The notes under the pieces were generated by a model that searched no databases, was not told the DNA's origin, and worked only from the letters and a program-made list of their open reading frames with translations. Both the position numbers and the translations under genes were made by a program. Below are positions 1 to 38,397 of a stretch of 38,397 bases of DNA, piece after piece. Every line of letters begins with the position of its first letter. Within the stretch, counting starts at the first letter, position 1. This stretch comes from a virus, in the IMG/VR virus record IMGVR_UViG_3300019477_000079, positions 1-38,397 of that record; one strand, written 5' to 3'.

Positions 1-127
1 GACAAGTACGATATTGAGCCTGGTAATCTTAACGGACTCAAAGAGGCAATCGCAAAAGATGGCGAACTGCTAGAAGAAAGAGCAGAAAGAGAAGGCTTAT
101 CAGTTGAACAGTACAAGTACCAGAAGA
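1..127. repeat. 127-bp terminal direct repeat, copy 1 (assembly overlap of a circular or terminally redundant genome)
   Basis: Bases 1-127 are identical base for base to 38271-38397. The unique genome length is therefore 38270 bp. Confidence 0.95.
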
Positions 128-561
128 AACTCGAGGCGGAAAACAGAAGGCTTGAAGCAGAGCAGAGAAAAAGAGCTGCCAAAGAGCAAGCAGACGCACT
201 GTACGAACAGTGGGAATCAGAATCCGCTGAACTGAGAAATGTGTATCCACACTTTAATCTTAAGAAAGAGGCTAGTGAGAATCCTGAATTCATGAGCTAC
301 CTTGAATCTGGAATGAGTGTAAGGAAAGCATTTGAAGCAGCACATATACAGGAGCTAATCTCTGGAGCTATTCAGATGGCAACCAAGGAAACTAGGAAGA
401 ACACTATTGACACAGTAAGAGCAAGGGGGCTAAGACCACGTGAAAACGGTATGCAGTCCAAAGCTCCGCTAAAGGTCAAGAAGAACATTTCAAATCTCAG
501 TAACGAAGATATGGATAGAATCAATAAGCGTGTAGCTAGAGGTGAAACCGTTACCTTCTAA
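1..561 (+). CDS. scaffolding protein, C-terminal part (gene starts at 37917 and wraps across the window ends)
   Basis: Frame 1 is open from base 1 with no start codon (DKYDIEPGNLNGLKEAIAKDGELLEER...). It is the in-frame continuation of the ORF that starts at ATG 37917. The joined product is 304 aa, charged and helical (EQRKRAAKEQADALYEQWE), and lies between the portal/protease and capsid genes. The track ORF 241-561 is only its tail. Confidence 0.75.
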   Translation, partial: DKYDIEPGNLNGLKEAIAKDGELLEERAEREGLSVEQYKYQKKLEAENRRLEAEQRKRAAKEQADALYEQWESESAELRNVYPHFNLKKEASENPEFMSYLESGMSVRKAFEAAHIQELISGAIQMATKETRKNTIDTVRARGLRPRENGMQSKAPLKVKKNISNLSNEDMDRINKRVARGETVTF

Positions 562-586
562 CTGAGTACTGAGTAAGGGGGAAACA

Positions 587-1561
587 ATGAACGTTAGAGA
601 CTATTTCCTTTTCGGAAATCCAAACACAAATATCACTACAGATAGCAATCTGACGCCGGATATGAAGGAGTACTACGATAAGAATCTTATCAGACTCACA
701 GGTCCGCAGCTAATTCACGACCAGTTTGCACAGAAGAGACCAATTCCAAAGAATGGCGGTAAGGTTATTAAATTCAGACAGTACAGGCCGTTTCCAAAGG
801 CACTAACACCACTTACAGAGGGTGTAACACCGGACGGAAGAAAGCTCCAGATGACAGAGGTATCTGCAACAATCAAGCAGTACGGCGATTACGTAACTCT
901 ATCAGATATGCTGCTTCTCACAGCGCTAGATAACAACCTGCTAGAGTCACAGCAGCTGCTATCTGATCAGGCAGGAAGAACACTTGATACAGTTACAAGA
1001 GAGGTTATGCACTCAGGCACCAACGTACTTTACGCAGGCGGCAAGTCGGCAAGAGCGGCACTAACCAAGGATGACAAGCTAACAGTAGATACAGTCAAGA
1101 GAGCTGCTAGAATTCTTAAGAATGCTAACGCTCCAAAGATTGACAAGTACTACGTTGCTATCATCAATCCTGATACCTCGTACGACCTACAGTCTGATGA
1201 GGCATGGATCGATGCATCAAAGTATGCAGGTTCAACTCAGATCTTCGAGGGAGAGGTTGGAAAGATTGCAGGAGTAAGATTTATCGAGTCTACAGAGGCT
1301 AAAATCTTCAACGAGAAGAGCACATCCGGAGCTAGAATCTATGGAACACTATTCCTAGGTGCTAACGCATACGGAACTACCGAGATTGAAGGTGGCGGAC
1401 TCGAGATGATTGTTAAACAGAAGGGTTCAGCAGGAACAGCAGACCCACTTAATCAGAGAGCAACTGCAGGATGGAAGGCTGCAAAGACCGCAGAACTCCT
1501 AGTCAGCCCTTACATCGTAAGATGTGAGCACTGCGTAACACTGGAATCTGATCCAAACTAA
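587..1561 (+). CDS. major capsid protein (HK97 fold, N4-gp56-like type)
   Basis: 324 aa with RBS GGGGGA upstream, directly after the scaffold gene. The pattern PQLIHDQFAQKRPIPKNGGKVIKFRQY...TPLTEGVTP...IKQYGDYVTLSD...YVAIINPD was recognised by eye as N4-gp56-family capsid protein. Needs HMM confirmation. Confidence 0.88.
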   Translation: MNVRDYFLFGNPNTNITTDSNLTPDMKEYYDKNLIRLTGPQLIHDQFAQKRPIPKNGGKVIKFRQYRPFPKALTPLTEGVTPDGRKLQMTEVSATIKQYGDYVTLSDMLLLTALDNNLLESQQLLSDQAGRTLDTVTREVMHSGTNVLYAGGKSARAALTKDDKLTVDTVKRAARILKNANAPKIDKYYVAIINPDTSYDLQSDEAWIDASKYAGSTQIFEGEVGKIAGVRFIESTEAKIFNEKSTSGARIYGTLFLGANAYGTTEIEGGGLEMIVKQKGSAGTADPLNQRATAGWKAAKTAELLVSPYIVRCEHCVTLESDPN

Positions 1562-1569
1562 TTCATAAA

Positions 1570-1595
1570 GCTAGCCTGTAATTCTGCAGGCTAGC
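1570..1595 (+). other. stem-loop just after the capsid gene
   Basis: GCTAGCCTG (1570-1578) pairs with CAGGCTAGC (1587-1595) around an 8-nt loop, 9 nt after the stop codon. There is no U-tract, so it is more likely an RNA-stabilising or attenuating hairpin than a full terminator. Confidence 0.4.
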
Positions 1596-1620
1596 AATAT
1601 TGATATAAGGAGAAAGAATT

Positions 1621-1974
1621 ATGGCAAAGAAATACGAAGAGCTAGAAGCTGTTGAAACTATGGCAGATGAAGAGGCTACTGAGGCGGTAGAAAATACTGC
1701 AGATGAAGGGGTTGCTGAAAATACTGCTTCGGTAAGCGATGATTACCTAGAAGAACTTGTCGAGATTATGCTGTTCAAAGATTCAGATAAATACTCTGAT
1801 GATCTAGTAGTTACACTTAACGGCAAGAACTACCAGATTAAGAGAGGCGTCAAGGTTATGGTGCCGAGAAAAGTGCAGCTAGTAATTGAGGACTCTATGA
1901 AGCAGGCAGGGCTTGCCGCTGACTACGAAGAAGAGGCGCAGCAACAGTACAAGGAACTTGAGAATAGGCTATAA
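1621..1974 (+). CDS. hypothetical acidic protein (head module by position)
   Basis: 117 aa, RBS AAGGAGA. The N-terminal third is very acidic (EELEAVETMADEEATEAVENTADEG) and is followed by a compact C-terminal domain. Function is supported only by position after the capsid gene. Confidence 0.6.
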   Translation: MAKKYEELEAVETMADEEATEAVENTADEGVAENTASVSDDYLEELVEIMLFKDSDKYSDDLVVTLNGKNYQIKRGVKVMVPRKVQLVIEDSMKQAGLAADYEEEAQQQYKELENRL

Positions 1975-2037
1975 GGCAGCTATAACGCTGTGTAAAGCGA
2001 GGGCTGAGGCTCTCGCTTAATTTATTAAGGAGATAGT

Positions 2038-2940
2038 ATGAAAAGAATCAGCGTAACGGTAGATATAAACAAAGTAAAGTCCATCATTGTTAATGGACTA
2101 GTACAGTTCGATGATGATGCAGCAATCGATATCAAGCTGCTTAATGGTAGTAGCTCGTTTGATTTCTCGGAGTATACCGCTGTAACAATCGAAATTATCC
2201 GTCCAGACGGAAAAGCCTTTGTTGATTGCATAGGAGACCACTTAACGGTTGAAGATGCAACGCAAGGATTTCTAACATATAAGCCGGTTCCAGAAGTCAC
2301 AAAACTTGTGGGACTATACTTCGTTGATATATCCATATACACAAACGGTAAGAAGATGACTACATCAAGATTTACATACAACGTATCAGATGGAAACATA
2401 GATAATACCGAGATCGAGAAAGAAGAATATTACCCGGTACTTCTTGCACTTGTAAAAGAGGTATCGACGTATAAGGCTGCAGAAGAGGCAAGGGAGCGAG
2501 CAGAGAAGTTAAGAGCGAGCGAAACCGCAGGTATCATCGCGCAGGCGAATAAAATTCTAGAGAACATCCAGGAGAAACAAGGGTATCTAGATGACTTGTA
2601 TAGCGCATTTGTGCAGATAGCCAACGAGATAACCGGTAGTAACTTTGATGTTACATCGCTTATAACAGCATCTAGCCTTGAAACCAGATTAAAAGGTATC
2701 TATCCAATCAAAAACGGTAAAGATGGAATTGAAGAAGGACAGCTAGGGTTCGACAAAACAAAAGGGCTGCTATACATAGGAGGTGCAGAAGTTAAGGTGT
2801 TAAACAAGCCGGAAGTTGCTATATCAGGAACTGAACCAGAAGATAAGAGCTTATTATGGCTAGACAACGTGAGCGGTAAGGTTAAATACTACGCTGGCAG
2901 TACATGGAGTGAGGCTAAATGCTTTGCAGTATATAAGTAG
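2038..2940 (+). CDS. tail fibre / receptor-binding-type structural protein (tentative)
   Basis: 300 aa, RBS AAGGAGA. The N-terminal ~120 aa resemble the Ig-like BppU-N type domain of Gram-positive phage baseplate/fibre proteins (IDIKLLNGSSSFDFSEYTAVTIEIIRPDGKAF...). A central coiled coil follows (KAAEEARERAEKLRASE), then a fibre-tip-like C-terminus (LLYIGGAEVKVLN...LLWLDNVSGKVKYY). Confidence 0.6.
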   Translation: MKRISVTVDINKVKSIIVNGLVQFDDDAAIDIKLLNGSSSFDFSEYTAVTIEIIRPDGKAFVDCIGDHLTVEDATQGFLTYKPVPEVTKLVGLYFVDISIYTNGKKMTTSRFTYNVSDGNIDNTEIEKEEYYPVLLALVKEVSTYKAAEEARERAEKLRASETAGIIAQANKILENIQEKQGYLDDLYSAFVQIANEITGSNFDVTSLITASSLETRLKGIYPIKNGKDGIEEGQLGFDKTKGLLYIGGAEVKVLNKPEVAISGTEPEDKSLLWLDNVSGKVKYYAGSTWSEAKCFAVYK

Positions 2941-2948
2941 GTGATGAC

Positions 2949-4703
2949 ATGGCAACAACTCTATTTAATCAGTGGGTGATACATAGTGGACCTAGAATTA
3001 GACTTACCGCCACAACAGATTATTATCGCGACGGCGCGTATATGTATTACCGAATTAACACATATATCCACAACCTAGACTATAGCCAGTCGTGGTATGG
3101 GTGGTACCTAGATATGGCAGTGTACATAGACGGACAATATATGGGCACCACGAGGTTAAAACAGAATAAACCTATCAGATGGTCAGGTATTAGTAATTCG
3201 ACACCGTATTATGCTGTTAAGCGTGTTTCTGGCAATGCCCATATCAAGATTGTATTAACATCAAACAAACCTAGATACGGACAGAGAGTGTGGGAAAGCG
3301 GCGGAGCGTTACCGGCACCGCCATTAAGCACTGCCGGATTATTAACACTAAAAGATATAACTGAATCCGGAATGATAGTTAATATAAGCGGACTACCTAC
3401 AGGATATGAAAAAGAGCTCCGCTTTTGGCATAGGGCAAAAGCGGAGGCGTGGAACCATATTGGAAATAAAACTGTATCTAACAGCAGTAGAGATTGTAGC
3501 ATGGCGTTTAATGACCTCATGTCAAATACTGACTACGAGATATCAGTAGAAGAATTCGTGGATGGCTACAAGATAACTTCGTTTGATTCAGTAATTACGT
3601 TACCTAGTGCAAAAGGAGAACTGACCACAACTACTACAGAAAGCGAATTGATAGCGGTTGAAGAGGTTAATTCAAACATTTTATACGCTAGAACGCTAGA
3701 GTGGTATATAAGGCCAGCAGGTGCAGGAAATTTTCAGTACATGGGAGAAGATGAATTACCTGCAGGTGTAAGCACAAAGGCGAGGAAGTTTGAAAAACTC
3801 ACAACAGGCTGTAGATATGATGTTAGAACGCTCATTAAACGCAAGGATAACGTTTTAAAAGAGACTGTTATATCAGATTCGCTCAAACCTAGTAGCGCAG
3901 TTATAAAAGCCGAATCAGATACATACAGCAGCATACAGGTGAATGTATCTCATATGGTGAATACCGGATGGGAACGCACCATAAAAGCGAAGTATAAAGC
4001 TGCGTTTGAATCAGAATATAGAGAAGAGAGCGTGACAACAGGAAATGAAAGCGCACTTATAAACCTAAAGAACCTTAAAGCTTTTACTGATTATGAAGTC
4101 GTAGTTGAAATCTATAGAGATTCCCAGATTATAAAGTCTTGGACTGAAAGAGTTAAGACAAGGGAAATGGGGTTTGTTGCAATTCCTGTTATCAAAAGCA
4201 TTGAATCCATTATCAGAACTAAAGATGCTGTTATCAATTGGCTTGTAAACGATGACAGAGACGAAATGAGCTATGACGTTGAATATAAGATTGGTGAAAG
4301 AGAGTGGATTAAGCTTATAACGACTAAGTATAAACCGAAGCTCACAATAACTTTACCTAGCGGTAATACTGAATATCTAATCAGGATAAAAGGTTATGCT
4401 ACAGATTCAACAAAGATATCTTATTCTCTAGAAGTACCAGTATATACATATCATCGCTTCGAGTATGACAGCGTTGTTAATGCGCAAAACGAAATCGCTT
4501 TAACAAGTACTGAGGTAAATAGACTTATACGCTTTATCAATAAAAAAGTTGGTAGCAGCTTAACGTTTGTTGAAGAGGGCGAATCTATCACTTTAGAAAA
4601 GCATAATGAACTAAGAAGGTTGTTAGCTTTAAGCACGATTCCTAGCGGAGATATCAAAGCCGTAGACTGGATATCGCTCAAAAACAAGGTAAATGAGGGT
4701 TAA
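2949..4703 (+). CDS. structural protein with FN3/Ig-like repeats (fibre or decoration type)
   Basis: 584 aa. It has at least four ~90-aa segments ending in FN3-like strands (NTDYEISVEEF, CRYDVRTLIKR, FTDYEVVVEIYR, NTEYLIRIKGY). It lies inside the tail/fibre block. Confidence 0.6.
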   Translation: MATTLFNQWVIHSGPRIRLTATTDYYRDGAYMYYRINTYIHNLDYSQSWYGWYLDMAVYIDGQYMGTTRLKQNKPIRWSGISNSTPYYAVKRVSGNAHIKIVLTSNKPRYGQRVWESGGALPAPPLSTAGLLTLKDITESGMIVNISGLPTGYEKELRFWHRAKAEAWNHIGNKTVSNSSRDCSMAFNDLMSNTDYEISVEEFVDGYKITSFDSVITLPSAKGELTTTTTESELIAVEEVNSNILYARTLEWYIRPAGAGNFQYMGEDELPAGVSTKARKFEKLTTGCRYDVRTLIKRKDNVLKETVISDSLKPSSAVIKAESDTYSSIQVNVSHMVNTGWERTIKAKYKAAFESEYREESVTTGNESALINLKNLKAFTDYEVVVEIYRDSQIIKSWTERVKTREMGFVAIPVIKSIESIIRTKDAVINWLVNDDRDEMSYDVEYKIGEREWIKLITTKYKPKLTITLPSGNTEYLIRIKGYATDSTKISYSLEVPVYTYHRFEYDSVVNAQNEIALTSTEVNRLIRFINKKVGSSLTFVEEGESITLEKHNELRRLLALSTIPSGDIKAVDWISLKNKVNEG

Positions 4704-4705
4704 AT

Positions 4706-5071
4706 ATGAATACAGCAGAAGTAATTAAGACGGTTAACGATCGTTGTCCGAACACGTGTACTGACGAAGAAAAGATAGCGTATGTTAACGAGATTGAAAA
4801 TATAGTTCAGAGAGAACTATTAAATCTCGAAGAAAAAGACATGAAGAGGCAGGTCACTAGCGACACGCAAACAGAAGAGCTGCTACTAGAAAAGCCATTT
4901 GATTTAATTTATGTGTACTATGTGGCAGCTATGACTTGCCAAGCAATGGAAGAGTGGGATTCATTCAACGCTTGGCTGAGTCTGTATAATAGCCGAGCGG
5001 TAGACGCACGTAACTATTACATCACAAAAAGCAACAGATACAAGAACTTAAGAATTAAGAACTTCTTTTAG
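4706..5071 (+). CDS. small virion protein (possible head-tail adaptor/completion protein)
   Basis: 121 aa, tightly packed after the previous gene. The helical sequence with YVYYVAAMTCQAMEEWDSFNAWLSLYNS is reminiscent of adaptor-type proteins. The assignment is weak. Confidence 0.45.
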   Translation: MNTAEVIKTVNDRCPNTCTDEEKIAYVNEIENIVQRELLNLEEKDMKRQVTSDTQTEELLLEKPFDLIYVYYVAAMTCQAMEEWDSFNAWLSLYNSRAVDARNYYITKSNRYKNLRIKNFF

Positions 5072-5080
5072 GAGGCGCAT

Positions 5081-6676
5081 ATGCTACTCAAGGAAATACA
5101 GCCAAAGATAAATGGCAAGCAGTCGGTATTACAGTTCAAAGGATATAACGCAAATGCTGTAATAGATGACGGTGAGATGAGGGATATGTACAACTTGTCA
5201 TCAGATAAGTACCCTGTACTCTCTCAAAGAGCGCCAAGAAATATTATAGATATGCCAGTGCAACATCCAAGAGATATCATCGTAAAAAACAATGTGCCAT
5301 ACATCATAGATAGATATGAGGTAGATGGAGAGATAAGAACATTTATCAAATACTCTAAAGGTGGCACGGATTACCAAAAGCGAATAAACAACATCATGCC
5401 TAAAACTATGGTGGCACATAATAATAAAATCTGCATATGGCCAGATAAGGTGTATCTAGATATTACAGATAACACCGTAAAGCACATGGACGCATCAGTA
5501 AAGGCTACGGCAACAATTAAGCCAGGCAGCATATATCTAGTTGGTGCAGATTTATCTGAATTCTCTGTTGGTGATGCTGTTGAGATATCCGGATGCAAAA
5601 AGCAACCAGGTAATAACACAGTGATCGTGATCAAGAATATAGAAGGTAGCACGATTACCACTTATGAGAATTCATTTAGAATGCCTAGTGATGATGTGAC
5701 TAAAGAGTCATATGTTGAAGAGGAAGTAAAGCTCACACGAGAGATTCCAGATCTTGATTACGTTATGGAAAGCAATAATAGATTGTGGGGTTGTAGGAGC
5801 GAAGACAACACAATTTATGCTAGTAAGCTAGGAGATCCGCTTAATTGGAACTATTTCCAGTCGCTAGCAAACGATTCATACGCACTAGAGGTTGGTTCAG
5901 ATGGTGAATTTACAGGATGCGCTGCATATCCTACGCACCTAATCTTCTTCAAAGAACATCATATGCATAAAGTGTTCGGAAGTATGCCAAGTCAATATCA
6001 GCTATACAGCACTGAGTGTTTCGGAATAAGAAAAGGCTCTGATAAATCGGCTGTAATCGTGAATGGTGTATTGTACTATCATTCATTAACAGGCGTAATG
6101 GCTTATGATGGCGGCACATATCCGGTAATGATATCCGAAGCGTTCGGAGATTATCAGTTCAAATCAGCTGTCGGCGGCAGCAATGGTAAGAAATATTATA
6201 TTTCGATGCTAAATGAAAGCGAAAATAAGTACAATATCTTCACTTACGATATACTTCGCAGACTATGGCACAAGGAAGATGAAACAAAAGTAACAGCTTT
6301 TGCCAATGTGAATAACGAGCTTATATACATAGCAGACGGTAATATCTGGACTACTACAGGAAAACGTCCGGAAGATGATATTAAGTGGTTTGCTGTATTC
6401 GGACCATTTGATGAATTCGTAGAGAATATGAAGTCTTATAAGAAAATAAATATGAGACTAGATATGCAGCCAGGAGCACAGTTAAGGATAAGCACTCAGA
6501 ACAGCAGTGGTGAGTGGGAACCTATATATGAGTGCGAAACGGAGCGAGGAAAAACGCTTAGCGTACCAATTATCCCTAACAGGCAAGCAAAGTTCTCTAT
6601 AAAGATTGAAGGCGTGGGAAGGACAGATATTGAATCGCTTACAAGATACTATAGAGGTAGGAGTGATAGACCATGA
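5081..6676 (+). CDS. large virion structural protein (tail hub/nozzle candidate)
   Basis: 531 aa, RBS TAGGAGG. The composition is beta-rich with repeated aromatic-Gly motifs (LYYHSLTGVMAYDGG, KKYYISM, LIYIADGNIWT) that suggest a propeller-like fold. It sits in the structural operon. Confidence 0.55.
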   Translation: MLLKEIQPKINGKQSVLQFKGYNANAVIDDGEMRDMYNLSSDKYPVLSQRAPRNIIDMPVQHPRDIIVKNNVPYIIDRYEVDGEIRTFIKYSKGGTDYQKRINNIMPKTMVAHNNKICIWPDKVYLDITDNTVKHMDASVKATATIKPGSIYLVGADLSEFSVGDAVEISGCKKQPGNNTVIVIKNIEGSTITTYENSFRMPSDDVTKESYVEEEVKLTREIPDLDYVMESNNRLWGCRSEDNTIYASKLGDPLNWNYFQSLANDSYALEVGSDGEFTGCAAYPTHLIFFKEHHMHKVFGSMPSQYQLYSTECFGIRKGSDKSAVIVNGVLYYHSLTGVMAYDGGTYPVMISEAFGDYQFKSAVGGSNGKKYYISMLNESENKYNIFTYDILRRLWHKEDETKVTAFANVNNELIYIADGNIWTTTGKRPEDDIKWFAVFGPFDEFVENMKSYKKINMRLDMQPGAQLRISTQNSSGEWEPIYECETERGKTLSVPIIPNRQAKFSIKIEGVGRTDIESLTRYYRGRSDRP

Positions 6677-7743
6677 TAACTGTACCAAACAGAACAGATA
6701 TGTCTGACGAAAGCCTTGCACTCAGGACGATAGATGAAAACTTGCGAAAACTTGCAGATGAAGTACTCATGGAAATCATGAACGTATCAAAAGAGCCAAG
6801 CAAGAAAAAAGAAATATCTGAAAACAAGGTAAATAAAGAAGCACCTAGAGTCCATATTGCTTATGCAAGTAGCGGAGATGGCGCAGTGGGGTTCAGCACC
6901 ACGGATAGCACCGGAAGAACATATATAGGAATCTACACAGATTTTAAAGATATAGCTAGCGCAGATCCTAAAACGTATAAGTGGACGAAAGTCAAAGGCG
7001 ATAATGGTGTAAGCGTAAGCTCGTATACTAGGTGGTATTATTTAGCAGTAGAAACTCCAGAGAAACCAGCACTTAAAGTTCCGCCTAGACCGTGGACTAT
7101 AACAGAACCTAGCTACATAGAAGGGAGCCCAAACAATCTATACTATGTAGATCAGAGTATTTTCTCAGATGGAAGCTTTTACTACTCAGATGTTCAGGTG
7201 TCAAGCTCATATGCTGCAGCCAAAAATGCATTTATCAAGACTTTAGAAAATCATCAAAAGACATTAAAGCAACTTGAAGACTTAAGCAGACAGACGAAAA
7301 AAGAAATCGCAGATGCAGCGAACAGCATATCCAGAAAGATTAAGACAGAGTATTACTCGTCGGCCGATATGGACGATAAAATTGCTAATATCGAATCGCA
7401 AATAACACAAACAGATAACGCTGTAAATGTTAAGTTTAGCGAAGCTCTCAAAAACATAAACGATCTAAAATTTGATTCGGATAAAAAGTATAGCGAGATA
7501 GTAAGTACTATAAGGCTAGATAAGAACGGAATATCTATAGGCAAAAGCGGTAACAGAATATCCATGAATCTAGATAATGACAAGCTGAGGTTCATGCAAG
7601 AAGGAATAGAAGTTGCGTATATGAGCGATAACAAACTGTATATACAAAATGCGGAGGTGCTCAGCAGTATAAAGCTTGGCAAATTTGCGTTCATGCCGGA
7701 TACCGAAACAGGCAGTTTATCATTTGGAAAGGTGGAAGATTAA
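6673..7743 (+). CDS. tail fibre / host-specificity-type minor structural protein
   Basis: 356 aa with an ATGA start/stop overlap. The motif RVHIAYASSGDGAVGFSTTDSTGRTYIGIYTDF...YKWTKVKGDNG recurs in Gram-positive phage minor structural/fibre proteins. A coiled-coil middle is followed by a beta-rich C-terminus. Confidence 0.6.
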   Translation: MITVPNRTDMSDESLALRTIDENLRKLADEVLMEIMNVSKEPSKKKEISENKVNKEAPRVHIAYASSGDGAVGFSTTDSTGRTYIGIYTDFKDIASADPKTYKWTKVKGDNGVSVSSYTRWYYLAVETPEKPALKVPPRPWTITEPSYIEGSPNNLYYVDQSIFSDGSFYYSDVQVSSSYAAAKNAFIKTLENHQKTLKQLEDLSRQTKKEIADAANSISRKIKTEYYSSADMDDKIANIESQITQTDNAVNVKFSEALKNINDLKFDSDKKYSEIVSTIRLDKNGISIGKSGNRISMNLDNDKLRFMQEGIEVAYMSDNKLYIQNAEVLSSIKLGKFAFMPDTETGSLSFGKVED

Positions 7744-9050
7744 TGGCAAATACATGCATATATGAATTCATCCCGGTAGATAAAAAATACAGTTCCCTTG
7801 AAGAGGGATACGGATGCATTATACCGGGGTACTCAACGGTAACACCAGTGATTCGCGGCACGCTTACAGATAAAATGAAGCCTTACTATTTGTATGCGTC
7901 GACCTACGACGAAGAGGTAAGGCTGAAAACAGTTACTATTTGTGAAAACCAAAAAGTAAACGTGAACGAATTAAAGAGCCCAAATTCGTACTCAATAATC
8001 GAAAATGGAGATGAATTAAATTATAGATTCGAGCTCCCAGATGTACTAGTGCCGACTCACTATTTTTCGCCAGTATATCATGAATATGAACCGCTTATAG
8101 CATACATCAGCGCTGCAAACGAAAAGAATGCATTAAACGAAAGTGGTAAATGCATTACAAAATTGGCACTTTATGGCGAACCGAGAATCACAGTAGTTAA
8201 GAATCCTTACGAGTCAAACGCAGATGGAACGGCGAAAAAAGGCGGAAGCTATCGAACTGCACAGGTTCAAGTTGGATGGTTCCCTATAAACGTGAGTGGC
8301 GCGGCGAAGAAAGTAGATAAAATAACCTTAAGCGGAAAAATCAAAAGGTCGAATGAATCAGCTTACAAACCTACCAACATCACCACAAAACTAATCAAAA
8401 CAGATACTGATGCATCTGGGTGGGTTACATCAACATATGATGTAACTGTGGCAGTTAATAAATCGTATACACATAGCTTCGCACTATATGCATCAGATGG
8501 ACTAGGTGGTGATGGAGTTAGCCACATGTTTTTCCAATCCGCCTTTAAGTTGTTTGATTTTAGAGTAACCGGAAGAGGATTCGCGCTCGGCAAACCATCC
8601 GAAAGAGATGCGTTTGAGTGCGATTTAGACCTGGTTGTTACAAAAGGTGCAGAATTTAAAAGAGAAACAGTATTCAGAGGATCTGTTAGGGGACATAGAA
8701 ACGGAGTAGTGATTACCAATATAGAAATTGGAAAGAACTCCGTGCTAATGGATTCAACTAGATTTCCCGGCGCAAGATATATATTTGAACTAGCACTACC
8801 TAGAGATATGGTGGGAGAGCAAGTAGATGAGAGATGGCTACCAGAGCTGTATCCTGAAAAGATTTGTTCAGAGATATACCCTATATGTGCACTAGAAACG
8901 AATACAGAGTCGGGACTATATGAGCAATCAGCTAATGATATCTACCTCAAGGTATACCTAACGAGCGAGCCTAAAGAAGATATCAGAATCAATTGTAAGT
9001 TTACAAAATCTATGAGCCTGGAGGCTCAGAACGCTGCAGGAGGTAATTAA
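7743..9050 (+). CDS. virion structural protein (tail/baseplate-like, function unknown)
   Basis: 435 aa, translationally coupled (TAATG) on both sides, within the structural operon. No motif recognised. Confidence 0.55.
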   Translation: MANTCIYEFIPVDKKYSSLEEGYGCIIPGYSTVTPVIRGTLTDKMKPYYLYASTYDEEVRLKTVTICENQKVNVNELKSPNSYSIIENGDELNYRFELPDVLVPTHYFSPVYHEYEPLIAYISAANEKNALNESGKCITKLALYGEPRITVVKNPYESNADGTAKKGGSYRTAQVQVGWFPINVSGAAKKVDKITLSGKIKRSNESAYKPTNITTKLIKTDTDASGWVTSTYDVTVAVNKSYTHSFALYASDGLGGDGVSHMFFQSAFKLFDFRVTGRGFALGKPSERDAFECDLDLVVTKGAEFKRETVFRGSVRGHRNGVVITNIEIGKNSVLMDSTRFPGARYIFELALPRDMVGEQVDERWLPELYPEKICSEIYPICALETNTESGLYEQSANDIYLKVYLTSEPKEDIRINCKFTKSMSLEAQNAAGGN

Positions 9051-9358
9051 TGAGCGTAGGTTCAGTACATGGAATAACAACAGAAGTAAAAACTGTAACG
9101 AGAGATGTAGTTGTGGCCACAAATGGGGGAGTGGCAATGAGGTCTGTATCACAATCAGAATTAGGAATACCTTCGGATAGCAAAGTGATACTTGCACAAG
9201 TTCATCCAAAACACAGAGCAGGAGTAGACGATGTATGGACTGCAGTATTTTACGGGTATTCTTGGGATGATCAAAAAAGAAGTGTTGAAATTGCGGTAAA
9301 TGGAAGATTAACAGGTTTACAGAAACAAGAATTTGAAGTAAATGTTTTATATTACTAG
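9050..9358 (+). CDS. small structural-module protein, function unknown
   Basis: 102 aa with a TAATG overlap onto the upstream gene. Beta-rich. Confidence 0.55.
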   Translation: MSVGSVHGITTEVKTVTRDVVVATNGGVAMRSVSQSELGIPSDSKVILAQVHPKHRAGVDDVWTAVFYGYSWDDQKRSVEIAVNGRLTGLQKQEFEVNVLYY

Positions 9359-9367
9359 GAGGAATTT

Positions 9368-9663
9368 ATGATAGGTATAGTACATGGGGGGGGGGTAGAA
9401 CAAAAACCCAAGAACGCGTTACACTGGGCAGTGAGTGGACTGCGCCACATAATGGAACGCTTGTATGCGCTGGACGAGCACAAGCTGACTCGGCATATAT
9501 TTTTATAAAAGACAAAAATATTAATGCATATATCGGAATGCACACTATAGAGCTCAACCAACACTATGGTACGATAACAGTACCTGTAGTAGCAGGGCAT
9601 GTGTACGAAGTTAGACGAGGGTCCTGGCAAGTTCAAAGCGATTTATTCATATACGAATCGTAA
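9368..9663 (+). CDS. tail-module small protein interrupted by a G10 tract (98 aa if read with a -1 shift or with G11/G8)
   Basis: AGGAGG at 9357-9362 and ATG at 9368. As written, the frame stops at 9506-9508 (46 aa). The -1 frame is open from before the G-run to TAA 9661-9663 and has no start codon of its own before 9538. Confidence 0.6.
9386..9395 (+). repeat. homopolymer G10
   Basis: Ten consecutive G counted directly (9386-9395), inside codons 7-10 of the gene starting at 9368. Confidence 0.95.
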
Positions 9664-9703
9664 TTTTAATAATCGACTACCATGCTGTAGTAGGATGTAC
9701 TGG

Positions 9704-9738
9704 AAACGTCATCAACTGTTAAGTTGGTGGCGTTTTCT
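9704..9738 (+). terminator. intrinsic terminator after the tail/fibre block
   Basis: AAACGTCATCAAC (9704-9716) pairs with GTTGGTGGCGTTT (9723-9735), including two G-U pairs, around the loop TGTTAA. A T-rich tail follows. Confidence 0.6.
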
Positions 9739-9811
9739 GCATTATGAAGAGAGCGAAAACGCACAAGCAAAAGTGTAATATGTAATAAAAAAAGAAAACC
9801 AGGAGGAAGGC

Positions 9812-12800
9812 ATGGCAAATAAAGACCCATTCAAAAGTGCGTATAGTGAACAGATTGCGGCACTCGTTCAAAAGGCGCAGGACAACACGGCTAATTTTAA
9901 ATATGATCCTATGACAGATGTGTCATATCAGGCACTAGCTAAAGAATATGCAAGGCTTGGAGATAGAGCAAATGAAAACACTCTAGCCAATCAAGCAGCA
10001 TTAACTGGTGGTAGGGCGAGCACTTATGCAGTAAGCGCAGCAGCACAGGCACAGAATCAGTACAATCAAGCCTTAACAGATAAGATACCAGAGCTTGAGC
10101 GCTTGGCATATGACAGATTTAACGCAGATAGAAACTACGGCTTAAATCTACTTGGAACTATGAAGTCACTAGATGACTCAGCATATAGTAGATTTACTGA
10201 TCAGAGGAACTTTAATTATCAGCAGGGAAGAGACAATGTCGCTGATCAACACTGGGATAAAACATTTGATTACCAGAAGCTGCGAGACAGTGTTGCTGAT
10301 TCACATTGGGATAAAAATTTTGATTACCAAAAACAAAGAGATAATGTATCAGACTCACACTGGGAAAGAAACTTTAATTATCAGCAGGGAAGAGACAGCG
10401 TGAGCGACTCACACTGGGAAAGAGAGTATCAGTTAAAAAAAGACTCAGCCTCTAGAGCAGGTCGGCGCTCTGGGGGCGGTAGACACAGCCGAAAAGGAAG
10501 AAGAGGAAGAGGTGGAAGTTATCAAGAGCAATCAACACAGGTTGTATCATATGTTCCTAGTGTTGCTGCTCAAATTGCCCAGAATGCAGCGAAAGGGATT
10601 TTAACAGGTAAGGCTAAAAAAGGTAAGTCGGTTAAATCTCAAACGTATAAAAAGGCTGCCAGAATGGGATACGCTCCTATAGCGTTTAGAAGAAATACAC
10701 CTGCAGAGGCAAGAGCAGCTGCAAGAAAAGCAGTAAAGAGAATCATCTACGGAGATAATAAGCATTATGTAAGCAAAGATCCTGTAAGGCGTGCGAACGA
10801 TATATTCAACAATACACAGATGGCAGGTATAAATAATAATTCGGATAGACGCGCGCTGTATGCTCTTAAAGGTTTAGTTGAATCTAAAAAATCTGACCTG
10901 CTTAACGCAGCGTGGACTGTTACCTCAACACCTACACTCGATCCTAAGAGTATGCACCAGGATCTACAGAGATACAGCGAACTAGGATATATCAAGAATG
11001 GAATGCTAGACGCCGACAAACTGTCAAAAGATGCTAGAGATGCATTTAGTGGATTTTATAAATACGTTGAGAAAACAAGACAAAAAGCTGAAGCGCTTAA
11101 CTACATGGCGAAAGAGGCAGGTATTTATAAAACAGAACTGCAGTATGATACCAAAGCCGGCAAGTTCAAGAGAAAGCTATACTTAAAAGATAAAAACGGT
11201 AACGAACCAAGAGAGGGCGTAATTGAAAAGCCTAGCGCTGGTCAGAAATTCGCTATAGATATTGCACAAGGAACGCTAGGCTTCCTTGCTGATTTAGCTG
11301 TAGGCAAATTTACAGGCGTAGGAATACTGCCTGTAATGGGTGTTAACGCATTCGGACAAGGGGCAGGAGACGCGAGGGCTGCAGGCGCAGGTATATATTC
11401 CCAATGGGGCGCTGGATTAACAAACGCAGGAATCAATGTTGGAACTGAAAAAATGTGGAGTACATCAAATATCATGAGAAACTCTACAGGTAGAGGACTA
11501 TTAGATAATGGTGCTGAAAAGTTTGCTAACAAAATGGCTGCTAGATTCGCAAAGGGAACTGCGGCAGATGAGATAAGATACAAAGCAATTAAGCTTGGTC
11601 TAGCTGCATCAACCGAAGGTGTAGAAGAATTTATGAATGCAATTCTCCAGCCAATATCTGATAGATTTTACGACCCAGATGCGTTTAAGAAAATAGCAGA
11701 GAATCCTACAGGCTACCTTGCGGATGCTGTTTATCAGGGCATAGTAGGTACAGCAATAGGCGGTATTGTTGGGGGTCCTAGCGGAGTAAATATGAATATT
11801 GAACTGTCTGCAGAAGATAAAGAAAAAATACTGCAGGCAGGTCTTGCTATGTCTGAAAAGAGCAGCGCAAACAACTTTGCTAGGTCGATTGATAAAAATA
11901 GACTTAAGGGCGGTAAAGTACTAAATAATGCTATCCTAGATTTAAAACATAAAATTGAATCCGGAAGAGAACTAACAGAGCATGATCAGATGCTTTTAAG
12001 CGCAGCAAAGAAATCGCGCATAAGAGGCGCAGAGAATGTATCCGGTAGTTTTATTATCAGATCCGAAGAAGGACTAAACACTGAATATGATAGAGAAAAG
12101 GCGTCCGTACTTTTAACTCAAAAAGTTGCGAACAGAGAAAAAGAAGTTAGGAAGTACTTACAGGATGCAGATACTCCTAAAAAGACTATTGATGAACTGT
12201 CATTCCCAGTAGCCAGGATATTAGAGGGAACAGGCAGCAGTGCAGATGTAGAAAATGTACTATTCACAGTAGATAACAATCCAGCTCTTGAACTAATTCA
12301 GAACGAAACAACGCAGGATTTAAACGTAGGAATGCTGCCTAGAATGAACAATGGAATGATAATGGGCGGTGCCAGAGAAACGCAGAGCTTCAAGAAAGAG
12401 CTAAACTCTTTTATGGAAGCAAGATACGAGAGCAACGTTGAAGAAATATTGCCGAAAGCAAAGGACGCAGCAAAAAAAGAAATGCTGGCATCTATTGGCA
12501 TGAAAACAAATCCAGAAATAGAAAAGCTGTTCGATGAAGGCGCAAAGAATGTGAAGGAAGGCGAAGAGTTTATAAACTATGCACACGCATTTAATTACTT
12601 CTACGATTCTGGAAGAAGAGGATTAGACTACAAGAATCTTGACAAGGCTATATTCCAAAGTGAGCTAGTACCTGCAGATATCCGTAAAAAGATATACGAG
12701 ATAGGAAAAGCTGAGAGAGAAGATAATAACATCATTACAAACAAGTCAAAGCTACCGATAGGATTTAAAGCCGGAAGAGTAACACTTGGTGAGAACGTGA

Positions 12801-15800
12801 GCATGAGCAACTCAATGACTAACGCATACAGAACACTCGCTAAGTCTTTTGGTGTTGAAATATCTCTTGAAGAGAATATCAAAGACTCAGAAGGTAACGA
12901 AGTAAACGGCTATTACAAGAATGGAACTATCCACATTTCCATGAAATCAGATAGCCCTGTTGTTAATGTTCTAAAACATGAGGTAACACACCATATCCAG
13001 GTTAATTCACCTAGGCAGTATGCAGCATTTAAAAAGTATGTGCTTGATGAATTCTATAACTCAAATCTTGCTGAGTATGAAAATAAACTCAACAAGTATA
13101 TGAATGACTACAAGGACATATCACGTGCCGAAGCAGAAGATGAATTGCTAGCGGATGCTACAGATGTTTTTTGGAAGGGCGATGCTGATGCAGAAGCAGC
13201 AGTTAAAACACTTGTAGAAAAAAATAGAAGCCTTGGAGAAACAATCCTCAAGGCTATTAAGTCTACAGTAGATAAGCTAAACACATTAAGCAAGAATGTT
13301 ATAAACGCATTAAAAGGGGAATACCGCGGTAAGTGGCTTGAAGAACTAGGAATCCTTGAAAAAGCACAAGAGATGTGGACTAATGCTTTGATGAATCCTG
13401 AAATAGATAAATTTGAAGAGGCTGTTAATAATAATGATGAAATCAAATTCATGTATAAAGGTAAGGATTCAGAGGGTAGAGATGTTTTCTCAATTTCTAG
13501 CAAAACGAAAAAGCTCACAAAAAAAGAAAAGCGAACAGAATTAACGGAGAGATTTAAAAACGGAGAAGTATTAACTGTTGAATTCGATAACGGCAAAGGT
13601 AGAAAGTATACAGCTAAGCCACATGAGGATTTTGCAGGAAAGAATTTTTACGGTGACAAACAAACAAAATCGATTAATGCATTTAATAAAAAGGTGAATC
13701 TATTCTATGAAGGGGATTTATCGAAACTGTTACAGAATTCGGAATACATAAGACCTGGAGATGAAAAGAAGGAACATAAAAATGTAATCAAATGGGAGTA
13801 CTACAAAAAAGAAATTGTAATAGGAGAAACGCCGTATAAATTATTGATTAATGTGCAAAACCGAACTGATGGGGATTTTATTTACAACATTAAATTCGAA
13901 AAAATAAAAAAAGACCAACATTGGCAAGCTATCAATGAAGATAGTAAAAATAACGCCCATGTTGGTATTGATAGTGTAAATCTATCACAAAACAACGAAG
14001 AGGTCAAGGAAAAATACCAGAGAAAAAATAGTATCTTCGATATCCCTAACAATCAGCAAGCTGATTCTAACACTATCAGGCAGCTTAACAAGAAAATCGA
14101 TGCACTGATTCTAAATCAGACTAAAACAAAGGGAACCATACCTAAAAGGTCATCTGTTGTTAGTTACCTAAAAGAACTAATAACAGAGGTCGGTTCAGAT
14201 GTAAAAGCAGAAGATTTACGTATTGATTATCACAATCTTTATAAAGCAGCTAAATCAGGTGATGATGCAACGAAAGAGAGGTTATTAAACGAAATAACAA
14301 GAGAAATTGTTAAAAATACCTATGAGACTAATCGCGTATCTCCAGAAATAAGGGATATACAGAGATATCTCAAAAATATGACTATCTCTATCGATGAAGA
14401 TTTAGAAACAGAAATCAAGAATAGATACGGCACATTTGGAAAGTTTAAAGATTATATCGATGGTGCTTTCAAAATAAAACTTAATAAGAACATCGATAGA
14501 ATGGAATATGCCGTTCCTGTTGATGACATGCTGTCTGAAATGAGCGAGCTGTTCGGAGATACTATCAAGGTTGACGGACGAAGTCTAGACGATGTTACAG
14601 ACTTTGTTACAGCTCTAGCTACAATTGCTGAGTATGCATCGGTAAAAGATAATAAAGTTTATCTTTTTGATGGCGGTGCAAACCTAACTCAGTACACCGA
14701 AAAAGAAATTGCTGAATACGAAGATGAGCTAATAAAGGATGTTAAAGCCAATCTAGAAGCTAGCCTTGGCGAGATTAAGCCTATCGTTACTTATGCAGAT
14801 AAGCAAGAGGCAAGAATTAGTAAGCTAAAAGCTAGCATGAAAAGAAGTGCTATGGATAAGCCAGAGCAAGCAAAGTCAAAGAAGCTTATAAACAAGCTGA
14901 TTAATGACACAGGCTCAAAGTTGCCGGCAGAAGATGCTACGAGAATCTATGAAGAGGTTTGGTCGGCCGTGCACCAGGCAACACCGAACGCTAGTGCAGC
15001 ATATTCTGCAGCTGCGAGGTTATCAAATGCACTCCTTAACTCGAACGAGAATAATATAAAGGAAAACCTTCAAACAAAGAAGCAAGTAATAGATCTACTC
15101 AGTGTAGGTAAAATTTATATTTCTCCAGAATTGGCAAAGAAACTAAATTACCAGGAGTTAAAGGCTAGATACGGCCATGCGTTAAGATTTACAACAGATA
15201 TCAATAGCGAGCATACAATGCCTGCTGAACTGGTATATGACTTCTTCCAAAATAAACTAGGTGAGAAATACCCTGAACTATTCGCATCAGATGCATCAGA
15301 TGCAGAAGAGGCTGTAAAGAACCTGTGTAACGCTGTAGATATGGTTGAAACATCTGCAGAGACAGACGGTCTAATTAATGGTGAATATAAAAACGTTGCT
15401 AGTGATATCACGGAATTAATACTAGATAGCGCAATTTCTATGAAGCCAGAAATGACCTATGCAGATAAACAGCAGGAGAAACTTAAAGCTGCTGTAAAGG
15501 AAGCAAGAAACAAAATAAAAGAAAGGGAGACTATAAAGAGGCAGAAAGCAGAAAAGAAACATGAAGAGGAAATAGCAGAAAAAGACAAGGCTATAGAAGA
15601 ACTCGAAAGCGCTATCAAAGAAGAAAGAGAGTCAGTAAACGAGCTAAAGCGAGATTTAAGAAAAGAGCGCAGCGAACTGAATAGAAAGAGCAAGGCGATT
15701 AATAGCATTAAGTGGTACTCTAACAAATTATCAAACAAGCTGTTAAAACCTACCAATACGCAGTTCATGCCGGAAGAGTTTAGGAAATCTATCGCAAAGG

Positions 15801-18800
15801 TTCTATCTGAGATGGATTTTTCTACAGATCGTGGCGACGCGTTCTATGAAACGCACGGATATAACAAGACCTATGAAAACTTCATGGAGTTAAAAAACGA
15901 ATATCGCAAGGTGCTTGAAGAAAAGAACGACGGTGATAGTACGTTTAGTTTTGTTGAGGACGAAGATTTTATGAATCAAATTGATTCAGTTCTTGAGGCT
16001 TTAAAAGAATCAAGGCTTGTCGATATGGACGCCGATACAATCGAAAGCGTTAGGGATGTAATTAGAGGTTTAGACGGAATTATAAATAAGCATAACGATA
16101 TGCTTAAGTATGACCAGTACAAAACAATCAGCGATACAGGAAATGCGGTAATTAGTGAACTCAGCAAAAAAGCAGAAAAGAATCGCTATGCGGGCGGAGC
16201 TAGTGCTGTATCCAAGTTTATATTCTCGAGAAATATTAATCCGGCAGATAGATTTGCTGTACTGGGTGGCACGCTCAACAAACTGTTTAAAGAGATAACA
16301 ATCGGCTTTGATGATCACGCAATGAATGTTAAAGGCGCTCAAAATGAATTTCAGAGAATTCAAGAGGCTGTAGGCGAAGATACATTTAATAATATCTGGG
16401 AGGATTCAAAAGTAGAATCCTTCAAGCTGGAATCTGGCAAAACCTTAAACCTAACTCATGGGCAGATGGTAACACTATTCCTTCTCAGCGAAAGAAATCA
16501 GGCGCTAGAACACATTCTTACTGGTGGTATTCAGACTGCAGAAGTTAAACCGAAGAAACTCGGCAAAAACACTGTACTTAGAAAAAGCTCCGTGCAGAGG
16601 GAAAAGATAACACGTAGTGATATTATAAACATCGTTAAGAGCTTATCTCCGGAAGAAATAAAGTGTGCAAAGATGATTCAGCATTACCTTAATACAACAG
16701 TCTCCGACTGGGGAAATGAAGTGTCCATGAAAGTATGGGGATACAACAAGTTTACAGAAGAAAAGTATTTCCCTATCAAGATTGCAAGAGAAACTGTAGA
16801 TGCCAATGTTGAAGAGGCGGCGGTAACTAAAATTATCAATCCAGGATTTGCAAAGAAAACAAAACCATCAGCAAAGAATGCGGTTGTGCTAGATAACGTA
16901 TTAAGTGTCGCATCAAATCATATAAGCGCTATGAGTGCGTATCAGGCACTATCTATGCCACTACAAGACCTAGAAAATGTATGGAACTATAGAGGATACG
17001 GAGAAGATGGCGTAATTAAAGGCTCTGTTAGAGAGGCAATCGAACGTGCATATGGTAGAGAGGCTAACGAATACATAGAGAAATTCTTGAAGGATGTAAA
17101 CGGCAATATCGCAAAAAGCGAGATGCCTATCACAACCAAGATTATAGGAACAGCAAAGCGTGCTGCAATTGCAGCCAACGGAAGAGTAGCTATGCAGCAG
17201 CCTATGTCAATCGTTAGAGCGTCCGCCGTGATAAATCCAAAATATCTAGCTAGGAGCAAGTATTCGCGTGATGCGGTAAAAGAGATGCAGCAACACTCAG
17301 GTGTCGCTGTGTGGAAAGATCTAGGCTACTATTCAACAGACGTAGGACCAAGTCTTACCAATGCTATGATTAACAAGGAAAATAAACTAGAGAAAGTAAC
17401 ACTTGATATGTACGGTTTCCTTGATAATATGACATGGGGTAAAATCTGGGGTGCTTGTAAGCTCAAAGTTGAAGACACAATGAACATCCATGAAGGAGAC
17501 GAAGGATACTGGCAAGCAGTAAATGAACAGTTTAGAGAAGTTGTGTATAGAACTCAGGTATTCGACTCTGTACTATCAAGATCTGAATTAATGAGGCAAA
17601 AGGATGTAGGATCATCAGTATTAACAGCATTCTTATCAGAACCAACTAAAACGCTGTCGCTGTTCATTACTAATCAGCAAATTGCAAAGCAAACGTATGA
17701 TGAGGGCAATGTAGCAGAAGCTAGAAAGCTAGTTGCAAAACAGTTCGGTTGGTTCATATCGTCAGCGGCAGCAATGGCGGTTATGAAATCTTTTTATGAT
17801 GCTGCAATAAGACACATAGCGGACGATGATAAAAAGGACAAGAATTTTGTTGAGCGATTCCTCGATGCGCTTCTAGGAGAGAACAAGCTCCATACAGACG
17901 GAAATCTATTTGGGGAACTAAATCCTATAGCTATGCTACCTGTAGGAAAGGATATCCAGTCGGCACTACAAGGATATACACCATCAAGACTAGATATGTC
18001 TCTATTTGTAAAAATTAGCGACGCATACAAGGCGTGTGTAGATCCTAAGAATAGTTTAGTTACAAAGCTTGAAAAGGTTGCTAATGCAGCAGGCGTATTC
18101 TTTGGACTTCCTGTAGATGTAGTTTATAGGGATTTAAAGGGCTCATTTGCATATATAGCATCAATACACGATTTTTTCACCGGCGCAAATACAAAACAAG
18201 ATTTGCTGATGGACTTCGCGAAAATCGAGAAAACATACAAGGGCAATAAAGGTTACTTTAAAAGCGTTGCGACCGACTCCGAAAAGTACGATAGCGAAAC
18301 GAGAGAAAAGGCAGCTAAATACATTCTTGAAAACGATAAAGAATACACAAGAGAGAAAATTGATAAAGAAACGATTAATCGCATTAAGAGAAACCATAAT
18401 GATGAAATGGATAACTTTATCAAGAAAGGCAAGAATGAAGAGGCTGAAAAACTTGCAAAGAGTCTTGCAGCGAGAAATAGCATGTTGGATGCAGAGGAGT
18501 ATTTGCAGCAGCGTATTAATAAGGTGAAGACTGATCAATTGAAGAAGATTGAAAATGCCCTCATGAAAGGTAACGTTGAAGAGGCTGAAAAGTTTGCAAA
18601 CAAATTTAACAAGATGAATATCAATGTTCAAGGCGAGCAGTACACCTCTGATGTGGCTATGGAAAAATCAAAAGAATGGATACGAAAGGAATATCTCAAA
18701 GGGGTTATTGATGGTTTAAAAGCTCAAAATAACTTAAAGGTTGAAAAACAACTCGCAAAGATAGAACGCATAGACCCAACAAATACTGATTTTCAGCGTG

Positions 18801-19015
18801 AAGAGGTGCTATATAGTGCAAAACAAAGCATGAGATATAGCTACTATCCATATATCAACAAAGCACTTGCTCGCGGAGATGTTGAAACAGCAAGAGTATA
18901 TGCGCAGAAAATAGAAGCTCTCTATCCAGGAGACCGCAAGTATACCGCAGATGCTGTCATTAAGAGGAGCTATAAATACGCTACAAGAAACAAAAGAAAG
19001 AAGAAAAGAAGGTAG
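9812..19015 (+). CDS. giant 3067-aa virion-associated protein (candidate ejection/polyvalent or tape-measure-like protein)
   Basis: Uninterrupted 9204-nt ORF with RBS AGGAGGAAGG. It lies between the tail genes and the lysis cassette and is bounded by terminators. It contains 18-aa tandem repeats, an RG-rich patch, glycine-rich hydrophobic segments, HEVTH, and long coiled coils. Confidence 0.6.
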   Translation: MANKDPFKSAYSEQIAALVQKAQDNTANFKYDPMTDVSYQALAKEYARLGDRANENTLANQAALTGGRASTYAVSAAAQAQNQYNQALTDKIPELERLAYDRFNADRNYGLNLLGTMKSLDDSAYSRFTDQRNFNYQQGRDNVADQHWDKTFDYQKLRDSVADSHWDKNFDYQKQRDNVSDSHWERNFNYQQGRDSVSDSHWEREYQLKKDSASRAGRRSGGGRHSRKGRRGRGGSYQEQSTQVVSYVPSVAAQIAQNAAKGILTGKAKKGKSVKSQTYKKAARMGYAPIAFRRNTPAEARAAARKAVKRIIYGDNKHYVSKDPVRRANDIFNNTQMAGINNNSDRRALYALKGLVESKKSDLLNAAWTVTSTPTLDPKSMHQDLQRYSELGYIKNGMLDADKLSKDARDAFSGFYKYVEKTRQKAEALNYMAKEAGIYKTELQYDTKAGKFKRKLYLKDKNGNEPREGVIEKPSAGQKFAIDIAQGTLGFLADLAVGKFTGVGILPVMGVNAFGQGAGDARAAGAGIYSQWGAGLTNAGINVGTEKMWSTSNIMRNSTGRGLLDNGAEKFANKMAARFAKGTAADEIRYKAIKLGLAASTEGVEEFMNAILQPISDRFYDPDAFKKIAENPTGYLADAVYQGIVGTAIGGIVGGPSGVNMNIELSAEDKEKILQAGLAMSEKSSANNFARSIDKNRLKGGKVLNNAILDLKHKIESGRELTEHDQMLLSAAKKSRIRGAENVSGSFIIRSEEGLNTEYDREKASVLLTQKVANREKEVRKYLQDADTPKKTIDELSFPVARILEGTGSSADVENVLFTVDNNPALELIQNETTQDLNVGMLPRMNNGMIMGGARETQSFKKELNSFMEARYESNVEEILPKAKDAAKKEMLASIGMKTNPEIEKLFDEGAKNVKEGEEFINYAHAFNYFYDSGRRGLDYKNLDKAIFQSELVPADIRKKIYEIGKAEREDNNIITNKSKLPIGFKAGRVTLGENVSMSNSMTNAYRTLAKSFGVEISLEENIKDSEGNEVNGYYKNGTIHISMKSDSPVVNVLKHEVTHHIQVNSPRQYAAFKKYVLDEFYNSNLAEYENKLNKYMNDYKDISRAEAEDELLADATDVFWKGDADAEAAVKTLVEKNRSLGETILKAIKSTVDKLNTLSKNVINALKGEYRGKWLEELGILEKAQEMWTNALMNPEIDKFEEAVNNNDEIKFMYKGKDSEGRDVFSISSKTKKLTKKEKRTELTERFKNGEVLTVEFDNGKGRKYTAKPHEDFAGKNFYGDKQTKSINAFNKKVNLFYEGDLSKLLQNSEYIRPGDEKKEHKNVIKWEYYKKEIVIGETPYKLLINVQNRTDGDFIYNIKFEKIKKDQHWQAINEDSKNNAHVGIDSVNLSQNNEEVKEKYQRKNSIFDIPNNQQADSNTIRQLNKKIDALILNQTKTKGTIPKRSSVVSYLKELITEVGSDVKAEDLRIDYHNLYKAAKSGDDATKERLLNEITREIVKNTYETNRVSPEIRDIQRYLKNMTISIDEDLETEIKNRYGTFGKFKDYIDGAFKIKLNKNIDRMEYAVPVDDMLSEMSELFGDTIKVDGRSLDDVTDFVTALATIAEYASVKDNKVYLFDGGANLTQYTEKEIAEYEDELIKDVKANLEASLGEIKPIVTYADKQEARISKLKASMKRSAMDKPEQAKSKKLINKLINDTGSKLPAEDATRIYEEVWSAVHQATPNASAAYSAAARLSNALLNSNENNIKENLQTKKQVIDLLSVGKIYISPELAKKLNYQELKARYGHALRFTTDINSEHTMPAELVYDFFQNKLGEKYPELFASDASDAEEAVKNLCNAVDMVETSAETDGLINGEYKNVASDITELILDSAISMKPEMTYADKQQEKLKAAVKEARNKIKERETIKRQKAEKKHEEEIAEKDKAIEELESAIKEERESVNELKRDLRKERSELNRKSKAINSIKWYSNKLSNKLLKPTNTQFMPEEFRKSIAKVLSEMDFSTDRGDAFYETHGYNKTYENFMELKNEYRKVLEEKNDGDSTFSFVEDEDFMNQIDSVLEALKESRLVDMDADTIESVRDVIRGLDGIINKHNDMLKYDQYKTISDTGNAVISELSKKAEKNRYAGGASAVSKFIFSRNINPADRFAVLGGTLNKLFKEITIGFDDHAMNVKGAQNEFQRIQEAVGEDTFNNIWEDSKVESFKLESGKTLNLTHGQMVTLFLLSERNQALEHILTGGIQTAEVKPKKLGKNTVLRKSSVQREKITRSDIINIVKSLSPEEIKCAKMIQHYLNTTVSDWGNEVSMKVWGYNKFTEEKYFPIKIARETVDANVEEAAVTKIINPGFAKKTKPSAKNAVVLDNVLSVASNHISAMSAYQALSMPLQDLENVWNYRGYGEDGVIKGSVREAIERAYGREANEYIEKFLKDVNGNIAKSEMPITTKIIGTAKRAAIAANGRVAMQQPMSIVRASAVINPKYLARSKYSRDAVKEMQQHSGVAVWKDLGYYSTDVGPSLTNAMINKENKLEKVTLDMYGFLDNMTWGKIWGACKLKVEDTMNIHEGDEGYWQAVNEQFREVVYRTQVFDSVLSRSELMRQKDVGSSVLTAFLSEPTKTLSLFITNQQIAKQTYDEGNVAEARKLVAKQFGWFISSAAAMAVMKSFYDAAIRHIADDDKKDKNFVERFLDALLGENKLHTDGNLFGELNPIAMLPVGKDIQSALQGYTPSRLDMSLFVKISDAYKACVDPKNSLVTKLEKVANAAGVFFGLPVDVVYRDLKGSFAYIASIHDFFTGANTKQDLLMDFAKIEKTYKGNKGYFKSVATDSEKYDSETREKAAKYILENDKEYTREKIDKETINRIKRNHNDEMDNFIKKGKNEEAEKLAKSLAARNSMLDAEEYLQQRINKVKTDQLKKIENALMKGNVEEAEKFANKFNKMNINVQGEQYTSDVAMEKSKEWIRKEYLKGVIDGLKAQNNLKVEKQLAKIERIDPTNTDFQREEVLYSAKQSMRYSYYPYINKALARGDVETARVYAQKIEALYPGDRKYTADAVIKRSYKYATRNKRKKKRR
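10199..10430 (+). repeat. in-frame 54-nt tandem repeat (3 full units plus 2 partial) inside the giant ORF
   Basis: Units start at 10244, 10298 and 10352, with a partial unit at 10406 and a leading partial unit at 10199. They encode D(Q/S)HW(D/E)(K/R)xF(D/N)YQxxRD(N/S)V(A/S). Confidence 0.9.
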
Positions 19016-19019
19016 ATTT

Positions 19020-19052
19020 TGAGGCTGTCGAAATGGCAGCCTCATTTCTTTT
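19020..19052 (+). terminator. intrinsic terminator after the giant ORF
   Basis: TGAGGCTGTC (19020-19029) pairs with GGCAGCCTCA (19035-19044), followed by TTTCTTTT. Confidence 0.85.
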
Positions 19053-19095
19053 AAAATTAATACAGCAGAATTTATAGAAAGTGTAGGAGGCACAT

Positions 19096-19479
19096 ATGGA
19101 TAAAAACAAAAGAACTAAGCTAAGAGATGGTATTGCAATGATCATCACAGGTGTAATCGCTGTACTAATGGTATTTGGGGTTAATGTCCCGGTAATTAGC
19201 GACACAGTGATAGGTAAGGTAGCATATGTAATTGCGTTTGCGATATCTTATGCGGTGAACCATTACTTCAATCACAATTACAGTGAAGAGGCAAAGCAAT
19301 CACAAGAGTTGCTGGATTACTTAAAGGAAGCTAAAAAAATAAACGAATACGTACAACACGTTGATAACTTTGCAAATAAACAGCCTACTTTAGAGGCAAA
19401 TACAAATGAAGAGGTTAGCAACGTGGAAAAGACAAACGAAGATAACGAGGATGAAGAGGAAAGCGAGGCAAAAGGTTAA
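19096..19479 (+). CDS. putative holin (two transmembrane segments)
   Basis: 127 aa, RBS TAGGAGG. It has two hydrophobic helices (IAMIITGVIAVLMVFGV and VAYVIAFAISYAV) and a charged C-terminal tail. It lies immediately upstream of, and overlaps, the endolysin gene. Confidence 0.6.
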   Translation: MDKNKRTKLRDGIAMIITGVIAVLMVFGVNVPVISDTVIGKVAYVIAFAISYAVNHYFNHNYSEEAKQSQELLDYLKEAKKINEYVQHVDNFANKQPTLEANTNEEVSNVEKTNEDNEDEEESEAKG

Positions 19480-20477
19480 TGGCAACTAGGCAGCAGTTCG
19501 TACAGACGGCAGTTAGTTACCTCGGAGCGGTTAGAGGTTCGGCTAAACACCGCCGCCTTATAGACATTTTTAACCAGCACAAACCAGATGGCTGGCCAAT
19601 GAACTATGTTGCACCGTGGTGTGCTGCATCTGTATCCGCTTGGGCGTACGAGTTGGGAATTGGAAATCTAATCCCAGTCAGCGCAAATTGCGGAACAATG
19701 ATTTCTAAAGCCAAACAGATGGGCATATGGATTGAAAGCGATTCATACACTCCGAGTCCTGGAGATTTAATCCTATATGATTGGCAGGATTCCGGATATG
19801 GTGACAATGTGGGTGGACCAGACCATGTAGGCGTGGTCGTATCTGTTGGCGGCGGAATGATTACCGTCATTGAGGGGAACAAAGGCGTATCGTCCGTTGT
19901 GGGATATAGAAGTGTGCCTATCAACGGTAGATATATAAGAGGATTTGTGAGACCAAACTTTGACGGCGTGAGCACGGCACCGCCAAGTTCTAGTTCAGGT
20001 AATTACGGATTATACAAGGTCAATTCGTCCACAGGCCTTAACGTTAGAAAAGGACCTGGAACAAACTATACAAGGATAACTACATTATCGAATGGCACGC
20101 CACTTCGAATTGTAGAAATGAGCGGCAACTGGGGTAGATCCGTGGGAGCCGGTGGATGGGTTTGTATGGATTATCTCACGAAATCAGGAGCAACACCAAC
20201 ACCTACATACACGCCTAGTAGCACAAGCACATACGCTGCAGGTAAAACGTACCAATTGATTTCTGATATGCGCGTAAGAACTGGACCAGGAACAGAATAT
20301 AGGCAGCGTGCATATTCTGAACTGACCGCAGATGGCAAGAGGCACGCACTCGCTGGAAGCCTAGCTTGCTTGCGTGCAGGCACTCAGGTAACCTGTTTAG
20401 AAATGCGGGGAGATTGGATGCGCATTCCGTCCGGATGGATTTGCGCTCGACAGGGAAGCAAGGTGTATATCAAATGA
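19479..20477 (+). CDS. endolysin: CHAP/NlpC-P60-type peptidase plus two SH3b-like wall-binding domains
   Basis: 332 aa. It has a Cys nucleophile context (APWCAASVSAWAY) and a His context (GPDHVGVVVS...VIEGN). Two SH3-like repeats follow (GLYKVNSSTGLNVRKGPGTNY...GWVCMDYL and YQLISDMRVRTGPGTEY...GWICARQG). Confidence 0.9.
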   Translation: MATRQQFVQTAVSYLGAVRGSAKHRRLIDIFNQHKPDGWPMNYVAPWCAASVSAWAYELGIGNLIPVSANCGTMISKAKQMGIWIESDSYTPSPGDLILYDWQDSGYGDNVGGPDHVGVVVSVGGGMITVIEGNKGVSSVVGYRSVPINGRYIRGFVRPNFDGVSTAPPSSSSGNYGLYKVNSSTGLNVRKGPGTNYTRITTLSNGTPLRIVEMSGNWGRSVGAGGWVCMDYLTKSGATPTPTYTPSSTSTYAAGKTYQLISDMRVRTGPGTEYRQRAYSELTADGKRHALAGSLACLRAGTQVTCLEMRGDWMRIPSGWICARQGSKVYIK

Positions 20478-20827
20478 TGATAACAGCCTGCAACTCTGCA
20501 ATGAGTACTATTATTAACTTGATTATCGGAGCCATTGTCGGCATGTTGGGAGGGTACATAAGGTATTTGATAAAAAAGCAAAAAGAGGAAAATGTTATTA
20601 ACGAGTGCCTTGTAAAAGGTGTGATGTGGCTTCTCCACGATATACTCGAACCTGTATGTGATGAAGTTATAAATCGTGGCTTTGCGTATTTGGATGAATA
20701 CGAGAATTTAAAATCGCAATTTGAAATATACGAAGGTTTAGGCGGAAAAAACGGAATCAAACAAAGAATGACAATCATAGAAATGCTACCGAAAAAACCA
20801 AGGGGATGTGAATTAGAACGTATTTGA
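20474..20827 (+). CDS. membrane-anchored lysis-cassette protein (second holin-like protein, tentative)
   Basis: ATG 20474 overlaps the endolysin TGA (ATGA). The product is 117 aa with an N-terminal TM helix (TIINLIIGAIVGMLGGYI) and a soluble tail containing ...YENLKSQFEIYEGLGGKNG. The track start at 20366 lies inside the endolysin gene and is rejected. Confidence 0.5.
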   Translation: MMITACNSAMSTIINLIIGAIVGMLGGYIRYLIKKQKEENVINECLVKGVMWLLHDILEPVCDEVINRGFAYLDEYENLKSQFEIYEGLGGKNGIKQRMTIIEMLPKKPRGCELERI

Positions 20828-20835
20828 TAAAATAT

Positions 20836-20864
20836 GTTGCAACAATCAACATAAGTGTTGAAAA
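20836..20864 (+). repeat. TGTTGCAAC / TGTTGAAA short direct repeats left of the tRNA-like core (candidate integrase arm sites)
   Basis: TGTTGCAAC at 20836-20844 and TGTTGAAA at 20857-20864. They are related to the TGTTGCACC pair at 21047-21066. Confidence 0.35.
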
Positions 20865-20883
20865 ATACATGATTCAGAATTAA

Positions 20884-20928
20884 CTCGTAATGAAGTGGTT
20901 GCGAGTTCGATTCTCGCCAGCAGCTCCA
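20884..20928 (+). other. tRNA 3'-portion (anticodon-loop-like CTCGTAA, T arm, acceptor 3' strand, CCA); candidate attP core, not a functional tRNA
   Basis: T stem GCGAG (20901-20905), loop TTCGATT, and CTCGC (20913-20917), then CAGCAGC-T-CCA (20918-20928). No complementary 5' acceptor strand (GCTGCTG) or D arm lies upstream. Confidence 0.6.
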
Positions 20929-20933
20929 AAAGC

Positions 20934-20984
20934 AAAAGCCTTGTAAATGCTGTAATTTCAAGCATGTATAAGGCTTTTTTATTT
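20934..20984 (+). terminator. strong intrinsic terminator (ends the lysis operon and follows the tRNA fragment)
   Basis: AAAAGCCTT (20934-20942) pairs with AAGGCTTTT (20970-20978), with an inner ATGCT/AGCAT pairing. A T-run follows. Confidence 0.85.
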
Positions 20985-21020
20985 AAGTAAAAGGCAATAA
21001 ATAATATGGCTAATGGTCTA

Positions 21021-21066
21021 AATTGGCACGAATTGGCGTATGAAGTGTTGCACCCAATGTTGCACC
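21021..21066 (+). repeat. two pairs of helically phased direct repeats (candidate attP arm-type sites)
   Basis: AATTGGC at 21021 and 21031 (10-bp spacing). TGTTGCACC at 21047-21055 and 21058-21066 (11-bp spacing). Confidence 0.45.
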
Positions 21067-21082
21067 TTACACTCTGCCGTAG

Positions 21083-21111
21083 TTGAAACAAGAAAAAATA
21101 TAATATATAAT
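21083..21111 (+). promoter_or_regulatory. sigma-A-type promoter TTGAAA-17 nt-TATAAT
   Basis: TTGAAA at 21083-21088 and TATAAT at 21106-21111 with exactly 17 nt between them. No ORF follows. Confidence 0.6.
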
Positions 21112-21117
21112 CACCAT

Positions 21118-21474
21118 CGAACGTACATAGATGACCTTTGGGCTCTATGTCTAATTTAGGACTGGGCAGTGTGATGCCCTACCCACATATACCCATGAAT
21201 ATGTGGTTCTGCGCCGCCTAAAAGCTAGCATATACGGCGGTAGCAAGATAATAACGGTGGCCAGGGGCGAGAAATTACCCACAGCACACCTTTATTATAT
21301 AGCGTTTATAGTAGTAGTCGCTGCACTGATCAGCAGGCGGAAGAGGCTATAAACTTAATAGCACCTAGCAATAAGACGCTCGCGGAATGCCAGCGCTGTA
21401 AGTCTAGGAAAGGCCAGAGAGAACCGTACCGATTACGGTTGAGAGATGCTTCCGCTATGGTGGCATCTTTTACT
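21118..21474 (+). ncRNA. candidate ~355-nt structured non-coding RNA of unknown family
   Basis: It runs from the promoter at 21083-21111 to a terminator hairpin (21442-21449 / 21463-21470 plus a T-tract). No ORF longer than 15 codons and no RBS. It is visibly more GC-rich than the flanks. Local helices: 21125-30/21145-50, 21164-68/21175-79, 21183-90/21199-206, 21214-18/21236-40, 21381-85/21390-95, 21422-28/21434-40. Confidence 0.45.
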
Positions 21475-21523
21475 TTATAAAAGCAACTATTGAAATAATC
21501 AATAGCAAGAAATTTAAAATTGA

Positions 21524-21532
21524 TGATATAAT
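21524..21532 (+). promoter_or_regulatory. extended -10 promoter element TGATATAAT for the toxin-antitoxin operon
   Basis: TG-n-TATAAT at 21524-21532, about 30 nt upstream of the ATG at 21564 and upstream of the RBS GGAAGGAGG. Confidence 0.5.
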
Positions 21533-21563
21533 TAACTGATAAAAAAGGAAGGAGGCATGTAAT

Positions 21564-22109
21564 ATGTTAAAAGCTATAGATGTTGCTAATTTCTTTATTT
21601 ATCTATTAAGCGATAAAGAAGATGAAGAAAATGATTTAACAAATATGAAGCTTAATAAGCTTACATATTATGCACAAGGCCAGTTCCTAAAAACAAACGG
21701 AAAACCTTTATTCTCAGAAGGTATAGAGGCATGGATACACGGTCCAGTAGTCCCTTCGGTTTATTGCGAATTTAAAGAAAACAAAAATAATCCTATAAAA
21801 GACTTTAGCGGTGATTTTGATATATCTAAATACACTGACGAAGAAAAAGAAGTAATGCTCGATGTAGCTCTTGATAAAGGCAGGTACAGTGCAACCACGT
21901 TAAGAAACATGACGCACAAACTAGGGGGACCATGGGCACAATGCTATAACGGAAATCTACACGTAGCCATACCGAACGAACTAATAAAGGAGTATTTCTG
22001 CAAGCATGATGTTTTAGAACACTTAGAGTTAGATTTATCGGATTGCGAGGTAATCGGGCATAGAAATGATGATGGATATCTAGTTCTGCCTAAAGAATAT
22101 GACTGTTAA
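21564..22109 (+). CDS. Panacea-domain (DUF4065, SocA/GepA-like) putative antitoxin
   Basis: 181 aa. The hallmark pattern is IDVANFFIYL...LTNMKLNKLTYYAQGQFL...GKPLFSEGIEAWIHGPVVPSVYCEFK. It overlaps the downstream toxin-like gene by 11 nt. Confidence 0.85.
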   Translation: MLKAIDVANFFIYLLSDKEDEENDLTNMKLNKLTYYAQGQFLKTNGKPLFSEGIEAWIHGPVVPSVYCEFKENKNNPIKDFSGDFDISKYTDEEKEVMLDVALDKGRYSATTLRNMTHKLGGPWAQCYNGNLHVAIPNELIKEYFCKHDVLEHLELDLSDCEVIGHRNDDGYLVLPKEYDC

Positions 22110-22413
22110 AAAATGGGAAATTCACTGGGCACACGTTGTGTTTGAAGATTCTGACGAGGTAAAGCGAAGACCGGTACTGATTATAGACGAGTCAAATGCG
22201 GTTATTATTAGTCTTAAAATGACAGGAACTGATAGAGGAGACAATGTGCGCGAATATCGTATTGAAAAGTGGCAGGAAGCCGGGCTTTCCAAGCCAACGT
22301 CTGTTAGGCTAGATAAAATCCTGCACTTACAAAAAACTGACCTTGACGGGAAAATCGGAAGGCTTCAAGAAATAGACATAATTAAAATCAGATTCAGAAT
22401 GAGTAAAAGATAA
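22099..22413 (+). CDS. MazF/PemK-like toxin-fold protein
   Basis: 104 aa. The N-terminal pattern WEIHWAHVVFEDSDEVKRRPVLIID and the C-terminal SVRLDKILHLQKTDLDGKIGRL match the PemK/MazF SH3-like barrel signature by eye. Confidence 0.75.
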   Translation: MTVKKWEIHWAHVVFEDSDEVKRRPVLIIDESNAVIISLKMTGTDRGDNVREYRIEKWQEAGLSKPTSVRLDKILHLQKTDLDGKIGRLQEIDIIKIRFRMSKR

Positions 22414-22414
22414 T

Positions 22415-22440
22415 AAACGCACGGATTTATCCGTGCGTTT
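22415..22440. terminator. bidirectional hairpin terminator at the TA / integrase junction
   Basis: AAACGCACGGA (22415-22425) pairs perfectly with TCCGTGCGTTT (22430-22440) around the loop TTTA. The integrase stop codon (22440-22442) lies in its edge. Confidence 0.8.
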
Positions 22441-23162
22441 TACTTTGCGTTTATCATATCCCAAGATCCAGTAAGTAAATCATCTAGCATATCCGGAAGC
22501 GGTACATATCTATCGGCCGCTGCGCTCTTAGTTCCTCGCACGTGAATATATTTACGCTCATTGCTAACAACTATATCTTCGTACTTTATCTTTGCTGCCT
22601 CGGAAGGGCGGCAGCCACATAGGTAAATAAGCATAAAATATATAGCGTACTGATGCCTTAAAGCACATTTAACAAATACCTCTTGCTCCTCGGCGGTTAG
22701 AGAGCGTCTTTTATTCAAGGTACCAGTAGGTTTAGATATATCCGCAGCCGGATTTGAATTAATTAAACCATTATCCACAGCTTTTCTAAATATGAAATTA
22801 AGTTTCTGATACACTTGCCCTATGGTGTACTTACTCATACCCTCATACTTATTAATAAGAGATTGGCACATTATAGGGCGTACATCCTTAAGCTTATAAT
22901 GACCAATCTCACTAACTATATATTTCTCTGTAAAATCTAAATACCTATCGCGAGCGTCTTCACTAGAACTAGTCTTGTAAGTCTCAACGCATTTCCTAGC
23001 CCAGTCTCCAAGTGTCATATTAGAATTAATAATCACATGGTTAGCTTTTAGATCCTCGAGCCTTTTCTGATATTTCATTCCGAGCTCTAGTTCAGAGTTT
23101 GCCCGGATGTAATATCGTTTGCCATCATATGTAAATGTCTTTGTAAATTTATATCTTTTCAT
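22440..23162 (-). pseudogene. int: tyrosine integrase, 3'-truncated (arm-binding, core-binding and first part of the catalytic domain only)
   Basis: 240 aa from ATG 23162. It has an N-terminal arm-type domain (FTYDGKRYYIRA), a SAM-like core, the catalytic Arg context (LCGCRPSEA) and GTKSAAADRYVPLP. The ORF ends about 25 aa later, without the H-x-x-R box or the catalytic Tyr region. No matching fragment is found downstream. Confidence 0.7.
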
Positions 23163-23476
23163 CAAGCCCTCGCAGCATAGATATTAATTAAAATCGATCC
23201 AATAGGAAAGCTGGCTAGCCCAGCTACAGTCATATAATACTGATAATCGAAGCCTATATAATATCCTGCGATCCAAACAACCGCACATACAATCATTGGA
23301 ACGAAAATTGCAAATGCACCTTTAGACGTTAAAAACCCTGCAGTTAAAAAAGCGAATCCAAGGTAATTAAATGAGACAAGATAATAGTCTCTACAAAGAA
23401 TAGCGAGAAACATAAACGCTATAGGCAATACATAATCAAATAACGCATATCTAATTTTCTCTGATGTACTACACAT
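23162..23476 (-). CDS. small multi-pass membrane protein (possible superinfection-exclusion/immunity accessory)
   Basis: Start ATG 23476 with RBS AAGGTGG; the track start at 23524 lacks an RBS. The product is 104 aa with 3-4 hydrophobic helices. It lies between the repressor and integrase genes, and its stop overlaps the int start. Confidence 0.6.
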   Translation of the reverse strand: MCSTSEKIRYALFDYVLPIAFMFLAILCRDYYLVSFNYLGFAFLTAGFLTSKGAFAIFVPMIVCAVVWIAGYYIGFDYQYYMTVAGLASFPIGSILINIYAARA

Positions 23477-23492
23477 GTTAATACCACCTTTC

Positions 23493-23590
23493 AAATCACG
23501 AGTATAAAAAAATAATATATCCATTGAAATTCAAACATTTAGACAATGAATCGTAATGCCAAATTGATAAAATCACGAGCAAATCACGAG
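23493..23590. repeat. three copies of the decamer AAATCACGAG
   Basis: Exact copies at 23493-23502, 23570-23579 and 23581-23590, in the spacer between the repressor gene and the membrane-protein gene. Confidence 0.85.
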
Positions 23591-23616
23591 TAAATTGTAA
23601 GTAACGACCAATATTA

Positions 23617-24267
23617 TTACCTAGCGTGATAAGTTCCTATACACTCTCCAACTATATAAATATCATCTGCATCTACAAGAGTAGGAGCATAATCTGAATT
23701 ACAAGGTTGAAGCATTACTTTATCGTCCATCTTATATAATTTTTTAAGTGATGCAGATTCCTCTGCTCCCCAGCATACAGCGTAAATATCTCCATCAGAA
23801 TAATCAAAGGACTTACGAATGAATGCAAAATCACCATCATAGATACCAGCATCAATCATAGAGTCACCTTTAACTTTAAGGCAGTAATCGGCTTTTATAG
23901 TATGATCCACATAGAAGTGACCTTGAAAGTTTTCTTCGCAGTGAATACCACTGCCGGCACAAATAGTTCCCAGGATAGGAACTGCGTACGCAGCAGGAGT
24001 AATGATGTTAGATGGAAGAGGGCGATCTGACTGAACAGATTCTTTGTTGTGCTCCTCTATAAGATCAGATTTTTTTATATTGAAATAATTAGCCATCAAT
24101 TCAATTTTATCTATTCTTGGATAAGTATTTGCCTTTATCCAATCTGTAAAGGTGGTGTATTTTATTCCGAGATCCTGGCAAATATCATTTCTAGTTTTGT
24201 TGTACAAATCCATATAGTACTGAATGTTTTTTGCCATTATTTTTTTGTTGCCTAATTGTGTGCTCAT
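23617..24267 (-). CDS. cI: CI-like repressor: XRE-type HTH plus LexA/S24 autopeptidase domain
   Basis: Start ATG 24267 with RBS GGAGGTGG; the longer track start at 24357 is rejected. The HTH is NDICQDLGIKYTTFTDWIKANTYP. The S24 domain has KGDSM (Ser) and SLKKL (Lys). Confidence 0.88.
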   Translation of the reverse strand: MSTQLGNKKIMAKNIQYYMDLYNKTRNDICQDLGIKYTTFTDWIKANTYPRIDKIELMANYFNIKKSDLIEEHNKESVQSDRPLPSNIITPAAYAVPILGTICAGSGIHCEENFQGHFYVDHTIKADYCLKVKGDSMIDAGIYDGDFAFIRKSFDYSDGDIYAVCWGAEESASLKKLYKMDDKVMLQPCNSDYAPTLVDADDIYIVGECIGTYHAR

Positions 24268-24350
24268 TATCCACCTCCATTTGATATGAAAATAATACGC
24301 TAATCTCGTAAAAAACACAATAAAATTTTGAAAAAATTGCGAAAAAACCG

Positions 24351-24379
24351 TTGACAAGGCGGCTTAACCGTAATATACT
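24351..24379 (+). promoter_or_regulatory. early rightward promoter TTGACA-17 nt-TATACT
   Basis: TTGACA at 24351-24356 and TATACT at 24374-24379. The spacer contains the half-site TTAACCGTA (24364-24372). The promoter is divergent from the repressor gene. Confidence 0.7.
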
Positions 24380-24406
24380 CCAATTATCAAATGAAGAAGA
24401 AGCGAG

Positions 24407-24616
24407 GTGAGCAAGTTGAAAAATGATAAACTGACGCTTAAATCAGTTAGAGTTTTAAGAGGATACACACAGGTTGAGGCGGCTAAATTGATTGGAATTA
24501 GCCCAGACACCCTGTCAAATTATGAATGTGGGAAGAGTTATCCAGATATCCCTATTCTCAAAAAGATTGAAGAGGTATATCAGATAAGTTACAACGATAT
24601 TATTTTTTTAGTTTAA
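24407..24616 (+). CDS. cro: Cro-like XRE-family HTH regulator
   Basis: 69 aa from GTG 24407. TTG 24416, which has RBS GAGGTG 6 nt upstream, is an alternative start. The HTH is YTQVEAAKLIGISPDTLSNYECGKSYP. It is divergent from the cI-like gene. Confidence 0.85.
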   Translation: MSKLKNDKLTLKSVRVLRGYTQVEAAKLIGISPDTLSNYECGKSYPDIPILKKIEEVYQISYNDIIFLV

Positions 24617-24619
24617 AAT

Positions 24620-24633
24620 TACGGTTAACCGTA
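24620..24633. promoter_or_regulatory. 14-bp perfect palindrome TACGGTTAACCGTA (candidate operator)
   Basis: It lies 4 nt after the cro stop codon. Its half-site TTAACCGTA is identical to 24364-72 inside the early promoter, and AACCGT also occurs at 24346-51. Confidence 0.5.
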
Positions 24634-24676
24634 TAAGAAGAGCGAGAGCTGAAGAGGTTTAAGAAAGGAAAGCGAA

Positions 24677-24793
24677 ATGGAATCACCAATTATCAGATTA
24701 AGAGCCACAGAAAAAATACTAGAAGAAACTCGAAACGAACTAGCTCGCACAAGAGAAGAACTGCGCAATTTCTCTTGTACACACACCCTTTGA
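24677..24793 (+). CDS. small helical protein (38 aa), hypothetical
   Basis: ATG 24677 after GAAAGGAAAG. The sequence is charged and helical (ATEKILEETRNELARTREELRN). It is below the track length cutoff, and the coding status is uncertain. Confidence 0.35.
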   Translation: MESPIIRLRATEKILEETRNELARTREELRNFSCTHTL

Positions 24794-24879
24794 TAGTCGA
24801 GCCTTTGGCCAAACTGAGGATTAAAGGCTAATAAGAGATTATATATTAAACAACTCAAAAAAATAGGAGAAAAAACATA

Positions 24880-25410
24880 ATGGATACAAACACCACAAGA
24901 CAAATTATCTGTACAGCAATAAGAGACACCCTACACGCAATGAATACATGCAAGGACCTCGATATGATAATCGTTACACCAGATAAGGACGAAGTCCTAC
25001 TGTCATACGGAGATAAGGCACTACGCGTAGATATCCAGGATATCCCGGAAGAAGAACTACCGAGATTCTTAATCGCAAAGATTAACTATGAACAGAAAAT
25101 GACGCTAAATGACTATCAGCACGAAACGCTGAGGACAGGAAAAGAAGTAGGCGTAATTGAATCTGTAATGGGAATGTGCGAAGAAATCGGAGAAGTTGTC
25201 GGCAAAATCAACAAGGCTACATTTAGAAAGCATGATGCAGATGTAGGAGAACTAATTGATGAACTGGGCGATGTACTTTGGTACTTATCCATAACCGCAT
25301 ACAACGCAGGTGTACCGCTAGAATCAGTTGCAAAACTCAACTTAGCAAAGTTAAAGCTAAGATACCCAGATGGATTTGATATAGAAAGATCTAAACACGA
25401 AGAGGAATAA
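24880..25410 (+). CDS. MazG-like nucleoside triphosphate pyrophosphohydrolase with an N-terminal extra domain
   Basis: 176 aa, RBS TAGGAGA. The MazG helices are GMCEEIGEVVGKINKA...IDELGDVLWYLSITA...LAKLKLRYPDGF. Confidence 0.75.
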   Translation: MDTNTTRQIICTAIRDTLHAMNTCKDLDMIIVTPDKDEVLLSYGDKALRVDIQDIPEEELPRFLIAKINYEQKMTLNDYQHETLRTGKEVGVIESVMGMCEEIGEVVGKINKATFRKHDADVGELIDELGDVLWYLSITAYNAGVPLESVAKLNLAKLKLRYPDGFDIERSKHEEE

Positions 25411-25414
25411 AGAA

Positions 25415-25618
25415 ATGGATAGGCAAGCAATATTAAACGATCTTAAAAAAGAATATGGCAGCTTCCCGACTATATCAGATATATCAAGATATCTAAAAAT
25501 TAGCCGTGCAAGTGTAAGAGACCTAATGTATGGCGTTGAATGCTTGCCGGACGGAAGAAGTAAAAAGTACTTTGCAGGGGATGTAGCAGACAAAATCTAC
25601 AAGAACAGGAGCATATAA
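25415..25618 (+). CDS. small excisionase/MerR-type HTH DNA-binding protein (possible Xis or early regulator)
   Basis: 67 aa. ISDISRYLKISRASVRDLMYG...GRSKKYFAGDVADKI resembles excisionase-family HTH domains. Confidence 0.45.
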   Translation: MDRQAILNDLKKEYGSFPTISDISRYLKISRASVRDLMYGVECLPDGRSKKYFAGDVADKIYKNRSI

Positions 25619-25758
25619 TGAGCAATAGAGAGTTATTCAAAGCCATATTTTCAGATGAGGAAGGTAATTTCCAGGTAATAAATCTAATCGGAACTATTTG
25701 CCTAGCGCTGCTATTCCCTATGCTGCACATATTTCTGTATGCGCTAGGGTGCAGATAA
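25618..25758 (+). CDS. small membrane peptide (46 aa), hypothetical
   Basis: ATG 25618 overlaps the upstream TAA (TAATG). The C-terminal half is hydrophobic (LIGTICLALLFPMLHIFLYAL). Confidence 0.4.
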   Translation: MSNRELFKAIFSDEEGNFQVINLIGTICLALLFPMLHIFLYALGCR

Positions 25759-25772
25759 AAGCGAGGTTAAAC

Positions 25773-25949
25773 GTGAATAAGTCTAAAACTATTGAACCTT
25801 GCATTATCAAAGTGATTAAGCTAGCGCATGAAATGGTCGATAGCGGCACGATTGCAGGAGCGAAAATAACAACATCAGATGGATATGTAAATCTCAAACG
25901 CATAGATGGCAAGGTGACTGTACAAAGAGAGGCGCGACATGGATATTGA
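25773..25949 (+). CDS. hypothetical protein (58 aa from GTG)
   Basis: GTG 25773 is preceded by GAGGT. The track start at 25698 would overlap the previous small ORF and has no RBS. Confidence 0.4.
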   Translation: MNKSKTIEPCIIKVIKLAHEMVDSGTIAGAKITTSDGYVNLKRIDGKVTVQREARHGY

Positions 25950-26112
25950 AAGACGAAGAAAATATTTTAAAGGAATTGTATCCGAATCAGCTATTACTAG
26001 AGAGTTCACTGATCATGAAGAACCTAGACTAGAAGTATGCGAAGAAAAAAGTGTGTTGTCAAATATAGAACCTTGGAGCGATGAAGAATTGCAAACAATT
26101 ACATTCGATTAG
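25939..26112 (+). CDS. hypothetical acidic protein (57 aa)
   Basis: ATG 25939 with RBS AGAGAGG 7 nt upstream. Below the track cutoff. It fills an otherwise empty gap in a tightly packed operon. Confidence 0.4.
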   Translation: MDIERRRKYFKGIVSESAITREFTDHEEPRLEVCEEKSVLSNIEPWSDEELQTITFD

Positions 26113-26124
26113 GAGAATAGCCAA

Positions 26125-26493
26125 ATGATGGAATATTACAAAACATGTGCTTTTCCAAAGCCGCAGACCAGGAAGAAAAAGAAAAAGCAAAACGGATATA
26201 AGGATAAAGCAAGTAGATTCTGCGCATATTGCGGAAAACCTTACGCTGAAAGGCACGAAATTTTCGGAGGGTCTAATCGCCAAATAAGTATAGACCTAGG
26301 CTTTCAAGTGGACGTGTGCCACGAGCACCACGAAGAGCTACATATGAACTGTAGCGAGTGGGCGCAAGAAGAGAACACTAAACTAAGACGCTTTTATCAA
26401 AAGAAATACGAAGAAGAAAAGATAGACGAGGGAATGACCAGAGAGCAAGCGCGTAATGACTGGATGATTCTTATAGGAAGGAACTATTTATGA
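26125..26493 (+). CDS. HNH-like zinc-finger protein (NinG/HNH-type fold, tentative)
   Basis: 122 aa. CAYCGKPYAERHEIFGGSNRQ...VDVCHEHHEELH matches the CxxC...HH...GG...CxxH layout of beta-beta-alpha-Me proteins. Confidence 0.5.
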   Translation: MMEYYKTCAFPKPQTRKKKKKQNGYKDKASRFCAYCGKPYAERHEIFGGSNRQISIDLGFQVDVCHEHHEELHMNCSEWAQEENTKLRRFYQKKYEEEKIDEGMTREQARNDWMILIGRNYL

Positions 26494-26747
26494 ATAGATG
26501 GAAAGCTGAGGCAACTATCCCAAGTATAAATCTGAATGTAAATCAAATCCTACATAAGGCAGATTCAATAGACGACACATTAACATATGAGTCTATGCAA
26601 AAAGGAATCGCTTATGTAGCAAATAAAGATGAATTCTTAATTCTGAGTGCGTCAAATGGCTACCTCAGAATGACTTATGAGGAGCTAGAGGAAGTTAGAA
26701 AAGAAATAACAGGAATTCTAGAGGAAGTAGATAGGAAAAGATGGTAA
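26490..26747 (+). CDS. hypothetical protein
   Basis: 85 aa, ATGA-coupled to the upstream gene. No motif recognised. Confidence 0.55.
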   Translation: MNRWKAEATIPSINLNVNQILHKADSIDDTLTYESMQKGIAYVANKDEFLILSASNGYLRMTYEELEEVRKEITGILEEVDRKRW

Positions 26748-27115
26748 ACGTAGGATGTGTGTGTGACAGGTGCGGACACGAACACGGAACACCAAATGAC
26801 AACAGGTCGTTCCGTTGGTGCAGGCGAATTAAGGGGACCATCTGTGGTAAATGTTGTAATGAATGCGAATACTGTAATGATTGGCGCTGCACCTATGATC
26901 CAGCAGGAAGAGAAAAAATGCGAATGCTGGTATATGCAAATAGAGCTGCTGAAAGAACAATATCTAAAAATGAAGATGTTGCTAAAAAAGTAAGCATTAC
27001 AACAAGAAGGATGATTGAACAAGTTAATGAAAACCTAAAAGCGGAGATAAACGCTAGAGAAGAAGAATACGACAAACTACGCGCCAGGGAAGGCGAAGAA
27101 CCAGAAATGTTTTAA
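26741..27115 (+). CDS. Cys-rich (zinc-binding-like) protein with a coiled-coil tail
   Basis: 124 aa. The sequence is CVCDRCGHEHG...WCRRIKGTICGKCCNECEYCNDWRC, followed by a charged helix. Confidence 0.55.
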   Translation: MVNVGCVCDRCGHEHGTPNDNRSFRWCRRIKGTICGKCCNECEYCNDWRCTYDPAGREKMRMLVYANRAAERTISKNEDVAKKVSITTRRMIEQVNENLKAEINAREEEYDKLRAREGEEPEMF

Positions 27116-27125
27116 GGAGATAAGC

Positions 27126-27521
27126 ATGAGTTACGAAACAAACGATGAAATAACAATGGATGCGTACATTGAAGAAAAATTAAACACAAAGTTACCTAAA
27201 CTATTTTTTATCTCACAGCCGATGGCTGGCAAAACAGATGTAGAGATAGCTGCAGAAAGAACAATGATTAAAGAAAGAATTAAGAGAGAAATTAATCCTG
27301 CGGCTACATTTATAGATTCGGTGCTAGATAAAAACAAGGTTGAAAAAGAAATCAAAAATAAGAACGTGAAATCGGAATCATTATACTATCTGGCGGAATC
27401 ATTAAAACTACTATCTACTGCAGATATGGCAGTATTTGCGCATGATTGGCTTTCCACCAGAGGCTGCCGAATTGAAGAAACGGCAGCTAGACAGTATGGA
27501 ATTGATGTGCACTACATATAG
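27126..27521 (+). CDS. DUF4406 / nucleoside 2-deoxyribosyltransferase-like protein
   Basis: 131 aa, RBS AAGGAGA. The layout is FFISQPMAGKT...LLSTADMAVFAHDWLSTRGCRIEETAARQYGIDV. Confidence 0.6.
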   Translation: MSYETNDEITMDAYIEEKLNTKLPKLFFISQPMAGKTDVEIAAERTMIKERIKREINPAATFIDSVLDKNKVEKEIKNKNVKSESLYYLAESLKLLSTADMAVFAHDWLSTRGCRIEETAARQYGIDVHYI

Positions 27522-27529
27522 GAGAAGCA

Positions 27530-27703
27530 ATGAATATAAACTACTGTGAGCTCTGTGGCTGCGGTACCGCAAGAGAGAAGCGAGAAATACTTACACTAGA
27601 AAGTTCAGACGGAAAGCAAGAAGTACACGTTTTATGCAAGGCGTGCGCTGACGCACTAAAGAGACAGTTAATAAGGAATAGCAAATGGACTACAAAATCA
27701 TAG
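27530..27703 (+). CDS. small zinc-ribbon protein (57 aa)
   Basis: ATG 27530 with RBS TAGGAGA. It has CELCGC...CKAC. It overlaps the next gene by 19 nt and is below the track cutoff. Confidence 0.5.
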   Translation: MNINYCELCGCGTAREKREILTLESSDGKQEVHVLCKACADALKRQLIRNSKWTTKS

Positions 27704-27891
27704 AAGAGCTAGCCACGCTATCGACAGATAGTAAGGGCAGAAAAAAGAAGCTTATAAAAATATCCTGGTATGGAAAAGAACCGGGATATGAAATAAGGAC
27801 CTTTGACAAAGACGGAACACCGCTTAAAAGAGCGATGCTAACAGAAGATGAGTATCAGGAGTTAGCAAAATTCATGATAGGGAACTACTAA
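27685..27891 (+). CDS. PC4/YdbC-like small ssDNA-binding protein
   Basis: 68 aa. ...KKKLIKISWYGKEPGYEIRTFDKDG...MLTEDEYQELAKFM parallels the bacterial YdbC/PC4 family pattern. Confidence 0.65.
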   Translation: MDYKIIEELATLSTDSKGRKKKLIKISWYGKEPGYEIRTFDKDGTPLKRAMLTEDEYQELAKFMIGNY

Positions 27892-27892
27892 G

Positions 27893-29089
27893 ATGAAATT
27901 TATAGACTTTTTCTCTGGAGTGGGAGGGTTCACAAGAGGCTTAGAGCTCGCGGGGCATGAATGCATAGGGCACTGCGAATTTGATAAATTTGCGGAAGCT
28001 AGTTACAGATCTATGCACACCATAACGGAAGAGCAACGAACTCATCTTAACGAACTTAATAAAAAGAAAAGACAGAAGGAGATCTTAAAAAGTGAATACC
28101 TCAATGGAGAATGGTACGCAAGAGATATTCGAACAGTTAACTCTACCAATATTCCAAGAGCTGACTGCTGGACCTTCGGCGCACCGTGTCAAGACTTTTC
28201 AGTCGCAGGCAGGCGAGCAGGGCTTGACGGAGAAAGAAGTAGCCTTGTACGAGAAATTTTTAGAATCCTGGAAGAGCTCGAAGAAAAAGATAGACCCACA
28301 TGGATTATCTACGAGAATGTTAAGGGAATGCTTTCTAGCAACAGAGGACTTGACTTCCTATCAATCATCGTTGAAATGGACCAACTCGGGTACGATCTCG
28401 AGTGGCAAAATATCAACTCGAGATGGTTCGTTCCACAAAATAGGGAGCGCATATACGTTGTTGGATGTTATCGAGGAAGAAGTAGACGACAAATTTTTCC
28501 TATCACGGGAAATGGCGGAGAAAATAGTACAAGGCAATTAATTGGTGGCGCACAAGCGCATCGAGTATATGACAGCAACGGAATCGCTTGCACGCAGAAC
28601 GCACAAGCTGGCGGAGTTGGCGCAAAAACAGGACTATATGCATTCGGCGTTGATAAATCATCGAATAAATTACAAGAGCTGCAAATTGCGAACTGTCTTA
28701 CGACGAAAGAGCGCGGAGTATCAAATAGAAGAAACGAGGCCACAGCAATTGCAATTCCTGTACTAACACCGTTTAGGAAAGAGAAGCGCCAAAACGGGAG
28801 AAGGTGCAAGGAAGCTGGGGAAGATATGTTTACCCTGACAACGCAAGACCAACATGGAATTGCGATAAAGGCGGATGAAGAAAAAGACGTTTGGGCGGTG
28901 TGGAGCGAGAAATACAATTGCTATCTTACAATTAGAAAACTGACACCGAGAGAAAGCTTTCGCCTCCAAGGGTGGACAGACAATTATTATGAAAGAGCAG
29001 GATTCGTAAACAGTGATAGCCAATTATACAAGCAAGCTGGAAACGGAGTAACGGTTAATGTTGTTAAGGCGATAGGGGATAAATTATGA
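27893..29089 (+). CDS. DNA (cytosine-5)-methyltransferase
   Basis: The ordered motifs are present: I FFSGVGGF, IV GAPCQDFS, VI YENVKGM, VIII QNRERIY, IX TPRESFRLQG, X QAGNGVTVNV. Confidence 0.95.
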   Translation: MKFIDFFSGVGGFTRGLELAGHECIGHCEFDKFAEASYRSMHTITEEQRTHLNELNKKKRQKEILKSEYLNGEWYARDIRTVNSTNIPRADCWTFGAPCQDFSVAGRRAGLDGERSSLVREIFRILEELEEKDRPTWIIYENVKGMLSSNRGLDFLSIIVEMDQLGYDLEWQNINSRWFVPQNRERIYVVGCYRGRSRRQIFPITGNGGENSTRQLIGGAQAHRVYDSNGIACTQNAQAGGVGAKTGLYAFGVDKSSNKLQELQIANCLTTKERGVSNRRNEATAIAIPVLTPFRKEKRQNGRRCKEAGEDMFTLTTQDQHGIAIKADEEKDVWAVWSEKYNCYLTIRKLTPRESFRLQGWTDNYYERAGFVNSDSQLYKQAGNGVTVNVVKAIGDKL

Positions 29090-29853
29090 AAACACTGTTG
29101 AAATATCCAGGAGCAAAGAATCGATTAGCGCCGTGGATAGTGAGCCACATACCACCGCACAAGGTGTATTGCGAGCCGTTCTTGGGTAGTGGTGCAGTTT
29201 TCCTGAATAAAGAACCTGCATATAACGAAATCCTGAACGATCTAGACGATGATATTTACAACTTTTTCAAGGTCATACGGGAGCAATCAGAAGAACTCTG
29301 CAGATTGATAGAGGCTACACCATACTCACGCGCTGAATATGCAGCGGTGTATGTAGAGAGCGAAGAAGAGGCGTTATCTATCGAACGTGCAAGAAGATTT
29401 GCAGTTAAGTGCTGGCAGGGCTTCGGATGCGGAAACAAGTATAAGAACGGACATAGGCGAGGTATAGGGGCTACAAGCCCTAATCCCGCAAAAGCGTGGG
29501 CAAGGCTCCCGGAAACGATACAGCTTGCGGCCGAAAGGTTAAAGAACGCACAGATTGAGCACAAAGACGCACTTGAACTTATAAGTGACCTATATGGCAA
29601 AAACACGTTTATATACATAGACCCTCCGTATCTGCAGGATACAAGGAAGAAGTATTTATACAACCATGAAATGACAGATGAACAGCATGTGAAACTGCTA
29701 CAAATTGTCAAAGAAAGTGATTGTAAGATTATGATTTCCGCGTATGAAAACGAGCTGTATAACACAGAGTTGATAGGTTGGAGAAAAGAACACAAGTCAA
29801 CCACGGCCGAATGTTCGAGAAAGAGAACTGAAACGCTGTATATGAATTATTAA
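29086..29853 (+). CDS. DNA N6-adenine methyltransferase (Dam/D12 class)
   Basis: KYPGAKNRLAPWI, EPFLGSGAVF (SAM binding) and IYIDPPYL (DPPY catalytic motif). ATGA-coupled to the C5 methyltransferase gene. Confidence 0.9.
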   Translation: MKTLLKYPGAKNRLAPWIVSHIPPHKVYCEPFLGSGAVFLNKEPAYNEILNDLDDDIYNFFKVIREQSEELCRLIEATPYSRAEYAAVYVESEEEALSIERARRFAVKCWQGFGCGNKYKNGHRRGIGATSPNPAKAWARLPETIQLAAERLKNAQIEHKDALELISDLYGKNTFIYIDPPYLQDTRKKYLYNHEMTDEQHVKLLQIVKESDCKIMISAYENELYNTELIGWRKEHKSTTAECSRKRTETLYMNY

Positions 29854-30089
29854 TGAAGAGGTTAGAAATGAAGTGCTTATGTTGCAATACAAAAATGGTA
29901 TCCGTAAATGATTATCATTCATGCGGATATCCAATGACCATATACGCTTGCCCAAAATGTAAATCGGGCGCAGAAGTTGTAACCGATGATGATGGATTTA
30001 TCACAACTTGCATTTTTAATAAATATAAAAAATTCGATGATTTTGAATTAAAGATGCTAAAGCAGAGAAAAAAAGAACAGACATGGTAA
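29853..30089 (+). CDS. small zinc-ribbon protein
   Basis: 78 aa with CLCC...CPKC. Confidence 0.55.
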   Translation: MKRLEMKCLCCNTKMVSVNDYHSCGYPMTIYACPKCKSGAEVVTDDDGFITTCIFNKYKKFDDFELKMLKQRKKEQTW

Positions 30090-30107
30090 TTGAGAAAGGA
30101 AATAAGT

Positions 30108-30374
30108 ATGGATGAAAGAAAATTTATAAAAAAGTGCAAAGAATTTGTAAGAGATTATTACAACGATAGAGCGGAATCGACTGATAAGAACGGAAAAATC
30201 ACAACAGAAGATGTGTTCATTGTTTGGTTCTGTAAGACCTTGCAGAACTCAAAGGCTTTAGTTAGCACCAATGTATCAGATGGCATGTACTACGAGGTCA
30301 CATATAACGGAGACAAGAATGAGTGCTATCTTGATGCTTATAAAAAGTGGCAAAACGTTTGCATTGAAATGTAA
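30108..30374 (+). CDS. conserved small phage protein, function unknown
   Basis: ATG 30108 with RBS AAGGAAA; the track start at 30090 is a TTG without an RBS. The pattern VFIVWFCKTLQNSKALVST...MYYEVTYNGDKNECYLDAYKK recurs in Gram-positive prophages. Confidence 0.55.
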   Translation: MDERKFIKKCKEFVRDYYNDRAESTDKNGKITTEDVFIVWFCKTLQNSKALVSTNVSDGMYYEVTYNGDKNECYLDAYKKWQNVCIEM

Positions 30375-30391
30375 AAAAGGAGCGCAAGACC

Positions 30392-30664
30392 ATGAAGGCT
30401 TACGACAAAATCCCAGAATGGAAAGAAATTATATTCAAAGAACTAACACCGGAAGATAAAGAGTACACCAAGCATAGGTGGATGTACACAATCGAAAACT
30501 TACCAGAATATAACGAAGATGTAATCGTAACAGACGGAATTGATGTATGGATAGATGCATTTGACGAAGCTATAAGTGGGGAAGTCTATTTGTCCGGCAC
30601 AGGTGGGAATGTGGATGAAGTTACTGCGTGGATGCCGCTGCCAAATCCATATAAGTGGGAATAG
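30392..30664 (+). CDS. DUF551-like protein
   Basis: 90 aa, RBS AAAGGAG. The C-terminal VTAWMPLPNPYK is the typical DUF551 ending. Confidence 0.55.
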   Translation: MKAYDKIPEWKEIIFKELTPEDKEYTKHRWMYTIENLPEYNEDVIVTDGIDVWIDAFDEAISGEVYLSGTGGNVDEVTAWMPLPNPYKWE

Positions 30665-30793
30665 ACAAAATCTAATAATACGTTATGTAGGTAGCGGGCA
30701 CCGTAAGTTATTTTTATAAGGCAAACAATAATGATGTAAAAATGATAATCTCTCAAACCAACGTCCGCTACTTCATATATATAGGAGCAAACA

Positions 30794-30961
30794 ATGATCG
30801 ACTTAATACTTACATTATGGATATTAGGAATTATAGCAGGAGTTAACGCGCTATTATTCACCGCGTTAAACAAAACAGAAAAAGCAAACAAACTATATCT
30901 AGCAGCAGACTTACTTATCTCTGCAGGGTGTCTAGTAATCCTATACTGGATATTCACATAA
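30794..30961 (+). CDS. small two-helix membrane protein (55 aa)
   Basis: ATG 30794 with RBS TAGGAG. It has LILTLWILGIIAGVNALLFTAL and LLISAGCLVILYWIF. Below the track cutoff. The antisense track ORF 30586-30957 is rejected. Confidence 0.5.
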   Translation: MIDLILTLWILGIIAGVNALLFTALNKTEKANKLYLAADLLISAGCLVILYWIFT

Positions 30962-30970
30962 CTAAATTGC

Positions 30971-31061
30971 TATGACGGCGGCGAACATAAAGATCCTTTT
31001 TGAAAATAAATATACATATAAGAGCACAACATAATTAAGTAGTCATATTCGCCGCCTCATA
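30971..31061. repeat. imperfect 17/18-nt inverted repeat around an AT-rich 56-nt spacer (candidate replication origin element)
   Basis: TATGACGGCGGCGAACAT (30971-30988) against ATATTCGCCGCCTCATA (31045-31061): 16 pairs, one bulge and one mismatch. It lies about 100 nt upstream of the Rep gene. Confidence 0.45.
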
Positions 31062-31159
31062 TATATAAGAAGAAAACATAAAAAACGAGAAAACAATCAC
31101 CAGCCGCGAGCTGGTTTAAAAGTTCAATTGAGTATTAACAAGTTAGCGAAAATATAGAT

Positions 31160-31948
31160 ATGATTAGAACTAAAAAATATAACTGTGGAAATTATCAAGA
31201 AATAGAAATATTTAATGTATCGCCAAGAAAAAGAAAATATGAGAGAGCAAAGAAGGTAAAAGAATCTACACCGGCACAAAAAAATCTCAACTCTAAAAGA
31301 GCACAGAGATATTTTGCAAGGCTGTGCAATCTTAATTTCACTGAGGGTGATTACAGCGTAGACGCTACATACGATGATGCACATCTTCCGGCTAATAGAG
31401 ATGAGGCGTTAAGAGATGTTAGGAACTACACGCGTCGCGTCAGATATGAAATGGCGAAGCGTGGAAAAGAAAATGTTGAATTTGTATATGTAATCTCAAA
31501 TCATAAAGGAGATGATACAGGTTCAAAAGCGAGATGTCACATCCACATGATTTTTAAAGGTGCAGATAGAGACGTTCTAGAAAAAAAGTGGAAAGCTGGA
31601 TATTGCAATACAGATAAACTTAGATTTAGCGAAACAGGAATTACAGGAAAAGCCTTATACATGGCAAGGCAAGGAAAAAGCAAAAGGTGCTGGGGCGGTT
31701 CTTTAGGTTTAAAAAAGCCGGAGCCGATTGTTTCAGATAGAACATTTACAAGGGGACAAGTAGAGAGAATCATAAACGATCCAGGAGATGGAAGATTTAT
31801 TTCAAAATTAATAAATAAAAATAATAAAACTAAATATGTATTCACAGATTGCATAGTTGAACACGACGGCAGGCAGGTCGGATTTTTTTCGGAAGATCCA
31901 GGGGACGGCCTCGGATTTAGCGTGCTAATCAGAATGAGGAGGGAATGA
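31160..31948 (+). CDS. HUH-superfamily rolling-circle replication initiator (Rep)
   Basis: 262 aa. Motif 1-like YSVDATYDD, HUH motif RCHIHMIF, Tyr motif GKALYMARQGK. The RBS is weak. Confidence 0.6.
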   Translation: MIRTKKYNCGNYQEIEIFNVSPRKRKYERAKKVKESTPAQKNLNSKRAQRYFARLCNLNFTEGDYSVDATYDDAHLPANRDEALRDVRNYTRRVRYEMAKRGKENVEFVYVISNHKGDDTGSKARCHIHMIFKGADRDVLEKKWKAGYCNTDKLRFSETGITGKALYMARQGKSKRCWGGSLGLKKPEPIVSDRTFTRGQVERIINDPGDGRFISKLINKNNKTKYVFTDCIVEHDGRQVGFFSEDPGDGLGFSVLIRMRRE

Positions 31949-32469
31949 TGAGCTATTACATCAAGTGTCCTTTTTTTATGGCGCATAAAGAAAATACAAT
32001 CACGTGCGAAGGCTGCATGCATTTTTTTGACACAAAGAAAAAGCATCGAAAACAGATTGAGAAGTGTGAAGAAGGCGGAACTGAATGCAGATACGCCAAA
32101 AGGCTTTTTGAGTGTTATGAAATCTATCAAGATTCCCCAGATTTAGAGTTGAGACTACATGAAGTTTATGCGGACGAAATGAGAAATCAAATATCCACGC
32201 TCGTTTGGAGATTAGCTAGAGAAAAGAATAATCAAAAGAAGCTCAAAGAAAATTATGAGAATGCTCTTGAAATCAAAACAAAAGATATAAACAGACTCAC
32301 AAGGCAGCTCATGTTAGATAGAAAAAAAGTGGCAATCAATGAAAGAACAATCCTAGCGTTAATGCATAAGAACAATCTCAGCATGACAGATATTAGCGAG
32401 CTTGTGGATAAGTATAGAGATAGCGAATTAATTTTTGATGCAAAAAGCGGAAAGGTGGAAAAGAAATGA
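31945..32469 (+). CDS. Cys-rich N-terminal / coiled-coil protein, function unknown
   Basis: 174 aa, ATGA-coupled to rep. It has CPFF...CEGC...C...C, then long helices. Confidence 0.55.
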   Translation: MMSYYIKCPFFMAHKENTITCEGCMHFFDTKKKHRKQIEKCEEGGTECRYAKRLFECYEIYQDSPDLELRLHEVYADEMRNQISTLVWRLAREKNNQKKLKENYENALEIKTKDINRLTRQLMLDRKKVAINERTILALMHKNNLSMTDISELVDKYRDSELIFDAKSGKVEKK

Positions 32470-32555
32470 ACGCATTAATGGATGGCATTATATTTATAAT
32501 GCTAAATGCCCAAGTGGGAATAGAGGTAGGTGCTACAGGGTGGAGCTACTTTTAA
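32466..32555 (+). CDS. possible 29-aa peptide
   Basis: ATG 32466 overlaps the upstream TGA (ATGA). The peptide is hydrophobic (MDGIIFIMLNAQVGIEVGA) and ends just before the terminator. Weak call. Confidence 0.25.
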   Translation: MNALMDGIIFIMLNAQVGIEVGATGWSYF

Positions 32556-32560
32556 GCAAG

Positions 32561-32588
32561 AAAAAAGAGGGGATGCCCCTCTTTTTTT
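32561..32588. terminator. bidirectional intrinsic terminator
   Basis: AAAAAAGAGGGG-ATG-CCCCTCTTTTTT, with A-run and T-run flanks. It separates the convergent + and - strand genes. Confidence 0.85.
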
Positions 32589-32589
32589 A

Positions 32590-32919
32590 TTAAGCTGCCT
32601 TTATAATTTCCTGTGGTGTGAATGAGAAGTATAAATCGCTGCCAACCTCCGAGCTCTCGCGCTCATATAATACTATTGCCTTATCAGGTGCAGCAGATAG
32701 CTTTATCTTTTCAATTGCATTTTCTTTAGTTTCAAAAGCTCCGATGCGCACACCTTGTTCAAGATCTCCTGCATATGGAACAGATGATACTCCGTCGGAA
32801 TCTTTCATAAACCAGTAAGCCGTGTAATATTCTTCGCCGTTTGGTCTAACTCCGTACCAGCAATCTAGCGAGTTCAAATATTCTTTGCAGTTGATTTTCT
32901 TTGTAATTTCGTTTAACAT
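32590..32919 (-). CDS. acidic 109-aa orphan protein (accessory/moron gene)
   Basis: RBS AAAGGAG. By my count 18 acidic against 12 basic residues. No motif recognised. Its orientation is opposite to the flanking operons. Confidence 0.65.
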   Translation of the reverse strand: MLNEITKKINCKEYLNSLDCWYGVRPNGEEYYTAYWFMKDSDGVSSVPYAGDLEQGVRIGAFETKENAIEKIKLSAAPDKAIVLYERESSEVGSDLYFSFTPQEIIKAA

Positions 32920-32965
32920 AATTATAGCTCCTTTTAATTATCAGGGGTGGTAATTTCTGGGTGTT

Positions 32966-32993
32966 TCGAGCCGTTGCAGCGGCTCGATTTTTT
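32966..32993 (+). terminator. hairpin with a T-tract on the + strand, lying between two - strand cistrons
   Basis: TCGAGCCG (32966-32973) pairs with CGGCTCGA (32980-32987), then TTTTTTATTTTTT. On the - strand it lacks a U-tail. Confidence 0.45.
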
Positions 32994-33141
32994 ATTTTTT
33001 GATTTTCTGAACCTGTTCAACTATTAGAGATTCAATGTAGTTGCTCAATGTCCTGTTTTCACTTGCCGCTATCTCGGTAGCAGCAGCTTTTAATGTCGGT
33101 GTCATTCGCACTGCGACTCTTTCCGTTTTCTTCTCGGTCAT
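32992..33141 (-). CDS. ribbon-helix-helix (CopG/Arc/MetJ-type) DNA-binding protein
   Basis: 49 aa translated by hand: MTEKKTERVAVRMTPTLKAAATEIAASENRTLSNYIESLIVEQVQKIKK. RBS AAGGAGAG. It has the classic RHH strand-helix-helix pattern. Below the track cutoff. Confidence 0.7.
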   Translation of the reverse strand: MTEKKTERVAVRMTPTLKAAATEIAASENRTLSNYIESLIVEQVQKIKK

Positions 33142-33185
33142 ATTTGCCACTCTCCTTAAGATTTGCCGTCCTTTAGCTTGATTGT

Positions 33186-33214
33186 ATTGTACACCTAATG
33201 TCGGACAATGTCAA
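33186..33214 (-). promoter_or_regulatory. near-consensus promoter TTGACA-17 nt-TACAAT on the - strand
   Basis: The reverse complement of 33209-33214 is TTGACA and that of 33186-33191 is TACAAT, with a 17-nt spacer containing the AATGTC direct repeats (33197-33202 and 33207-33212). Confidence 0.65.
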
Positions 33215-33297
33215 CACTTTTTTCAAAACTTTTTTAAAAATTTTGAAGCAGGCGAAAAAACGTATATCAATAGGCATAATTAAAGCTGGAGGAAATC

Positions 33298-33909
33298 ATG
33301 GATTGGAACAAGCTCGAAGTAGAATACATAACAACAAATACATCATACGCAAAACTAGCTACTAAATATCACACATCGGCGCGCACCATTTCGGATTATG
33401 CACGCCGCCACGAGTGGAAAGAAAAGCGCAGGAAATATGTATCAGATACTGTCGGAAAAGCTGTAGAGCGCGTATCTAAATTAGAATCTATAGACTTGTC
33501 TAAAGAAATAGGCATAGTACATAACTTGTCTAATATAATGAGCGACGCTCTATTAGATCCAAAGCAGTTCAATAGATATCTCGTTGAAGAAACTGAATAC
33601 AATTCAGATGGTTTTCCGGTATCAAAGAAAACCGTTGAGAAAAAATATAAGAGAGTAGATTTTAAGCAGGTAAAAGATGCTGCTAATGCACTACAAGCAA
33701 TTGAAAAAATGAGGCGGTCAATGGAGACTATTCTCACGTTCCAAGAGAAAGAAAATCTTAAGAACGCAAAGAAAAGAATTAGACTTGAAGAAAGAAAGGT
33801 TAAATTGCTTGAAGCTGAGGCAGAAAATAAAAATATCAGTGTTGAAGAGGCTGAAAGTATCGTACTTGTTAACTTAAGTGATGAAGAGGTTGCAGAGGTA
33901 GAAGAATGA
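33298..33909 (+). CDS. terS: terminase small subunit
   Basis: 203 aa, RBS GGAGGAAA. It has an N-terminal HTH (SYAKLATKYHTSARTISDYARRHEWKEKR) and a coiled-coil C-terminus. It overlaps the large-subunit gene. Confidence 0.65.
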   Translation: MDWNKLEVEYITTNTSYAKLATKYHTSARTISDYARRHEWKEKRRKYVSDTVGKAVERVSKLESIDLSKEIGIVHNLSNIMSDALLDPKQFNRYLVEETEYNSDGFPVSKKTVEKKYKRVDFKQVKDAANALQAIEKMRRSMETILTFQEKENLKNAKKRIRLEERKVKLLEAEAENKNISVEEAESIVLVNLSDEEVAEVEE

Positions 33910-35357
33910 AAATAGCATGGGAGCCGCAACCACGTCAAAAAGTATTTATGAGCCGTCCAGAATATGAAGTTCTATATGGTGGTGCAGCTGGAGGCGGAAA
34001 GAGCGACGCTATATTATGCGAAGCACTACGGCAAGTGCATATACCAAGTTATAAAGGACTAATCTTAAGGCGTACATTCCCACAGCTCTCGGAGCTTATG
34101 GATAGATCCATAAATCTATATTCAAAAGCATTTCCGAGCGCGAAATTCAACGAATCGAAATACGTTTGGAAGTTTGGAAGTGGCGCAAAAATATATTTTG
34201 GGAATCTACAGAGAGAAATAGATAAATATAACTATCAAGGTAAGGCATACGACTTTATCGCATTTGACGAGTTAACGCATTTTACGCGTACGCAGTACAT
34301 GTATCTAATGTCACGTAATAGACCGACTGCGCCAGGAACGAGAGTATATATAAGAGCTAGCGCAAACCCTGGGGGAGTTGGTCACGGCTGGGTAAAAAAA
34401 AGATTTATAACACCAGCGCCACCTATGACGCGTATCAAGGGCGTATACAAAATCGTTACCCCAACAGGCGAGTTAATAGAGCGCGTGCGTAGCCGTATGT
34501 TTGTACCATCAACAGTCTTTGATAACAAAAAGCTATTAGAAAACGACCCATACTATATCGCAAATCTAGCCATGTTACCGGAAGCAGACAAGAAAGCGCT
34601 GCTATACGGAGACTGGAATTCATTTAGCGGACAGGTATTTACAGAGTGGAGCGACGAGATAGAGCATTATTTAGATCGTAAATGGACCCATGTCATAAGT
34701 CCGTTTAAGATTCCGGAAACATGGAGAATATTTAGAGGTTTTGACTGGGGATATTCAAAGCCATTTAGTGTAGGTTGGTACGCAGTAGATAACGACAACA
34801 GAATATACAGAATTAACGAACTATACGGCTGTACAGACCAGCCAAATACTGGCGTTAAGTGGACTACTGAGAAGATTGCTAAAGCAATAAAAGAAATTGA
34901 GGATTCAGACCCAAATTTAAAGGGCAGAACAATATCAGCAGTTGCAGACCCTGCAATATTCCAAGAAAACGGCGGTAAATCAATAGCCGATTCCTTTATG
35001 GAAGCTGGCGTGTATTGGGATAAGGGAGACCATACACGAATACCGGGTAAAATGCAGTGCCACTATAGACTAGCTTTTGACGAAAACGGAATACCGATGT
35101 TCTATTGCTTCTCAAATTGTAAAGACTTCATCAGAACGGTACCAGAACTAATATACAGCGAAACCAAGGTAGAGGATATCAATACCGAAATGGAAGATCA
35201 TATATACGACGAGTGGAGATATGTATGCATGGAGTCGCCTATTAACGAGCGGCGAGACGCCAGAGCAAAACTATATGAGGGAACAGACGGAGCACACGAC
35301 CCATTAAATATGATTCCTGCACAGCTAGGACGATACGACTTTTTCAAATACATGTAA
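33906..35357 (+). CDS. terL: terminase large subunit
   Basis: 483 aa. Walker A is YGGAAGGGKSDA and the Walker B-like motif is YDFIAFDELTHF. A C-terminal nuclease-type region is present. Confidence 0.9.
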   Translation: MKIAWEPQPRQKVFMSRPEYEVLYGGAAGGGKSDAILCEALRQVHIPSYKGLILRRTFPQLSELMDRSINLYSKAFPSAKFNESKYVWKFGSGAKIYFGNLQREIDKYNYQGKAYDFIAFDELTHFTRTQYMYLMSRNRPTAPGTRVYIRASANPGGVGHGWVKKRFITPAPPMTRIKGVYKIVTPTGELIERVRSRMFVPSTVFDNKKLLENDPYYIANLAMLPEADKKALLYGDWNSFSGQVFTEWSDEIEHYLDRKWTHVISPFKIPETWRIFRGFDWGYSKPFSVGWYAVDNDNRIYRINELYGCTDQPNTGVKWTTEKIAKAIKEIEDSDPNLKGRTISAVADPAIFQENGGKSIADSFMEAGVYWDKGDHTRIPGKMQCHYRLAFDENGIPMFYCFSNCKDFIRTVPELIYSETKVEDINTEMEDHIYDEWRYVCMESPINERRDARAKLYEGTDGAHDPLNMIPAQLGRYDFFKYM

Positions 35358-35366
35358 GGAGCGAAT

Positions 35367-37553
35367 ATGAAAGACAAGAAGAAGAAACTGAAAGAGCAGA
35401 ACGCTAAAGAAATCGAGAAGGCAAGGCCATCAAGCGACCAAGAACAGCCAGAAGATGAAGAGCCCGAAGAAGATCCCGCGCAAGCCGAGGGAGATAAACA
35501 GCTGATGAAGAGGCTAGGGATAGACCCAAAGAAAGCAGCCAAAGAACCTATCGAGGATGAAGAGGAAGAGCCAGACTATATAGAGCAGGAACCAGAGCCA
35601 ACATCGCTAGATGCGAAGGAAGAACCGGAAGCAGAATACGGAGCCTTTAACGAAGATGAAGGCAAAGAGTGGGACCCGAACTATGGCCGAAAAGGAATCA
35701 TTGATGAAGAGGTTATAGGAGAGGCAAAAAACACATACGAAAAGTACAAGCAGAATCTTGAGAAGTTCAAAAAGCGCATTGTTGAGAATGAAAAGTGGTG
35801 GCAATTCCGGCAGTGGGAAGTTATAGGGGATGCACAAGGAAAAGAAAACGATCCGAAGCCTGAAAGTGCATGGATGTTTAATTCACTTGCTAACAAACAC
35901 GCTGACGCTATGGATAACTATCCTATGCCTAATCTATTGCCACGTGAAGAGAGCGACAAAGGTTCTGCGTTGTCGCTGTCAAAGATTGTGCCATGCATAC
36001 TAGATAACTGCGACTTTCAGCAAATATATAGTGATGCATGGTGGTACAAACTAAAACAAGGATTTTGTGTATACGCTACATACTGGGACAACACAAGAGA
36101 CAACGGCGCTGGTGATATTGCTGTAAAGCAAATAGATGTTCTAAATCTATTATGGGAGCCAGGAATTAAATATATCCAGGATTCGCCAAACATCTTTCTA
36201 ATAGACGCCGTGGATAACGATATCCTCGTAGGAATGTATCCAGACCTAGAAGGCGTGCTATCAAATTCTGCAGGTGCTGAAATTGTGAAGTACGATACAG
36301 AGCGTGACGATTCAGCATCTAACAGAACAGTTGTTTATGACTGGTACTATAAGCAGACTGTTAACGGTAGAACGATTGTTCATTACTGCAAGTTTATTGA
36401 CGGTCACGTACTCTTTGCATCTGAAAACTGCGAAGAGTATCTAGAGAGTGGATATTACATTTCAGGCGAATATCCGTTCGTTGTGGATAACCTATTCCCG
36501 GTTGAATCTGAAATGCTAGGCTTCGGATATATCGATGTTATGAAATCTCCTCAGATGGTCATAAACAAGATGGACCAGATTGTCGCAAAGAATGCTGCGC
36601 TTGTCGGTAAACCTAGATGGGGAGTAAGCAAAAACGCAGGAATAGATCCGGAACAAATCGCCGACTATTCACAAGATTTTTTTGAGATAACCGGCAAGCT
36701 GAATGATGATAACATTAGGCAGTTCCAAACAACGCCGCTACCATCAATGGTTATGAATTACCTCGAGATGAAAAAAGAGGAACTGAAAGAGACCTCGGGC
36801 AATCGTGACTTCTCACAAGGAAGCACGGCCGCAGGCGTAACGGCAGCTAGCGCCATTGCGGCACTACAAGAGGCAGGTTCAAAGCTATCACGTGATATGA
36901 TAGGTGGTTCATATAGAGCGTATGTGAGACTAGTTAAGCAGATTATAGAACTAATCAGACAGTTCTACGATGAACCTCGTTGTTTCAGAATTGACGGAGA
37001 GGGCGGATCATACGAATTTATCAGCTTTGAAAATTCGCTGCTAAAGGAAACAACAATTGACGACGTTACAGGACAGCCAGAAATTGTAAAGAAACCTATA
37101 TTCGATGTTAAAATCTCCGCTGCCAAAAAGAACGCATTTAATAGAGCGTCACAAAATGAGACAGTCAAAGAGCTATACGGTATGGGCGTGTTCAATCCGA
37201 ACAACTATGTACAGGCTGGAATGCTGTTAGACGCTATGGACTTTGAAGGAGTGGAAGAACTCCGCAGGAAGGTGGGAGAAAACGGAAACCTCAACGAAAA
37301 ACTAAATCAGCTAGCTGGAATCGCTATGCAGATGGCAGGTATGCTAGATCAGACAGTTGGAGCAGGAGAATTTACATCGCAGGTACAGCAGGCTCTAGGA
37401 ATGGAAGTAGCGCCGCAGCTAAATGCAGCCGCATATGAGGCTAGGCGCGGTATAGATAGACCGGTTAATACCAGGGCAGCAAATATCAGAGATAGAGCAA
37501 GTAACCAAGCAAGCGTAGGAGAAGGTCATGACATCAGCAAAACTGACGAGTAA
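35367..37553 (+). CDS. portal protein (with an acidic low-complexity N-terminal extension)
   Basis: 728 aa, immediately after terL. Its size and position are typical. The N-terminal ~100 aa are rich in K, E, D and P. Confidence 0.75.
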   Translation: MKDKKKKLKEQNAKEIEKARPSSDQEQPEDEEPEEDPAQAEGDKQLMKRLGIDPKKAAKEPIEDEEEEPDYIEQEPEPTSLDAKEEPEAEYGAFNEDEGKEWDPNYGRKGIIDEEVIGEAKNTYEKYKQNLEKFKKRIVENEKWWQFRQWEVIGDAQGKENDPKPESAWMFNSLANKHADAMDNYPMPNLLPREESDKGSALSLSKIVPCILDNCDFQQIYSDAWWYKLKQGFCVYATYWDNTRDNGAGDIAVKQIDVLNLLWEPGIKYIQDSPNIFLIDAVDNDILVGMYPDLEGVLSNSAGAEIVKYDTERDDSASNRTVVYDWYYKQTVNGRTIVHYCKFIDGHVLFASENCEEYLESGYYISGEYPFVVDNLFPVESEMLGFGYIDVMKSPQMVINKMDQIVAKNAALVGKPRWGVSKNAGIDPEQIADYSQDFFEITGKLNDDNIRQFQTTPLPSMVMNYLEMKKEELKETSGNRDFSQGSTAAGVTAASAIAALQEAGSKLSRDMIGGSYRAYVRLVKQIIELIRQFYDEPRCFRIDGEGGSYEFISFENSLLKETTIDDVTGQPEIVKKPIFDVKISAAKKNAFNRASQNETVKELYGMGVFNPNNYVQAGMLLDAMDFEGVEELRRKVGENGNLNEKLNQLAGIAMQMAGMLDQTVGAGEFTSQVQQALGMEVAPQLNAAAYEARRGIDRPVNTRAANIRDRASNQASVGEGHDISKTDE

Positions 37554-37842
37554 GAGAGATGAACAAGGCAAAATCACGTATACGTTAGATATCAAAGAGC
37601 ACGCAGGCGAGAGCCATGTGTGCTTTGCGATTAGCACGCTAGTACATACAGTGTCGGATATGGTCGAAAGATTAGAAAGCTCAATCAATATCAATCCTGG
37701 TGATGTAGTGATAAGTTTTACATCGCATCCGGACAACGTAAATGAAATGATATACGCAAGAATCATATACACGGTTGCATGCAAAATGTTAACGATTCTT
37801 GAAGAGGGATATCCTCAAAACATCAAAGTGATTATGCCGTAG
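37528..37842 (+). CDS. Prp-like cysteine protease (DUF464 family)
   Basis: 104 aa, RBS AGGAGAAGG. IKEHAGESHVCFAISTLV matches the His...Cys dyad context of ribosomal-processing protease Prp. It lies between the portal and scaffold genes. Confidence 0.65.
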   Translation: MTSAKLTSKRDEQGKITYTLDIKEHAGESHVCFAISTLVHTVSDMVERLESSININPGDVVISFTSHPDNVNEMIYARIIYTVACKMLTILEEGYPQNIKVIMP

Positions 37843-37916
37843 TCGAATAATAAATAATTTTTTTATATCATAAATCCGTAAAGATAAATGCTCGCGGGTA
37901 AGCCGCAGGAGGAACA

Positions 37917-38397
37917 ATGACATATAGAGATTTTTACCTCTTCGATGGAGAGGGCGGCGAAGGAACAAGCGGTAATGCTGGTGTCGCTACCAGTGGTGAA
38001 GAGGGCACAGCCCTTGAAGAAAAGAAAGATGATGATTTGTTTGACGATAACAGCTATGACGATAGCGAGGAACCAGACGATGAACCATCAGAGGGTGAAA
38101 ACGCCGATGAACCCAAAGACCTATCTGCAGAGTTCGAAGAACTAATCAAAGGGAAGTATAAAGACTTATACGATGCGCGCGTTAAGGATACACTTTCAAA
38201 GAGATTCAAGAACGCAGAAGCAGATAGAAATAGACTTGGTGAATATGAAGATGCGCTATTTGTACTTTACGACAAGTACGATATTGAGCCTGGTAATCTT
38301 AACGGACTCAAAGAGGCAATCGCAAAAGATGGCGAACTGCTAGAAGAAAGAGCAGAAAGAGAAGGCTTATCAGTTGAACAGTACAAGTACCAGAAGA
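37917..38397 (+). CDS. scaffolding protein, N-terminal part (continues at base 128 through the terminal repeat)
   Basis: AGGAGG at 37907-37912 and ATG at 37917. The frame is open to the window end (MTYRDFYLFDGEGGEGTSGNAG...) and is in phase with frame 1 at the window start. Confidence 0.75.
   Translation, partial: MTYRDFYLFDGEGGEGTSGNAGVATSGEEGTALEEKKDDDLFDDNSYDDSEEPDDEPSEGENADEPKDLSAEFEELIKGKYKDLYDARVKDTLSKRFKNAEADRNRLGEYEDALFVLYDKYDIEPGNLNGLKEAIAKDGELLEERAEREGLSVEQYKYQK
38271..38397. repeat. 127-bp terminal direct repeat, copy 2
   Basis: Identical to bases 1-127. Confidence 0.95.

What the first reader, a model, noticed from the sequence alone, without database searches (positions are those of the whole stretch)
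9357..9663. G10 homopolymer splits a well-initiated tail-module gene into two frames (phase switch, -1 frameshift, or homopolymer error)
AGGAGG (9357-9362) and ATG 9368 open a frame that crosses ten consecutive G (9386-9395). It then stops after only 46 codons (TAA 9506-9508). The -1 frame is open from upstream of the run to TAA 9661-9663 but has no start codon before ATG 9538. Its translation looks like a genuine beta-rich domain: RTKTQERVTLGSEWTAPHNGTLVCAGRAQADSAYIFIKDKNINAYIGMHTIELNQHYGTITVPVVAGHVYEVRRGSWQVQSDLFIYES. A tract of G11 or G8, a -1 ribosomal slip on G-GGG-GGG, or RNA polymerase slippage would yield one 98-aa protein. It is the last gene of the fibre block and is followed by a terminator, so on/off switching here would change virion surface composition.
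Basis: partly seen in the sequence, partly recalled or inferred. Interest (0 to 1): 0.65.

Follow-up and report, generated by a model that had tools for sequence, protein, structure and literature searches.

The report
Poly-G on/off switch in phage fibre-tip gene
A run of ten G's near the start of a small tail-fibre-tip gene of a temperate phage of the oral bacterium Mogibacterium is a real, heritable, fast-mutating length switch: about half of related genomes have it in frame and half out of frame, and this genome carries it switched off, much like the poly-G switches already known in Campylobacter phages.

Summary
G10 lies at 9386-9395, seven codons after a well-initiated ATG, and splits a 97-codon gene. 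It is the only G or C run of 6 or more in the 38.3-kb circular temperate phage genome.

In 30 related assemblies found without regard to tract length, plus the window, the tract is G8 (16, in frame, 97 aa), G9 (12), G10, G7 or G6 (one each). Look-ups aimed at OFF alleles found G10 in 8 independent samples and G7 in 5.

Every OFF allele keeps the rest of the ORF intact, and pN/pS is 0.22. Tract length changed at least 14 times on the tree. All seven pairs with identical flanks have the same length, and an A8 control run is invariant in 12 of 12 contigs.

This points to slipped-strand phase variation rather than consensus error, pseudogenisation or obligatory recoding.

The product is a stand-alone jelly-roll knob, homologous to the C-terminal domains of siphovirus tail proteins. 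In a second phage type the neighbouring small gene carries its own polymorphic start-proximal poly-G (G7/G8).

Verdict: a new member of a known kind, the phage poly-G contingency locus. The mechanism is well supported by comparative data. The effect on host range is inferred.

The parts
9357..9362 (+). Shine-Dalgarno AGGAGG, 5 nt before the start codon; it overlaps the stop (TAG 9356-9358) of the upstream gene
   Evidence: AGGAGG is kept in all relatives
9368..9370 (+). ATG start of the knob gene (N-terminus MIGIVHGGG)
9386..9395 (+). Poly-G tract, G10 here (OFF). Relatives carry G6, G7, G8 (ON), G9 and G10. It encodes the Gly-Gly-Gly of a disordered N-terminal linker
9368..9508 (+). OFF-state reading frame of the G10 allele (46 aa plus stop). 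The out-of-frame part is not conserved: the equivalent ORF is 11-60 aa in relatives
9397..9663 (+). Body of the knob domain (residues R10-S97 of the 97-aa ON protein, plus TAA), in the -1 frame relative to the ATG in this allele. It is under purifying selection
   Evidence: pN/pS 0.22; pLDDT 91.8, eight beta strands
9694..9743 (+). Terminator-like hairpin (16-bp core stem 9702-9717 / 9722-9737) that ends in UUUUCUGC, closing the tail-fibre operon
   Evidence: z = -4.08
9050..9358 (+). Upstream partner gene (102 aa, small beta sandwich). It shares the N-terminal motif M-x-x-G-x-V-H-G with the knob gene and is the most diverse spot of the region. Its homologue in a second phage type carries its own polymorphic poly-G
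6673..9050 (+). Preceding tail-fibre / host-specificity genes (356 aa with tail-fibre PHROG matches; 435 aa with no family match)

Best explanation
The G run is a hypermutable homopolymer (contingency locus) at codons 7-9 of a small accessory tail-fibre-tip gene in a temperate phage of oral Mogibacterium. Slipped-strand mispairing during DNA replication adds or removes G's. G8 (and, by arithmetic, G5 or G11) gives the 97-aa jelly-roll knob protein. G9 or G6 puts TAG directly after Gly-Gly-Gly, leaving a 9-aa peptide. G10 or G7 gives a short, non-conserved peptide, 46 aa in this window. This window is therefore a heritable OFF variant, one G away from ON (G11) or two away (G8). The tract sits in a disordered Gly linker at the extreme 5' end of the last gene before a terminator. 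OFF alleles therefore make almost nothing, have no polar effect, and remain revertible.

Shown here: the tract length polymorphism, its heritability, its recurrence, the integrity of the rest of the ORF, purifying selection on that ORF, and its homology to tail-protein C-terminal domains.

Inferred: the knob docks on the fibre through its N-terminal motif, and its presence or absence alters receptor recognition or adsorption, so that each phage or prophage population hedges between two virion types.
For: Tract lengths:
- The unbiased sample is 22 IMG/VR loci, 8 metagenome loci and the window. It gives G8 x16, G9 x12, and G10, G7 and G6 x1 each.
- Look-ups using the OFF-state products found G10 in 8 independent samples from several assemblers. 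One is a Logan contig 100% identical to the window over 3.1 kb. G7 was found in 5 samples.

The gene is live:
- All 40 or more alleles have an intact 97-codon ORF once the tract is normalised (one lacks only the last residue).
- pN/pS is 0.22 with third-position bias.

The variation is heritable and frequent:
- There are at least 14 tract-length changes and at least 7 ON/OFF changes on an NJ tree of 40 loci.
- All 7 identical-flank pairs agree in length. Shuffled labels need a mean of 22 changes.
- L001 (G8) and L004 (G9) share identical local flanks.

Controls:
- The A6/A7 runs in coding sequence are invariant across 8 kb.
- The genome's longest other run, A8, is A8 in 12 of 12 contigs.

The tract looks maintained:
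- It is the only G/C run of 6 or more in the genome, and it uses the rarest Gly codon.
- It is kept in L022, although the gene body there is swapped to 67-71% nucleotide identity.
- In a second phage type the neighbouring small gene has its own polymorphic tract (G7/G8) in a near-identical 25-nt context.
- A third phage type encodes the same Gly-Gly-Gly as GGT GGA GGC.

Protein:
- The AF2 model has pLDDT 91.8 and is all-beta; residues 1-10 are disordered.
- Homologous domains end siphovirus tail proteins of the Prophage_tail, Sipho_Gp37 and DUF859 families.
- The fold matches tail-fibre, C1q-like and RBP knobs.

Precedent: phase-variable RBPs in Campylobacter Fletchervirus phages (Sorensen 2021, as described in PMC8713573) and contingency loci in T-even phages (PMC12633550).
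Against: - No raw reads were available. Heterogeneity within a population, mutation rate and reversibility were not measured.
- The OFF-allele look-ups are biased by design, so only the first 31 loci can be used for frequencies.
- Some contigs (BNJ*) come from error-prone long reads. One shows an extra frameshift.
- The tree ignores recombination.
- No experiment links the protein to the virion or to host range. The sequence has no Pfam or PHROG family, and the PDB fold matches are weak (TM 0.4-0.5).
- Because the phage is temperate, OFF alleles could simply be tolerated in the prophage state without any adaptive value.
Confidence: 0.72

Rival explanations
1. Neutral mutational hotspot. The poly-G is an accident of sequence in a dispensable gene. 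OFF alleles are tolerated, especially during lysogeny, and the switching has no selected function.
For: About half of genomes are OFF and are still assembled as complete circular phages, so the gene is dispensable for persistence. The phage is temperate, with an integrase fragment and a CI-like repressor, and it sits inside Mogibacterium contigs of 0.5-1.8 Mb. Late genes are therefore silent much of the time.
Against: A single synonymous change would remove the hazard, yet the tract persists. It uses the rarest Gly codon twice or more, and it is the only G/C run of 6 or more in the genome. It survives a swap of the gene body in L022. The neighbouring gene of another phage type has a parallel tract, while a third type encodes GGG non-slippery. 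No OFF allele has accumulated a second lesion, and pN/pS is 0.22.
Confidence: 0.15
2. Recoding. The fused protein is normally made from out-of-frame alleles by ribosomal frameshifting or RNA polymerase slippage: -1 on G GGG GGG in G10, or +1 at GGG-TAG in G9.
For: A long G run is formally a slippery X XXY YYZ site and resembles a Shine-Dalgarno sequence. In G9 alleles a TAG stop directly follows the tract, an arrangement that recalls the prfB +1 site (recalled from memory). Some leaky expression from OFF alleles is therefore plausible.
Against: G8 alleles are simply in frame in about half of genomes. G9 and G10 alleles need slips of opposite sign. There is no stimulatory structure downstream (MFE z = -0.12) and no Rfam element. 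The orthologue in L035/L038 has no tract at all and is a plain ORF. The zero-frame extension is not conserved, at 11-60 aa.
Confidence: 0.06
3. Artefact. The true tract is G8 or G11 and the G10 is a homopolymer miscount in sequencing or assembly.
For: Homopolymers are error-prone on some platforms. Reads could not be inspected. The nanopore-derived contigs in the set do show an unrelated frameshift.
Against: The window carries a 127-nt terminal overlap, typical of a short-read de Bruijn assembly (this interpretation is from my own knowledge). An independent Logan assembly of SRR5637667 is identical and also has G10. Seven further samples have G10 in strains 94.6-98% identical to the window. 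All 7 identical-flank pairs from different assemblies agree in length, and tract length carries phylogenetic signal. A8 and the coding A6/A7 runs never vary.
Confidence: 0.04
4. Pseudogene. The gene is decaying in this lineage.
For: The reading frame is broken in this window and in roughly half of relatives.
Against: The frame is disrupted only at the tract. No allele has any other stop or indel in the 97 codons, apart from one that lacks only the final residue. There is purifying selection. ON and OFF alleles are interleaved on the tree.
Confidence: 0.03

Closest known systems
Phase-variable receptor-binding proteins of Campylobacter jejuni Fletchervirus phages (hypermutable polyG tracts; Sorensen et al. 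2021, Cell Rep 35:109214, as summarised in PMC8713573)
   Same: There is a poly-G tract inside a tail or receptor-binding gene of a phage. Length changes switch the protein on or off, giving phenotypically mixed virion populations. An accessory RBP is switched rather than an essential one.
   Different: There is no sequence relationship (tblastn against 50,697 phage records found nothing). The host here is a Gram-positive oral anaerobe (Mogibacterium, Clostridia). The phage is temperate, not lytic. The switched product is a 97-aa stand-alone knob, not a full-length RBP. The evidence here is natural polymorphism across metagenomes, not experiment.
Phage contingency loci in T2/T4 and other phages (Gomez, Barrick and Waters 2025, bioRxiv, PMC12633550)
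   Same: Single-base repeats of 6 or more in phage ORFs undergo reversible +/-1 frameshifts by polymerase slippage, which is interpreted as bet-hedging.
   Different: Those are mostly A runs, at frequencies around 1e-4 to 1e-3 in reads, and spread through all gene classes. Here a single G8-G10 tract is the only long G/C run in the genome. OFF alleles reach consensus in about half of natural populations, and the tract sits in the host-recognition module.
Bacterial N-terminal polyG phase-variable genes (for example C. jejuni cj1421/cj1422; PMC8713573, PMC9311878)
   Same: G7-G11 tracts lie close to the 5' end of the ORF. Expression is ON or OFF by frame, and the rest of the gene stays intact.
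   Different: Those loci are chromosomal surface-modification genes of a Gram-negative bacterium. This one is phage-borne.
Other phage tropism switches: Mu G-segment inversion, Bordetella BPP-1 DGR (cited in PMC12823448), and separate tip adhesins such as T2-type gp38 (from memory)
   Same: The distal tail-fibre specificity element is varied at high frequency. A small separate protein at the fibre tip can determine host range.
   Different: The mechanism here is homopolymer slippage, not site-specific inversion or retro-mutagenesis. It gives presence or absence rather than a change of sequence.

Membership tests
Simple-sequence-repeat contingency locus (phase variation by slipped-strand mispairing) | Homopolymer or short repeat inside the ORF (or promoter), long enough to slip (about 7 or more for G/C) | tested here: met
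   G10 at 9386-9395, at codons 7-9. It is the only G/C run of 6 or more in the genome.
Simple-sequence-repeat contingency locus (phase variation by slipped-strand mispairing) | Repeat number differs between closely related genomes and toggles the reading frame | tested here: met
   G6, G7, G8, G9 and G10 among more than 40 loci; only G8 is in frame. L001 and L004 share identical local flanks but carry G8 and G9.
Simple-sequence-repeat contingency locus (phase variation by slipped-strand mispairing) | OFF alleles are otherwise intact, so the switch is reversible and not decay | tested here: met
   The 97-codon ORF is intact in every allele after normalising the tract (one lacks only the last residue). 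pN/pS is 0.22.
Simple-sequence-repeat contingency locus (phase variation by slipped-strand mispairing) | Mutation rate at the tract is far above background, and mixed lengths occur within one population | tested here: inconclusive
   Indirect only. There are at least 14 length changes on a tree whose tips differ by a few percent, while A8 and A6/A7 runs never change. Read-level heterogeneity could not be examined.
Simple-sequence-repeat contingency locus (phase variation by slipped-strand mispairing) | Switching changes a phenotype under fluctuating selection | not testable with these tools
   Only inferred, from homology to tail-protein C-terminal domains.
Programmed -1 ribosomal frameshift site | Slippery heptamer X XXY YYZ in the zero frame | tested here: met
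   G GGG GGG lies within the run. The match is formal only.
Programmed -1 ribosomal frameshift site | Stimulatory hairpin or pseudoknot a few nucleotides downstream | tested here: not met
   The fold of 9396-9480 is no better than shuffles (z = -0.12). There is no Rfam match.
Programmed -1 ribosomal frameshift site | The two-frame arrangement is conserved in relatives | tested here: not met
   About half of relatives are in frame (G8). G9 alleles would need the opposite shift. L035/L038 lack the tract entirely.
Phage tail-fibre / RBP C-terminal knob domain (jelly roll, C1q/TNF/CBM-like) | Homologous domain found at the distal C-terminus of tail-tip or fibre proteins | tested here: met
   phmmer hits lie at the C-termini of proteins with Prophage_tail, Sipho_Gp37 or DUF859 N-terminal regions (E from 1.8e-9 to 5.6e-4).
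Phage tail-fibre / RBP C-terminal knob domain (jelly roll, C1q/TNF/CBM-like) | Beta-sandwich / jelly-roll fold similar to known knobs | tested here: met
   The AF2 model has pLDDT 91.8. BFVD matches include a tail fibre protein (TMq 0.71), a C1q-like protein and an RBP. PDB matches (CBM6, C1q, TNF-family) are weak, at TM 0.4-0.5.
Phage tail-fibre / RBP C-terminal knob domain (jelly roll, C1q/TNF/CBM-like) | Present in the virion and binds a host receptor | not testable with these tools
   No proteomic or binding data.
Campylobacter Fletchervirus phase-variable RBP family | Sequence homology to those RBPs | tested here: not met
   tblastn and blastn against the phage collection gave no relevant match. 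The resemblance is one of mechanism only.

The most novel reading that the evidence does not exclude
The switch may be a portable module. A start-proximal cassette, made of the N-terminal docking motif M-x-x-G-x-V-H-G-G-G encoded through a poly-G, is shared by two adjacent small tail-tip genes and sits in one or the other in different phage types. In the window's P22-portal-type phage it is in the knob gene; in a Dit/Sipho_Gp37-type siphophage it is in the partner gene. The tip genes of oral Clostridia phages would then be phase-varied combinatorially. In the second type the G7 state ends in an ATGA stop-start overlap. That could re-initiate an N-terminally truncated isoform, which would make it a long/short switch rather than ON/OFF.
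Probability: 0.25. Interest if true: 0.65.

Novelty: new member of a known kind. Interest (0 to 1): 0.5.

Why it matters
Phase variation through homopolymers is a classic bacterial strategy. It has only recently been shown in phages: Campylobacter phages in 2021 and T-even contingency loci in 2025.

This locus would extend it to a temperate phage of a Gram-positive oral commensal. It also offers something the laboratory studies lack: natural-population evidence that ON and OFF alleles coexist at roughly equal frequency across many human samples.

It is directly testable. Public read sets exist, the ON/OFF arithmetic is simple, and the product is a 97-aa domain with a confident model.

There is a practical lesson too. 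Annotation pipelines will mis-call such genes as two fragments or as pseudogenes, and metagenomic polishing may wrongly correct them.

Tried and rejected
- blastn (distant mode) of 8800-9900 and tblastn of the fused protein against 50,697 phage records found no relative.
- PHROGs and Pfam have no family for the 97-aa protein or for the 102-aa partner.
- The search for related loci with the diverse alignment A2 failed because it had no conserved stretch. The scan with P0008 found nothing.
It was repeated without that row.
- The Sorensen 2021 Cell Reports paper is not held. Its content is cited through PMC8713573, and its reference through PMC12823448.
- The Rfam scan of 9000-9900 gave only a chance-level hit.
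- I suspected a split integrase as a sign of an error-prone assembly. This was rejected: the 120-aa ORF next to it looks like a separate, hydrophobic (probably membrane) protein, and the integrase is C-terminally truncated, not frameshifted.
- I considered that the 46-aa zero-frame product might be functional. This was rejected because its length varies from 11 to 60 aa among relatives.

Full report
**1. The observation**

- AGGAGG is at 9357-9362 and ATG at 9368. The codons read ATG ATA GGT ATA GTA CAT, followed by ten G (9386-9395).
- The zero frame ends at TAA 9506-9508 after 46 codons.
- The -1 frame is open through the run to TAA 9661-9663, and its first possible start is ATG 9538.
- One detail needs correcting. 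G11 would give 98 aa, but G8 gives 97 aa.

The run is an outlier.
- It is the only G or C run of 6 or more in the 38,397-base window. An i.i.d. model expects about four G runs of 6 or more, and 0.004-0.01 runs of 10 or more.
- GGG is the rarest glycine codon in the window's genes (6.9%). None of the 41 other Gly-Gly pairs is GGG-GGG.
- A strong hairpin follows the gene (9694-9743, z = -4.1). The simple terminator scan missed it.

**2. What the window is**

- The window has a 127-nt terminal overlap, leaving 38,270 unique bases. It is therefore a complete, circularly assembled genome. From my own knowledge, an overlap of that length is typical of a short-read de Bruijn assembly at k = 127.
- It encodes a major capsid protein, a P22-like portal, a large terminase, tail-fibre-like proteins, a 3,067-aa protein, a holin, a CHAP-SH3 endolysin, a CI-like S24 repressor, an integrase fragment and two DNA methyltransferases.
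- The same gene occurs inside bacterial contigs of 0.37-1.8 Mb. One is a 767-kb contig of a MAG labelled uncultured Mogibacterium sp. (taxonomy).
- This is therefore a temperate phage of an oral Clostridia genus.

**3. Relatives settle the main question**

A peptide-seeded scan of IMG/VR gave 22 loci. A DNA pattern that allowed tracts of G5 or longer gave 8 metagenome loci. Neither search depended on tract length.

Tract lengths in these 30 loci plus the window:

| Length | Loci | Consequence |
|---|---|---|
| G8 | 16 | in frame, 97 aa |
| G9 | 12 | TAG directly after GGG GGG GGG, 9-aa peptide |
| G10 | 1 (the window) | out of frame |
| G7 | 1 | out of frame |
| G6 | 1 | out of frame |

The in-frame 97-aa protein is also what the protein database holds: P0001 and P0002, whose clusters have 181 and 23 member sequences.

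I then looked up the products a gene caller would report for OFF alleles. This search is deliberately biased and was not used for frequencies.
- G10 was found in 8 independent samples from different projects and assemblers, in strains 94.6-100% identical to the window. One is a Logan contig of run SRR5637667 that is 100% identical over 3.1 kb.
- G7 was found in 5 samples.

**4. Error, decay or switch?**

- *The gene is live.* After setting the tract to G8, every allele has an uninterrupted 97-codon ORF, except one that lacks only the final residue. Variable sites fall 29/24/56 by codon position, and pooled pN/pS is 0.22.
- *Only this homopolymer varies.* Fourteen A/T runs of 6-7 in 8 kb of shared flank are constant in length; one intergenic A7/A6 site is the exception. 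The longest other run in the genome, A8 in the terminase gene, is A8 in 12 of 12 related contigs.
- *Tract length is heritable but labile.* All seven pairs of loci with identical 2.1-kb flanks, from different assemblies, have the same length. On a neighbour-joining tree of 40 loci, Fitch parsimony needs at least 14 length changes and at least 7 ON/OFF changes. Shuffled labels need 22 ± 1.6, with a minimum of 17. Random miscounting would not carry phylogenetic signal, and decay would not interleave ON and OFF alleles. L001 (G8) and L004 (G9) share identical local flanks.
- *The out-of-frame products are not conserved.* The G10-frame ORF is 11, 17, 19, 46 or 60 aa in different strains.

Together these results favour slipped-strand length variation at a real hypermutable tract.

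**5. Recoding**

- The orthologue in a more distant phage (L034/L035/L038) reads ATG ATA GGT AAA GTG CAT GGA AAT AGG. It has no tract and gives a plain 97-aa ORF.
- In-frame G8 is the commonest state.
- G9 and G10 would need shifts of opposite sign.
- There is no downstream structure (z = -0.12) and no Rfam element.
- Obligatory frameshifting is therefore not the expression mode. Leaky slippage on OFF alleles cannot be excluded. The GGG-TAG junction of G9 alleles recalls +1 shift sites (recalled from memory).

**6. What the protein is**

- It has no Pfam or PHROG family.
- An exhaustive phmmer search found 20 relatives. Some are stand-alone proteins of about 100-117 aa. Others are the C-terminal 90 or so residues of longer proteins whose N-terminal regions are Prophage_tail, Sipho_Gp37 or DUF859, all siphovirus tail-tip proteins.
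- The AlphaFold model is confident (pLDDT 91.8). It is an eight-stranded beta sandwich. Only residues 1-10, including the Gly-Gly-Gly from the tract, are disordered.
- It resembles the C-terminal domains of phage tail fibres (TMq 0.71), C1q-like proteins and RBPs in BFVD. It resembles CBM6, C1q and TNF jelly rolls in the PDB only weakly (TM 0.4-0.5).
- It is therefore a stand-alone fibre-tip knob. Placing the tract in a flexible Gly linker means that in-frame length changes (G5, G8, G11) cost only a glycine.

**7. A second switch next door**

- The upstream 102-aa gene (9050-9358) is the most diverse stretch of the region (pi about 0.30). It shares the N-terminal motif M-x-x-G-x-V-H-G with the knob gene. 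It models as another small beta sandwich (pLDDT 83), with only weak tail-fibre and lectin matches.
- In the L035/L038 phage type (Dit, Sipho_Gp37, amidase endolysin) the homologue of this gene starts ATG GCA ATG GGT AGA GTG CAT G(n) TAG AAG. That context is nearly identical to the window's GGT ATA GTA CAT G(n) TAG AAC.
- L034/L035 have G7, which stops at a TGA overlapping the next ATG (ATGA). L038-L040 have G8, giving one 105-aa ORF. That ORF is exactly protein P0029, which I had predicted before finding it.
- A third phage type encodes the same Gly-Gly-Gly as GGT GGA GGC and has no run.
- In L022 the knob gene body is replaced by a version with 67-71% nucleotide identity, while the start and tract are unchanged and the flanks are 95-99% identical.
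- A poly-G that recurs, is retained and has a non-slippery counterpart argues that the tract is maintained rather than accidental. This is inference, not proof.

**8. Mechanism proposed**

- Shown: the length polymorphism, its heritability, its recurrence, ORF integrity, purifying selection, and homology and fold.
- Inferred: slippage during replication, by the host replisome in the prophage or by whichever polymerase replicates the phage, toggles the knob gene. ON virions carry an extra tip domain, docked through its N-terminal motif. OFF virions lack it, which changes receptor use or adsorption. Each population then contains both types.
- The switch sits at the 5' end of the last gene before a terminator, so OFF states are cheap and non-polar.

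**9. Comparison with what is known**

- The closest system is the phase-variable RBPs of Campylobacter Fletchervirus phages (Sorensen 2021, described in PMC8713573 and cited in PMC12823448).
- The general concept is phage contingency loci (PMC12633550).
- The mechanism is the same. There is no sequence homology to the Campylobacter RBPs.
- The host is Gram-positive and oral, the phage is temperate, the switched unit is a 97-aa stand-alone knob, and the evidence is natural polymorphism.
- I file it as a new member of a known kind.

**10. Limits**

- No reads, rates or phenotypes were available.
- Some contigs derive from error-prone long reads.
- The tree ignores recombination.
- Host assignment rests on one labelled MAG and on large contigs.
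- Interest is 0.5. This is a clean, testable natural example that extends a recently recognised phenomenon, not a new principle.

Noticed in passing
L035 2636-2952 (also L034, L038-L040): In a different phage type (Dit / Sipho_Gp37 tail module) the homologue of the window's upstream 102-aa gene has its own start-proximal poly-G. It is G7 in L034/L035, where the stop TGA overlaps the next ATG as ATGA. It is G8 in L038-L040, which gives one 105-aa ORF equal to P0029. The knob gene of that phage has no tract.
   Followed up: yes
window 9050-9358: The 102-aa gene just upstream of the knob gene is the most diverse stretch of the 4-kb region (pi about 0.30, against 0.03-0.10 around it). It has several allelic types and shares the N-terminal motif M-x-x-G-x-V-H-G with the knob gene. 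It models as a small beta sandwich with weak tail-fibre and lectin matches.
   Followed up: partly
L022 (IMGVR_UViG_3300006564_000285) versus window 9396-9663: The knob gene body is swapped for a version with 67-71% nucleotide identity (67% amino-acid identity). The flanks are 95-99% identical, and the start codon region and poly-G are unchanged, so a recombination boundary lies right at the tract.
   Followed up: partly
window 9787-9793: An intergenic A7 run ends 18 nt before the ATG of the 3,067-aa gene and just upstream of its AGGAGG. It is A7 in 7 related loci and A6 in 15. It was the only other homopolymer found to vary in length, and it could alter promoter or RBS spacing.
   Followed up: no
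window 9812-19015: A single 3,067-aa ORF follows the fibre block. It has an HEVTH zincin-like motif at residue 1056 and repetitive, Lys/Glu-rich, coiled-coil-like regions. It has the same length in related contigs. Its role was not examined; it may be an ejection or internal virion protein, or tape-measure-like.
   Followed up: no
window 21564-23165: The tyrosine integrase ORF (22440-23165, minus strand, 241 aa) covers only the first part of the catalytic domain (profile positions 22-75 of 172). It abuts a SocA/Panacea-domain gene (21564-22109) and a 104-aa gene (22099-22413) on the other strand. The integrase may have been truncated by insertion of a toxin-antitoxin-like pair.
   Followed up: partly
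window 1-127 and 38271-38397: An exact 127-nt terminal direct repeat. The window is a circularly assembled complete genome of 38,270 bp. A Logan contig of SRR5637667 (38,271 bp) is identical over the 3.1 kb compared.
   Followed up: yes
window 27893-29853: Adjacent C5-cytosine and D12-class N6-adenine DNA methyltransferase genes, plausibly for anti-restriction.
   Followed up: no
BFVD entry A0A8S5MXR1 (Podoviridae sp. ctlSr7): The best structural match is a 66-aa uncharacterised protein, 65% identical over 57 columns to the knob. It may be a truncated gene call from an OFF or otherwise frame-broken allele in a deposited virome genome.
   Followed up: no
L027 / L031 (BNJT contig, Mogibacterium MAG): This long-read-derived contig has G8, plus an additional frameshift near the 3' end of the knob gene (…WQAQKRFVHIRI…). 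That is probably a long-read indel error, so the BNJ* contigs were treated as unreliable for tract length.
   Followed up: partly

Follow-up and report, generated by a model that had tools for sequence, protein, structure and literature searches.

Polyvalent proteins are thought to be carried in the phage particle and delivered with the DNA, and the ejection proteins of phages T7 and P22 are internal head proteins that exit together with the DNA and span the envelope. In a survey of the polyvalent class, Iyer et al. (2017) catalogued ART domains, PBECR nucleases, peptidases, RadC domains and methylases among its members, and a processing role was proposed for the metallopeptidase domain of these proteins (PMC5512222). 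The same source describes, in N4 gp50, an HExxH domain ahead of a C-terminal region of ~1000 aa that is needed for encapsidation (PMC5512222). Two further giant proteins have been found in virions: JC1 gp69, a 'DarB-like' protein of Burkholderia podoviruses of the Bcep22 gp75 type and 4515 aa long, was detected by MS in purified virions (PMC9144972), and gp47 of the Stx phage phi24B is abundant in virions, invisible in the reconstruction and has been proposed to be an encapsidated ejection protein (bioRxiv 10.64898/2026.04.10.717836). Among phages of gut Clostridia, the prophages phi1 and phi4 of C. clostridioforme LM41 are temperate, ~41 kb in length and podoviruses by prediction and EM, and their 8-kb ORF has received a one-paragraph description without a domain map (PMC11318856).

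The gene analysed here (9812..19015, + strand; Table 1) runs from an ATG start through 3067 sense codons to a TAG stop and encodes a protein of 346.5 kDa with a pI of 8.7. The window, i.e. the whole 38,397-nt stretch of DNA analysed, has ends that overlap exactly by 127 nt, which implies a circular genome of 38,270 bp; the giant gene takes up 24% of this 38.27-kb genome. The runner-up ORF of the window encodes 728 aa, and 3067 stop-free codons would be expected by chance, at the base composition of the window, with a probability of ~1e-98. The same 3067-aa frame recurs, 97-98% identical, in over 120 independent assemblies, and two close relatives show far more synonymous than amino-acid changes over the entire gene. 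The original prediction of an uninterrupted ORF with a strong ribosome-binding site was borne out, and that of a location between tail genes and a lysis cassette likewise, with tail-like genes on one side and a holin and CHAP/SH3 endolysin on the other. Terminators had been proposed on both flanks, and only the downstream one stood (stem at 19020-19044, followed by a T-run); the upstream structure is a strong hairpin that comes after a small unlisted gene with a poly-G tract, lacks a proper T-run and was not called by the terminator scan. The genome has a P22/SU10-like portal and encodes a CI-like repressor, and the phage looks temperate and podovirus-like; searches of the PDB with the 531-aa and 584-aa proteins of the tail region returned nothing useful. 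A single genome scan for the host returned one copy, 86% identical, from the MAG of an uncultured Mogibacterium, in which the ORF is in pieces, and this copy is a hint at the host.

Table 1. Features of the giant gene and its immediate flanks, with nucleotide positions in the window and residue positions in the encoded protein.
Feature	Residues (aa)	Position	Strand	Basis or remark
Upstream hairpin		9702..9741	+	-24.4 kcal/mol, z -6.5; terminator-like, without clean T-run
Ribosome-binding site AGGAGG		9799..9804	+	7 nt 5' of ATG, read from sequence
N-terminal domain	1-132	9812..10207	+	tblastn matches over aa 6-210
Four tandem 18-aa repeats	133-204	10208..10423	+	TRF: period 54 nt, 4.0 copies, 73% matches
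Basic Arg/Gly-rich low-complexity region	205-340	10424..10831	+	Net charge +24
Conserved module A	~435-1250	11114..13561	+	Helical Gly-rich hydrophobic part, then putative zincin-like domain
Glycine zipper GIVGTAIGGIVGG	643-655	11738..11776	+	G646 invariant, G650 and G654 nearly so (family alignment)
Gluzincin-type signature H1056-E-x-x-H1060 ... E1111-x-x-x-D1115	1056-1115	12977..13156	+	Family alignments
Variable cassette	~1200-1400	13409..14011	+	Family conservation profile falls here; holds LPD3-like domain
LPD3 match (PF18798)	1300-1358	13709..13885	+	C-terminal half of model
Conserved module B	~1801-2790	15212..18181	+	Almost all-helical core, common to whole family
87-residue K/E-rich predicted helix	1892-1978	15485..15745	+	AF2 model helix 92-178
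Most conserved sub-block of module B	~2290-2620	16679..17671	+	Invariant alignment columns
Hydrophobic Ala-rich helix, then acidic DDDKKDK patch	2640-2676	17729..17839	+	Hydropathy peak aa 2640-2658
Lineage-specific C-terminal helical repeats and basic tail		18212..19012	+	Three G-x-x-E-E/T-A motifs
Intrinsic terminator		19020..19054	+	11-bp stem then TTTCTTTT; -17.6 kcal/mol, z -4.7

A word-indexed search with the whole protein returned ~120 near-identical copies and no other homologues, and one with a profile of module B scored a single protein. An exhaustive representative search with module B defined a family of 3,879 clusters (E<=1e-3, clustering at 50% identity), the members of which are phage proteins of 2,000-4,800 aa that carry module B near the C-terminus. 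Judged from these sequences, the family is very large and uncultured, and is drawn from human-gut and other metagenomes. Its members reside on 35-45-kb viral contigs, and their invariant residues include HExxH, ExxxD and GxxxGxxxG. The homologue comparison proposed with the original prediction separated conserved modules from a swapped slot, and the arrangement that emerges from the alignments is a fixed scaffold of a basic N-terminal region, module A, a variable slot and a module B of ~1000 aa.

Few connections to characterised proteins were found. In the GenBank phage collection, tblastn with the core of the window protein and with a divergent member detected no cultured phage with a module B homologue, the only match being one unannotated 4.8-kb faecal fragment, and megablast of the giant gene against phages found nothing. 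The whole protein had no match in a PDB sequence search or in NCBIfam, and Pfam gave only a sub-threshold LPD3 match. That most of the sequence could not be placed in a known family, as was supposed from inspection, holds for modules A and B, neither of which matches a Pfam model. The polyvalent class itself is already known; modules A and B, ~1800 aa together, match nothing characterised in these sequence searches.

The N-terminal domain, originally described as conserved-looking, recurs in related phages as a gene of its own and is absent from the family's other giants. The domain and the repeats that follow are homologous to a stand-alone gene of ~350-390 aa in related gut phages, present as a separate 349/370-aa ORF in genomes L083 and L084, and this stand-alone family has 5978 matches; in one related phage the gene lies directly upstream of another polyvalent giant, which carries MuF_C. 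A tblastn search with the N-terminal 430 aa matched no cultured-phage record in the GenBank phage collection. TRF recovered the tandem 18-aa repeats noticed by eye as four copies, with a consensus of roughly D-x-V-x-D-x-H-W-[DE]-[KR]-x-F-x-Y-Q-x-x-R, and PHROG 21397 matches aa 89-226. The Arg/Gly patch, also noticed by eye, lies at aa ~212-236 within the +24 segment, and in other family members the 100-300 aa N-terminal to module A are likewise basic and of low complexity.

Module A was found by jackhmmer in 128 of the 149 family representatives, always 100-320 aa from the N-terminus. The glycine-rich hydrophobic segments reported at the outset were located at aa 480-513, which includes a hydropathy peak, and aa 640-660, and are moderately hydrophobic, with a maximum of only 1.5 in a 19-residue Kyte-Doolittle window. 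The AF2 model of module A has a pLDDT of 64 overall, rising to ~80 over aa ~989-1209; the topology it predicts, strands followed by the HExxH helix and a second helix bearing the Glu, would fit a gluzincin. The HExxH motif noted earlier is the only one in the giant protein, at aa 1056, and H1056, E1057, H1060 and the downstream E1111 and D1115 are invariant or nearly so across the family alignments. The Pfam family DUF6782, a putative metallopeptidase family, was matched by two of 13 homologues (up to 9.7e-6). On the strength of the motif, the predicted topology and the two DUF6782-matching homologues, the region is a putative zincin-like domain of gluzincin type. In the giant protein itself the zincin-like region had no significant match in Pfam, PDB sequences or Foldseek, no family member scanned matched Pfam MPTase-PolyVal, and a profile search of PDB sequences with module A found nothing. 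A likeness of module A to ZMPSTE24 was considered and set aside, as it appeared only at Foldseek rank 29 and was not significant.

Module B is present in all 149 family representatives and matches PHROG 22978 (E 1.5e-170), and had no Pfam, NCBIfam, PDB-sequence or PDB-fold match. Its AF2 model has a pLDDT of 70.9 and a pTM of 0.65. The best Foldseek E-values against the PDB for the models of modules A and B were 0.4-1.2, which is no match, and a profile search of PDB sequences with module B gave coiled-coil noise only (apolipoproteins, ATP-synthase stalks). In BFVD, by comparison, 72 matches to module B were found, all of them C-terminal pieces of giant phage proteins, and the names of these structural relatives include PolyVal ART, LPD-containing and MuF-C. 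The long coiled coil of the original prediction corresponds to a K/E-rich stretch inside an 87-residue predicted helix; the 'globular' region placed at aa 2000-2750 did not survive as such, and is part of the conserved, almost all-helical block of aa ~1800-2790. Invariant polar residues are concentrated in the most conserved sub-block (WGNExS, YFPI, QQP..R, TQVxD, EPT), over which pLDDT is mostly 75-92, with dips to the 40s-60s near aa 2330-2355 and 2430-2460. The pattern of an Ala-rich helix followed by an acidic patch recurs in the family consensus. The C-terminal helical repeats, also proposed beforehand, are represented by three G-x-x-E-E/T-A motifs (aa 2873, 2920 and 3022) and gave only weak TPR/spectrin-like noise in Pfam; behind them lies a basic tail at aa 3040-3067 with a net charge of +11. 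The many invariant polar residues of module B would fit an enzyme and a conduit equally.

The order of an HExxH domain ahead of a long C-terminal region is also that of N4 gp50, a giant encapsidated podovirus protein, as the window protein would presumably be. However, N4 gp50 contains an RNA-polymerase module and the window protein has none, and it is highly improbable that the giant protein serves, like those of N4 or crAss phages, as a virion RNA polymerase for early genes once it has been injected. Its size is near that of N4 gp50 (3500 aa) and hhalign pairs the strand and helix around HExxH in module A with the HELVH motif of N4, but this alignment has a probability of 1% and is not significant, no match was obtained between module B and the C-terminus of N4, and no RNA-polymerase family or PDB match was found. 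The predicted fold, from the AF2 model of module B, is nearly all helical, and the CI-like repressor and temperate look of the phage imply that the host polymerase is presumably used. When the profiles of both modules were compared with N4 aa 2104-3500, neither gave a significant match. The equation of module B with the N4 encapsidation domain was rejected after hhalign against the C-terminal 1397 aa of the N4 vRNAP was not significant, which with a single-sequence template is a weak test.

The slot between modules A and B differs from the scaffold in both content and variability, housing ART, RNase-like, peptidoglycan-peptidase, RadC or methylase domains in relatives. Of 12 homologues scanned, ten contain ART-PolyVal, and the other domains present among them are PBECR3/5 nucleases, Peptidase_M23, RadC and a C5 methylase. 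In the window protein, the tile-wise HMM search that had been recommended gave an LPD3 match of 27.5 bits on a 300-aa tile (E 3.7e-6, cut-off 27), and this match is marginal because the score on the whole protein is 22 bits; several near-identical copies carry a precomputed PF18798 assignment. To our knowledge, no activity has been assigned to LPD3. Other than the peptidase-like motif and LPD3, no recognisable effector enzyme was found in the window protein by Pfam, in the whole sequence or in tiles. Relative L025 is ~95% identical elsewhere and differs at 51-64% of residues across aa ~1200-1400, with sharp edges; aa 2640-2676 forms a second local hotspot of change, and the rest of the protein is under purifying selection. 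The difference in the slot, as read from the two sequences, is an allele swap of an LPD3-type cassette between near-identical phages, and such exchange is how a conflict module would be expected to behave, rather than a structural piece.

Taken together, these observations favour, with a probability of roughly 65%, the reading of the giant gene product as a phage-type polyvalent protein of a temperate short-tailed phage with a Clostridia host, made late, packaged and then ejected together with the DNA by way of portal and tail. The assignment to the polyvalent class, and not to tape measures, virion RNA polymerases or DarB-like proteins, follows from the homology, the slot domains and LPD3. 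The protein has the size and mosaic structure of the class (3067 aa, at least five distinct blocks), and conflict enzymes occur in homologues that share modules A and B; among the catalogued domains it has the marginal LPD3 and the invariant HExxH...ExxxD; and its gene lies in a late, virion-gene setting, as it does in distant relatives. The original prediction of a candidate injected polyvalent or ejection protein is thus supported by the slot enzymes of homologues, LPD3, HExxH and the location in the virion module. Counting against this explanation are the moderate hydrophobicity of the segments, the marginal LPD3 match and the lack of any likeness of module B to ejection proteins, as well as the fact that the zincin-like domain of the window protein has no direct match. 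Under the polyvalent reading, the protein would be made late, incorporated into the capsid and pass out via the portal and tail with the DNA; the scaffold modules would serve head incorporation and envelope passage or insertion, replacing separate T7 or P22 ejection proteins; the basic stretches would contact DNA; the zincin-like domain may process the polyprotein into its functional parts, either inside the head or once the host has been entered; and the slot domain would target the host or its defence in the first minutes of infection.

Compared with the described systems, the giant protein shares with the class of Iyer et al. (PMC5512222) a giant multidomain build, late/virion genes, a putative zincin-like HExxH domain, which is the hub of the class, a marginal LPD3 and mosaic shuffling. 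It differs in modules A and B, which fall outside every Pfam model, MPTase-PolyVal and those of LPD1-40 that Pfam contains among them. JC1 gp69 is likewise a podovirus protein, is encoded by ~22% of the genome just before the lysis genes and contains LPD3 (PMC9144972); however, it has a lytic transglycosylase, N6-methylase, helicase and LPD38, none of which was detected in the window protein. In the comparison with JC1 gp69 and DarB, no cultured-phage similarity at BLAST level to module B or the N-terminal 430 aa was found. A DarB-like antirestriction protein, of the kind of P1 DarB, was rejected as a candidate, the N6-adenine methyltransferase and SF2 helicase domains being absent at E<=10 in tiles. 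The phi24B gp47 protein, 2811 aa long and likewise polyvalent, comes from a temperate phage with a short tail and has a metallopeptidase domain, but its LPD5, LPD1, LPD38 and MuF-C domains were not detected in the window protein and its host is Gram-negative. The LM41 prophages phi1 and phi4 are alike by description only, with one 8-kb ORF that makes up ~20% of the genome and closes the structural module (PMC11318856).

An ordinary tape measure had been named beforehand as the outcome that would contradict the polyvalent reading, and a very long, helical, Gly-rich hydrophobic protein beside tail genes is typical of tape measures; in addition, a BppU_N domain, familiar mainly from siphoviruses, is present in one of the tail genes. 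With the customary ~0.15 nm of tail per residue, however, 3067 residues would give a tail of ~460 nm. No tape-measure family was found at E<=10 in Pfam or by PHROG, none of the structural-module ORFs was recognised as a gene for a tail tube, sheath or chaperone, the portal is of P22/SU10 type and homologues carry ART, nuclease and methylase domains. The LM41 prophages, with an 8-kb LPD3-like ORF comparable by description, release podovirus-like particles (PMC11318856). It is thus very unlikely that the protein belongs to a long-tailed phage as a tape measure or as another protein that sets tail length or lies inside the tail.

A different function within the particle would be that of a chiefly structural ejection conduit, a single-chain counterpart of T7 gp14/15/16 or P22 gp7/20/16 that forms a channel across the Gram-positive wall and membrane and has no real effector. 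The absence from the genome's ORFs of other candidate ejection proteins, including separate ones of T7 or P22 type, would be consistent with this, as would the long, helical and conserved modules A and B with their glycine zipper and hydrophobic helix, and the lack in the window member of the ART, nuclease and peptidase domains of its relatives. Like the T7 and P22 proteins the giant protein is helical and only moderately hydrophobic, and the likeness otherwise concerns the presumed role only; the known systems use three chains instead of one, there is no sequence or fold match between them, and a lytic transglycosylase domain is missing from the window protein. Against a pure conduit, moreover, are the lack of sequence or fold similarity with any solved protein, the invariant charged and polar residues and HExxH...ExxxD motif, which point to catalysis, and the exchange of the LPD3 cassette among near-identical phages in the manner of a conflict module, so that a chiefly structural role is judged improbable. 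As a separate candidate, a T7 gp16-type internal core protein was rejected, there being no SLT/LT family match and no PDB fold match for modules A or B.

The position of the gene bears on a further alternative, a late protein that is not packaged and instead scaffolds assembly, works at the cell surface or in lysis, or counters defences as an enzyme in the cytoplasm of the producing cell. The hairpins that flank the giant gene indicate that it is possibly its own transcription unit, and the packaging of subfamily members is argued by analogy. However, among distant relatives the giant gene is always in the virion module, with a phrog_511 protein upstream and tail-fibre or lysis genes downstream, a position thus kept over deep divergence, and the domains of the homologues are those that define virion-delivered polyvalent proteins. 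The investment of a quarter of a 38-kb genome also fits a particle component, and in analogous phages the corresponding proteins were found in the particle (PMC9144972; bioRxiv 10.64898/2026.04.10.717836). Pfam searches of the whole protein and of tiles detected neither a signal peptide nor a cell-wall-anchor family, and a non-packaged function appears quite unlikely, at about the level of an outside chance. From the gene position, together with the precedents of JC1 gp69 and phi24B gp47, we infer virion packaging and ejection of the polyvalent protein.

A more specific and clearly more tentative proposal is that modules A and B form a single-chain DNA-ejection machine of a so far undescribed kind with a swappable payload slot, in use across a very large clade of gut Firmicutes phages with short tails and ~40-kb genomes. 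In such a machine the scaffold would enter the head and cross the Gram-positive envelope, the gluzincin-like domain would free the payload, and module B would represent a new fold family, possibly enzymatic; an enzymatic activity of module B's own is considered possible because of its many invariant polar residues. The window gene itself carries little payload and falls in a class that has been known since 2017, and the main interest lies in modules A and B, which are uncharacterised in a very widespread subfamily. In Gram-positive gut bacteria, the passage of the DNA of short-tailed phages across the thick wall, and the cargo injected with it, are poorly understood. The map of scaffold versus payload shows where virion proteomics and structural studies could be aimed, and the exchangeable slot would provide a ready collection of domains that act early against the host or its defences.

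The uninterrupted giant reading frame with a strong ribosome-binding site that was described in the original prediction was borne out: it runs for 3067 sense codons from the ATG at 9812, 7 nt downstream of AGGAGG, to a stop at 19013–19015, and takes up 24% of the genome. With stops expected about every 14 codons at the base composition of the window, the probability of 3067 open codons is ~1e-98. The frame is kept in more than 120 independently assembled copies at 97–98% identity, and two copies that are somewhat further removed show more synonymous-only codon changes than amino-acid ones in nearly all 100-codon bins. Bacterial contigs as long as 665 kb carry some of the copies, indicating that the element is a common prophage. 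The sole host clue is an 86%-identical copy in an uncultured Mogibacterium sp. MAG (L001, CAKAFX010000003.1); this copy is broken into many ORFs of 150–430 aa, owing either to decay of the prophage or to a high error rate in the assembly.

The sequence features first read by eye were likewise recovered, namely 18-aa tandem repeats (n=4), an Arg/Gly patch within a basic stretch of +24, Gly-rich hydrophobic segments, a single HExxH motif at aa 1056, C-terminal helical repeats and a long coiled-coil stretch, the last as a K/E-rich helix in the structural model. As to the terminators proposed to bracket the gene, the downstream one was confirmed, and the upstream one proved to be a strong hairpin that lacks a clean T-run, standing 3′ of a small gene that had been missed. 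At G10, the ATG frame of this small gene terminates after ~45 codons; G8 or G11 would link the ATG to the long downstream frame, which ends in VRRGSWQVQSDLFIYES and a stop at 9664, to give a ~98-aa protein. Across 18 near-identical loci the tract was G8 in nine, G9 in eight and G7 in one, which points to phase-variable on/off switching of a virion-module gene or, alternatively, to homopolymer error in the assemblies.

Positions of genome features and of segments of the giant protein
Feature	Position	Strand	Observation
Terminal direct overlap	1–127 and 38271–38397		exact, 127 nt
PHROG-511 protein gene	5081–6676	+	531 aa; PHROGs label 'internal virion protein'
Small unlisted gene	9369–9664	+	RBS 9358–9363, ATG 9369; directly upstream of giant gene
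Poly-G tract, G10	9386–9395	+	inside small gene
Giant gene	9812–19015	+	3067 aa
SocA/Panacea gene	21564–22109	+	E 5.5e-20; antitoxin-like
SocA/Panacea gene with 104-aa partner ORF	21564–22413	+	between lysis genes and lysogeny module
Integrase-like gene	22440–23524	-	looks incomplete
C5-cytosine and N6-adenine DNA methyltransferase genes	27893–29853	+	side by side
Giant protein, N-terminus	aa 1–430		not shared with family; basic low-complexity N-termini in other members
Giant protein, module A	aa ~435–1250		common to 128/149 representatives
Giant protein, slot	aa ~1250–1750		variable
Giant protein, module B	aa ~1800–2790		common to 149/149 representatives
Giant protein, C-terminus	aa 2800–3067		not shared with family

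The exact terminal overlap shows that the window is a genome closed into a circle of 38,270 bp. The giant gene sits in the virion module, its late genes encoding a large terminase, a P22/SU10-like portal, an HK97-type capsid protein, a BppU_N protein, the PHROG-511 protein, a fibre-like protein, a holin and a CHAP+SH3 endolysin; also identified were integrase-like, S24 CI-like repressor, MazG, two DNA methylase and Rep-like genes. We infer a temperate, short-tailed phage. A tape measure was disfavoured for the giant, there being no tail tube, sheath, tape measure or chaperone among the ORFs of the genome; a virion RNA polymerase, a DarB-like protein and a T7 gp16-like protein were also tested and disfavoured. 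Ahead of the integrase-like 241-aa ORF, and overlapping it, is a 120-aa ORF; the integrase-like gene adjoins the SocA/Panacea gene. The 241-aa ORF matches only the SAM-like N-terminal domains and the first ~55 catalytic-domain positions, and the gene may be frameshifted or truncated. The SocA/Panacea gene and its partner may form a toxin-antitoxin or defence moron. The paired methyltransferase genes point to protection of the phage's own DNA from host restriction, a function encoded here in separate genes rather than inside the giant; a C5 methylase domain occurs in one homologue of the family.

Direct annotation of the giant protein yielded LPD3 alone in Pfam (22 bits for the whole protein and 27.5 bits on a tile, cut-off 27), two PHROGs families of no known function, and no match in NCBIfam or among PDB sequences. 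An exhaustive search with aa 1694–2816 against 1.84 billion cluster representatives returned 3,879 clusters at E<=1e-3, 2,716 of them at E<=1e-30, with ~30–35% identity across ~950 residues, nearly always close to the C-terminus of proteins of 2,000–4,800 aa. Mapping the protein onto 149 family representatives resolved two shared scaffold modules flanking a variable slot. In a Pfam scan of 12 full-length homologues, ART-PolyVal was found in 10, PBECR5 in three, Peptidase_M23 in two, and PBECR3, RadC, C5 methylase and DUF6782 in one each; LPD3 occurred in two of 13 members scanned, the window protein being one. The ART domain is placed between modules A and B in the family alignment, in one member immediately after A. 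Since such domains (ART, PBECR, peptidase, RadC and methylase) constitute the polyvalent-protein repertoire of Iyer et al. 2017 (PMC5512222), membership in the polyvalent-protein family is well supported, by sequence homology rather than resemblance.

Module A begins with helical Gly-rich segments, including a GxxxGxxxG zipper in which G646 is invariant and G650 and G654 nearly so, and ends in a domain with H1056-E-x-x-H1060 and E1111-x-x-x-D1115, invariant family-wide. The HExxH part is the most confident of the AF2 model (pLDDT ~80), in the order strand, helix, three strands, HExxH helix, and two helices on to the Glu-bearing helix. Two homologues match DUF6782, a putative metallopeptidase family (best E 9.7e-6); as neither Pfam, PDB sequences nor Foldseek gave a significant match to this domain of the window protein, it is rated only a probable zincin. 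Module B is modelled as almost wholly helical, including an 87-residue helix (pLDDT 70.9, pTM 0.65), with no match in PDB profile or fold searches (best fold E 0.37). In BFVD it matches 72 models, with identity down to 10–13%, every one a C-terminal piece of an uncultured-phage giant protein, under the name 'PolyVal ADP-ribosyltransferase', 'Nuclease', 'Large polyvalent protein-associated domain-containing' or 'MuF C-terminal domain-containing'. Conservation peaks at aa ~2290–2620, where invariant polar residues are dense, followed by a conserved Ala-rich hydrophobic helix and acidic patch (aa 2640–2676).

Exchange at the variable slot follows a cassette pattern. Relative L025 is ~95% identical to the window protein, with 51–64% residue differences confined to a sharp-edged stretch at aa ~1200–1400 that contains the LPD3 match, and with a second, smaller hotspot at aa 2601–2700; this is the recombination pattern expected of a conflict-facing domain. 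The N-terminal domain and repeats (aa ~7–195) are homologous to a stand-alone protein of ~350–390 aa (5,978 matches, none named) in related gut phages, whose TerL, portal and capsid are 40–59% identical to those of the window. In the human faecal phage locus L084 (MT835607.1, 12280–21458), this homologue is a separate 370-aa gene followed directly by a different giant of 2,720 aa, without modules A and B but with a MuF_C (PBECR) domain, so one fixed place in the genomes of this lineage seems to serve as a slot for polyvalent giants unrelated to one another; in the window phage, an adjacent small gene of the virion module has fused with the giant. Homologous giants (2,740–4,645 aa, on viral contigs of 35–45 kb) have the PHROG-511 protein upstream and, downstream, either tail-fibre genes or an endolysin or holin. 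The PHROG-511 protein, with no Pfam or PDB match, is the most consistently conserved upstream neighbour in distant relatives (27–40% identity) and is a possible partner of the giant.

The giant protein is inferred to be packaged in the virion and then ejected; its basic regions would bind DNA, its membrane contacts would be made by the hydrophobic and Gly-zipper helices, its zincin-like domain would process the polyprotein, as proposed generally for such domains (PMC5512222), and its slot domain would act on a host target. The case for packaging is drawn from analogues: JC1 gp69, found in virions and encoded ahead of the lysis genes (PMC9144972); phi24B gp47, abundant in virions and a proposed ejection protein (bioRxiv 10.64898/2026.04.10.717836); and the ~41 kb, podovirus-like C. 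clostridioforme LM41 phi1/phi4 prophages, which release particles and carry an 8-kb ORF with LPD3 similarity (PMC11318856). A purely structural conduit, or a protein that is not packaged, is also possible. The polyvalent class is already known, and comparable giant ORFs have been reported in prophages of gut Clostridia; within a 50,697-record phage collection, the only homologues detected for module B or for aa 1–430 were unannotated human-faecal fragments. What is new is a pair of scaffold modules (~1,800 aa) with neither family model nor structural relative, together with a domain map for a subfamily that is very large and uncultured.
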